A DNA stretch of 64,000 nucleotides from Malacoraja senta. Lineage: Eukaryota. The notes beneath the pieces are model-generated. The model ran no database searches, was not told the DNA's origin, and saw nothing but the letters and a program-made list of their open reading frames with translations. Shown piece by piece: positions 1-64,000 of the stretch. The translations under genes and the position numbers were made by a program. The stretch is from the NCBI GenBank assembly GCA_038087875.1, contig CM075991.1:10976001-11040000 (forward strand). The letters run 5' to 3'. Numbering within the stretch: position 1 is the first letter of the stretch; each line of letters starts with the position of its first letter.

Positions 1-1289
1 TCTTAAACCTTTGTCCTCTGGTTCTTGATTTCCCCCCACTCTGGGTAAAAGACTCCATGCATTCACCCCATCTACTCCCCTCAACATCTTAAACCTCTAA
101 GATCACCCCTCATTCTCCTGGGCTCCAAGAAATAAAGTCCTAGCCTGTGCAACCACTCCCTATAGCTCAGGCCCTCAAGTACTGAAAACCATCCTCAATG
201 GATATTTTAAAGGCAGAGATAGACAAATTCTTGATCAGAAGCGGTGTCAAATGTTATGGGGAGAAGGCAGGAAAATAGGATTAGGAGGCAGAGATCAGCC
301 AAGATTGAATGGCAGAGTAGATACAATGGGACGAAAGGACTGATTCTACTCCTATAACGTGAAGTTGTGAACTTGTGAATAGAGGGCGTAAGAGTAGAAC
401 AACAACAAAGACTACTTCCAAGTGTTTAAAAGTTGTAAGACATTGATACAGCTTTGCTCTGAAAAATACACAATCATTCATGTGATAGGAGCAGAATTAG
501 GCCATTCGGCCCAAGTCTACTCCTCCATCCAATCGTGGCCAATCTATTTCTTCCTCCTAACCCCATTTTCCTGCCTTCTCCCCATAACCTCTGACATCCG
601 TACTAATCAAGAATCTATCTATCTCTGCCTTAAAAATATCCGCTGCCTTGGCCTCCACAGCCTTCTGCGGCAAAGAATTCCACAGATTCACCACCCATGC
701 AAAAGGAACAGAACCTGAATTTAAATAATGCCATCACAATCTCAAAATATTTTTGAGCTCAAAGCATTTTGAAAGTGTAGTCATTGTTGTAACATAAGCT
801 TTTCACTGCACCTCGGCATACAGGACAATAAACTAAACTGTCGACAACTCTATGGCAGACAGTTGGTGAACAATATGCTGATACATGTGTAGGAAGAAAC
901 AGAAGAAGTCAGTCAGACTTTCAGTCTGAAGAATGGTCTCGACCCAAAACGTCATCCATTCCTTCTCTCCAGTGATGCTGCCTGACCCGTTGAGTTACCC
1001 CAGCATTTCGTGTCGATCTTCAGTGTGCTGATACAGTCGGTTTTGTTGGTGTGGTGAGAGATGGGTTTTGGCCAGGACACCAGAGATTGCTCAATAATAG
1101 CCATTCCTCCTCTCTTGAAATTAAAACCCAGCTGCCAGTGTCCTCTATACCGCAGGGGAAGTTAAAGGGATAGTGAAAGGGATAAGACTTCTTCAAAATG
1201 ATTAGGGATTTTGATGGGATGGATTAACAGGTGGTGACTAACCAGAGATAGACACAAGAGACTGCAGATGCTGGAATCTTAGAGTCAGA

Positions 1290-1830
1290 GTCATTGAGTG
1301 ATACAGTGTGGAAACAGGGCCTTCGGCCCAACTCGCCCACACCGGCCAACAATGTCCCAGCTACCCTAGTCTCACTTGCCTGTGCTTGGTCCATAACCCT
1401 CCAAAGCTGTCCTATCCATGTACCTGTCCAACTGTTTCTTAAATGGTGGGATAGTCCCAGCCTCAACTATCCCCTCTGGCAGCTTGTTCCGTACACCCAC
1501 CACCCTCTGTGTGAAAAAGTTACCCCTCGGATTCCTATTAAATCTTTTCCCCTTCACCTTGAACCTATGTCCTCTGGTCCTCGATTCCCCTACTCTGGGT
1601 AAAAGACTCAGTGCATCTACCCGATCTAATCCTCTCATGATTTTGTATACCTCTATAAAATCTCCCCTCATCCTCCTACGCTCCATGGAATAGAGACCCT
1701 CTCCCTATAGCTCACACCCTCTAGTCCTGGCACCATCCTCGTAATTTTTTTCTGAACCCTTTCAAGCTTGACAATATCTTTCCTATAACATGGTGCCCAG
1801 AACTGAACACAATATTCTAAATGTGGTGCA
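1290..1830 (-). mobile_element. CR1 (HER1-like) 3' fragment
   Basis: Minus ORF RRMRGDFIEVYKIMRGLDRVD...SRTRGHRFKV...FFTQRVV. Confidence 0.85.
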
Positions 1831-1929
1831 AAAATACAAGGAGTGTCCCACCCCTAAACCTCCTCCCTCCATTTCCTTCCACAGATGCTGCATGGCAGGT
1901 TGAGTTCTTCCGGCACAACTAAGCTTGAG

Positions 1930-2730
1930 GAGACAAGGATGTTATGAGGATGTTGCCAGGACTCGAGCTACAGGAGGAGGTTGAGCATTCCTTGACTTTA
2001 TTCCTAGGAGCGCAGGAGGATGAAGGGGTGATCTTTTAATGTGTACAAGCCTATGAGAGGAGTAGATCAGGTAATTTTTCTTCACACAAAGCGTGGTATG
2101 TATGTGGGACCAGCTGCCAGAGGAGATAATTGAGGCAAGTACTTTTACAATGTTTAAGAACCATTTGGACAGGTACATGAATAGGACTGTCATATGAGGA
2201 AAGATTGAAAAGAGTAGGCTTGTATTCACTGGAGTTTAGAAGGATGAGGGGGTATCTTATAGAAACATATAAAATTATAAAAGGACTAAACAAGCTAGAT
2301 GCAGGAAAAATGTTCCCAATGTTGGGCGAGTCCAGAACCAGGGGCCACAGTCTCAGAATAAAGGGGAGGCCATTTAAGACTGAGGTGTGAAAAAACTTTT
2401 TCACCCAGAGAGTTGTGAGTTTGTGGAATTCCCTGCCACAGAGGCCAAGTCACTGGATGGATTTAAGAGAGAGTTAGATAGAGCTCTAGGGGCTAGTGGA
2501 CTCAAGGGATATGGGGAGAAGGCAGGCACGGGTTATTGATTGGGGACGATCAGCCATGATCACAATGAATGGCGGTGCTGGCTCGAAGGGCCGAATGGCC
2601 TTCTCCTGCACCTATTTTCTGTGTTTCTGTGTGACAAGTCTAGAAGGATATTGGACCAAACGTAGGCAGGTGGGACTAGTGCAGATGGGGCATGTTGGTC
2701 GGCGTGGGCAAGTTGGGCCGCTGAGCCCGC
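1930..2730 (+). mobile_element. Nested CR1 3' fragments (younger copy ~2181-2630 inside an older one)
   Basis: Two CR1 ORF2 C-terminal/3'UTR sequences are interleaved. Confidence 0.75.
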
Positions 2731-4099
2731 TTCCACGCAGCTGGGCTCTCTGACAAGTAATTATGATGCGAATTTATCTTCGGAAAGAGCAGGGGGAGCA
2801 AATTTAAAAGTGACACTTAAAAACGAGATGGGCAACCATGCGTTGACGTCAGTTGTGACTGAGGGAGCCACGTCCTCGTTGTCGCTGGCGGCGCCGAGGG
2901 GTGAGTCGGAAAGTGGGAGGATGACATTATTCGGAGCGCCCTGGGCTCATGAAACTGCAATGAATTGACATTAGAAGCAGATCCAATTTAGATGCATTGA
3001 AATAACATCCCAGTAAAATGAACGAAAATAGACACAAATGCTGGAGTAACTCGGCGAGTTAAGGCAGCATCTCTGGTGACTGTCGAAGGGTCTCGACCCG
3101 ATGTTATGCTGCCCGGCCCCGAGCCGCTGTGTTACTCCAGCTGTTTGTGTCTATCTTCGGTTCAAATCGGCATCTGCGGTTCCTTCCTGCACAGCAAAAT
3201 GAACGAGCTATTTTGCGTTTAAATGAATGCTTCATCAGAGTCGAAATGGCCCAGCTCCGCGACCAGGTTTGCCGGAGCCTTCCCCTGCCGACCACCGGCG
3301 GTCGGCAGCCCCAGAAGAACACACGGCGCCGGGACATGATCGAACGGAACACGCAAACGCTGCCGCTGGCTGATGTACGAGAATTAGCTGGGCGGCAGGC
3401 AGCACAGTCTGAATTGGGATCTCGATCCGAAACGCCACCCATTCCTTCTCTCAATTACTCTAGCATTTTATGTCTACCTTCGTTGTAAGCCAGCATCTGC
3501 AGTTCCTTCCTACACAAACCTCACGGCGTTTAAGGCTGTCTAAACTGGGCATGCTTGGACTTGAATCTTGTCGCCAAGGACCTTGCATCATCGAAAATAA
3601 ATCACACAGCTCGGGATCAGCGTCGCTTTATAAAAAAAAAAGTAGCATTGAACCAGGAGTCAAGTGTGTTTAATTGCCAACGGAACAATGGAATTCTTAC
3701 TTGCTGCTCGTTAAACTGCTCCACTAACCCAATAATCAATAATGCCATTAATAATAGTATTACCTATTCATACTACTAATAATAGTATTAATACAATTAA
3801 TAATAGTAATACTAGGTGACCATAACTGTGCCAAAGCCAAGTCAGTAGGAGCAACCAACGATACAGATCAAACAATGAATTATGACGAAGATAGACACTA
3901 AATGCTGGAGTAACTCAGCGGGTCGGGCAGCATCTCTGGAGAGAAGGAATAGGTGACGTTTCGGGTTCTGAAATGTCACCCATTCCTTCTATCCAGAGAT
4001 GCTGCCTGTCCCGCTGAGTCCCTCCAGCATTTTGTGTCAGTCTTCGGTGAAAACCAGCAACTGCAGTTCCTTCCCACACACAGTGGATTAAAACGCACA

Positions 4100-4645
4100 G
4101 TTGCCGGAGTTAGAAGTCTTTCTCGTCCCCTCCCGGGCAGTGTAAGGGACGATGCACCTTGCTCCAGATCTGGTGAGAGGGGTCTCTGGGGACAATTGAA
4201 GAGGAGGGGGTGGAAGGGGAGGTCCCGCGGTTGTTATAGCGTTCCCTCCCCGAGCACTGACGTCTCCCGTGCAAAGAGGTTGTTTTTAAATCCACCCGCA
4301 GCCGCCTCCCATTTCTCAGTGTGTGTCTGCCAGGCGGCAGAACAGAAGCCAACACCTGTGGCTGTAACCACCGGGCGAGGACTAGACACTCGCCGCCGCT
4401 GCTGCAGCTGCAGACACTCAAAGCCACACATGGATCAGCAAAGTTTCACTTGGAAGCTCCAGCGAAGACCTGCCCGATGAAGGGGGAGGGCATGAGCGAA
4501 TTTGGTTGCGGGGTATCGCGGGCTGCTTCTGCCCAACATGCACGGAGCTTCTAAAGGTTAGAGGACAATCAGACTAAGGGGACGGGGTTCTCTCTCTGGA
4601 GAGGGAAGGAAGGGGGACGAGGGGAGGGTTGTCAGAGCCGCCGAC
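4100..4645 (+). promoter_or_regulatory. Probable proximal promoter/5'UTR of the tachykinin receptor (GC/CpG-rich, CRE-like TGACGTCT 4258-4265, AT-rich TTTTAAA ~4284-4290)
   Basis: Non-repetitive GC-rich stretch directly upstream of the ATG (good Kozak context GCCGACATGG). TSS unknown. Confidence 0.4.
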
Positions 4646-5037
4646 ATGGACATCGCCGCCGTCAATGGCTCCTGGAATGACTCCAGCCCCGGCAACGGCA
4701 CTGAGCCCACGGACACCAAATTCTTGCAGCCCAAGTGGTTGATCATCCTCTGGGCTCTAGCCTACTCCATCATGGTGGCGGTGGCCGTGTGCGGCAACCT
4801 GGTGGTCATGTGGATTATCCTGGCCCACAAGAGGATGAGGACGGTCACCAACTACCTGCTGGTCAACCTGGCCTTCGCCGAGGTCTCCATGGCCGCCTTC
4901 AACACCGTCATCAACTTTGTCTACAGCATCCACAACGACTGGTATTTCGGCGCCGGCTACTGCCGTTTCCAAAACTTCTTCCCCATCACGGCCATGTTCG
5001 CCAGCATCTACTCCATGACCGCCATCGCGCTAGACAG
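4646..5037 (+). CDS. TACR2: Tachykinin (neurokinin) receptor, coding exon 1 (N-terminus to DR of the DRY motif); most similar to substance-K receptor TACR2, paralog assignment tentative
   Basis: [13 protein letters not shown]...[21 protein letters not shown]...HNDWYFG...[24 protein letters not shown] is diagnostic of TACR1/2/3. The exon ends GACAG|GTGAAC (phase 2 inside Arg), the conserved TACR intron-1 position. ITAMF and HNDWYFG favour TACR2. Confidence 0.85.
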
Positions 5038-5334
5038 GTGAACTTTCTAATCGGGTTCGAAACCCCAATTCCCCTCCTGGGATAAATAAAGTTGTATCCC
5101 AAGGACTCCCTCCCCAAATGCATCATCCTCGCACGGGTACCGTGCGAGGGTGATGCATTTGGGGAGGGAGTCCGTGGGATTAGAGGAACAGATGTGGTTT
5201 TGCAAAATGTTTCAGGACGGAACTGCAGATGCTGGGTTAAACCGAAGATAGACACAAAAAGTTGGAGTAACATCTCTCATTCATTTGTTCCACATTTCCG
5301 TCTATATCTTTCGTTTCCCCCCCTCCCCCCCAGT

Positions 5335-5362
5335 CTGAAGAAGGGTCTCGACCCGAAACGTC
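5335..5362 (+). ncRNA. Minimal hammerhead motif, consensus-like copy
   Basis: CTGAAGA A GGGT CTCG ACCC GAAA CGTC. Confidence 0.55.
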
Positions 5363-7728
5363 AGCTGTTCATTTTCTCCGGAGATGCTGCCTGACCCGCT
5401 GGGTTACTCCAGCATGTTGTGTCTGCGAGCGATCTAGAGGAGCAGGTCAATAGACAATAGGTGCAGGAGTAGGCCATTCGGCCCTTCGAGCCAGCACCGC
5501 CATTCAATGTGATCATGGCTGATCATCCCCAATCAGTACCCCGTTCCTGCCTTCTCCCCATATCCCCTGACTCCGCTATTCTTCAGAGCCGTATCCCGCT
5601 CTCTCTTGAAAGCATCCAGAGAACCGGCCTCCACCGCCCTCTGAGGCAGATAATTCCACAGACTCGCCACTCTCTGCGAGAAAAAGTGTTTCCTCGTCTC
5701 CGTTCTAAATGGCTTACCCCTTATTCTTAAACTGTGGCCCCTAGTCCACGTATCCCTGGAGACAGCGGCACCCTCGGATAGCCTCGGTGGTTAAGAAGCA
5801 TATGGGATACTCAACGTTCAAGTATGAGAACAGGACGGCATGAAGTATTAGTGGTTAAGAAAGCATGCGAAACCCTCGCATTTTGAGTACAAGTCCAGAA
5901 AAGCACAAAATATTAGATGGATCATTTATCGCGGTGGTTAAGAAAGCTCGAGATAGAGTACTAGGTTCATAAGTTATAAGAGCAGAATCAGGTCATTCGG
6001 CCCATCAAATCTACACTGCCATTCAATCATGGCTGATCTATCTCTCCCTCCTAACCCCATTCTCCTGCCTTCTCTTAGAAATCTCTGCCTTCTCTGTCCA
6101 TGGAAAGTCATCAAATAAGCATGGAACCTCAGCAGTGAAGCTCAGTAGTGAAAAGGCTGATTGAATTCACTCCACTCTTTGGGATTTGAACCAGCCTTAC
6201 CATCTTAGTGTGCAGGAAGGAACTGCAGATGCTGGTTTACATCAAAGATAGACACAAAATGCTGGAGTAACTCTGCGGGACAGGCAGCATCTCTGGAGAG
6301 ATGGAATGGGTGACGTTTCGGGTCGAGGCCCTTCTTCAGTCAGGGGAGAGGGAAACTAAAGATATGGAAGGGTAAGGTGCGAAAACGGCAGAAAAGAACC
6401 TTCCTAGTCCATAAGACCATAAGCGATAGGAATAGAAATAGGCCATGCGGCCCATCAAGACTACTCCGCCATTCAATCATGGCTGATCTATCTTCCACTC
6501 TCAATCTCATTCTCCTGCCTTCTCCCCTTCAAGACCAGAAAGGTCTAAAATATTACATAGATCACGGATTACGGTGGTGAAAAAAGCATGCGAGATACTC
6601 GCGCTAGAGTGCAAGACCAGAAAGGTATAACATATTATATCATAGAGGTTAAGGAGACACGCGAGATACTTGAGTTAGAGTAAAACACCGGAAAGGTATA
6701 AAATATTAGATTGATCACAGCGAGCCCAATGTATACCGCCAGATCACCACGCTACAGGGACCACCAGGAATGGGGCAGAAATGTCCCAGGATACTCGAGA
6801 ACAGGGAGTCTGGAGAGCGATGGCTGTGCCGAGTTGCTAATCTGCAGCAGAGGAGGCTGATGGCAGGGTTAATCGAGGTTAATAAAATTCCCTAAAGCTC
6901 ATAGGGAAGCTCTCGTCTCCAGAACAGAGAGATCGAGGATGAAGGGAGGCAAGTGTGGTGGAAGATGGTGTTAAAAAACCCGTCAGAAATGTAGTTGGGT
7001 TCTGGAATTCTGAGTTCGTAAGAGCGACATGGACAGAACACGTGGAAGCAGTTCATGGGTGAACCCTGATGCGAATCAGACACGGGGCCAAAGTTATTGT
7101 GGGGGTTGGTTGGTTTTAGTGTAGTTTAACATCTTTCGTCCAGATGGGAATTCGTAGAATGGTCCCAATCCATCAGTCTGATGAAAGATGTAGGAATGAA
7201 CTGCTGATGACGTGATGTTGGCTCATACCGAAGATAGACACAAAATAGCTGTAGTAACTCAGCGGGGCAGGCAGCATCTCTGGAGAGAAGGAATAGGCGT
7301 CGTTTCGGGTCGAGACTGATGAAGGGTCCCGACCCGAAACGCCGTCTCTCCACCCCCCACACCCCCAGATGCTGCCCGACCCGCAGAGTTCCTCCCGCAC
7401 CAGGTGTTTTGTTCAAAATACCAGCATCTGCAGTTCCCCGAGTGTCCAATTCACACATATTGGGTTAACTCAGCGGGTCAGGCAGCAACTCTGGGGGAAG
7501 GGATTGGCCACATTTCGGGTCGGATTCATGTTCTCCAGAGATGCTGCTTCATCCACTATGTTACTCATGTTCTCCAGAAATACTGCTTTACCCACTATGT
7601 TACTCCAGCACTTTGTATTTTGTTGGGGAAACAGCATCTGCAGGTCCTTGTTTTTCCAATTGGGAGGTCTTTTTTTTCTTCTTTTTTTTTCCAACCTCAA
7701 GTCATGTTCTATCCATCTGCGTCAACGC

Positions 7729-7730
<2 letters not shown>

Positions 7731-7768
<38 letters not shown>
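7731..7768. repeat. (GT)19 microsatellite
   Basis: Read directly from the sequence. Confidence 0.98.
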
Positions 7769-7769
<1 letters not shown>

Positions 7770-8619
7770 GTTTGGTCTACCACGCCACACGAGAGTCCTT
7801 ATCTCGCCACAATGTCCCCGAATCTAATCTGAAGTAGGGTCTCCACCCGAAACGTCACCCATTCCTTCTCTCCAGAGATGCTTATGCTGTCTGACCCGCT
7901 GAGTTACTCCAGCTTTTTGTGTCTATCTTCGGCTTAAACCAGCATTTGCTGTTCCTTCCGACACTATTTTTTTTCCACACTCCTGTTGGCGCAATGTAGT
8001 CGCTGCCGCCGCCGTTAGCAGGCTTGGAGTTGGCACTTTATTTGCCCTCACAGAGGCAGGGAGAATGTGCAGAATTCCACCGCTCCCACAAGGAAAATGT
8101 GCACAGGAACACGGACCAGGGTCTGAAGAAAGGATTCCCCACCTGAAACGTCGCCAGCCCATTCCCTCCACAGATGCTGCCCGGCCCGCCGAGTTCCCCC
8201 AACACTTGTTGTGAAGAAGGGTCTCGACCCGAAACGTCTCGCATTCCATCTCTCCAGAGATGCTGCCTGTCCCGCTGAGTTAGTCCAGCATTTTGTGTCT
8301 ATCTGCGGTTTAACCCAGCATCTGTAGTTCCTGTTAAAGAAGGAACTGCAGATGCTGGAAAATCGAAGGCAGACAAAAATGCTGGCGAATCTCAGCGGGT
8401 GCAGCAGCATCTATGGAGCGAAGGAGATAGGCAACGTTTCGGGCCGAACCCCTTCTTCAGACTGATGTCCTGACTAACTACTAATCTGTAGTTCCTTCCT
8501 GCACACTTGGTGTGTTGCTCACGATGCCAACAGCTGCAGTTTGTTCCGCGCTCCCAATCTTGTCCCTCCTTTGAACGTTTAAGACGGTCGGACACGAAGA
8601 CAGAGATTCGAGCTGCCTT

Positions 8620-9215
8620 ATCAAGTCACAAGTGATTGGAGTAGAATTGGGCCATTCGACCCATCGTCCACTCCGCCATTCAATCACGGCTGATCTATCC
8701 CTCCCCCCCCCCCAACCCCATTCTCCAACCTTCCCCCCCCAGAACCCCTGACACCTGTACTAATCAAGAATCTATCTCTGCCTTAAAAAATATCCACCGA
8801 CTTGGCCTCCACAGCCTTCTGTGGCAAAGAATTCCACAGATTCATCACCCTCTGACGAAATACATTCTCCTCGTCTCCTTCCTAAAAGAGCATCCTTTAA
8901 TTCTGCGGCTATGGCCTCTAGTCCTAGACTCTCCCACTCTTGGAAACATCCCCTCTATATAAGCCATATATATATTCCATATATATATATATTCTATATA
9001 TCAATGAGGCCCCCGCCCCCTCATTCTTCTCAACTCCAACGGGTACAGGCCCAGTGCCGACAAACGCTCATCATAGATTATCCTACTGATTCCTGGGATC
9101 TTTCTTGGAAACCTCCTCTGGACCCTCTCCAGAGCCAGCACATCCTTCCTCAGATATGGTCCTCCAAATTGCCGACAATATTCCAAATACGGCCTGACCA
9201 GCGCCTTATAGAGCC
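8620..9215 (-). mobile_element. CR1 3' fragment (degenerate)
   Basis: Antisense MEYCRQFGGPYLRKDVLALERVQRRF; CR1 3'UTR. Confidence 0.8.
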
Positions 9216-9294
9216 TCAGTATAATATTGTATCGAAGATAATATTGTACAGTATAATATTGTACAGTATAATACAGTATAATATTGTATCGAAG

Positions 9295-10766
9295 ATAGCA
9301 AACGTAACCCCACTTTTTAAGAAGGGAGGGAGAGAGAAAACGGGGAATTACAGACCAGTTAGTCTAACATCGGTAGTGGGGAAACTGCTAGAGTCGGTTA
9401 TTAAAGATGGGATAGCAGCACATTTGGAAAGTGGTGAAATCATTGGACAAAGTCAGCATGGATTTATGAAAGGTAAATCATGTCTGACGAATCTTATAGA
9501 ATTTTTCGAGGATGTAACTAGTAGCGTGGATAGGGGAGAACCAGTGGATGTGGTGTATCTGGACTTCCAGAAGGCTTTCGACAAGGTCCCACATAAGAGA
9601 TTAGTATACAAACTTAAAGCACATGGCATTGGGGGTTCAGTATTGATGTGGATAGAGAACTGGCTGGCAAACAGGAAGCAAAGAGTAGGAGTAAACGGGT
9701 CCTTTTCACAATGGCAGGCAGTGACTAGTGGGGTACCGCAAGGCTCAGTGCTGGGACCCCAGCTATTTACAATATATATTAATGACCTGGATGAGGGAAT
9801 TGAAGGCAATATCTCCAAGTTTGCGGATGACACTAAGCTGGGGGGCAGTGTTAGCTGTGAGGAGGATGCTAGGAGACTGCAAGGTGACTTGGATAGGCTG
9901 GGTGAGTGGGCAAATGTTTGGCAGATGCAGTATAATGTGGATAAATGTGAGGTTATCCATTTTGGTGGCAAAAACAGGAAAGCAGACTATTTTCTAAATG
10001 GTGGCCGACTAGGAAAAGGGGAGATGCAGCGAGACCTGGGTGTCATGGTACACCAGTCATTGAAAGTAGGCATGCAGGTGCAGCAGGCAGTGAAGAAAGC
10101 GAATGGTATGTTAGCTTTCATAGCAAAAGGATTTGAGTATAGGAGCAGGGAGGTTCTACTGCAGTTGTACAGGGTCTTGGTGAGACCACACCTGGAGTAT
10201 TGCGTACAGTTTTGGTCTCCAAATCTGAGGAAGGACATTATTGCCATAGAGGGAGTGCAGAGAAGGTTCACCAGACTGATTCCTGGGATGTCAGGACTGT
10301 CTTATGAAGAAAGACTGGATAGACTTGGTTTATACTCACTAGAATTTAGGAGATTGAGAGGGGATCTTATAGAAACTTACAAAATTCTTAAGGGGTTGGA
10401 CAGGCTAGATGCAGGAAGATTGCTCCCGATGTTGGGGAAGTCCAGGACAAGGGGTCACAGCTTAAGGATAAGGGGGAAATCCTTTAAAACCGAGATGAGA
10501 AGAACTTTTTTCACACAGAGAGTGGTGAATCTCTGGAACTCTCTGCCACAGAGGGTAGTCGAGGCCAGTTCATTGGCTATATTTAAGAGGGAGCTAGATG
10601 TGGCCCTTGTGGCTAAAGGGATCAGAGGGTATGGAGAGAAGGCAGGTACGGGATACTGAGTTGGATGATCAGCCATGATCATATTGAATGGCGGTGCAGG
10701 CTCGAAGGGCCGAATGGCCTACTCCTGCACCTAATTTCTATGTTTCTATGTTTCTATGTTTCTATA
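9295..10766 (+). mobile_element. 5'-truncated young CR1-clade LINE with an uninterrupted RT frame
   Basis: ANVTPLFKKG...YLDFQKAFDKVPH...GVPQGSVLGP...KFADDTKL to stop 10659; CR1 3'UTR and (TTCTATGT)n tail. Confidence 0.95.
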
Positions 10767-11484
10767 GGACACAGAATGCTGGCGTAACTCAGCGGGTCAG
10801 GCAACATCTCTGGAGAAAAGGAATAGGTGACGGTTCGGGTTTAGCCCCTTCTTCAGACCCGAAACATCGCCTATTCATTTTCTCCAGAGATGGTGCCTGA
10901 CCCGCTGAGTTACTCCAGCATTTTGTGACTATCCTCGGTGTAAACCAACACCTGCAGTTCCTTCATACACACTTCATTGTACAGAGTTCGGCGCCCGGTC
11001 CTAATGCATCCCGTCTCCTGCTCTGCGCTATATTTTCCAACTCAAAAGGCTCAACCTAACCGGGGTATCTACCAATCTTTCACATTGCCATTTTATCATT
11101 ATACCCAATGCACACAGACTCACCAGAAAGTTGGTTTGAAAAAAACTACAGATGCTGAGATTCTAACGCACTAACAGAGCATGTTGGATCTTTGGCAGTC
11201 GATGGATATTAAGTTAACCTTTTCATTGAAATTCTTCTATCACAGCTGGCACCCGAGGGTGAAATCGCACCGTGCACTTTTTGGAAAAAGGCTGGTTGCG
11301 TTTTGTGAGAAATTGGGGGGACATTTAATTGAACGCAGATGGTTTTAGCTGGAGAAATCAATGAATTAATTGCACGAATTGATTGGGGATGGAAGGATCT
11401 GCAAATGCTGGAGTCTGGAGCGAAACACAAAGTGCTGGAGGAACTCAGCCAGTCAGGCAGCATCTGTGGAGAGAAGGAATGGGT

Positions 11485-11512
11485 GACGTTTCGGGTCGAG
11501 ACCCTTCTTCAG
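11485..11512 (-). ncRNA. Minimal hammerhead motif, consensus-like copy
   Basis: Reverse complement reads CTGAAGAAGGGTCTCGACCCGAAACGTC. Confidence 0.55.
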
Positions 11513-11949
11513 ACTGAAAGGCACTTTTCCCGTGACTCGACCCGAAACGTCACCCATTCCTTCTATCCAGAGATGCTGCCTGTCCCGCTGAAGTCTGAAG
11601 AAGGGTTTCGGCCCCAAACGTTGCCCATTTCCTTCGCTCCACAGATGCTGCCGCACCCGCTGAGTTTCTCCAGCACTTTTGTCTACCTCCGCTGAGTTAC
11701 TCCATATTTTTGTGCCGGTCTTCAGTTTAAACCAGCATCTCCTGTTCCTTCCTACACATTAAGTGCGGGGACCCTTCTTCAGTTAAATTAAGTTTACTTG
11801 GCGACGTTTCTTGCCATTAGTAAATATGCAATGGATCTGTCACGTTGAATATACTTGCAAGCAACGTTTTCGTTACAATGATAGCGGCGTCTAGCGTGCT
11901 GGTTCTTGCAGAAGGCGTTTAACAGGTTGAACAGGAATCCATCGTCCTC

Positions 11950-12750
11950 ATTGTACTGAGTATCGGAGTTGGGAGGCCATGGTGCAGTTGTACAAGACGT
12001 TGGTGTGAGGCCACATTTAGAGTATTGTGTTCAGTTCTGAGCACCATGTTTTAGGAAAGATGGTGTCAAGCTGGAAAGGGTACAGAGAAGATTTACAAGG
12101 ATAGACACAAAAAGCTGGAATAACTCAACGGGACAGGCAGCATCTCTGGAGAGAAGGGTGACGTTTCACCCACCCATTCCTTCTCTCCACAGATGCTGCC
12201 TGTCCCCGCTGAGTTACTCCAGCTTTTTTTTGTGTCTAGCTACGGTTTAAACCAGCATCTACACTTCTTTTTTACATATTTACAAGGATGTTGCCAGGAC
12301 AAGAGGGTCTGAGCTATTGGGAGAGGTTGAGAGGGCTGGGACTCCATTCCATGGAGCACAGGAGGATAAGATGATCCTACTGAGGTGCATAAAATCATGG
12401 GAGGAATAGATAGGGTAGATACACAAATTCTCTTGCCCAGAGTAGGGGAGTCAAGGACCAGAGGACATAGATTTAAGGTGAAGAGGAAAAGATTTAATAG
12501 GAATCCGTGGGGTAACTTTTTCTACACAAAGGGTGGTGGGTGTATGAAACAAGTTGCCAGAGGAGGTAGTTGAGGCAGGGACTATCCCAACATTTAAGAA
12601 ACAGTTAGGTATGTGGATAGGACAGGTTTGGAGGGATATGGACCAAACATGGGCAGGTAGGTCAAGCGTAGCTGGGACATGTTGGCCGATGTGTAAGTTG
12701 GGTGGAATGGCCTATTTCCACGCTGTATCACACTATAACTATGACTCTAC
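11950..12750 (+). mobile_element. CR1 3' fragment interrupted by a Penelope-end fold-back insertion (12103-12277)
   Basis: CR1 homology on both sides; direct repeat ATTTACAAGGAT at 12091-12102 and 12278-12289. Confidence 0.8.
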
Positions 12751-15700
12751 TGGTGAAATAAGCCCTTCCGCCCAAAGTGGGTGAACATTAGAGCGACGAT
12801 AGATACAAAGTGCTGGAATAACTCAGTGGGTCAGGCAGCATCTCTGGAGAAAAAGGATAGGTGACATTTCGGGTCAGGACCCTTCTTCAGATTCTGAACC
12901 CAATGAGTTACTCCAGCACTTTGTGTCCATCTTTGGGATAAACCAGCGTGTGCAGCTTCTTCCTATTAATATGAAATTTAGAGTGTGTCTCACAATCAAG
13001 TAAAACACATGGTGATGGAATAACTCAGTGGGCATCTGTGGAGGGAATGGAGAGGTGTTGAGAGGAGAGCAGTTATCAGGCAACTGAATCATCCTACCAA
13101 AACTAGAGAGCAATGCGGAAGTACTAACTACCTCATTGATGATCCTCGGACTATCCTTGATCGGACTTTGCTGGCTTTACCTTGCACTAAACGTTATTCC
13201 CTTATCATGTATCTATACACTGTAAATGGCTCGATTGTAATCATGTATTCTCTTTCTGCTGCCCAGATAGCACACAAAAGCTTTTCACTGTACCTCGTTA
13301 CACGTGACAATAAACTAAACTGTAACTGAGGGTTTGGGTCAGGATGCTTCTTCGGACTGCCTGTACTGCTGAGTTACTCCAACCCTTTATGTTTTGTTCA
13401 AGATTCTAGCATCTGCAGCCCTTCAGCCCAACTTACCCGCCCGGACCAATACGTCCCATCTGCACTAGTCCCACCTGCTTGCATTTGACCCATCCCTCCA
13501 AACCCGTCCTATTCATGTACCTGTCCAACTGTTTCTTAAATGTTCGGATAGTCCCTGCCTCAACTATCTCCTCCGGCAGCTCATTTCATACACCCACCGC
13601 CCTTTGTGTGTATAATTTTACTGTTGCTATTTTAGATTTCCAGCATCTGCAATTTTCTTTCTATCTATCAAGGCATGGGTCAAACCCAGGTTGGCCTGTG
13701 CTACTGATACTGAACTAGGATATGAGGAGGTTCAGGTGAAATACTTTAGCAAGGTTTCCAAAATGGCTTGTGCAGGGAGGAACGGCAGATGCTGGATTAA
13801 ACCGAAGATAGACACAAAATGCTGGAGTAACTCAGCAGGACAGGCAGCATCTCTGGAGAGAAGGAATGGGTGACTTTTCGGGTCGAGACCCTTCTTCAGA
13901 CTGAAAGTCACGGGAAAGGGAAACAAGGGATATAGACGATGATGTAGAAAGATAAAGAACAATGAATGAAAGATATGTAAAAAAGTAACGATGATAAAGG
14001 AAACAGTCCATTGTTAGCTGTTTGTTGGTTGGGTCCAAAATGGCTTTGCTGGATTCTTTTGTCCTGTTCATTCTGCACTGCGATGAGGTATTGGCTCTCT
14101 AGTATGTCCATTCGCCTTTTGAAGTTACTGAGAATTATAACGCGAGACAGCCCGAAAGCAATCAGCTTGAAATACACTGATGAGTGTACTCCTTGGGGAC
14201 CGGACAATATATTTTCAGCACTTTACATCCCGCCAAACTCAATAATCCTACCCGCTCCCTTCTCCAGTGCCAGAATAAAAACCGCCCAGGAGGAAATGTA
14301 ATTGAAACACCTTATCTACACCGCACTGCTTGGAAAACGATGACCGTGCTTATTTCTCCACTGGAATTAAATTTAGAAGAGCTTAAAATAAATGCAAAGT
14401 TGATTGAGACAAGAGGGGAAAATCGAATATCATCACATTTGAAATAACATTTGGACAGCTACATGGGTAGGGAGACACAAAGTGCTGGAGTAACTCAGCG
14501 GAACAGGCGGCATCTCTGGAGAGAAGGAATGGGTGACGTTCCTACACATTTTGTCCAGGTACATGGGTAGGACAGGTTTAGAAGGATATGGGCCAAACGC
14601 AGGTAGGTGGGATGGCGGGACTAGTGCAAATGGGGCATGTTTGTCAGCATGGGCAAGTTGGGCCGAAGGGCCTGTTTCCACACTGTATGACTATGACTAA
14701 TATCTTTTTGGTAAAAATCATCTTTTGGTTGACCTTATCATCTGGAGGTACAAGGACATAAGGAGCTGCAGAGGCTGATATCTGTGATGGGAATTTTAAT
14801 CGAACAACCCCATTCTCCCACCTTCTGCCCATAACCCCGACACCCTTACTAACCCACCCTTACCTTTGAGTGAAGCTATGGGAGCAGCTAGGTGCTTTGA
14901 GTTCCATCCTTACTCCTCTCTTGCGGTGTGAGGACTGTTAAGTAATTTAATTTGTACTTTTAAATAAATCGTTCAACACAAAAAAAAGGCGCATTTTCAA
15001 AATGGCTTCATGTGGCTGAGGGGCAAAGTTTAAAGGGGGTGTTCGGGACAAGTTTTTTTTTCCCCACAGAGAGTGTGGAACGTGTGGGTGTGTGGAATCT
15101 GCTGCCAGAGGTGGTGGTGGAAGCAGATATGATAGTGGTATTTAAGAGGCTTCGGGTGGACATGTGGGGGATGGAGGGGTACGGATCACGTGCAGGAAGA
15201 GGAGATTAAGTATAATCTGGCATTATGTTTGGCACCGACAGTGAACCAGAGGGTCTGTTCCTGTCTTGTTCTGTTCTTTGTTCTACGAAGTGTAACAAGA
15301 TCAAAAACAAAAATTGATCTGGACCCAAAACATCACCTGTCCATTCCCTCCACAGATGCTGACTGACCCACTGAGTTACTCCAGCATTTTATGTTTAACC
15401 CACAATTGCACTTTTCTTTCTATCTTTCAAGGAACGGATCAAACCCAGGTTGGCCCCCAGTGCTCCTGATACTGAAGAGGAGGTTCAGGAGAAATTCTTT
15501 AGCAAGGTTTCCAAAATGGCTTGGTAGGGAGGAACTGCAGATGCTGGTTTAAACCGAAGATAGGCACAACATGCTGGAGTAATTCAGCGGGACAGGCAGC
15601 ATCTCTGAAGTGAAGGAATGGGTGACGTTTCAGGTCAAGACTATTCTTCAGACTGAAAGTCATGGGAAAGGGAAACGAGAGATATAGACGATGATGTTAA

Positions 15701-15789
15701 GGCCAGTTTTGGAATGGCATCTGCTTCTTCCTATTCTGCAAGGGGAAGGGTGTATAGTGTTGGCTAATTGAAGGAGAGGGGTTAAATAT

Positions 15790-16490
15790 TTTAATTTTTT
15801 TATTTTTATTTTTTTAATATTTTATTTTATTAGAAGCGAGTACAGTCATATGGCACCAAAGTGCCTAATATATATTTGCATAATACATTTTATGTACATC
15901 TTCTTATTTTTTGTTATTATAATAAAGAAAAATACAAAAAAGAAATTAGATAATAAAGAATAGAAAAACGTCAGATATATAGTGTGAAAAAGAAAAAAGA
16001 GAATGAAAGAAGAAAGTTGAAGAAAAGAAAGTAGAAAAAAGAGAATAAAAAATACAAATAAAAAGAAATAAGGAGATCATTATTTATAATCTTGCCCATC
16101 CCCCACCCAGTCCTGAAACAATTAGTTTCTATAATTGTGTTGCCCATATGATTCCAAAAAGACGTTAAGAATTGGTCTGATTTTTCTTAGGAGGAATCAC
16201 ATTTCTTCAAGGTGTGCGGTGTCCAACATGTTTGTGATCCACATTTTAAGCGTTGGTATTGGTGTATTTTTCCAAAATTTAAGTATTAGTTTTTTTGCCA
16301 TTATTAAACCATAATTTAAAAATAAATGTTGTGTTAAGTTCAATTTATTCCCATCTTCCACTACTCCAAATATAATCGTTTCAGTATTAGGTTCCATTCT
16401 TATCTTAAATAGTTTTGTAAATATATCAAAAATATCACTCCGAAATCTATAAAGTTTTATGCAGGAAACAAAAGAGTGTGTTATAGTTGC
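15790..16490 (-). mobile_element. 5'-truncated L1 3' end
   Basis: Minus ORF matches the ORF2 C-terminus (KLILKFWKNTPIPTLKMW); poly-T on the + strand; 16-bp TSD GAGAGGGGTTAAATAT at 15774-15789 and 16491-16506. Confidence 0.92.
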
Positions 16491-19207
16491 GAGAGGGGTT
16501 AAATATAATGGAGGCAATTTAAAATATCAAAATCAAGGGATTGGAGTATGAAGGATACAAAGTGCACAAGGCATGCAGAATTCGATAACAGAAAGCAAAT
16601 GAGAAGAAATGTAATTAGTCAGAGGCTGGTGAATCTGTGGAATTGATTGCCGCAGAAGGCCAATGAATATTTTTTAAGGTGGAGATTGACATTCTTGATT
16701 AGCACTAGTGTCAGTGGTTACAGGGAGAAGGCTGGAGAATGGGGTTGAGAAGGCAAGGTAGATCAGCCATGATTGAATGGCGGAGTAGACCCGATGGGCA
16801 GAATGGCCTAATTCTGCTACAATGAATATCAGGAAGGTTCAGAGATAGATACAAAGTGCTGGAGGAACTCAGCGGGTCAGGCAGCATCTCAGGAGAAAAT
16901 AGATAGGCGACGTTTCGGGTTGGGACCCTTCTGTGGCTAAAGGGATCAGGGGGTATGGAGAGAAGGCAGGTACAGGATACCGAGTTGGATGATCAGCCAT
17001 GATCATATTGAATGGCGGTGCAGGCTCGAAGGGCCGAATGGCCTACTCCTGCATCTATTTTCTATGTTTCTATGTTTCAGACCGATTGTATGGGGGAGGA
17101 ACTGGAAGCTAAAGAAGACCAGGACATATAGGGCCGGCAACAGATAACATCAGGCAGGGTGCTTTCCCTGATAGGCCACTTGTTGGCTAGGAAGGTTCAA
17201 GATAGTTCAGGTTGGTCAGGACATGGGATACTCAGGGTAAACCATTGCCAGGTATCTCTGTCACCTTCAACTCTCCTCAGTGCCAGAACTGTGAGCTGCT
17301 TGAGTTTGAGTTATGTCTCCACCATTTGTCCCTAATACTTTGCATGCCTACATCTCTGCCTAAATTGCTTCATTAGTCATTGGGAACAAAACTGATGGCC
17401 GAGGTGCTGAGCAAAACGTGGATCTGCCTCTGACTCAAAGCAACACCTGCTGGTGTCATCGAAGCCCTGCAGTAGTCAACGGATCTCCATGAGACAGAGG
17501 CAACTACTGTTCATGACAAAGGGCAGCATTGTGGCACAGCACAAGTTATCGGAGTAGGATTAAGCCATTCGGCCCAATCACTCCACTCCACCATTCAATC
17601 ATGGCTGATCGCTGCCTCCTAATCCCATTTTCCTGCCTTCTCCCCTTAACACCCGTGCTACTCAAGAATTTGTCTATCTCTACCTTAAAAATATCCACTG
17701 ACTTGGCCTCCACAGCCCTCTGTGGCAGTGAGTTCCACAGATTAACTACACTCTGACTGATCAGTTCCTCCTCACAGCAGTAGAGTTGCTGCTTCACCAT
17801 GCCAGAGACCCGTGTTTGATCCTGACTACTGGTGCTGTCTGTGTAGAGTTTGCATGTTCTCCCCGTGACCATGTGGGTTTTTACCGGGTGCTCCACTTTT
17901 CTCCCACACTCCAAAGACGTGCGGGTTTGTAGGTTAATTGGCCACTAAGTTGCCCCTAGTGTGTAGGAAGGAACTAGTGTATGGGTGATCATTGGTTGGC
18001 GTGGATTCTGTGGGCCGAGGGACCCGTTTCCTCACTATATCTCTAAATTAAACTAAAGAATGGCTCCTATATTTCTTGCCTGACTCTGCTATGGGTCTCA
18101 CGGTTGGTTGGGCACAGAACTATATGCAAAGTAATAGCTGCTTGTGAGCATTAGTCAAGTCAGCTGATGGATTTGTATACCACCATTTAGTTTAGAGATA
18201 CAAAGTGGAAGCAGGCCCTACGGCCTACCGAGTACACGCCCACCAGCGATCTCCCATATGTTAGCCCTACCCTACACACTGGGGACATTTCACAGAAGCC
18301 ATATAACCTAAAAACCTGCAAGTCTTTGGAATGTGGGAGATAACCAGGGCACCCGGAGAAAACCTACGTGGTCACAGGGAGAATGTGCAAACTCCGTAGA
18401 CAGTACCCGTAGTCAGGATCGAATCTGGGTCTCTGGCATTGTACCACTGTGCCGCCCTATGCATTTGGAGCAGTGGTTCTGGCACTGAAGATCTAATAAG
18501 GATTAGTGAAAGAGGAGTAAAAACTCACGTAGGTTGAAAACTGGCCCACACCAACAACTGTGAATAGATGCTCACACTATGGCTAGCTAAGATATACTGT
18601 AGAAGCAGTAGCAAATCAGTCAGCTACAATCATGGAAAAATGAATAATGGCCTCAGCTTTCCCATGTCTATCTCCTCTTCCAGTCCAATAATCATCGACA
18701 TCAAGAGTGAAATAGCTGATTAGATTCAAGGTGTTCAGAAAGACTAGCAGTAAAGGGTGGCACAGTGGTAGAGTTGCTGCCTTACAGCGCCAGAGACCCA
18801 GGTTCGATCCTGACCATGGGTGCAGTGTGCGAAGTTTGTACGTTCTCCCTGTGAGTTTTCTCCTGGTGCTCCGGTTTCCTCCCACATTCCAAAGACGTGT
18901 GGGTTTGTAGGTTAATTTGCTTCTGCAAGTTGTCCCTGGTGTGTAGCATAGTGTACGCACGACCATTGGTCAGGATGGACTCAGTGGCCGAAGGGCCTGT
19001 TTCCATGCTGTCATCTTTAAACTAAACTAAAATGATGAGATGCTGTCGTGCAGCTGCAGCAATCATTTGCATTGTTCAAGCACATAGTAAAATATCACAA
19101 GTAGCTTCCCAAGAGCAATGTTGAACCAAATTTGTTACCAAGCCACAGAAGAAAACATTAGTATGGATGAAATAAAACTGGTAAAGAGTGGAAAGAGGTG
19201 GAGAAGG

Positions 19208-19490
19208 GGTGGCACAGCGGTAGAGTTGCTGCCTTACAGCACCAGAGACCCGGGTTCGATCCCGACTCTGGGTGCCGTCTGTACGGAGTTTGTACGTTCT
19301 TCCCTTGACCTGCGTGGGTTTTCTCCAGGAGCTCCGGTTTCCTCCCACACTCCGTAGACATACAGGTTTGTGGGCTAATTGGCTTGGTATAATTGTAAAC
19401 TGTCCCTAGTGTGTGTAGGATAGTGTACTGCATGTGCTGGTCGGCACGGACTCAGTGGGCCGAAGGGCCAGTTTCCACGCTGTAAATGTA
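19208..19490 (+). mobile_element. tRNA-derived V-SINE (HE1-like); representative of more than 12 copies
   Basis: A-box GGTGGCACAGCGGTAG, B-box GGTTCGATCCC, V-domain core and CR1-like tail. Other copies near 17775, 18190(-), 18756, 20050(-), 29404(-), 30003, 32490(-), 34323 and 35600(-). Confidence 0.85.
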
Positions 19491-21439
19491 ATGTAAATGA
19501 AAAAAAGATGACAGGTTGAAGGTTTTAACAGCAGAATTCACTGCTATCTATAGTGCAGGGACCAAAATCCTGATCACTCAAGAGGCAGGCATCTCCAATG
19601 GAATTTAGCTGGTTTAGTTTAGTTCCTTGTCACATGTACAGAGGTACAGTGGAAATGGTTTTTGTTGTTCTTGTTGCGTGCTACCAGTCAGCGGAAAGTC
19701 TACACATGACTACAATCAAACCGTCCGGTAGCCCATAACGTTATCCCGTGTTACGGTATTACCTATACCGTAACACAGGTTAAAGGGAATAACGTTTAGT
19801 GCAAGATAAAATTGACTGTGATAAGGAAGGCGAGACTTTCATTGCTTGGAGTATAGGTGACCTGACACTTGCAACTAATTCAACTTTGGTCAGCACAAGA
19901 TGCGAAGTGGACACCAAGACAGTTTTTACAGTGGACACAAGTTCACCTGTACAACCTGCTCTCTTAGGATGAAAGCTCATTGTATCTTGTCACCACTCAA
20001 ACATCTCCTCACTTCCACCAGTGAATGCTGGCAAGGCCAGAACCTACTTTTAGTTTGGATTAGAGATACAGCATGGCAACGGGCCCTTCAGCCCATCAAT
20101 TCCGTATTGACCAGCGATCTCCACACAAGGGATATGGGGAGAAGGCAGGAACGGGGTACTGATTGTGGATGATCAGCCATGATCACATTGAATGGCAGAG
20201 GAGGCTTGAAGGCCGAATGGCCTACTCCTGCACCTCTTATCTATTAACACTTCCCTACACACACACACGGGACAATTTTACAATTATACAAAGCCAACTA
20301 ACCTACAAACCTGCACATCTTTGGAGTGTGGGAAGAAACCGAAGATCTTGGAGGAAACCCATGCAGGTCACAGGGAGAACGTACACACTCCGTACAGACA
20401 GCACCCGTAGTCAGGATCGAACCCGGGTCTCTGGCACTAAGGCAGTAGCTCTACCACTACGCCACCGTGCGGCCTACTGCCCATCCTTAAAGGCCTTTGA
20501 GAAGTTAATGGTGAACCATTCACTTGAAAAGTAACACTGGTGAAGGTACTCCCACAGTGCAGTTGAGTAGAGAGATAAGTAATTTAAATCCAATGACAAT
20601 ACGTTTCCAAGTCCGGATGGCATGTAGCTGTGGTGGGGGGGGGGGGGGGTATGTGTACGGATACCTGTTGATCTTATATATTTGGCTGATAAGAGAAACA
20701 ATATGCTGGAGTAACTCAGCAGGTTAGGCAGCATCTCTGGAGAAAAGGAACAGGAGGCTGAAGAAGGGTTCAAACGCACAGTGAAATTATTTTCATACAA
20801 ACCGTCCAGTACCCAAGCAATACACCAAGAGTCCAAGTAGAGTTATTGCCATTCCTAAGCACATGTCCGATGAACAAATTGTACAGAAATAGTTCACTGA
20901 TCCTGCATGCAAGAGATGCCATGTATTGGCACAATTTTCAAAGTCCAGTCCACACTCTAGTTCCTATCAGCAGTGCCCATTCCAAGCAAGCCCCAGGCTG
21001 CTGCAGGGCCTCCAGCCATCGCCTTCCATGAACGTATGGATCGACCAGGTCCCTTTCCTACCATGTCCACCTGTGTTCTCCAGTGGCACTGTAGCATGTT
21101 CCAAACACTGACAATAAAGTACTTGTCCTGCACATCTCATCTGCCCTTCTCATTTTAATGTCATGCCCTCTTGGCTTTAATGACAGCCTTAATGTTAATC
21201 CAGACATAAATGTTATTCTGTTGTCCAGTTTCATTGTACAATTGCCAGGCATAATTTGGGAGGGTGCCAAGCCAAAGAATTGGTCTTGATAAGACACCGT
21301 GCAACCAAAGGAAAGTATGCTTCCTATGACTTGATGAAAGTATGTACCTAGGCAAGACAATGGGAACTCGATCAATCCTTCTCCAGTTGGGTATTCCCCC
21401 AAGCGTGCACACTGCCATTTGTAGCCAACACCTGGTTAG

Positions 21440-21870
21440 TCTGCCTAGATCTACATGTTCTCCCGGTTGCTAAACACTAATTCCCACTCCCATCCCCCTG
21501 TCTGCCCTGGGCCTCCTCCACTGTCAGAGTGGGGCCCAGCGCAAATTGGAGGGACAACACCTTACACTTCGCTTGAGCAGCTTACAACCCAGCAGTATGA
21601 ATATTGACTTCTCTAACTTCGTAACCCTTGCTATCCCTCTCTCTCCCCATCCTAGATACAATTTTACATTGTATGCCTCGTTGCCAGCTTCCCCCGCTAA
21701 CAATAATCTACTCTACATTTTCCTTGAACTTCATTCCCTTTGATTTCTCGTTTTCACACCTTGCCCTTCCATATCTCTTGTTTCCCTCTCCCTTCACTCT
21801 CAGACTGAAGAAGGGTCTCGACCTGGAACATCACCTGTTCCTTCTATCCAGAGATGCTGCCTGTCCCACC
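21440..21870 (+). mobile_element. Penelope-like 3' remnant
   Basis: LRLSSLQPSSMNIDFS is homologous to the GIY-YIG C-terminus at ~61470-61520; followed by a degenerate hammerhead terminus. Confidence 0.75.
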
Positions 21871-22309
21871 TGTGATCTATATCTACCATATATAGATCTC
21901 AAGAATAATTCTGGAACTCACCCCAAGGCACTTATCTCTCTTTTGCCTAATGCAATTCCCTCATTTGTCTGCCGATGTTTTCTTTTCCTCAATGACATTT
22001 CATAACTCAGACATAAATGCACTTCCTATCCACCTAACAAAAATAAAAGGATTGAAACCTTGTCTTAGTTGTTTATTAAAGTCACAAACCCCGTTCCAGA
22101 GCTCATTCAACAAGTAACCGTCTTTAAATCCAACTTGTCTCAAGTCTGTGCATGAAGGAACTGCAGATGCTGGTTTACAGCAAAGCTAGACACAAAATGC
22201 TAGAGTAACTCAGCGGGTCAGGCATTGTCTCTGGTGAAAAGGAACAGGTGACATTTCAGGTTGAGACCCTTCTTCTCAACTCTAACGTTTACGGAATATC
22301 TGTGGAGAT

Positions 22310-22755
22310 TAGGTTAACATATGATGAGTGTTTGACAGCACTGGGCCTGTACTCGCTGGCGTTTAGAAGAATGAGGGGGACCTCATTGAAACGTACCGAA
22401 TAGCTAAAGTCTTGGATAGAGTGGACGTGGAGAGGATGTTTCCACTAGTGGGAGAGTCTAGGATGAGAGGTTATAGCCTCAGAATTAAAGGACTTTCTTT
22501 TAGGAAGGAGATGAGGTGGAATTTCTATAGTCAGAGGGTGGTGAATCTATGGAATTCTTCACCACAAAAGGATGTAGAGGCCAAGTCAACAGATATTTTT
22601 CAGGCAGACTTAGATAGATTCTTGATTACTATGTGTCGGGGATTATGAGGAGAAGGCAGGACAACAGGGTTAGGAGGGAGCGATAGTTCAGCCATGATTG
22701 AATGGCAGAGTAGACTTGATAGGCCGAATGGCCTATTTTGCTCCTATCACTTATG
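22310..22755 (+). mobile_element. CR1 3' fragment
   Basis: LDRVDVERMFPLVGESR...QRVVNLWNS plus 3'UTR. Confidence 0.8.
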
Positions 22756-24019
22756 AGATGATGCCCACTACCAAACATTGATCCTCTTTTCCACATTTTA
22801 AACACATTCCGAGCAGCAAAGGGTGCAAAATTGTCTTTGTATCGTCCTGGGCAATAATGGGATACGTTCCTTATGCATCCTTAATTGAATCAAGATTCTT
22901 GACAGGAGTATTTGGAGAGACGTAATACGACTGGCTAGCCCCAGGGCTGACAAAGACATTGTACTGCAGAATTTAATTGCTATAAAATTTCAATTGGAAA
23001 TGGTGAAAACAAAACAATTAAGTCTAAATAAAAAATTGCATTCTGGTTAAAAAGTAAGAGCTGGCAGACTGTAAATCTAGGGAAGAGATTCAGTTACTTG
23101 CAATGAGACATGACTATAATAGGACCAGTGGACCTCAGGTCTGTGCCCTTATAAGGTTAGAAGAAGCTGCAGAAGCACATTATACAGTACATGAGACTCT
23201 GGAGGCGAGTGCAGTCTTTGGTGAAATAGTTCCAAAACTTTTTTTTATTTTTTTTAAATAAAGAAATCTTTGTGTCATTGCTCGTACAGCAATTGAAATA
23301 ATCCTAGGAAACACTCAGGCATTAATTATACAAAGATGCCATCAAATTTGTCAAGCACACTCCTTGCGCAAAGTGTATTTGACATGGTTTATCCTCGACA
23401 TATCAGACGTTTTTAAACAGGAACCGTAATTTCTGTCTCTCTCAGGAATTCCGAGCAGGTTTAATGATTGGCACTTGGGTAAACAATTGGAATGATAGAC
23501 ATGCATTTCCATAGCAATTCTAACAACATTAGTTTTCCCCCCACCCCGCACCAAAGTCTTTTATGAACAATGACATCGTTTTGAAGTGTCGCAACTGTCA
23601 AAATGCAGGAAATCAGCAGTCAAAGTTAGACACAAAATGCTGGAGTAACTCAGCGGGTCCGGCAGCATCTCTGGAGAAAAAGGAATAGGTGACGTTTCGG
23701 GTCGAGACCCTTCAGGTCGGGAAGAAGGATCCCAACCCGAAACATCACCTTTGCTTTTTTCCAGAGATGCCTGTATTTGTTACAATAGATTCATGCTATA
23801 AGCAAAATAAATATAGACACAAATTTTGAATGTCCAGAATTCTACATCTTGTGCAAACTAAATTTAGTGTGAAGTCATTTTATATGGTGTTAACTCTTCC
23901 AGCAATGTCCTTAACAACAGCTCTGAGGATATAGCTCGCCAGGACTTTTATTCAAGCAAAATATGAGAATTCAAGATCCTCAAGAATTAGCAATGGCATT
24001 GACAAGACTACACACGGAT

Positions 24020-24640
24020 TTCAGTATAGGAGTAAAGAGGTTCTTCTGCAGTTGTATAGGGCTCTGGTGAGACCACATCTGGAGTATTGTGTACAGTTTT
24101 GGTCTCCTAATTTGAGGAAGGACATCCTTGTGATTGAGGCAGTGCAGTGTAGGTTCACGAGATTGATCCCTGGGATGGCAGGACTGTCATACGAGGAAAG
24201 ATTAAAAAGACTAGGCTTGTATTCACTGGAGTTTAGAAGGATGAGGGGGGATCTTATAGAAACATATAACATTATAAAAGGACTGGACAAGCTAGATGCA
24301 GGAAAAATGTTCCCAATGTTGGGCGAGTCCAGAACCAGGGGCCAGAGTCTTAGAATAAAGGGAGGTCATTTAAGACTGAGGTGAGAAAAAACGTTTTCAC
24401 CCAGAGAGTTGTGAATTTATGGAATTCCCTGCCACAGAGGGCAGTGGAGGCCAAGTCACTGGATGGATTTAAGAGAGGGTTAGATAGAGCTCTAGGGGCT
24501 CGTGGAGTCAAGGGATATGGGGAGAAGGCAGGCACGGGTTATTGATTGGGGACGATCAGCCATGATCACAATGAATGGCGGTGCTGGCTCGAAGGGCCGT
24601 ATAGCCTCCTCCTGCACCTATTTTCTATGTTTCTATGTTT
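24020..24640 (+). mobile_element. CR1 3' fragment
   Basis: YRALVRPHLEYCVQFWSPNLRKD...; (TTCTATGT)n tail. Confidence 0.88.
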
Positions 24641-25914
24641 CACTGCTCATTCACCACTGATGATCATCCAGGAGCAATCAGATTGGCTTTGCTGCCTTCA
24701 GTTTAGTTCAGGGATACAGCATGGAAACAGGCCCTTCAGCCCACAGAGTCCATGTCAACCATTGATCGCCCGTTCACATTAGTTCACATGTGTGTATAAG
24801 ATCGAGGAACAGATAGGGTAAATACACAGAGACTTTTACCCAGAGTAGGGGAATTAAGAACCAGAGGAAAGAGGGATATTGTGAGGGGGGTGGGGAGAGA
24901 TTTAATAGGAACTTTTCTTTCACATAAAGATAGGTAGGTAAATGGAACGAGTTGCCGGAGAGGTAGTTGATGCAGGTGTTACATTAAAAAAACATTTGTG
25001 ACAGGTACATGGTTAGGTTTGGAGGGATTTGGGCCAAATGCAGGCAGGTGAGACTAGTGTAGATGGGTCATGTTGGTTGGCATGGGCAAGTTTCCACACA
25101 TTCTATGTTAGCCCTGGGAGCATTTTTGTCTCAATTTTACCGAGGCCAATTAATCTATAAACCTGCACATCTTTGGGATGTGAAAGGAAACCGGAGCTCC
25201 CAGAACAAAACCACACTGTCGCAGGTGCTAACTCTATACAGACAACACGCGAGGTCAGGATCGAACCTGGGTCTCTGGTGCTGTGAAGGATCAGCTCTAT
25301 CAGCTGTGCCACTGTGCTGCCATTTTATCACTCGTTCTTAAAGGTTAACCTTACTATCTATTAATCCTGAGCAATGACACTAAAACATCCATGTAGATAC
25401 ATTCTTTTACATCTTTGATGCTAATTGGAACATCAGTACAGATGTACCATTCTGTCCCTTGAGCCTAATACACCATCCTGTTGAATTATCTGACCCACCT
25501 CTGTTCCACTTACCCACGTTGGTGTTATTTTACGAGCCCTAACAGGGATTATAAATGGATTATGTGACACGTGCATCAATATAATCCGTTTGGTTGTACA
25601 TAATCTTGATTCTCCCAGAGGAAATGGATTATATATATATATCTATCGTAACAAATAATGTTTTTACATTTTAAGTGAAGTGTAAAATAAAAACTATGCT
25701 ACGCTATAGCTCTGGTTAATGGGCAAAACTCCTTTGAGGCCAATATATCTGTCTGTGGTACCATGCCTAGAACTAAACACTGTGTCCCACATGGTGTCCA
25801 ACCTACTCACTCACAACATAAAAACCGAGTGGCTGAACCAAGCGTATAAAATAATATTTGATATTAAATAATCAATCAAATATCAAACTGACAAAATGCA
25901 AACTGTGTAGAAAT

Positions 25915-26340
25915 CTGTGTGGGAAGGGACTTCAGATGCTGGTTTAAACCGAAGATAGACACAAAATGCTGGAGTAACTCAGCAGGACAGGTAGCATCTC
26001 TGGAGAGAAGGAACGGGTGACGCTTCGGGTCGAGACCCTTCTTCAGACTGAGAGTCGGGGGGAGAGGGAAACTAGATACGGAAGGGTAAAAAGAGCATAG
26101 AGTGAAAAGGACAGATCAAAGCAGACGATGAACGAGGAAATGGACAATGGTTCATTGTTGGCCGAGGGGGAAGGTGACAACGAGGTAGACAAACAGTAAA
26201 ATTAATCAGGAGGACAGTGAAACTAGTCGGAGAACTAAGATGGGGAAGGATGGAGAGAGAGAGGGAAAGCAAGGGTTACTTGAAGTTAGAAAAATCAATA
26301 TTCATACCTCTGGGTTGTAAGCTGCCCAAGCGAAATATGC
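25915..26340 (-). mobile_element. Penelope-like 3' remnant
   Basis: Reverse complement encodes IFRLGSLQPRGMNIDF, followed by the terminal repeat. Confidence 0.78.
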
Positions 26341-29300
26341 GATCAAGGACTAATGAAAAGGCAATTGACTAATAAAACCCTTCAATTTATTTTTATCAGT
26401 TTTCTTTTTATAGCTATTTCTTTTTTATGCTGGCCCTTATTTGTTTTTTCCTTCACTTCCAGTTTCCCCCCCTCTCTCCCAACTACAATCAGTCTGAAGA
26501 AGGATCCCGACCCGAAACGTCACCCATCCATTTTCTCCAGAGATGCAGCCTGACCCGCCGAGTTACCCCAGCACTTTGTGTCTATCTTTGGTGCAAGGTC
26601 AGGTTCAAATCCAGGCACGTGGGGCTTTGACAGCAGTGTTAACAGATGCACCTCTCTGCTGCTCATTTTTAAATTGCCATCTTTTCTGTATTTGGAACTG
26701 GATCACTGGCGCACAGCAGATATGGCTAATCAGTATGGAAGGGGAGCACATGCTTGATCTAGATGCCCTCGACACTGCCATTCAGGGTACCTTTTGTGCA
26801 TCTGCTGTCTTGGCGGCAATAGGGACATAACGTTCCCAGACTGGGCAAGTGTACTTGGTGCTAAAGGTAGGGTGTGGATGGAAGGTTAATTTACTGATGA
26901 GTGTGATCAAATGTTGCATTTACAAGCTCACATTATGTTGTTATTGCTGCTGGGTTAGAGAAAGAAAATTTATGATTAAAATTTTTTTTTTAATTTTTTT
27001 TATTGTATAATCATAAATAAGATACTTTCTACCTTGGTTGAGTGCTGACCAAATGCATTCCAATTTCTGCATCCAAACTGCCTGCTCTCCCCACCCTCCC
27101 CTCACCACAATCAGCCTGAAGAAGGGTCCCCACCTGAAACATCACCTACCATGTTCTCCAAATTAAATTATCAATCAAATTTTGGATAATCATGAATAAA
27201 GATATTTTCTACCTTGGTAGACGAAATAAATTCCAATTTCTTGGTCATAGTCAGGCCAAGAAAACCTGCACTTACAACAATTGGGACTTGAAAATAGTTC
27301 AGTTTAGTTTATTGTCATCTGTACCGAGGTACAGTGAAAAGCTTTTGCTGCATGCTAACCAGTCAGCAGAACCAACCAGTGAAAATGGCCACCCTGTATA
27401 CTGCCTCAGTGTACTACTGCTATCAACTTGTACTCTATCTGAGATGCTTCTCTAAGATGTATCCAAGTGCTTATGTGTAATGATACTCCAGCACTTTGTG
27501 TCCTTTTTCTGTAAACCAGCACCTGCAGTTCCTTGTGCTTGAAGATAGACACACAAAATGTTGGAGTAACTCAACGGGTCGGGCAGCAGCTCTGGAGAAA
27601 AGGAACAGATGACATTTCGGGTCGGAATCCTTCTTCAGACTGGGGGTCTCCAGAGGGTAGAAGGCCACCCAGTGGAGTCCAAGAGGATTGTTAGAGATGG
27701 GAGAAGGGGTAGTCACCAAGTGGTGAGGACTCTTTCCCATAGGAAAAGGCACAGATGTGGAACGGTGGAAATCTTTGGTACAAATCAGCATCCTTCCTAC
27801 GCATCCCCTCCGTCTACTTCTGTTCAATACTTTTATTCAATGATATTTATAGGCTCTCTGAACCAGTGGGGTTCAGGCAATCGGGAGGATACTGGCATTG
27901 CTTAGTATTTTATAAAATAATTCCACTTGCTAATCATGTCACATTGAACACAGGACCATTTTGTACCAGTGGATTTGCATGCAAATACATCCAGAAGTGG
28001 TGTTTTGAAGCAAATGATACAGACTCATTAATAAATGTCATCAGAACCACTTCCTGAATAGTTAATTCCCTTTTCGTCAGGAAAACCGCAGGCTTTAATC
28101 AGAGAACGATTACGAGACACAGGGTGCAAACGTATCCATTCAAGGACGACTTCATTTGTACGAGTGCTGCCACTCATTTTTTAAATTGCAAAAAAAAAAA
28201 AAAGTTTTTTTGCAACAAACTGCAAATGATCTGAAACGAGAAAGACGGGACAGGCAGCATGAGTGGAGGAAATAAGCAAAGTTAATGGTGTTTTGAGATG
28301 GTGGCCTTTCATCAAGATTGTAAAGAGACGGAGAGAGAAGCATGTGTTAGGTTCATAAGTTCCAGGAGCAGAATTAGGCCATTTAGCCCATCAAGTCTAC
28401 TCCGCCATTCAATCATGGCTGAGCTATGTTTCCCTCTCAATCCCATTCTCCTGCCTTCTCCCCATAACCCTCGCGCCCTTACTAGTTAAGAATCGATCAA
28501 TCCCCTCCTTAAAAATATCCATTGAGTTGGCCTCCACAGCCGTCTGTGGTGATGAATTCCATTTTGGGGGGGGGGCTCCGGTTTCCTCCCACACTCCAAA
28601 GATGTACAAGTTTGTAGGTTGATTGGCTTTGATAACATTGTAAATTATCCCTTGTGTGGTAGTGTATGTGGCGATCACTGGTCGGCACGCACTTAGTGTG
28701 CCAGAGGAACTGTTTCTGCCCCTAAAGCCAGAAAATGCTACCCGACCCGTTGTGTTACTCCGACACTTTGTGTAAACCAGCATCTGCAGTCCCTTGACTC
28801 TAAATGATAGAAGTTGGCATGAACATGATAAATGATTTTTTTGCCGTTCTCATAATTCGGATGCACCATGCAAAAAATGTCAGGAAATTAAGAAACACTT
28901 CTGTGTGAATGGGATCTCAAGAGCAATGATTTCTCTGGCCAAACGGCAATGAGACAGCTGCTGCATGGACTCACTGAGGAATCAAAAGGCTCATCAGGGA
29001 AGTCAGAAATATAAGAGCCCAGATTTGGCAACTTGTCTGGGAGCTTGGCAACTTGCCTCAGAAGGCAGTGGAGGCCAATTCTCTGGATGCTTTCAAGAGC
29101 GAGTTGGATAGAGCTCTTAAAGAAAGCGGAGTCAAGGGATACGGGGCGAAGGCAGGAACGGGGTACTGATTGTGGATGATCAGCCATGATCACAGAGAAT
29201 GGCGGTGCTGGCTCAAAGGGCCAAATGGCCTCCTCCTGCACCTATTGTCTATTGTTTATTTCAAGGCTGTTCAACGCAAGTCACATTTGGTATTCAGTAC

Positions 29301-30876
29301 TTACCTCTTCAAATTGTACACCCTCTTGGCTCAGAGTGAGGAGGTCTTGAGAGAAGACCACACGGCCAGGAGACTGTGCGATCAGAAACCTGCTGTAGAG
29401 CGTTTAGTTTAGAGATACAGCGTGGAAACAGGCCATTCAGCCCACCGAGTTCGTGCCAACCATCGATCTCTCCATACACTAGCACTACCCAGAACACTAG
29501 GGTCAATTTACAATTTTTACCAAAGCCAATCAAGCTACAAACCTCTACGTCTTGGAGAAAACCCACGTGGTCACAGGGAGAATGTGCAAACTCCATACAG
29601 ACAGCATCCTAGGTGTTTTTGTACGGTTCGAACCTGGGTCTCCGGCGCTGTGAGGCAGCAACTCTATCGCCGCGCCACCGTGCCGCACGTGCATGTGCAA
29701 TTATCACATTCATTGCTTACCATTGTCCCCCTTCACAAACCAGGTTATGGGGAGAGGGCAGGAGAATGGGGTTGAGAGGGAAAGATAGATCACCTATGAT
29801 TGAATGGCGGAGCAGACAAGATAGGCTGAATGGCCTAATTTCTGCTCTTATAACTTATGAACATAGATAAACACACCCTCATAAACCGATTAAAACACTT
29901 GGTACAGAAGAAGTGTTTTTATACTTGAAAGATGCTAACAAACCCCTAGAATCGATACCACCTCTGTGTTAAATTATCCCGTGATGATCTATCAATAGAT
30001 CACGGTGGCATAGCGGTAGATCTACTGCCTTTCAGCGCCAGATTCGATCCTGACTACGTGTGCTGTCTGTACGAAATTTGTACGTTCTCCCCGTGACATG
30101 CGTGGATTTTCTCTGATCTCTTCAGTTTCCTCCACACTCCAAAGACGTACAGGTTTGTAGGTTAATTGGCTTGGCGCAATTGTAAAAAATGTCCCTCGTG
30201 TGTGTAGGATGGTGTTAGTGTGCGGGGATCGCTGGTCGGTGCGGACTCGGTGGGCCGAAGGGGTTATTTCCACGCTGTATCTCCAAACTAAACTAAACAT
30301 GCCCTCTCAGAAATATCTGCATTCTCTCTCTCCCGATGGGAAGTCATGAAATAAGATGAAAGCCATCAGCTCAGCAGGGAAAAGGTGAAAAGGCCATTTG
30401 GCCCACCATGTCCACTCCACCATTCAGTCACAGCCGATCGATCTTTCCCGCACATCCCCATTCTCCTGCCTTCTCCCCATAACCTGGGTTGTGAAGCCGG
30501 ACAATGTTGGGCAATGAATGCGATAATTGGATTCTGCACAAGGAACTGCAGATGCTGGTTTACACCGAAGATGGACACAAAATGCTGGAGTAACTCAGCT
30601 GGACAGGCAGCATTTCTGGAGATAAGGAATGGGTGACGTTTTGTGTCGAGACCCTTCTTCAGACTGAGAGTCAGGCGAGGGGGGGAAACTAGAGAGATCG
30701 AAGGGCAAGGTGTGAAAACAGCAGACATTAACCAACTTAGTCCCTGATACCATGACCTTAAGTGCAAGAGTAGAATTAGGCCATTTGGCCCATCAAGTCT
30801 GCTCTGCCATTCAATACTGGCTGATCCATACCTCCCTCCTAACCCCATTCTCCTGCCTTCTTCCCATAACCTCAGA

Positions 30877-31380
30877 CACAGGAAAGATATTGTCAATCTT
30901 GAAAGGGTTCAGAAAAGATTCATGAGGATATTGCCAGGACTAGAGGGTGTGAGCTATAGGGAGAGGTTGAGTAGGCTGGGTCTCTGTTCCATGGAGCTCA
31001 GGAGGATGAGGGGTGATCTTACAGAGCTGTACAAAATCATGAGACGAATAGATCGGGTAGATGCACAGAGTCTCTTGCCCAGAGTAGGGAAATCGAGGAC
31101 CAGAGGACATGGGTTGAAGGTGAAAAGATTTAATAGGAATCCGAGGGGTAGCTTTTTCACACAGAGGGTGGTGGGTGTATGGAACAAGCTGCCAGAGGAG
31201 GGAGTTGAGGCTGGGGCTATCCCATCATTTAAGAAACAGTTAGACAGGTACATGGACAGGACAGGTTTGGAGGATATGGGCCAAACGCAGGCAGGTGGGA
31301 CTAGTGTAGCTGGAACATGTTGGCCAGTGTGGGCAAGTGGCTGAAGGGCTGGTTTCCACACTATATCACTCCATGACTCT
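30877..31380 (+). mobile_element. CR1 (HER1-like) 3' fragment
   Basis: ORF 30922-31344 LPGLEGVSYRERLSRLGL...SRTRGH. Confidence 0.85.
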
Positions 31381-33364
31381 GTGACAAGTTGTTTGTGTAT
31401 CCACTGTTCAGCAAAACCAGCTCCTTGACCCTCTGTAAATAGGACTTTGAAAGCTTTGTGCAATCTTTAATCTTCAAACTTCAAACCATTGCAGGCCACA
31501 CCGCTTGACTTCTGTCCATCTATTTATTAGTCCCACTGGGACCAGAGAGCAGACCTTTCTAACCTGGTGCCCTAAGGCAAATGATACAGTAAATGGTCAG
31601 TTTTATAGATTTTACTCTCTCCAGCATTAATGGCACAGGGATAGGCGTCAGGGCAAGATGAACATTCTGCAAGGGAATCAATTGATGCTTAATCTTCTCA
31701 CGTCTCCTTGGTGTCAGAAACAGAAGCTCATTTTACATCGCATTCTGCTGCTCTGAAATCGTACTTCAGCTGATGTATGAGGTTTTCAACTGTCGACTGC
31801 CTGAAAACTCTGGGACTTGTGGCTTTGTAGTTTTACCACCTTGATTACTGCGGTTAGATGCCTTCACGCAGCCAGTTGTTCGCAAGCACCTCCCGGGGCA
31901 GGACTGTCGTCTCAGTACTTCTTGTCCCACAGTCGATCACAGGGATCACCCTCTCCCCATCACGCTTATCTTTCCACATTTAAAGCTCTCGCTGCCTGCG
32001 GAAGGCACCACGCATACTAAAGGACTCGCCTCATCCTGCACATCACTCGTTTGTCCTTCTGCCCTCAGGAAAGCGTTACAGATCAATCAAATCGCACACC
32101 ACAAGATTAACAAACAGTTTCTACCCCAAGGCCATCACCACTCTGAACTCTGCACTGAACATACAGCCCCCATAGGCAATATTTTGTACTGCCACAACAC
32201 TATTGTGAAATATTGCACATTATGATGACGTTTTCTTGCCGTTTTTAGTATTCATTATTATTTATCGGATACATTGGAGCTCCGCTCAGGCAGTGCGCCT
32301 GTAATGTTGCTGTATGTATTTACAACGTCAATAAAGTATTATTATTATTATTACTTTCAGTGTCCAAGGACTGGGCAGAGATGAGAAACAAAGGCATTGT
32401 GGTATGAACACTTGGATATTAAGTGAGGTTGGGAAACTTGGCTGAGATGTCGTCACAGTTCAGTATCTCAGCTTCAATAGTTTAGATTAGTTTAGCAATA
32501 CAGCATGGAGGCAGGCCTTCGGCCCACCGGGACAGTGCCGGCCAAGGATCAGTTATCCACCTTATCCCAGTTTCACAATTTACAGAAGCCAATTGACCTA
32601 CAAACCTGCACGTCTTTGGTACGTGGGAGGAAACCAGAGCACCTGGAGAAAACCCACGCGGTCACAGGGAGAACATGCAAACTCCACACAGATAGCCCCC
32701 GAGATCAAGATCGAACCCAGGCACTGCGAGGCAGCAACTCTACCACTGCACCACTCTGTATTAAGGTGAAAAAATAACCAAATAATAGGAGACCAGGAAT
32801 TGCAGATGCTGGTTTATGAAAAAAAATGACAGTGTTGGAATAACTCAGTGGGTCAGGCAGCATCTCTGGAGGATATGGATAGCTGATGTTTCTGGTCGGG
32901 ATCCTGGTTTAAGGTCGGAGGTTTAAGGTGAGTGGGGAAAGATTTCATGGGGAAGCTGAGGGGCAACTTTTATTTTACACAAATAGTGGTGGGTGCATGG
33001 AACAAGCTGCCAGAGGAAGTAGTTTGGCAGGTACTATGGCAAATAATTAGACAGGTACATGGATAGCGTAGGTTTAGAGGTATATGGGCCAAAAGCAGGC
33101 AGGATTAGTGTGGATGGGGCATGTTGGTCAGGGTGGGCAGGTCGGGCCAAAGGGCCTGTTTCCACACTGTATGACTCTCTCTCAATGTGGGTCATTTTTC
33201 CACACTATATGACTAGACCCTTCCCAATCGAGAGCGTCAACTCCCGAACCAAACGACAGTGTTGTGTGACTAGCCTTTGTCGAGTTGCTCTGAGAATAAT
33301 TGAAGGAACTTGGGAAGAGAGAGTGTCCCACCATTTCATGGTCTGTCTCTTTTCCACTGTGCAG

Positions 33365-33565
33365 GTACATGGCTATCATTCACCCGCTGAAACCAAGGTT
33401 GTCAGCGACTGCAACCAAAGTGGTCATTGGAGTCATCTGGGTGGTGGCACTGTCCCTTGCCTTGCCACAGTGCTATTACTCCAAGACAGAAGAGTACCCG
33501 GGCAGGGTGGTGTGTTACGTGGAGTGGCCCGAGAATGAAGATGACAGCAAAACTCCCGAAACCAC
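33365..33565 (+). CDS. TACR2: Tachykinin receptor coding exon 2 ([25 protein letters not shown]...PQCYYS...VVCYVEWPE...)
   Basis: Polypyrimidine tract and TGCAG acceptor end at 33364. The first G completes Arg (AG+G), giving DRY. Donor AC|GTAAGT at 33566 (phase 2). Encodes ICL2-TM4-ECL2 typical of TACRs. Confidence 0.88.
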
Positions 33566-33610
33566 GTAAGTCAATTTTCAATGTCCCCTCACCTGCAGGA
33601 GACATCCCGT

Positions 33611-34170
33611 AAGGGCCTGTCCCACTTGCATGCGATTGCGTGCGTTTGGCACGACCAACCGGAAGCGGAGGTCGCGCTAAGTTCGCGCGTGACATCATTT
33701 ACGCATAAAAAGTGGGGTTCCTGGCTGCTATTCCATGATCATCATGGAAGAGATGCAGACTGCATTGCTGCAACAGCAACAGAGACTTCTGATAGCAGCA
33801 GCCCTCATGCTTACAAATCAGCTGGGCAGGAGGCGGGCCGATTGAATTTGGGCGTTGCGTGTCGGGCGGTGACGTCATCACGCAACGCCACGCCGGGCGG
33901 TGACATCATCACGCAACACCACGCGCAAGGCGTACGCCATCAAGATGCTGCGTACGCCGTCAACACGCTGCGTACGACCGCAATGCGCCTGCGTGCGTAC
34001 GCGGACCGACAGGCCGCAGGCGCGTGAAGATTTCGGTCACTGCAGGAATTTTTGAGCCCGCGCTTCTAAGTGGGACCGGCCCCGCGCGGCCATACGGTGC
34101 CGGTACGCCTCAAGCGACCACGAGGTCCCGTAATTTGCGAGCCAAGGTCGCGTAAGTGGGACAGGCCCTT
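33611..34170. mobile_element. Non-autonomous DNA transposon (MITE), possibly PIF/Harbinger type
   Basis: 17-bp TIRs AAGGGCCTGTCCCACTT / AAGTGGGACAGGCCCTT; CpG-rich interior with no transposase. TSD is ambiguous (GTA/TTA). Confidence 0.8.
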
Positions 34171-35119
34171 TACTAATCCAGGATAGAAAACACTCCGCAT
34201 CCGCGCTATTGTGGGTGAAGGTTTATTTGTTACATTGTGCTTCCAGATACCACAATGTTATTATCAAGACTGAAGATACATTCATTGAAGGAAAGCAATC
34301 GTTCCAAACTTATTAATATCCATGGGCAGCACAGTGGTTCAGCAGTAGAGCTGTTGCCTTACAGCACCAGAGACCGGAGTTCGATCCCGACTACGGGTGC
34401 TGTCTGTGCGGAGTTTGTACGCTCTCCCCGTGACATGTGGGTTTTCTCCGAGATCTTTGGTAAATTGTCCCTAGAATGCGTGTAGGATAGTATTAATGTG
34501 CGACGATCGCTGTGTCAATGCGAGGGGATCACTGGTAGGCGTGGACTCAGTGGGCCACAGGGCCTCTTTCCACGCTGCGTCTCTAAACTAATCTAAAACA
34601 TATCTAAGGCCGATAGAAAATGCTGGAAAAACTCATCGGGTGCGGCAGCATCTATGGAGCGATGGAATAGGTGACATTTCGGGTCGAAACCCTTCTGTCT
34701 GAATGAGGGTCTCGACCCGAAAAGTCACCTATTCCTTCGCTCCATAGATGCTGCCTCACCAGCTGAGTTTCTCCAGCATTTTTTAATCTACCTTCGATTT
34801 TTCCAGCACCTGCAGTTCCTTCTCAAATAAAACATATCTAAGATTGCTTGGAATGTCAAAACAATCTGCTTGTTCTGTCATTTGCATCTTACCAAATTCC
34901 ACACCAATACAATGCAAAACACACGTATAGTTCTGCAAGTTAATTTTCACTGCCTTTTATAGTGTGCTTGCTATAGGAAAATGCAATAGCCCAAAGGGAC
35001 ACAGAGAGATCCCACAAACTACAGTCAAATAGATCTAACTCCAGATCACATTCTGATCGGGGTCAGAACATTAGTTTAGTTTGTTGTCACCAATACCAAG
35101 GTACAGCGAAAAGCTTTTT

Positions 35120-35319
35120 NNNNNNNNNNNNNNNNNNNNNNNNNNNNNNNNNNNNNNNNNNNNNNNNNNNNNNNNNNNNNNNNNNNNNNNNNNNNNNNNN
35201 NNNNNNNNNNNNNNNNNNNNNNNNNNNNNNNNNNNNNNNNNNNNNNNNNNNNNNNNNNNNNNNNNNNNNNNNNNNNNNNNNNNNNNNNNNNNNNNNNNNN
35301 NNNNNNNNNNNNNNNNNNN
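35120..35319. other. Assembly gap (200 N)
   Basis: Run of N; the round length suggests a scaffolding gap of unknown size. Confidence 1.
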
Positions 35320-35419
35320 TAGGTGACGTTTCACAGAGTGCTGGAGTAACTCAGCGGGTCAGGCAGCATCTGTGGAGAACATGGATAGGTGACGTTTCAC
35401 AGAGTGCTGGAGTAACTAA

Positions 35420-35586
35420 ATCCTGGAGCGCCGCGCGATACCGCGCACAACTCCACACTCCTCCACGCCTCTCCACACGCCCGTCCCGCGCTACCGACAC
35501 GCTACCTGTGCGTCACAACGAGACGACCACATTTTTGCAGGTCGCGTAAATGGCGCGCAAATGACGGCCAAGTGGGACAGGCCCTT
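35420..35586. mobile_element. Partial second MITE of the same family (right TIR only)
   Basis: AAGTGGGACAGGCCCTT at 35570-35586 preceded by CpG-rich sequence. Confidence 0.6.
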
Positions 35587-36605
35587 GAAGATACAGGCCC
35601 TTTAGCACACCAAGGCCACACCAACCATCAACCACCTGTTCACACTAGTTCCATGTTATCCCACCGTCCCATCCACTACCTACACACCGGGGCAACATTA
35701 ATAAGGCCAATTAACCTACAAACCCGCATGTCTCTGGGATGTGGGGAGGAAACAGGAGCACCCGGATGAAACTCACAGGGAGAAAGTGCAAACTCCACAC
35801 AGACAGCACCCGAGGCCAGGATCGAACACGGGTCACTGGCGCTGTAAGGCAGCAGCACTACCAGCTGCACAATGTGCTGCCCAATACTTGGCAAACTACA
35901 TCAAGGAATCTGGGATAATTCAGAGTGAATATTGACATATCATTTTACATTTCTAAGATGATCAAAGATACTATGAGTTGCAAAATTGTGTAAATTATTC
36001 AGTTTATTGAGCGTGGACCAGGCCCTTTGGCCCAATTTCCCCATGATGACCAACATGCCCCATCTATCCTCGTCCCACCTGCTTGCACTCAGCCATATCC
36101 ATTTATGATTCAAGATTCAAGATTCAAGAGAGTTTATTGTCATGTGTCCCTGATAGGACAATGACATTCTTGCTTTCCTTCAGCACAACAGAACATAGTA
36201 GGCATGAATACAAAACAGATCAGTGTGTCCATATACCATTGTATAAATATATACAGACATGAATAAATAAACCGAAAAAGTGCAAATAACAGATAATGGG
36301 TTATTAATGTTCAGAGTTTTTTCCGAGCCAAGTTTAATAACCTGATGGCTGTGGGGAAGTAGATATTCCTGAACCTGGTCGTTGCAGTCTTCAGGCTCCT
36401 GTACCTTCTACCTGAAGGTAGCGGGGTGATGAGTGTGTGGCCAGGATGATGTGGGTCCTTAATGATGCTGCCAGCCTTTTTGAGGCAGCGACTGTCCTAT
36501 AGATATACCTTTCCTATCCTATAGACATACCTGTCCAAATTGTAGTCTCTCCCTGCACCAGACTGTATTAGAAATTGATTCATACAACAAGAAAGTCATA
36601 CAACA

Positions 36606-36689
36606 AAGGAGATCTGTATCTGCATCAACCCCAGAGATCTTAACACTGCCATCAAGCGGCCACATTACCCAACGCGAACGACAGAAGAA
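36606..36689 (+). mobile_element. Ty3/Gypsy reverse-transcriptase remnant
   Basis: Translates to KEICICINPRDLNTAIKRPHYPTRTTEE, matching the Gypsy RT motif RICIDPRDLNKAIKR.HYP. Confidence 0.65.
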
Positions 36690-36961
36690 GAACACACGTT
36701 AAGATACAAGACATATTTATTAAATCACTTACAGCACAGATCTGCAGACGTTACAGCTCCGGGCTGTTACTGCTACTAACTAGCATAAGCGACTTCTCGA
36801 TATTATAAAAGTACATACTAGGCGGAGCTACTACTAACAAGCACTATAATGGGCTAGTATGAAATAGCCAATCTACAGCCCACGGGCTCTGGTTGAACTA
36901 ATCCAAATCTCCACCTCCATCATCAAAGTTTACAAGTCCGTCCAATTCCCCTATGGACGTT

Positions 36962-37104
36962 CTTCTTCTTCTCTTGCGTATGGCGTGCACAGCCTAAAGT
37001 TGTAGGACAACTTGTTCTATTTGATCTTATTTGATTGTGCACGCCGGGTTGATTGCATTTGTCGAAACAGGGCGGACTACGTGAAGGTTGCAATCTCCCA
37101 CCCC
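36962..37104 (-). mobile_element. ~140-bp non-autonomous retroelement, second copy
   Basis: TSD CCTATGGA(C/T)GTT at 36950-36961 and 37105-37116; (GAA)n tail on the minus strand. Confidence 0.8.
37051..37104 (-). ncRNA. Second copy of the HDV-like ribozyme (one P3 mismatch, J4/2 CAAA)
   Basis: Minus strand: GGGGTGG GA GATTGCA ACC TTCACGT AGT CCGCCCT GTTTCGA CAAA TGCAATC. Confidence 0.7.
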
Positions 37105-37860
37105 CCTATGGATGTTACAGTTGATTCTAACTCCACTGCTCTTCCAGATATATTCAACAGAAAGTTAGATATAGCTCTTCGGACTAACAGAATCAAGGGA
37201 TATGGGGAGAAAGCAGGATAGGGGTACTGATTGTGGATGATCAGCCATGATCGTATTGAATGGCGGTGCAGCCTCGAAGGGCCAAATGGCCTACTCCTGC
37301 ACCTATTTTCTATGTTTCGATGTTTTGCACCAAGAGCCAAGAATTGGGTCTCAGATCCGATACCCTGCCATGGCCACTGGCCTCCAATGCTACATCCCCA
37401 AAGACACAGGCATAGAGAGGTATTGAGACATGCAGCACAGAAACAGGCCATTTGGCCCATCCACGTCCATGTTAACTCATCAACCATTATATCGGAGATT
37501 AATCCCACTTTTCATTCCCCCACATCCACATCAACTCCCCCCAGACTCTCCCACTCACCTACATACCTGGAGCAATTACAGCAGCCACATAATCTACAAA
37601 TCTTTGGGGTGTACGAGAAAGCTGGAGGAAATCCACCGGTCACAGGGAGAACATGCAAACTCCACACAGAGAGCGCCGGAGGTTGGAACAAAACCAGCTC
37701 TCTGGTGCTGTGTGAATGCAGCTCGACCAGCTGTGTTCTATCCAATTAACCTACATTTAGATTTATACAGCAAATGTGAATTAGGAACTCTGCAATAACA
37801 AAAAATCAAAGTGTTGAAAGTCGACCCAAAACCTCATCAATCCATGTCCCTCCACAGGTA

Positions 37861-38172
37861 GGGCGGCATAGTGGCGCAGCGGTAGAGCTGCTGTCTTGGA
37901 GCGCCACAGACCCGGGATCGATCCTGACTACGGGTGCTGTCTGTAAGGAGTTTGTACATTCTCCCCGTGACCTGCGTGGGTTTTCTCCGGGTGCCCCTGG
38001 TTTCCCCCCACAATCCAATGACGTACAGGTTTGTTGGCTAATAGGCTTTGCTACAATTGTAAATTGTCCCTAGTGTGTGTAGGATAATGTTAGTGTGCGG
38101 GAATGCTAGTCGGTGTGGACACGGTGGGCCGAAGGGCCGGTTTCCGCGCCGTATCTTTAAATTAAACTAAAA
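37861..38172 (+). mobile_element. V-SINE (HE1-like), full length
   Basis: Same head, core and (CTAAA)n tail organisation. Confidence 0.85.
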
Positions 38173-41100
38173 GATGCTGCCTCATGCGCTGAGTACTTAG
38201 TTTTATTTTACTCCAGATTTCCAGCATCTGCACACTTCTGCTTCTCCATTTTAATGCAACGCCTACATTTGTACAGTAACATCTCCCTCTGTTGGTAAGC
38301 ATTTAAAGATGTTGCACTCTACAATAGTAATGTATGCAGCTACAGTGAATCCCACACAACACTCACACAGATTGGTCTGAAGAAGGATCCAGACCAAAAA
38401 CTTCCATCTGACCATTCCCTCCACAGATGTTGCCCGACCTGCTGAGTTCCTCCAGCACTTTGTGTTTTGCTGAGGATTCCAGCATCTACAGTTCCTCGGA
38501 TCTCCAATATTTATGCATCATCTCCATCTGGTGGTGAGTCCTGCACATTGCAATAGTTAGGAGTCACCAAGTCTTAACAGCACAGTTAACTGCATCCACG
38601 TATGCAGTTATTGGTCATATTTTCCGTCAATGTTGCTAACCTCGAAGAACTACCACTCCCACACCACAGGTTTCTGAGGTGGAATATTCCAATTCTAAGG
38701 GAACATTAACACATGCCGTGAGTTTAATTTTAAATTAGAAATATACCATAAAACAACCCCTTCCACCCACCGACTCCACGCTAACCATTGATCACCCCTA
38801 TCTATGTTCTATGTTTTCCCACTTTCGCAATTAACCTACAAATATGCGCATTGTTGCTATGTAGTAGGAAACCGGAGCACCTGGAGGAAACCCACGCGGT
38901 CACAGGGAGAACTACAAACTCCGTACATACACCATCCTAGGTGTTTTTGTACGGTTCGAACCCGGATCTTTGTCCCTTTAGGACTAGTGTAGATGGGGCA
39001 TCTTGGTTGGCATGTACTAGTTGGGCGAAGGAGTCTGTTTCCTTGATCTATGACTATGACGGCGATTATGTGCGCCTCAAGTTTGTTCTCTTAAACAGGG
39101 ATCGTGGTGGGGGCGTGGAACGCGCTGCCAGGGGGTAGCGGTGGAGGCAGATACGATAATGATATTTAACAAGTTTATGGATAGGACAAGGATATTCAGG
39201 GAATGGAGGGATATGGATCACGTGCAGGCAGAGGAGATTACTTTAACTCAGCATCACGTTGGGGGAGTACACTGTGGGATGAAGAAGCCGGTCCCTGTGC
39301 TGCACTATTCGATGTTCTATGGTCCATATGACCCAGATTCATATTTCCAAAACAATGAAAGTAAACCTTGGAGTTTTTAAATGACACAACGCCCCTCCTT
39401 TCCCCCCCCCCCCCCTTTCCCCCTCTCTCCCTCTCAACCCTCCCTCTCCCCTCACTCCCCCTCCCCCTAGCTTGGTCTCCTGCCATAGAAACATAGAAAA
39501 TAGGTGCAGGAGTAGGCCATTCGGCCCTTCGAGCCTGCACCGCCATTCAATATGATCATGGCTGATCATCCAACTCAGTATCCTGTACCTGCCTTCTCGC
39601 CCTTTAGCCACAAGGGCCACATCTAACTCCCTCTTAAATATAGCCAATGAACTGGCCTCAACTACTTTCTGTGGCAGAGAATTCCACAGATTCACCACTC
39701 TCTGTGTAAAAAATGTTTTTCTCATCTCGGTCTCAATAGATGGACAAAAACAACAAAGGCCAAACGAGCGCGGGAGGTTGCAACACGGGGCCCCAGTTCT
39801 CGGTAGGAGGTGCGGAGGGGGGGGGGGGTGGATCGGAGATGGGGGGGGGGTGGGTGGATCGGAGACGCGGGAGGGGGGGGGGTCGGACTCGGTGCCTATC
39901 GAGGAACACATTCACCAGACTCACCATGCACCAGTTTTAAGCAGAATCTTCTCTATGAAATCCCCACACGAAGCAACACGAAGGCGGGGACAACCTCTGA
40001 AGATAATTACAAGTTGATGAAGAGAGACACGAGAAACAACAGATGTTGAAATCTTCAGCAACACACCAAGGGGCGGCGCAGTGGCGCAGCGGCAGTTTCC
40101 GCGCTTACAGCCCCAGAGATCTATCTCATCTTCTGAAGAAAGGTCTCAATCCGAAATGTTACCCATTCCTTCTCTCCAGAGACGACCCCTGTCCCTCGGA
40201 GTTATTCCAGCTTTTTGTGTCGATCATCAGCTTCTATCTCGGGCTCTGGTTTGTTCTTTCCATACCTTATACCCACGCAGGTACAAACTCCGTACAGAGT
40301 CGGGATCGAACCCGGGTCTCCGGCGCTGCATTCGCTGTAAGGCAGCAACTCTACCGCTGCGCCACCGTGACCGCCCCGTCGAGTCCCTTCTTCAGACTAA
40401 GAGTCAGGGGAGCGGGTAACTAGAAATATGAAGAGGTGCAAAGAAGAAATGTATAAAGATGAATGTACAGGTACATGGGTGGGAAAGGTTTAGAGGGACA
40501 TGGGTCAGACACGGGGAAATGGGACTCGTGCAGATGGGGCACTGGTCGATGGAGAATTGCAAAGTTTTCGGATCCTTATCTGTTCCGTTTGATATTCGCT
40601 AAGCCAGTCTTCATCAAAGTCAACCTAATCCATAATATGAAGGGGTGAGGGGGGGGGGAGGAGGGTCCCTGGTGCAGCTATGGCCACTAGCAGAAGATCT
40701 CCCCTCTGGAACGAAGTGCCTCCAGCCACACTGTTCCAGTCCTGTTTGTAACAATGACACCAATCTGACAACGTGGACAATCCCACACGTATAATTTCGC
40801 CTCTTTCAAATGCTGTATATTTTGTACAGTCACTAAATGGGAGTGCTATGTTGAGGTCTGCAGTTAGATCAGCCATGATCTGAAGTGAAGTGCAAGTGGC
40901 TTTGTGGGCCGTTTCTGTTCCAGGCGCACTTGTTTCTGTTTGCGCTTGGGGGCTTAGAATAAGCAGGATCAATCAAGCTCGGCTAATTGGCGTTCTCTCT
41001 ACTCGGAGTCACCTGAAAATCGACAGAGGTTGTCAAGGATGGTCCTATCCTTCATTGGTGCCCTGGTCAACAGTGTCGGCTTTAGGTTTGGACCGAACTT

Positions 41101-41733
41101 GGGACGGCCTTGGACCTAACATGCATCAAAGAATGGGTTTCAGCAGTGAGGTCAAAGTGATATCCAGGCAGCTTTTGACAGAGTGTGGCACCGAAGAATT
41201 AGACAAAACTGATGCCAATGGTCCATGAGATAACTTGCCAATGGTTAGAGTGGTACCACACACAAAAGGATGTGTTAGTGATTGATGGAGGTTAATTATT
41301 GCAGATTCTGGATATCATTGCTTTGCAATTCAAGGCAGCACCTTAGGGCCAATATTACCACTAGATTACTCCAGCACATCGTGTATTTTTTTTTTGTAAA
41401 CCAGCATCTGCAGTTCCTCGTGTTAAAGAAATTTTCATCTTCCTCATTAGTGAACTTCCTTGTATCGGAAAAAGGAAAGACTGGGAATATCTTTGGTTGT
41501 TGCACCATTCAATTATACGCACCAAACGTCAGCAAGGAAGCGCCTACACTGCCATTCAGCACGACTCAGGCATGGGACGATGGGTTACCAATAATCATCC
41601 TAGCCCCCAAATGCCATTATAAATGTCCTCACGGTGATTCGTGTTAACACAGTCACCAATACGAGAAAGTCCAACAATCTGCCCTTGAAATTCAGTTGTA
41701 TTATCATCACAGACAACAGTACAATCAACCAGC

Positions 41734-42233
41734 CAGCCAGCAGGAACATTTCTCTTGTACCAACTCTGCCTCGACCTGTGAGGTTTATTGGTTTCCACGA
41801 GACCCCCCCCCCACCCCTATCCCGCCCTCTTCTTTTGAAAATCCAAGGGATATAGATGTTATCAACACAATATCATCACGACTTTCAATGCTGCCTCCTC
41901 AGGAATCAGTCCAGTAAATCCTCATTACATTCTCTCAAGAACAGCCTCTGATTACATGACCAAAACATCAAACGAATCTAGATTGGATTGCCACGAGTAC
42001 CCGTGCAGCTTCAGAATACATTCTTGCTCCTGTACTTGAGTCCTCTTATAATGGAGGTTAAGACACAACTTGTGTTCGTAATTGCTTGTTGCATCAATAC
42101 TCCTGATTTCAGGGACTGTGTTCAAGAATCTTCTATTTGCCCAATCTATCGCCAATCCGGTACTAATCCATGTACCTGTTTCAAAATCATAGATGCTAAA
42201 TGCACATCTATTCACATTATACTGCATCTGACA
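41734..42233 (+). repeat. ~500-bp direct repeat, left copy (right copy 48489-48993)
   Basis: CAGCCAGCAGGAACATTTC...ACTGCATCTGACA is present on both sides of the L1 with scattered substitutions. Confidence 0.95.
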
Positions 42234-45200
42234 GAAAACGACGCTAAAATCGCGGTAAAATTGCGGTAAAAATCGGGACTTTTAAATGAGAAAAGAGAAA
42301 AGCACACGAGCACCCAAGAAAACTACTATAAGTCTTCAGCTGGAAAAAGTTTTGGATACTCTGCAAACAACAGAAGAAGGCTCAGAAGAAGAGTCTTATA
42401 GCCAAGGAGCTGTGCTGGAAATGGCTACAAAAGGAGAAAAGAAGGAGAAGGAGGTAAAGCAAATGGTTTTAGATATAACTGCTACAATCAATACTACACT
42501 GGAAAAGATGCAGAGTATGGAGACTAAGATGCAGAATATGGAGACTAAGATGCAGAATATGGAGACTAATATGGAGACTAATATGGAGATATTCTCTCAT
42601 AAAATTGATAGTGCTTGTGCAGAGTTAAAGGAGCTGAAGAAACAACACAATGAATTTGATAAAAAACTTAAATCGGAATTTGTTAGAATCGAAAAGGATT
42701 ATAATCAGAAATTTGCTGGTGAAAATGCTAAGATGGACAACATGGATGAGAGAATGGAAGAGATGGAAAATGATATGAAAGAGATGATTACGGAAATAAA
42801 CAGTTTGAAAAAATTAAAGAAAGATGAAGCAGAAAAACTGGCAAGAATGACTGAGAAATGTTTGGACTTGGAAGCGAGAGCGAGAAGGCAGAATTTGAGA
42901 ATTGTTGGAGTAAGAGAAGGACGAGAAGGACATGTATCTCAAACACGTACTTTCGTTGCTTACTTACTCAAAGATGTTTTTAAACTGCCGGAAGAATTAA
43001 GAATAGATATTGTTCACCGAGCTGGACGTGTCCCAAGAGGCATAAATGCTGTTCCAAGATAGATAATTGTGAAATTTCTTGATATCTCTTTAGTGGAATT
43101 TATACTGAATAAGATTGTTCATGGGGTAAATTTGATATATGGTGGGGATAATATTCGATTTTTCCGTGATTATCCTCCGGAGATTGTCCAGAGAATGAAA
43201 TTGTTTACGCAGCCAAGAAACATATTGAGGGGTATACCGAAGGTCAGATATGGGGTAGTTTTCCCAGCAAAAATGAAAATTACTTATAATGGAACCGAGC
43301 GCTCATTTATGGATCCCGAAAAGCATTTAAATATGCAGAAGATATCGTGAGAAAAGCATCGAAAACATCGGAAGAAGAGGTCGAAGAGGAGGAACAGTGA
43401 ATATTTTAACTTTTAAGATAGAGCTGGAACTGGTTAAGATGGTGGTTTTTCCAGACAGCTACCGAGTTTATCTGTCTGGAATGTGTATTTGAGAACATTG
43501 TCCATGTTTCACCTTGAATGAAAAGCTCAAATATAAACAAAAGGATGTTGAAGACACTGTATAAGGGACATGGATGAGATGATATTAATATTTAACTTTC
43601 TAACTATTATATTCTAATTATAATTAACCAACTAATTTAACAAATTTAATTATACTAATGATTAGTGATTGTATGTAGTAAATATGAATAAATCATGTAT
43701 AAACCATTGCTTATAAATTGTAATTAACCAAAATGTCTATAACATTACTAACGTATTTTTTTTGTGTGGGAACGCAACATAAACTTGGAAAAGATCCAGG
43801 AATGATGTTAACCCCTCGGTACCTGCTTGTATGGTAGTTGGTTAGATATATTGGAAAGGTATAAATACTTATAGAACTGAGAATATGTTGTGTTTTATAT
43901 TTGTTTTTTTATTACCTTATTTTTAACTTTTTAATATTTTCTCTCTGAGTGTTTTTTTTGGTGCTTTTTACTAGTGCTAGTTTGATAAATTTAAATAAGA
44001 ATAAACAAGATATGAGACGGTCTGTAGTTTTTTACGAGATGTTAATAAGGGATTGGGGTTCAATGTAAAACAACATCAAAGGAAGTCTATAAATTTTTCG
44101 CCACCTTAGGTGGCTATTCGTCTTTAAGGTATCTTTTCTTAGATACCTTAACTTCACTTTTTTTTTTTAAATCACTATATAAATTTGTATCTGCTTAGTT
44201 TTTGTGTAATTAATTTTAAATCACAATTTTTCTTGCTTTATCTAAGGTACTTTTGGAGAAGGTGATGTAATATAAACTTAAAAACTTGGAATGACCACCC
44301 AACGCCCAGAATTCTGAGGTATTTGTTTGCACCATATGATTCAAGAATACTACTTTGATATACAATGCAAGACGATAGACAAATAAAGAATGGAGGAATC
44401 ACATTCTGTAGTTGGAATATAAGGGGTGCCAATGAACCAATAAAGAGGGGTAAAATTTTTGCTCACCTAAAATCTTTGAAAAGTGACATAATTTACTTGC
44501 AAGAAACTCACATGAAACAACAAACACAAATGAGATTAAAGTCGAAGTGGATAGGCCAAACATATTATTCGTCATTTACTTCTAAATCTAGAGGTATGGC
44601 TATTCTTATTCGAAAAGGTATACCTTTCAAATTAAAGAATACTATATCAGATAAAGAGGGAAGGTATATCATAGTTTCGGGAGAAATTTATGCTACCCCA
44701 ATAACTATGGTAAATATTTACGCTCTGAATTTTGATAACCCTCAATATTTTGATAAAATTATAGATATAATATTAGAGTTTAATTATCAAAATGTGATAA
44801 TAGGTGGGATTTCAACTGTGTTTTAGATCCATACTTAGACAAATCAGTAAAACAAAGAAGGAGTAATTTAAAATCTAATAGTGAACTTCTAAATACTTAT
44901 ATAAAAAATACTAATATAACAGATGTATGGAGATCTGCTAATCCAGCAGGAAGGGAATATTCGTTTTACTCTTCGGTACATAAAACATATTCAAGAATTG
45001 ATTATTTTTTAGTGGATATGAAATTAATGCCACATACAATTAATCCAACATACCATATTAGTAGTATTTCTGATCAGTCTCCGTTGACTTTTTCTGTAAA
45101 ATTTGAGGGAATGCCGGGTAAAAACTTTTTTTGGAGATTTAATACATATATATTAAATGACTTACCGGGTTATCAATACTTAAAACAACAAATGAAATTA

Positions 45201-48200
45201 TTTGTTGAGATAAATGATACACCAGGTACCTCACCTTCTTTACTATGGGAAACTTTTAAAGCATTTATTAGAGGAATTATAATTTCATACAAAATTTTTC
45301 AAAATAAAAAGAATAAAACAGAACAAACGTTGTTAGAACAAGAAATAAGACAGTTAGAGTTAGATAATGCTAAAGATTCCACTATAGATAAACATAATAA
45401 GATAATATTACTGAAATTTAAACTTAATCGAATTCTCTCGGCAAGAGTAATAAGATTATTCCAAATTACAAAACAGGAACATTTTGAGTTTGGTGACAAA
45501 CCACATAAGCTGTTAGCGCACCAACTGAAAAAACAAGAAAAAGAAATTACTATAAATAAAATTAAATCCGAGAATGGTGAATTATTAATACTACCTAAAG
45601 ATATTAATAAAAGATTTGCTCAATTTTATCAAAATTTATATACATCAAAAACTAAAACAGAAGATAGTAAAATTAATTTTTTTTTAGATAATTGTAATCT
45701 ACCAAAACTTGATCTTTTGGAACAAGAAGAACTCGGAGCACAAATTACAATCGAAGAAATAGGTGAAACAATAAAATCGTTGAAAAATGGTAAGACACCG
45801 GGACCAGATGGTTTTAGTAATGAATTTTATAAAAAAATTCATGAGATAACGACCCCCTATTTATTTAATTTATATACTCACGCTTTTAAAGAAAATAAAT
45901 TACCTGAAACATTAGCAGAATCAACTATCACGCTTATTCCAAAGAAAGATAAAGATCTAGAGGAACCGGGCTCATATAGAGCTATATCACTTTTAAATAC
46001 AGATCAGAAAATTTTAGCAAAAACCCTAGCCAGAAGATTAAGCAAATATATTAGTAAATTGATAAATCCTGATCAAACGGGGTTTATACCCAAAAGATAT
46101 TCATTTAATAATTTGAGACACCTGTTTAATATAATGTACTCACATAAAGTGGAGGAAGAAGACATATCAATTATTTCTTTGGACGCAGAGAAAGCATTTG
46201 ATCAGGTAGAATGGCAGTATTTATACAAAGTATTACAAAAATTTAATATGGGAGAGAATTTTATTACATGGGTGAAATTATTATATGATAAACCGATGGC
46301 AAGAATATTAACTAATAGTATGTTATCTCCAAAATTTCAATTATCGAGGGGTAATAGGCAGGAATGTGCTTTATCACGCCTGCTATTTGCCCTTATGATA
46401 GAACCTTTGGCCGAAAGTATAAGAAGTCATCCGAATATTCAGGGTTATAATACTAGGGCCTCAAATAATAAAATTTCATTATATGCAGACGATATACTGT
46501 TATATATAACAAACTCACAAACGAGCATACCAAATTTATTAAACTTAGAGGAATTTGGGTCCTTTTCTGGATATAGAATAAATTGGAACAAAAGTGAAAT
46601 CATGACGTTAAAACCTCAAGAATCCACACACTTACTGAAGTTCCCCTTTAAAATAGCAACAGAAAAATTTAAATATCTGGGTATTCAGATTACTAGAAAA
46701 CATAAAGCTTTATTTAATATCAATTTTATACCTTTAATAAATAAACTTAATATAATGATTAAATTTTGGAAAACACTTCCTTTATCACTAATAGGTAGAA
46801 TAAACGCTATAAAAATGATCTTTCTACCACAGTTATTATACCTATTTCAGTCTATACCAGTATATGTACCGAAATATTTTGTTTCTAAATTAAACTCTAA
46901 TATTACTAATTTTGTTTGGGACTATAAATCACATAGAATTAAAAAAGAACACTTATGTAAACCAAAAGATGTCGGGGGACTTTCACTCCCGAATTTACTG
47001 TATTACTATTGGGCAATACATATTAAGAATATAATTTACTGGTTGGATAGTTCAACCCAACAGACAGAATGGATAAAAATGGAGAAAGAGGATTGTTACC
47101 CTTATAAGATAGGAACGATCCTCTTCTCCCCGAAAAAAATGAACAATACAATATATAAGAAGAACCCAATTATACAAGATACAATAAGAATATGGAAACA
47201 AATAAAATTATCCTTAAAATTAAGAAACCTATCATTGTTAACACCGATAGCGAATAATCCTTTATTTAAACCATCTATGATGGACAAAATATATAATCAA
47301 TGGGAAAGTTTAAGAATTAAAAGAATCGGGGACATGTATGAAATGGGAGATTTATTATCATTTCAACAATTACAATTAAAATTTAAACTGAAAAACAATC
47401 ATTATTTTAAATATTTTCAGATTTGCAATTTCTTGAAGACATACATACAGGGATATCAAAAAATAATTCCTGATTTATTGGAAGAAGTAATGAATATTAA
47501 AGCTGATACACAAAAATTAATATCATATTTATATAATAGTATTTTAAATATAGATTTACCTGCGACTGAGGTAATTAGAGAAGAGTGGGAACGGGAATTA
47601 ATGATAAAAATTACGAAGGTTACATGGGAAAAGTATTTGACATACATTCACAAATGTTCGATTAATGCAAGACATAATCTAATTTAATTTAAAATTTTAC
47701 ATAGATTGTATTACTCAAAAACAAGATTAAATAAATTGTACCCAAATATATCCCCCACTTGCGATAAATGTTTAATCCAAGATGCAACTATAACACACTC
47801 TTTTGGTTCCTGTATAAAACGTTATAGATTTTGGAGTGATATTTTCGAAATATTCACAAAATTATTTAAGATAAAAATGGAACCTAATAATGAATTGATT
47901 GTATTTGGGGTAATGGAAGATGGGAATAAATTGAATCCATCTCAAAAATTATTTTTAAATTATGGTTTAATAATAGCAAAAAATTAATACTTAAATTTTG
48001 GAAAAATACACCAATACCAATGCTCAAAATGAGGATTGCAAGTATGTTGGACACTGCACATCTTGAGGAAATGCGATTCCTCCTAATAGATAAATTTGAC
48101 CAATTCACAACGAGTTGGTCTGCATTTGTCGTCTTTTTGGAATCATATGGTGCAACACAATTGTAAAAGCTAACTCATGACTGGGCGAGGGATGGTCAAG

Positions 48201-48488
48201 ATTATAAATAAGATCTCCTTACTTCTTTTTTCTTTTTCTTCCTTTTTTTTCTTTTATTCTCTTTTTCCTATTTTCTACTCTTTAACTTTCCTCTTTCACT
48301 CTCTATTTTTCTTCTCCACACACTATATATCTCACATTTTTCAATACTTCATCATCTAATTTCTTTTTCTTTTCTTCTTTATTATAATAACAAAATAAGA
48401 AGCTGTACATAAAATGTATTATGAAAATATGATTGTATACAATTGTACTTACTTCTAATAAAATAAAAATATTTAAAAAAACAAAAAA
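42234..48488 (+). mobile_element. Near-full-length L1-clade LINE, inactivated (ORF1 ~42286-43400; ORF2 ~44365-48166; 3'UTR and poly-A)
   Basis: ORF1 coiled coil plus LEARARRQNLRIVGVREG. ORF2 has APE endonuclease (SWNIRG, LQETH), RT (KTPGPDGF, SLDAEKAFD, LYADD) and a C-terminal Cys motif. Stops at 43060 and 47685; frameshifts near 43320, 44810 and 47980. AATAAA at 48457 and an A-rich tail. Confidence 0.95.
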
Positions 48489-48993
48489 CAGCCAGCAGGA
48501 ACATTTCTCTTGTACCAACTCTGCCTCGACCTGTGAGGTATATTGGTTTCCACGAGTTCCCCCCCCCCCCCCCACCCCCATCCCGCCCTCTTCTTTGAAA
48601 ATCCAAACGATATAGATGAAATCAACACAATATCATTACGACTTTCAATGCTGCCTCCTCAGGAATCAGTCCAGTAAATCCTCATTACATTCTCTCAAGA
48701 ACAGCCTCTGATTACATGACCAAAACATCAAACGAATCTAGATTGGATTGCCACGAGTACCTGTGCAGCTTCAGAATACATTCTTGCTCCTGTACTTGAG
48801 TCCTCTTATAATGGAGGTTAAGACACAACTTGTGTTCGTAATTGCTTGTTGCATCAATACTCCTGATTTCAGGGACTGTGTTCAAGAATCTTCTATTTGC
48901 CCAATCTATCGCCAATCCGGTACTAATCCATGTACCTGTTTCAAAATCATAGTTGCGAAATTCACATCTATTCACATTATACTGCATCTGACA
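48489..48993 (+). repeat. ~500-bp direct repeat, right copy
   Basis: Begins immediately after the L1 poly-A tail. Confidence 0.95.
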
Positions 48994-49827
48994 TGTACGT
49001 TTTTTACTCACACAACCTGTTTACATTACAACGCAATCAACTTCTTCTCACTGTTCACATCAATGACAAAGATGAAAGCAGAATTCGGGGGTTATAGAAG
49101 AAGTAACAAAAAATCGGGATCAGAGAAGATGTAAGTCATAAAAACAAGTTTATTGTCGCTTGGAAGAAAAGCAGATGGTGGTCAAATATGTACAACTTTT
49201 GATTTCGTTTTTGGTGAACGGTTGTAAATTTCTCACAGAGTGCTGGAGTAACTCAGCGGGTCAGGCAGCATCTGTGGAGATTCGTGTTAACACATTCATT
49301 GTCACTCGATATATTTTGTCCAAAGATCGGATACAGAAATCTACAATAATCATGTAACAAGCAAGTCAGTTAGTGGCCTGAGTCAGTGTGAAGTTGTCAA
49401 CTTTCGCCTGTCAATGATCAATGTTTCTCCGTGTGTTTCTTTCCTTCAGTTTAATTAGAATAAACTTTGAGCATTTTTGTCCATTCTCCAAGCTCAGATT
49501 CTGGCTCGCCTTTAAAAAGGAACTAGTCGCAAAAACAAGATTATTCTCACCTAAAGGAAAAGGGGATAATAGTTAGAATGTAAAGTTGTTGAGTTCAATG
49601 TTGTGAGTGAAAGGCTGTATTTTATGTTCATGGTGATTGATGATAACACAAGTATCTTCGATCTCATTGGTCCAGTGATCGGTCATTGATCCCTTGCAAG
49701 TACTATCGCAACGTTTGAGAAACATTTTAACAGATACATGGAGTAAGAAATGTGTAGATAGAGCATGCTGGTCGGTGTGGGCAAGTTTGGCCAAAGGGCC
49801 TGGTTCCACGCTGTATGACTCTATGAC

Positions 49828-50190
49828 TGCCCAGTCCATCATCGCCTCTGACCTCCCCACCATCGAGGGGATCTATCGCAGGCGCTGCCTCAAAAAGGCT
49901 GCCAGCATCATCAAGGACCCACACCATCCTGGCCACACACTCATCTTTCTGCTGCCATCAGCTAGAAGGTACAGGAGCCTGAAATCTGCAACATCCAGGT
50001 TCGGGAATAGCTGCTTCCCCACAACCATCAGACGATTAAACACAACTTCAAACAAACTATGCACTATAACAGTATTGCACTTTACCTGTGTATTTATGTG
50101 TGTATATATATATTCTGTTGTGCTGCAGCAAGCAAGAATTTCATTGTCCTATCTGGGACACATGACAATAAACTCTCTTGACTTGACTTG
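49828..50190 (+). mobile_element. Rex1/Babar-like LINE 3' end
   Basis: LPTIEGIYRRRCLKKAASIIKDPHHPGH..FLLPS.RRYRSL; (CTTGA)n tail. Related copies at ~32000-32350 (+) and ~36107-36495 (-). Confidence 0.75.
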
Positions 50191-50427
50191 AGTTCTCTCA
50201 ATGATTCTCTGTTGAAGCCGCCAATACTCACGTGGCAAAAAAGTAAATTTTGAATAAATGTGAAGTTGTCAACATTTGTCTAAAAACTGATCAACGTTAC
50301 CCCGTGTGTTTTCTTCTGATATGAATAAACTTTGAGCATTTCTGTTCATTCTCCAAGCTCAGAATCTGTCTTGTCTACAAAAAGGTGTCAGCGCTACTCT
50401 TCAGGTAACCGGCAGCTCTGTATAGAT

Positions 50428-52994
50428 TATAGAAGAACCAGGATCATATAGAGCTATTGCTTTGTTAAATACGGATCAAAAAATAATAGCGAAAACACTA
50501 GCCAGTAGACTAAGCAGGTATGTTAGTAGACTAATAAATGAGGATCAAACAGGATTTATACCTAAGAGACATTCATTTAATAATTTGAGACGTTTGCTTA
50601 ACATAATGCACTCACATAAATCTCAGGACCAAGAGTTATCTATCATCTCATTGGACGCAGAAAAAGCGTTTGATCAAGTAGAATGGGACTATATGATTAA
50701 AGTATTGCAAAAATTCCAATTGGGAGAGAACTTCATTGCATGGATAAAACTATTATATAACAAACCTACGGCTAGAATACTAACTAATAATATATTATCC
50801 TCGAAATTTGAACTATCAATGGGGCAATAGACAAGGATGTTCATTATCACCGCTGTTATTTGCTTTAGTAATTGAACTCCTTGCTGAAAAAATAAGAACA
50901 CACATGGATATTTACGGTTATAATACAAAATATTCAAATAACAAAATATCCCTATATGCCGATGATTGTACATCACAAAACCACAAATTAGTATACCAAA
51001 TATATTAAATTTAATTGAGGACTTTGGATCCTTCTCAGGATATAGAATAAACTGGAACAAAAGTGAAATTATGTCGATAAAACCAAAAGACTCAACACAC
51101 CTCAGGAAATTCCCCTTTAAAATAGCTACAGAAAAATTCAAATATTTGGGAATTGAAATTACTAGAAATTACCAGGATATGTTTAAAGCCAATTATAATC
51201 CCTTACTTAAGAAATTAAATAATATGATTAAATTCTGGAAAACATTTCCGATGTCCTTAATAGGCAGAATAAATGCTATAAAAATGATTTTCTTACCACA
51301 AATCCTATACCTATTTCAATCAATACCTATATATCTCCCAAAAAAGTTTTTCAAAAAATTGGACTCAGACATTACAAATTTTATATGGGATTATAAATCC
51401 CATAGAATACAAAGAGCACACCTTAATAAACAAAAAGAGTTGGGGGGTCTCGCGCTCCCTAACTTTATGTATTATAAATGGGCAGTAAATATTAAAAATA
51501 TGATTCACCTGCTGGACAATTCTGCCCAGCAGGTGGACTGGATTATAATGGAAAAAGGGGACTGTTCCCCGAGTAATATAGGAGCGATTATTCTCTCTCC
51601 AATCAATTTGAATAATAAAAATTATAATAAAAACCCAATTATAAATAGCACAATTAGAATATGGAAACAAATAAAACAGAATCTAAAATTAAGAAACCTA
51701 TCTCTCTCAATACCAATAGTTAATAACCCATCGTTTAAACCTTCAACCATAGACAAACATTTATACAATGGGAAAGAATGGGAATCAAAATGCTCGAAGA
51801 TCTGTATGAATTGGGAAAATTACTATCATTTCAACAACTACAACTGAAATATAATTTGAAAAATAATCAATATTTTAAATATCTACAAATTCGTGATTAC
51901 CTGAAAAAATACACAAAAGACTATCATAATATGCCTTCCGACTTACTAGATGAAGCAATGAAGACAAAGGCGGAATCAGCTAATCTAATATCGTACTTAT
52001 ATAATATCATTTTAAACATAGAAATACCCACAACAGATGGAATTAGAAGAGACTGGGAAGAAGAATTAGCTATAAAAATTTCAAAAGAGAGCTGGGATAA
52101 CCATTTACTACAGGTGCATAAATGTTCGATCAACATACAACATACGCTCATCCAATTCAAAACATTACATAGACTATATTATTCAAAAACTAAATTAAAT
52201 AAAATCTTTCCTAATGTTTCACCAATCTGTGATAAATGTCTATGTCAAGAAGCTACCATAGCGCATTCTTTTGTTTTTTGTACAAAAATCCAAAAATTCT
52301 GGTATGAAATATTTGATATTTTCTCAAAATTAATTAAAATAAAACTGGTACCAAAACCAGAATGGATCATTTTTGGAATATCGGAAGGTATCCCTGAATT
52401 AAACGTGTATCAGAAGAACTTATTCAATTACGGGCTAATAATGGGAAAAAAGCTCATACTTAAATTCTGGAAAAATGCACCCACACCAACAATAAAAATG
52501 TGGACATCAAATATGTTGGAAACATTACATCTGGAAGAGATGAGATTCCTCTTAGCAGGTAAAGCAGACCAATTCCAAAAGACGTGGTCTACGTTTCTGG
52601 ACCTATTACAAGCATGAGGTGCAATAGTAATTTAAAAAATAAATAAATAAAGAAATGGTATCAGGACCTGGTAATGGGAGGTAAAACAATAAAAACAGAC
52701 TTGGTTGGTGGTTCCCTTTCTGCGATTGTTCCTACTTTCTTTTTCTTTCTTTTCTAGGATCTACTTTCTTACTTTACTTCCTTCTCTAACTTCTTTTCTA
52801 AGGGGCTTTCTTTTCACAACACTCTCTTGCACCTCACGACTCTTGCGCACTTTCTTTACTTTTCTTACTTCTATCTTTCTCTTAAAGCTCAAAAAAATTA
52901 AGCGGTATAAAAAATGTATTAAGATATAAGTGTTGTGTATTTCTGTAATTTCCCGTACTTCTAATAAAAATAATTTAAAAAAATTTAAAAAAAA
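50428..52994 (+). mobile_element. 5'-truncated L1 LINE (RT to 3' end), frameshifted; different subfamily from the 42-48 kb copy
   Basis: ORF pieces 50462-52617 are homologous to L1 ORF2; poly-A tail; 14-bp TSD AGCTCTGTATAGAT at 50414-50427 and 52995-53008. Confidence 0.95.
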
Positions 52995-53495
52995 AGCTCT
53001 GTATAGATGATTCCTGAAAGATAGACACAACATTTTGGAATAACTCAGCGGGTCAGGCAGCATCTCTGGAGAAAAGGAAATTGTGACGTTTCGGAACGAG
53101 ACCCTTCAGACCCCGATGAAGGGTCTCGATCCGAAACGTCACCTGCCCCGCTGAGTTACTCCAGCACGTTGTGTCTATCTTCGGTGTAAACCGGCATCTG
53201 CAGTCCCTTCCTACAGATGATTACTGGAAGGATCGGTCCACAAATCAGAGTTAAACTCCCTGGGGCCTCCTGACGAGGCAATCTTGCGGGGATTTAGTTG
53301 GAGAATTCGTGCTTCTGAAGAAAATGCAAAACAATTTAAAAATAGCCCGTAAACCAAGGTTCATTGAATCTGGTTATGGAATTGGGTAATAAACCACGTA
53401 TACTCCAATCCAGAGTCCCTACAGACCATTCATTTTCATATAAGAAAGGTCTGATGTAACCAAAGCGATACCTTTCAGAGCCGGATGGGCAGAGT

Positions 53496-53565
53496 ATGGT
53501 CTATCCAATCATCTATGAGTTTGAGCGTATCTACTACCCCGTTCTCGCAGCAGTTGGCATCACAG
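53496..53565 (+). CDS. GPR139/GPR142-like orphan GPCR paralog A, coding exon 1 (MVYPIIYEFERIYYPVLAAVGIT)
   Basis: 70-nt exon ending CACAG|GTAAGG, phase 1; joins in frame (G+TT=Val) to the exon at 54917. The intron lies inside TM1 as in GPR139-family genes. A homologous exon is at 62293. Confidence 0.85.
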
Positions 53566-54916
53566 GTAAGGAAATCGGGCCAGGAAATGGGCAAATATTT
53601 GGTGAATATTGTGTGTGTTACTGCCCTTGCACCTCAGCATGCGGGTATTCATCTTTTTGTGATGGAGATAGAAGGTGTACATTGAGCAGAGTTGAGTTGC
53701 GTTGAGTTCAGTTGAGTTGAGTTTAGTTTAGAAAGACACACAATCCTGGAATAACTCAGCGGGCCAGGTAGCATTTCTGGAGAAGAAAAACGACGGTTGA
53801 CGTTTCGGATTGGGACCCTTCTTCAGACTTAATGCGTATGAAGGAACTGCAGATGCTGGTTTACACCGAAGATGGATACAAAATGCTGGAGTCACTCAGC
53901 GGAACAGGCAACTTCTCTGGAGAGAAGGAATGGGCGACGTTTCGGGACGAGACCCTTCGTTTATTATAGTCTCGTGTACCAAGGGACAATGAAAAGTTTT
54001 TTTTTGTTCCGTGCTATCCAGTCATCGGAAAGACTAGACTGGATTACAATCAAGCCGTCCACAGTGTACAAATACGGGATAAAGGGAATAACGTTTAGTG
54101 CAAGAATAAGTCCAGTAAATTCCGCAGGTTTCCAATGAGATAGATCGTAGCTCTGGATGGTTCTCTAGTTGATAGGATGGTTCATTTGCCTGATAATAGC
54201 TGGGAAGAAACTAAACCCTGAATCTACAGGACACGTAAAATAGACACACAAAAAAGCTGGAGTAACTCATCGGGTCAGGCAGCATCTCTGAAGAAAAGGA
54301 ATAGTTGACGTTTCGGGTTGAGACATTTCTTCAGACTGCGAGTCAGGGGGAGAGGGAGACTAGAGGTATGAACAGGTACGGAATAAAGCAGAGCCGGCAT
54401 CTATGACCAAGTAAAATTGGAGCCCACAATGGTCCATTGTTGGCCGTAGAAGAAGTGTACATGAATGTGGAGTTATTCGTTTTCACACTTCTGAAGCTAA
54501 CAGAGCGTCTGATTTAAAACGTTTGATATACTTTCAAATGCCAGAGGATACAGCCGGCCGCTCATTCAGCCTCGAAGAGCACCCTTCCTCTCCTGACCCT
54601 GCCTCAGTCTTCCATATCCACCAAGAACAACCCAGCTTCTAATTGAGGTGTTCCATGCAACCACGGGAGATCAATCACCCCACCCCTGTTGCCAGTCAGT
54701 TTCCACCGTCCAAGGACCCGAACAACCCTTCCAGCTGAACAGAAACAAATCACATGCACTTCTTCAACGCTTGGGTCCTCTTTCCAATACCCACATGTAT
54801 TTGTAGAAAACTCCCTTTCATTTCACAAGGGTTTCTTGGAGATTCCGTTTCCCCGTGCACTGCGCTGGTCTATTTGCAAAGAAGTATTGACAATTTATTT
54901 TCCCTTTCTGTTGCAG

Positions 54917-55815
54917 TTAACTTGGTGGCGATCTTAATCCTGCGCCGGGGGAAATGCGGACTTTCCCAATGTATTACTCGCTATCTGGTTTCCATGGCGG
55001 TGGCCGATGTAATGGTGGTGATCATCGAAGTCATACTGAAACGGATTAACAACATATACTTGCCGATAAATATCTTGTTCATCACTCCAATCTGTGCCAT
55101 GAAACTAGTCACCAAGATTGCAGCCCTCGACTGTTCTGTCTGGTTCACCGTCGCTTTTACCTTTGATCGTTTTGTGGCCATTTCTTGTCCAAACCTCAGG
55201 CCAAGGTATTGTACCGAGAGGACTGCAAGTGTGGTCATAGCAACAGTGTGCACGCTGGCCTGTTTGAGGAGTATCCCTTTTTACTTTATGTATAAACCCA
55301 GATTTATCATTAACAACATCCCGTATTTCTGCCTTGAAACCGATGCCTACTATACTTCGCCTCTGTGGGCGGCTTACGAGTGGTTCGACAGTATCTTAAC
55401 CCCATTGGTACCAATCTTCCTCATCCTTCTATTCAACGCCCTTACCATCAAACATATCATAAAGTCCAATAAAATCCGTAGGGCGCTCATGAGTAACGTT
55501 GATGAAGGCAAGGATTCTGAGAGCGAGAACCGTAAGAAGTCCATGATTTTGCTTTTTACCCTGTCTGCCAATTTCATCCTCCTCTGGGTAACATACGTTG
55601 TACATTCCTTAAGCTGGCGCGTAAAAAACTATAACTACACAGACAGATATTACACCAACCAGATATACATCAACCAGCAAACAGGTTACATGTTGCAACT
55701 ACTGAGTTCCTGCACCAACACTTGTATCTATGGACTGACACAGAGGATGTTCAGACAGGAGCTGAAAAATGGGGTGAAATACCTGGTCACACTCAATGGG
55801 AAACTCTGTAAATAG
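54917..55815 (+). CDS. GPR139/GPR142-like orphan GPCR paralog A, coding exon 2 (spliced product 322 aa, intact 7TM)
   Basis: TTGCAG acceptor ends at 54916. Open frame NLVAILIL...YLVSMAVAD...SVWFTVAFTFDRFVAISCP...LIFLLFN-like TM5...NTCIYGLTQRMFRQEL to TAG at 55815; class A GPCR motifs of the GPR139-like type. Confidence 0.9.
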
Positions 55816-56114
55816 GAAGCTACGGACATAAAGTTGTAGGTTTACAATCTCTTGGGATCCATTGTGTATTATGGCACTTGTGGTACTTTGGCTTTAACCG
55901 GGATTGAGAAGGGATTAACTAAACTAACTAAATAAGATTGTATTATTTATAGGAGGAACAAGAATGGAATTTCTGGTCTCAGTTCCCACCCCAAAGTAAA
56001 ATAATACATTAACCTTAGTGGCCACATGTTTTGAAAAAAAAAGCAAATGAACAAATTAATCAAGCACGTGATAACGGGGATGGATTATAGAATGACATGC
56101 TTGAACACTGCCAA

Positions 56115-56423
56115 GGGCGGCCATGGTGGCGCAGCGGTAGAGTTGCTGCCTTCCGGCGAATGCAGCGCCGGAGACCCGTGTTCGATCCCGACTACGGGTG
56201 CTGTCTGTACGGGAGTTTGTACGTTCTCCTCGTGACCTGCGTGGGTTTTCTCCGAGATCTTCGGTTTCCTCCCACACTCCAAAGACGTACAGGTTTGTAG
56301 GTTAATTGGCTTGGTAAATATAAAAAAATGTCCCTAGTGGGTGTAGGGTTTTGTTAGTGTGCGGGGATCGATGGTCGATGCGGACCCGGTGGGCCGAAGG
56401 GTGCATCTCTAACCTAAACTAAA
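56115..56423 (+). mobile_element. V-SINE (HE1-like), full length
   Basis: Same organisation; ends with (CTAAA)n. Confidence 0.85.
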
Positions 56424-57045
56424 CATTATTTCCCCCCCTCATTGTTGGGGAATTTTACGAAGCTGACATTTGATTACGCAGCAGTGGAAAGGAAATAGTT
56501 ACTTGATGGAGTTGGTCCAGGTTCAATTCTAATCCTTTGTATGTTTGGATGAGGAATATAGAGTGTAGCACAGAGCACAAAAGAAAACAATGCTTAGAAC
56601 ACTTACAAAGGTACTCAGAACATAATACCCCAAGAAGAACAAACTGAAAATGAAAATTGGAAGAAATGTTTTCAGGTCAAGTATAGCATTGATATAGTAG
56701 ATACAAAAATCAGACATTGTTGGAAATACTCAGCAGGTCAAGAAGCTTCTGTTGCAAGAGTTTTGAAGGGGACGCTAGTTCAAAATAGATAGACAGGAGA
56801 CAAGGGTCTTGTTGAAGGTGACAGAAAGTGCAAAGGTTGAACTAGTGGGTGCAGCGGCTGGTGAGGTGGAAGGCGAGGGCCAGGGAACTAACTGTAGGAC
56901 CAGCTTGCTCTGTCCAGGAGGGGTGGCAGTGGAGGTGAAGTATGTTGCTGAGATACAGTCAACAGTCCGGTGGATTTATTTTCATTCACACATGCTGATC
57001 AACACTCTCAGTTCACCTCTCCCACTGATCAGACTCTGCTCCACA

Positions 57046-57395
57046 ATAGACAATAGGTGCAGCAGTAGGCCATTCGACCCTTCGAGCCTGCACCACCATT
57101 CAATGTGATCATGGCTGATCATCCCCAATCACTACCCCGTTCCTGCCTTCTATCCCCTGACTCCGCTATCTTTAAGAGCCCTATCTAGCTCTCACTTGAA
57201 AGCATCCTGAGAACCTGCCTCCACCGCCCTCCGAGGCAGAGAATTTCACAGACTCACCACTCTGTGTGAGAAAAGGTGTTTCCTCGTCTCCGTTCTAAAT
57301 GGCGTATCCCTTATTCTTAAACTGTGGCCCCTGGTTCTGGACTCCCCCAACATCGGGAACATGTTTCCTGCCTCTAGCGTGTCCAAACCCTTACA
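57046..57395 (-). mobile_element. CR1 3' fragment
   Basis: Reverse complement of the CR1 3'UTR seen at 10500-10760. Confidence 0.8.
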
Positions 57396-58029
57396 ATCCA
57401 CCTATTGAACTGGTTTAGTTCTCATTTGTTACTTAACTGTACATTCCTCGTAACTGCACACCTACTCTGCGGTTTTCATAGCTCCGGTTCTTCCATCCGC
57501 TGTTCACCCATTGCTTCTCTTGTCGACTCTCCCTGATCCCCTCGAAAAACCGCTCACCGTCCAGGGGTGCGCCTCCCAGAACTGTCGCGGTGCTTCCGGT
57601 ACAAGGCGCTCAAACTGGGCAAATGGAAGGCATCTTCCGCAGATGTAGTCATCCAGTACGCTCATCCTGCCAAACATGGCAATGAGCTGAGAAAGTCCCC
57701 CCTTTGAAATTATCCCATCAGTCCCCACACTTCATATCTGTCAAGAAAAAAATAAGTAAAACTGACCATTAAGTGCCGGATTCGCAGCCATGCCAGACAA
57801 ACTGCCCAAACAAAGTCCGGGTTGAGAAGATTATAAGAACCTCCTCATCAAAGCCCCCTTCCCCTAACCAAAGCCCACCGTCTGAACATCCACCATGCAA
57901 ATCCCCAGTGTGGTTTCAAATAAAAACAGAAAATCATGGACGCACTCAATAGGCGAAAAGAGAAATAGTTGATGTTTCACGTGGAAGACCTTTCATCGCA
58001 ACTCACAATAGTCGATTTGTCTCTGTTGT

Positions 58030-58910
58030 GGAACATAGAACAGTATGTCGCGTGAACGGGTGCTTCGGCCCACACTGTTTGTGCCGAGCATGAAGCAAAG
58101 TTAAACTGATCTCATGTGCCTGTGTACATGATCCATATCCCTCTATTCCCTATACTTCCATGTGCCGGTCCAAAGGTCTCTTAAGCGCCACTATCGTATC
58201 TGCCTCCACCACCACCCCTGCAAAGCCCTCAATACTCCGTGTAAAGAAACGTACCCTGCACATCTCAATTAAACTTCCCCCCTCGCGTCTTAAAGCTATG
58301 CCCTCTAATATGGAACCCTTCCACACTGGGGGGGAAGTTCTGACTGTCTACCTTATCAATGCCGTTCATAATTTAACATATTTCAATTGTGTCCCCTCAA
58401 TTCCAACTTTCCAAAGAACATAATCCATTTATGCACTCTCTTCCTGTAGCCGAACCCCTCTAATCCAGGCAGCATTCTGGGAAACCTCTTCCTCATCCTC
58501 TCCAAATAATCCACATAATTACTGCATACAATACTACAAATGTGGCCGAACCCAAGTCCCTTGGAGCTGTACCGCGACTTCCTGACTCGTGTATTCAATT
58601 CACCAAGCAATGAAGGCAAGCATACCATATGTATTCTCTAGCACCCTATCTACTTGTGCTATCAGTGAGCTATGAACGTGGACTCCGAGATCCCTCTGCA
58701 CATCAATGCTGTTACGGGTCTTGCTATTAACGGTATACTTTTCCTTTACGCTCAAGAGTAACACCGCACACTACCTCGGGTTTAGCTCCATCTGCCATTT
58801 CTCCCTCCATTTCTGCAGCTGGTCTATATTCCGCTGTATCTTCTGACAGCCCTCCTCACTACAACTCCTCCACTTTTGATGTCCTCAGCAAACCTACTCA
58901 CCAACATATT
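58030..58910 (-). mobile_element. Old CR1 fragment
   Basis: Degenerate LERMRKRFPRMLPGLEG on the minus strand plus a CR1-type 3' end. Confidence 0.7.
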
Positions 58911-59424
58911 ATAACGCACACTCATCCGGTAGACTAACCTTCATTCGCCTTTCAAATGAAAAAAAAAAAGTATTCTAACTGCAAAAGGAGGTCCCGATTC
59001 AAAATAGATGCATTCCCAGTTCTTCGAGTCTAGAAGTCCCCACTCAAGTCCCCACTCAAGTCTGGAAGTCAAGACTATAGTCTGGAAGAATCTTCTCACT
59101 CACTAGAGTATGCACTGGATGGGCAGCTGCACAGACTTCCATGTACCGGGACTCGGGCTCCATGGTCTGATTACCCAGCGGTGGACAGACTCTCGTACCC
59201 CTTTCATACTCAGAGAACTGTTTGCACTAACGGATGTTTTGCTCACCAATGTTCAATTTCCAGTCACCCAGATAGTTGGCCGCGCTCTCTCCACTTCCCT
59301 GGAATGGACCCGACTCGTTGTGCACTCACCTTTGAAACTCGCTAAAACTCTTTCCCCCACTTGCTGCTAAACTAAAACTCTCCCGGGTTCCTTTCGGTCG
59401 CCAAGACTCTGTTTCCCAATTCCT

Positions 59425-59564
59425 GCTTCTTCTTCTTTCGTGTGGCGTGCACAGCCTAAAGTTGTTGGACAACTTGTTTTATTTGATCTTCCGTTTGTGC
59501 ACGTCGAGTTGATTGCATTAGTCGAAACAGGGCGGACCACGTGAAGGTTGCAATCTTCCACCCC
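59425..59564 (-). mobile_element. ~140-bp non-autonomous retroelement (ribozyme head, hairpin body, (GAA)n tail)
   Basis: Flanked by an imperfect TSD TCCCA(A/T)TTCCT at 59414-59424 and 59565-59575; homologous end to end with 36962-37104. Confidence 0.8.
59511..59564 (-). ncRNA. HDV/CPEB3-like self-cleaving ribozyme (minimal, P4-reduced) at the 5' end of a short retroelement
   Basis: Minus strand reads GGGGTGG(P1) AA GATTGCA(P2) ACC(P3) TTCACGT(L3) GGT(P3') CCGCCCT(P1', G1.U wobble) GTTTCGA CTAA(J4/2, catalytic C) TGCAATC(P2'); all helices pair. Confidence 0.8.
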
Positions 59565-61050
59565 TCCCATTTCCTATTAACTCGCCAGTGTCCTGGCTCT
59601 TTCATTTCGTTTCACACTTACAGGAACTGTTTCGCCACATTTCTTAAATTGCCATGTGGGAATAGAACATTTATAGAAAATAGAACAGTACAGCACAGGA
59701 AAAACCCTTTCGGCCCACAATGTCCTTGACAATCATGACACCAGATTAAACTAATCCTCTCTGCCTGCACATGATCCATATTGCCCCTATTCCTTGAATA
59801 TCCATGTGCGTATCTCTTAAACGCCACTATTGCATTGACCTTCACTCCCACCCCTGGTAGTGCATTCCGGGCACCAACCACCCCTACCCCCTACCCCACA
59901 CCGCAACTGGGCTGTTTCCATGCTGTATGACTCCATAAGTCCTGGTGCCAAAGGGTATAGAACTGACCAGGGCATGTTGGAATCAAAGAAAATCATAGTC
60001 ATAGTCACACAGGGTGGAAACACGCCCTTCGGCACAACTTGCCCACACTGGCCAACATGTCCCACCTTCCCGCGTTTGGCCCAAATCCCTCCAAACCTGT
60101 CCTTTCCATGTATCTGTCTAACTGTTAAAGTTGGCAAACTAAATGTCGGCAGGTAAAACAGTAGTGGAAGAGTAATTAAAGTGGAGATGTATAAGGGACA
60201 ATACACCTTCATTCTCTTGAAGGAGAAGGTTGGGGAAGTTAAATTCCATACTCCCCGAAAAATCAGAGAGTGAAATCAAGCTGATAAAGAGTGTACAGCA
60301 GGTTGTGAACTCAGGTAGAATCCAACTGATTAAAGGGAAATTGAGAATGGCAGAGAGGGAGCGTGCGAATGGGACAACAGCAAACTGAAATGGAAAGAAT
60401 AAGTATTCTATCGGCACATTGTATAAAATTTGGAAAATGAGCAAGGGAAGAGGTAGGATTGATTGGAAACCATAAGGAAATTTGCGTGTGGGGTAAAGAT
60501 CCTAACTGAGTATTTTACCATGTCAAAGAAAACAATACATCTGGGCAGACAGCAAACATGTGATTAAGACTTGTCAACTAATAATGACACCAGGTCACTG
60601 TTAATCTCCTTGTTCAGATGGCATGCACACTAAATAAAGAAGGAACATGCATAAGCCCAGGTCATCATCCTCCAAACACACGTATATTCAAGGACAGTGC
60701 CTGAGGATAGGAATATTTCTTATGTTACCTCTTGATTCAACAGAGGGCGTAGAGGTAAACCCAGTAACTAAAGGCTGATCAGTTGAACTTCAATGATGGT
60801 TGAATGCTTAAAGCAATTGTTATGAACCGAATGAGCAGTCACTTGGACAAATGTGGATTGATGAGAGAAAGCCAGCGTGGATTTGTTAAATGCAAGTCAT
60901 GTCCAGCGAACTTGGTAAAGATACATTCCTGGCAATAACAAGAGATAATCAAGGAGGGAATGCAATTGATATGTATTTTGGAAAGGCATTTCAACAAGAA
61001 AGGCTTATCAACGAGACTGATGATATAGAAAGCGATTAGCAACTAGATAA

Positions 61051-61736
61051 AGTGTTAATGGTCAATTCTTTGTCAATTCTTCCCTTCCCTCCCATACCAC
61101 CCCCTCCCCTGGTACTTTCCCTTGCAACCGCAAGAGATGCAACACTTGTCCCTTCACTTCCCCCCTCCACTCCATTCAAGGACCCAAGCAGTCGTTCCAG
61201 GTGCGACAGAGGTTCACCTGCATCTCCTCCAACCTCATCTATTGCATTCGCTGCTCTAGATGCCAGCTGATCTACATCGGTGAGACCAAGCGGAGGCTTG
61301 GCGATCGTTTCGCCGAACACCTCCGGTCGGTCCGCAATAACCAACCTGAACTCCCGGTGGCTCAGCACTTCAACTCCCCCTCCCATTCCGTATCTGACCT
61401 CTCTGTCCTGGGTCTCCTCCATGGCCACAGCGAGCAACACCGTAAATTGGAGGAAATGCACCTCATATTCCGCTTGGGCAGTCTACATCCTGGTGGCCTG
61501 AACGTTGAATTCTCCCAATTCTGCTAGCCCTGGCTGTCCCCTCCCCTTCATCAGCCATCTGGTTGTCTCCTCCCCTCCCCCAGCCCTCGGGCTCCTCCTC
61601 CGCCTTTTCCTTTTTTCCTTTCTTCTCCCCACCCCCTATCAGTCTGAAGAAGGGTTTCGGCCCGAAACGTTACCTATTTCCTTCGCTCCATAGATGCTGC
61701 TGCACCCGCTGAGTTTCTCCAGCATTTTTGTGTACC
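61051..61736 (+). mobile_element. Penelope-like element 3' end: GIY-YIG endonuclease frame (61201-61527) followed by a hammerhead-bearing terminus
   Basis: FTCISSNLIYCIRCSRCQLIYIGETKRRLGDRFAEH...VAQHFN...LHPGGLN is the PLE GIY-YIG domain. 14-bp direct repeat TAGCAACTAGATAA at 61037-61050 and 61737-61750. Inserted in an old CR1. Confidence 0.92.
61644..61671 (+). ncRNA. Minimal hammerhead ribozyme motif in the Penelope terminus
   Basis: CTGAAGA-A-GGGT(TTCG)GCCC-GAAA-CGT-T: conserved CUGANGA/GAAA core, helix II hairpin, palindromic ACGT in place of helix III. Confidence 0.65.
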
Positions 61737-62292
61737 TAGCAACTAGATAACATTGGCAAAGTAACTGGAAATCGAGAGTAATGGTGGAATGTAGTTGTTT
61801 TTTTTTGATTGGCGGGAAATGGACAGTCGAGTTCCCCATGAATCGCTCCCGGGGCAACTGCTTTTCCCAATAACATTTAGATATGGATGTGCAGGGCAGA
61901 ATTTCCCAATTACAATTGTCCCAATGATATGCAAATTAGGGGGAAAATTAGGTCGGTTGTAGGGAAAAGAGACAACAGACAACAGACTCAAGAAGATAAA
62001 AATCAAGCCTTGAGTATGAGCGGATGAAATGGAAGGTCTTAACATGCACTGTTAATGAAGGTGTTTTGAAGAAAACAATTGTTTTCTGAGAAAAATGCAA
62101 ATTATTTTAAAAATAGCCTGCGAATCTGGCTTTGGTTGATTAAGTCTGGTTGTTTAATTAAACGTAAGGGCAAGAGTGTGCTCGACCTGGGTGTCCCAAC
62201 AGACCATTCCATTCCGTATAAGAAAGGTCTCAGGTAAGCACATTGACGCCATTCAGACAGAGCCTGATGGGCAGCTCTCCTTGATGCACCAC

Positions 62293-62362
62293 ATGGGCTA
62301 TCCGGTCATCTTTGTGTTTGAGCGCATCTATTACCCTATTCTTGCAACAGTCGGCATCACTG
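62293..62362 (+). CDS. GPR139-like GPCR paralog B, coding exon 1 (MGYPVIFVFERIYYPILATVGIT; alternative in-frame ATG at 62284)
   Basis: 70-nt homolog of 53496-53565 (13 differences); donor CACTG|GTAAGG, phase 1. Confidence 0.85.
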
Positions 62363-62690
62363 GTAAGGATATGGAACCTTTTTTGTACATTTTTGTGATC
62401 GATTTATAAATGTTTGCCTTTCTTCTCTTTCACTGCAAAATCCAAACGTGTTTTTGATTGCTACCCACTCCCCTTCTTAACACGCTTACCTCGGGCACGG
62501 GAGATGCAACCTCTGCCCTTTCGCCTCTTTTCTTCCAACCAGGGTCACACACAGTTTTTTTCCAAATGAAGCAGCAATTCACTTAAGATAGACACAAAAT
62601 ACTGGAGTAATGAAGCGGAACCGGCAGCATCTCTGGATACAAGGAATGGGTGACGCTTCGGGTCGAGACCCATCTTCAGACTGAATAAGA

Positions 62691-62855
62691 TCATCCTCCT
62701 GTGGGCAATATATGCTGTACTTCCTTAAAATGGCGAATGACAAACTACAATTTCACAGACAAGTATTACACCAACCCGATAAACATCGACCAGCAAACAG
62801 TGTTCATGTTGCATCTACACAAACACTTGTATCTATGGACTGACACAGAGGAAGT
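62691..62855 (+). pseudogene. Captured, degenerate fragment of a GPR139-like exon 2 (TM6-ECL3-TM7)
   Basis: Aligns by eye to 55574-55747 (TCATCCTCCT...TATTACACCAACC...ACACTTGTATCTATGGACTGACACAGAGGA) with a 1-nt and an ~11-nt deletion. Confidence 0.85.
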
Positions 62856-63730
62856 CTTCAGACTGAAGAAGGGTCTCGACACGAAACATCACCCATTCCT
62901 TCTATCCAGAGATGCTACCTGTTTGGCTGAGTCACTCCGGCATTTTGTGTCTATCTTCGGTGCAAACCAGCATCTGCAGTTCCTTCCCACCACCAATTCA
63001 CTAACTTCTTCCAATCGAGTGCACTGTGTTAAGGTGTTCTCGATATGACCTCTTCAGCATTGGAGAAACCACACGTAGATGGGTGAGCGCCTGGCCCGGT
63101 CACCCGCATTAGGTCTGTAAGTACAACCCCGAGCCTCCTACACTGTTCCAAGGTAAACACTGGAATCGTGAGCAGAACACACCAGTCTGAAGAAGGATTC
63201 ACAGACTCACAGAGAGTGGTGAGTCTGTGGAATTCTCTGCCTCAGAGGGCGGTGGAGGCAGGTTCCCTGGATGCTTTCAAGAGAGAGCTAAATAGGGCTC
63301 TTAAAATAGCGGTCAGGGGATATGGGGAGAAGGCAGGAACGGGGTACTGATTGTGGATGATCAGCGATGATCACATTGGATGGCGGTGGTGGCTCGAAGG
63401 ATCGTATGGCCTACTCTTGCACCTATTGTCTATTGACGATTGTCCATTCGCTCCACAGATGCTGCCTGGCCCGCTGAGTCTTGCTATTGTAATGTAAACT
63501 AGAAGACCAACAATGTATCTTCCACTGCAACCTTCTCAACTCAATAACAAATGCCACACCTTCATATAATCTGCTTTCTCTTTTCCTGATTCAGATCTGG
63601 GCAATCTATCCTTGATAATGGATTAGATTATATATGTTTCTATTTTTAAACCGCAAGAAATCAGTGATTTACGTTGTCACTGGTCTATTACAGTCTGGTG
63701 ATAATTTTCTTGTTTTCCTTTCTGTTGCAG

Positions 63731-64000
63731 TTAACTTGGTGGCGATCTTCATCCTGCGGCGGGGAAAATGCGGACTCTCCAAATGTATTACTCGCTATCT
63801 GGTTGCCATGGCGGTGGCCGATGTAATGGTGGTGACCGTCGAAGTCATACTGAAGCGGATTAACAACATTTACTTGCCGATAAATGTCTTGTTCATCACT
63901 CCAGTCTGTGCCATGAAACTAGTCATCAAGATTGCAGCCCTCGACTGTTCTGTCTGGTTCACTGTCGCTTTCACCTTTGATCGTTTTGTGGCCATTTCTT
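63731..64000 (+). CDS. GPR139-like GPCR paralog B, coding exon 2 (partial, runs off the window)
   Basis: TGTTGCAG acceptor; open frame NLVAIFILRRGKCGLSKCITRYLVAMAVAD...FTFDRFVAIS; 15 differences in 270 nt versus paralog A. Confidence 0.88.

Follow-up and report, generated by a model that had tools for sequence, protein, structure and literature searches.

How did a piece of a receptor gene come to lie between two inverted retrotransposon ends, inside an intron of a gene of its own family? The unit that raises this question (62575-63002) sits in a window of 64,000 nucleotides, the whole stretch of DNA that was analysed, and consists of a 9-bp target-site duplication, CAATTCACT, enclosing two inverted Penelope terminal arms that in turn enclose about 165 nt of a GPR139-like exon 2. 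The initial annotation had taken it for a Pack-like capture of a gene fragment by a Penelope-derived fold-back element. All of these parts are present in place (Table 1), and the unit is real and correctly described but over-interpreted as a cargo-carrying element. Two features had been overlooked: a duplicated palindrome centre that flanks the cargo, and a matching segment in the host gene itself, outside the window, as a candidate donor.

Table 1. Positions, in the 64-kb window, of the unit, of other Penelope insertions and of the receptor genes.
Feature	Position	Strand	Remark
Target-site duplication, left copy, CAATTCACT	62575-62583	+	9 bp
Target-site duplication, right copy, CAATTCACT	62994-63002	+	9 bp
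Short Penelope terminal arm (pLTR end)	62585-62684	-	decayed hammerhead-like core; without the ~30-nt tail
Fold-back centre repeat, left copy	62673-62689	+	16/17 identical to right copy; overlaps inner end of short arm
Cargo, GPR139-like exon 2	62690-62854	+	165 nt; sense to host gene
Fold-back centre repeat, right copy	62855-62871	+	contains 7-nt gene match, 62857-62863
Long Penelope terminal arm	62858-62991	+	tail at about 62960-62991
Older Penelope GIY-YIG remnant, left half	62459-62583	+	insertion target
Older Penelope GIY-YIG remnant, right half	63003-63138	+	tblastn E 1e-5, within three test sequences
Other head-to-head short and long pair	3015-3206		11-bp duplication
Other head-to-head short and long pair	12091-12289		12-bp duplication
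Other head-to-head short and long pair	34594-34842		15-bp duplication
Other head-to-head short and long pair	53005-53222		8-bp duplication
Reference 5'-truncated Penelope copy	61037-61750	+	14-bp duplication; arm of another subfamily
Reference copy, GIY-YIG frame	61051-61524	+
Reference copy, terminal arm	61637-61733	+
Paralog A exon 1	53496-53565	+
Paralog A exon 2	54917-55815	+
Paralog A segment homologous to cargo	55574-55756	+	not the donor
Host paralog B coding exon 1	62284-62362	+
Host paralog B exon 2	63731-64000	+	continues past window end

The insertion site is inside the intron of paralog B (62363-63730), the second of two GPCR genes, A and B, that stand in tandem on the + strand. 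The proteins of the window are closest to those of skates, the best relatives of paralog A being Rhinoraja proteins at 83-88% identity. Its family, automatically named GPR139, gives 1546 protein matches at E up to 1e-20 and is strongly expanded in sharks and rays in this search, an expansion that may be little described in the literature. Five Rhinoraja paralogs carry consecutive accessions, which suggests a tandem cluster. At the beginning of exon 2 paralogs A and B share 94% identity (54899-55186 vs 63713-64000), compared with about 72% around exon 1 (53415-53575 vs 62193-62372), a contrast that may hint at gene conversion in the cluster. The intron of paralog A also holds a decayed GIY-YIG remnant (54610-54880; score 97 vs a shuffled maximum of 73.5), and the remnants in the introns of A and B match at 75/124 positions. 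Elsewhere in the window, 4562-5038 is a putative exon of another rhodopsin-type receptor, whose translation we take to be tachykinin-receptor-like, and the long frames at 42286-47684, 50426-52614 and 8764-10656 presumably belong to LINE-1-type ORF1/ORF2 and CR1-type reverse transcriptase, one of the LINE-1-type-looking frames having 967 aa. An assembly gap of 200 N at about 35120-35320 is distant from the unit.

The two arms of the unit are complementary at 83% over 106 nt (62580-62685 with 62857-62962); the hairpin energy of -177 kcal/mol (z -12) merely restates this inversion. By profile search the left arm covers 62578-62686 (model 7-115) and lacks the tail, and the right arm covers 62854-62991 (model 5-142) with the tail present. 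Between them, the cargo aligns with the corresponding segment of paralog A at 146/185 positions (E 3e-41, within-window search), with one 1-nt and one 11-nt deletion relative to it and a first letter that has no match in the gene. It appears to span the end of TM6 to the end of the TM7 region, with helix names assigned by inference. The cargo lies wholly inside exon 2 and so carries no intron-loss mark, and its sense orientation is compatible with an RNA or a DNA template. A 119-aa frame over the cargo (62689-63045), considered as a gene, was rejected as a frameshifted read-through with a sub-threshold Pfam match only. The cargo is a dead, frameshifted, non-coding fragment with no evident function.

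The flanks of the unit provide a record of the site before insertion. With the unit and one repeat copy excised, the joined flanks align without a break to the younger GIY-YIG copy at 61095-61354 with a score of 116, compared with a maximum of 66 in 200 shuffles, and with a 2-nt gap a few bases right of the insertion site. Taken separately, the two flanks give a marginal score on the left (59.5 vs 57) and a clear one on the right (63 vs 45.5). An older GIY-YIG remnant was thus split by the unit, as had been proposed. The same continuity bears on the alternative that the initial annotation itself had raised, in which the cargo is the remnant of a third paralog left by tandem duplication and flanked by two unrelated arms by chance. 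The GPCR genes do stand in a tandem cluster and the arms are dense, a profile search finding 68 copies in the 64 kb. However, once the unit is removed the flanks form a single older Penelope remnant, arms and cargo lie together within the 9-bp repeat, and four variants are common to both arms, as discussed below. We consider the relic largely refuted and its remaining probability very small.

The inverted arms are not what sets this unit apart. Many of the 68 copies, found with a profile seeded with 11 of them, stand head to head, the short arm of a pair ending near position 110 of the model and the long arm near 142. Adjacent short and long arms in this arrangement are bounded by an exact outer repeat of at least 8 nt in 5/14 combinations (8, 9, 11, 12 and 15 nt), compared with 8/740 non-adjacent controls, where the search boxes were chosen after seeing the duplications and some of the 14 are double-counted. 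At 9 nt or more the controls fall to 2/740, of which one overlaps itself and the other is arm sequence. In the four remaining pairs with duplications the spacer is absent or a few letters long, and the arm ends of the cargo unit (model 115 for the short arm, 142 for the long) resemble theirs. In several of these four, the duplication extends into the end of the short arm, which suggests microhomology with the target.

This anatomy agrees with what is described for Penelope-like insertions, in which an inverted 5'-truncated copy accompanies a one-sided tail of 30-40 bp (Craig et al. 2021, PMC8557442). For a Penelope protein from an anole, in vitro work shows cutting and extension of both strands, with reverse transcription starting at two sites that the tail separates (Frangieh et al. 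2024, PMC11167929). The skate unit shares with these canonical insertions the head-to-head arms, the one-sided tail and the AT-rich target; unlike them as these sources present them, it has no ORF between its arms, and its spacer is host coding sequence (PMC8557442, PMC11167929). ATT, which is the most frequently cut word in vitro (PMC11167929), is present in its duplication; it occurs in 3/6 of the duplications checked, and its complement in one more. Given the adjacent-pair counts together with this published anatomy, this arm family usually yields inverted termini with a duplication, and the unit is a single Penelope-type insertion of that kind. Its unusual feature is the content of its spacer. 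The prospect of further inverted-arm units with unique cargo finds no example among the five other spacers tested in the window (57, 299, 430, 774 and 1040 nt), all of which are at least partly window repeats and belong to pairs for which no end duplication of at least 8 nt was found. The 430-nt spacer, between a long and a short arm head to head at 25916-26596 without outer duplication, is partly Penelope 3' sequence.

The arm family can be linked to an element with a GIY-YIG ORF through the reference copy, where a GIY-YIG frame is followed by an arm inside one 14-bp duplication. This frame matches the Pfam GIY-YIG model at E 1.2e-4 (22.7 bits, cut-off 22.6), and GIY-YIG ends also lie upstream of the arms at 21797 and 25916. 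No Penelope-type reverse transcriptase ORF was identified among the long frames of the window. From the Cys-rich stretch upstream of GIY-YIG alone, the retrotransposon is probably of Neptune type. Hammerhead core words and a short helix II, read by eye against the familiar hammerhead motif, are visible in the arm consensus, and both arms of the cargo unit are changed there. An Rfam search of 61000-64000 at E up to 5 returned no ribozyme match and one chance-level snoRNA match only. A minimal hammerhead ribozyme in the pLTR has been described (PMC4209133).

The two arms also carry a record of their origin. Each departs from the consensus of the other 66 at 12/98 positions, about 8 of these changes being private to the arm and four common to both, and these four letters do not occur together in any further arm among the 68. 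At least four non-consensus letters are shared by 38/629 arm pairs; nine of ten other pairs share few variants (0-2), so shared letters are no uniform signature. The four common letters are best read as pointing to one template for both arms, as support and not as proof; later conversion between the arms could also have produced them.

Is the unit real, and how old is it? We compared contigs from 4/24 sequencing runs (X1-X4), representing organisms A, B and C, and those of two other species carry three of the four junctions. No RNA run was listed among those matching the unit. From organism A there is cover of 62292-62608, with 1 differing letter, and of 62964-63233, with 3. Two organism C contigs take in 62250-62649, with 26 differing letters and 15 gaps, and 62964-63139, respectively, while an organism B contig runs from the left arm into the cargo (62657-62842) and is 11 letters longer than the window over that span. 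These 11 extra letters indicate that the 11-nt cargo deletion is probably later than the insertion. The flank-to-left-arm junction is spanned in X4, 66 letters into the arm, the left-arm-to-cargo junction in X3, with 34 letters on the arm side, and the right-arm-to-flank junction in X2 and X4, with 30 arm letters before the repeat where the bridging rule is 31. For the cargo-to-right-arm junction no spanning contig is among the pieces listed for these runs. No empty-site joint is among the 15 joints listed, with 1309 more outside the listing, and a lack of cover over a part is no proof.

An assembly artefact at a repeat-rich palindrome has to be weighed here, all the more as trouble at such structures has been warned of (PMC8557442) and one junction has no spanning contig among the listed pieces. 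Against it stand the independent contigs across the other three junctions and the old substitutions of the cargo itself: the window letter at 62783 recurs in contigs at depth 109.7 (organism B, X3) and 12.5 (organism C, X4), both near single-copy depth, and paralog contigs do not have it. We regard an artefact as scarcely credible. The unit is old, common to three species and fixed. Cargo-type contigs have depths of 109.7 (X3), 12.5 (X4) and 21.2 (X2), each near flank depth, the latter two being read off table differences and depth being no copy number; the unit is apparently not amplified. Arms and cargo look about equally old, roughly judged from ~8/98 changes per arm and 8/114 between the cargo and a paralog contig.

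These observations argue against a cargo-carrying element. In Pack-MULEs and other Pack-type DNA transposons, a gene fragment lies between inverted ends within a target duplication, and the ends are equal, transposase-binding terminal inverted repeats. The skate unit has a gene fragment between inverted ends within one duplication. Unlike the Pack-type ends, its arms are unequal retroelement ends made at insertion, an ordinary insertion product of their family. There is no sign that the unit has moved with its cargo, which occurs once in the window and at about single-copy depth in three runs. By the features tested, the unit is a Penelope pLTR insertion and not a Pack-type DNA transposon.

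The most informative part of the unit is the edge of the cargo, which is bounded by a 17-nt direct repeat. This 17-nt word is the palindrome centre formed when the arms join without a spacer. The inner ends of the cargo-unit arms match the palindromic partner word at 8/9 and 7/9 positions, compared with at most 5/9 in the other readable arms (28 of 30 readable; 8/38 full-length inner ends could not be read). The test is post hoc, the left side has one mismatch, and the evidence for the duplicated centre comes chiefly from the left, since the right inner word is partly supplied by the gene's own letters. A joint that drops one repeat and the cargo (62680 to 62863) is found in 12, 0, 11 and 16 contigs in runs X1-X4, placed at 82% likeness and with the letters between the joint ends not known; we read these contigs as other members of the arm family.

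The junctions themselves are asymmetric. On the right, the word TTCAGAC is common to gene and arm, as had been reported, and it occurs once in the 969-nt coding sequence of paralog A, at the cargo end. It does not form a clean junction, however, as two extra letters separate it from the last gene base, a displacement of 2 nt. At the left junction there is a single unmatched letter and no homology. A 7-nt match that stands 2 nt off the junction is what would be expected of a palindrome-centre primer on the gene sense strand with 2 nt unpaired. We infer that the palindrome centre had already formed when the gene piece was added to it, by copying primed through this microhomology.

Which gene supplied the piece? 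The exclusion of paralog A in the initial annotation stands: at the protein level the cargo agrees with it at 37/52 residues, rank 18 of 123 proteins, and judged by sequence paralog A is not the donor. Five other proteins are tied at 41/52. Among them, Rhinoraja P0002, P0121 and P0122 are also among the best matches to the N-terminal part of paralog B, at 102-103/113 residues. An obvious candidate is the host paralog's own matching segment, predicted at 64388-64570, which would lie beyond the window end at a distance of 1.4 kb. Relative to the cargo, a high-depth organism B paralog contig has 8 other letters over 114 positions, plus the 11-nt gap. Most likely the piece came from a nearby family member; that cargo and host gene share both family and strand would be an improbable coincidence otherwise, and this points to copying in place rather than to Pack-like capture.

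A piece acquired elsewhere would have had to arrive by transduction. In this scenario a fusion of pLTR and GPCR exon was transcribed with upstream gene sequence and moved in trans, was 5'-truncated after 165 nt, and received its inverted arm at insertion. Host DNA between Penelope termini is already known from rotifers: in Adineta vaga, Arkhipova, Yushenova and Rodriguez (2013) describe a whole gene enclosed by pLTRs, for which there is an 8-bp duplication and the empty allele has been verified, as well as unrelated non-coding pieces that lie between solo pLTRs with duplications (PMC3846280). The likeness extends to a tailless inverted pLTR, to junction palindromes and to duplications of 8-10 bp (PMC3846280). 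Moreover, the cargo is collinear with the long arm, at the place where other pairs have Penelope's own upstream sequence. However, the rotifer case, as described there, involves a whole intron-bearing gene between two direct pLTRs, with a third inverted, at a new site (PMC3846280), whereas the skate unit has a 165-nt exon piece between head-to-head arms, a duplicated centre and an own-family host gene, in a vertebrate. Chance landing in an intron of a same-family gene would be very unlikely unless the source lay in the same cluster, cargo-type contigs are at about single-copy depth, and the forward-arm letters on the left inner end are left unexplained. Such transduction thus appears improbable.

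Based on the above data, we propose that the centre of a usual Penelope fold-back insertion received a copied fragment of a GPCR paralog close by as its strands were being joined, a reading that we hold tentatively, with close to even confidence. Both strands would be nicked 9 bp apart in the paralog B intron, as the duplication records, presumably by an endonuclease. Each free end would then be extended from one of the two start points of a shared pLTR template, as the anole in vitro work suggests, which would yield the arm with a tail and the arm without one that are observed. The 3' ends could pair through the short self-complementary word at the arm inner ends, and the fill-in of about 17 nt would create the palindromic centre; the occurrence of the cargo-less joint in other genomic copies makes this step plausible. 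The bottom-strand end might subsequently let go and pair over 7 nt with the sense strand of the GPCR exon, leaving 2 nt unpaired. From there 165 nt would be copied from RNA or DNA of the local exon, and the copied strand would be joined to the other end without homology, in keeping with the junctions. Template switching by the reverse transcriptase onto nearby DNA or RNA, as initially suggested, fits microhomology-primed copying of this kind.

The duplicated palindrome centre also makes possible a later repair patch that needs no Penelope enzyme. Here a cargo-less palindrome was inserted, and its centre later broke with a stagger of ~17 nt and was patched with a GPCR exon close by, or the RNA of that exon, as template. 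The break would come from cleavage of a hairpin or cruciform or from a retroelement endonuclease nick, and Penelope would supply only the fragile site. Perfect palindromes are fragile, the 17-nt direct repeat resembles a second target duplication nested in the first, and the cargo-less joint is a recurring form. Break patches with microhomology and an untemplated letter have been described (PMC5110952). However, the roughly equal age of cargo and arms speaks against two steps, as do the lack of a poly(A) and of a T-rich nick site such as LINE-1-made patches have, and neither organism B nor organism C showed an orthologue without cargo. We regard this course as a close, somewhat less likely rival. 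Because both other species already carry the cargo, insertion-time capture is not separable from later repair; that one or the other took place, as local templated copying into a palindrome centre, we consider quite probable.

The unit works in a way similar to the rotifer captures, to templated patches at breaks and to double template switches, each with its differences. Templated break insertions of classes 1 and 2 (Onozawa and Aplan 2016, PMC5110952) are likewise short patches with microhomology and an unmatched letter, and their donors are described as distant. The LINE-1-type class 1 has a duplication, a poly(A) and a T-rich nick site, whereas neither poly(A) nor signal was found at the cargo 3' end, although the skate unit does have a 17-nt flanking repeat; class 2, as that source defines it, is without duplications, unlike the skate unit (PMC5110952). 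Tripartite chimeric retrocopies made by a double template switch (Gogvadze et al. 2007, PMC2104539) also join three pieces within one duplication, but they are described as products of LINE machinery from collinear transcripts, without fold-back arms. A 2026 preprint on animal retrozymes treats tandem pLTR-derived repeats, another anatomy (10.64898/2026.07.22.740005). Our literature search, which covered few subscription papers, listed no vertebrate case of a host exon fragment inside a Penelope fold-back unit.

The main interest of the unit lies in the duplicated palindrome centre around a host exon patch, which suggests a bearing on how Penelope insertions are finished; in the account of PMC11167929, the later steps of integration are still unvalidated. 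The unit is a mechanistic fossil that suggests an order of events, in which two new ends pair, are filled in, slip and copy a neighbour, and its value lies also in a pattern that can be counted genome-wide. Lastly, it is conceivable, though we think it unlikely, that skate Penelope fold-back insertions arise by two-ended reverse transcription and that the element's polymerase routinely jumps onto the nascent transcript of the invaded gene as the two 3' ends meet in the middle. If so, there would be a genome-wide class of 'local snapshots', pieces of host-gene exons wrapped in a hairpin. From these the still unsolved second half of Penelope integration could be read directly, and vertebrates would have a means of shuffling exon pieces among the genes of a cluster.
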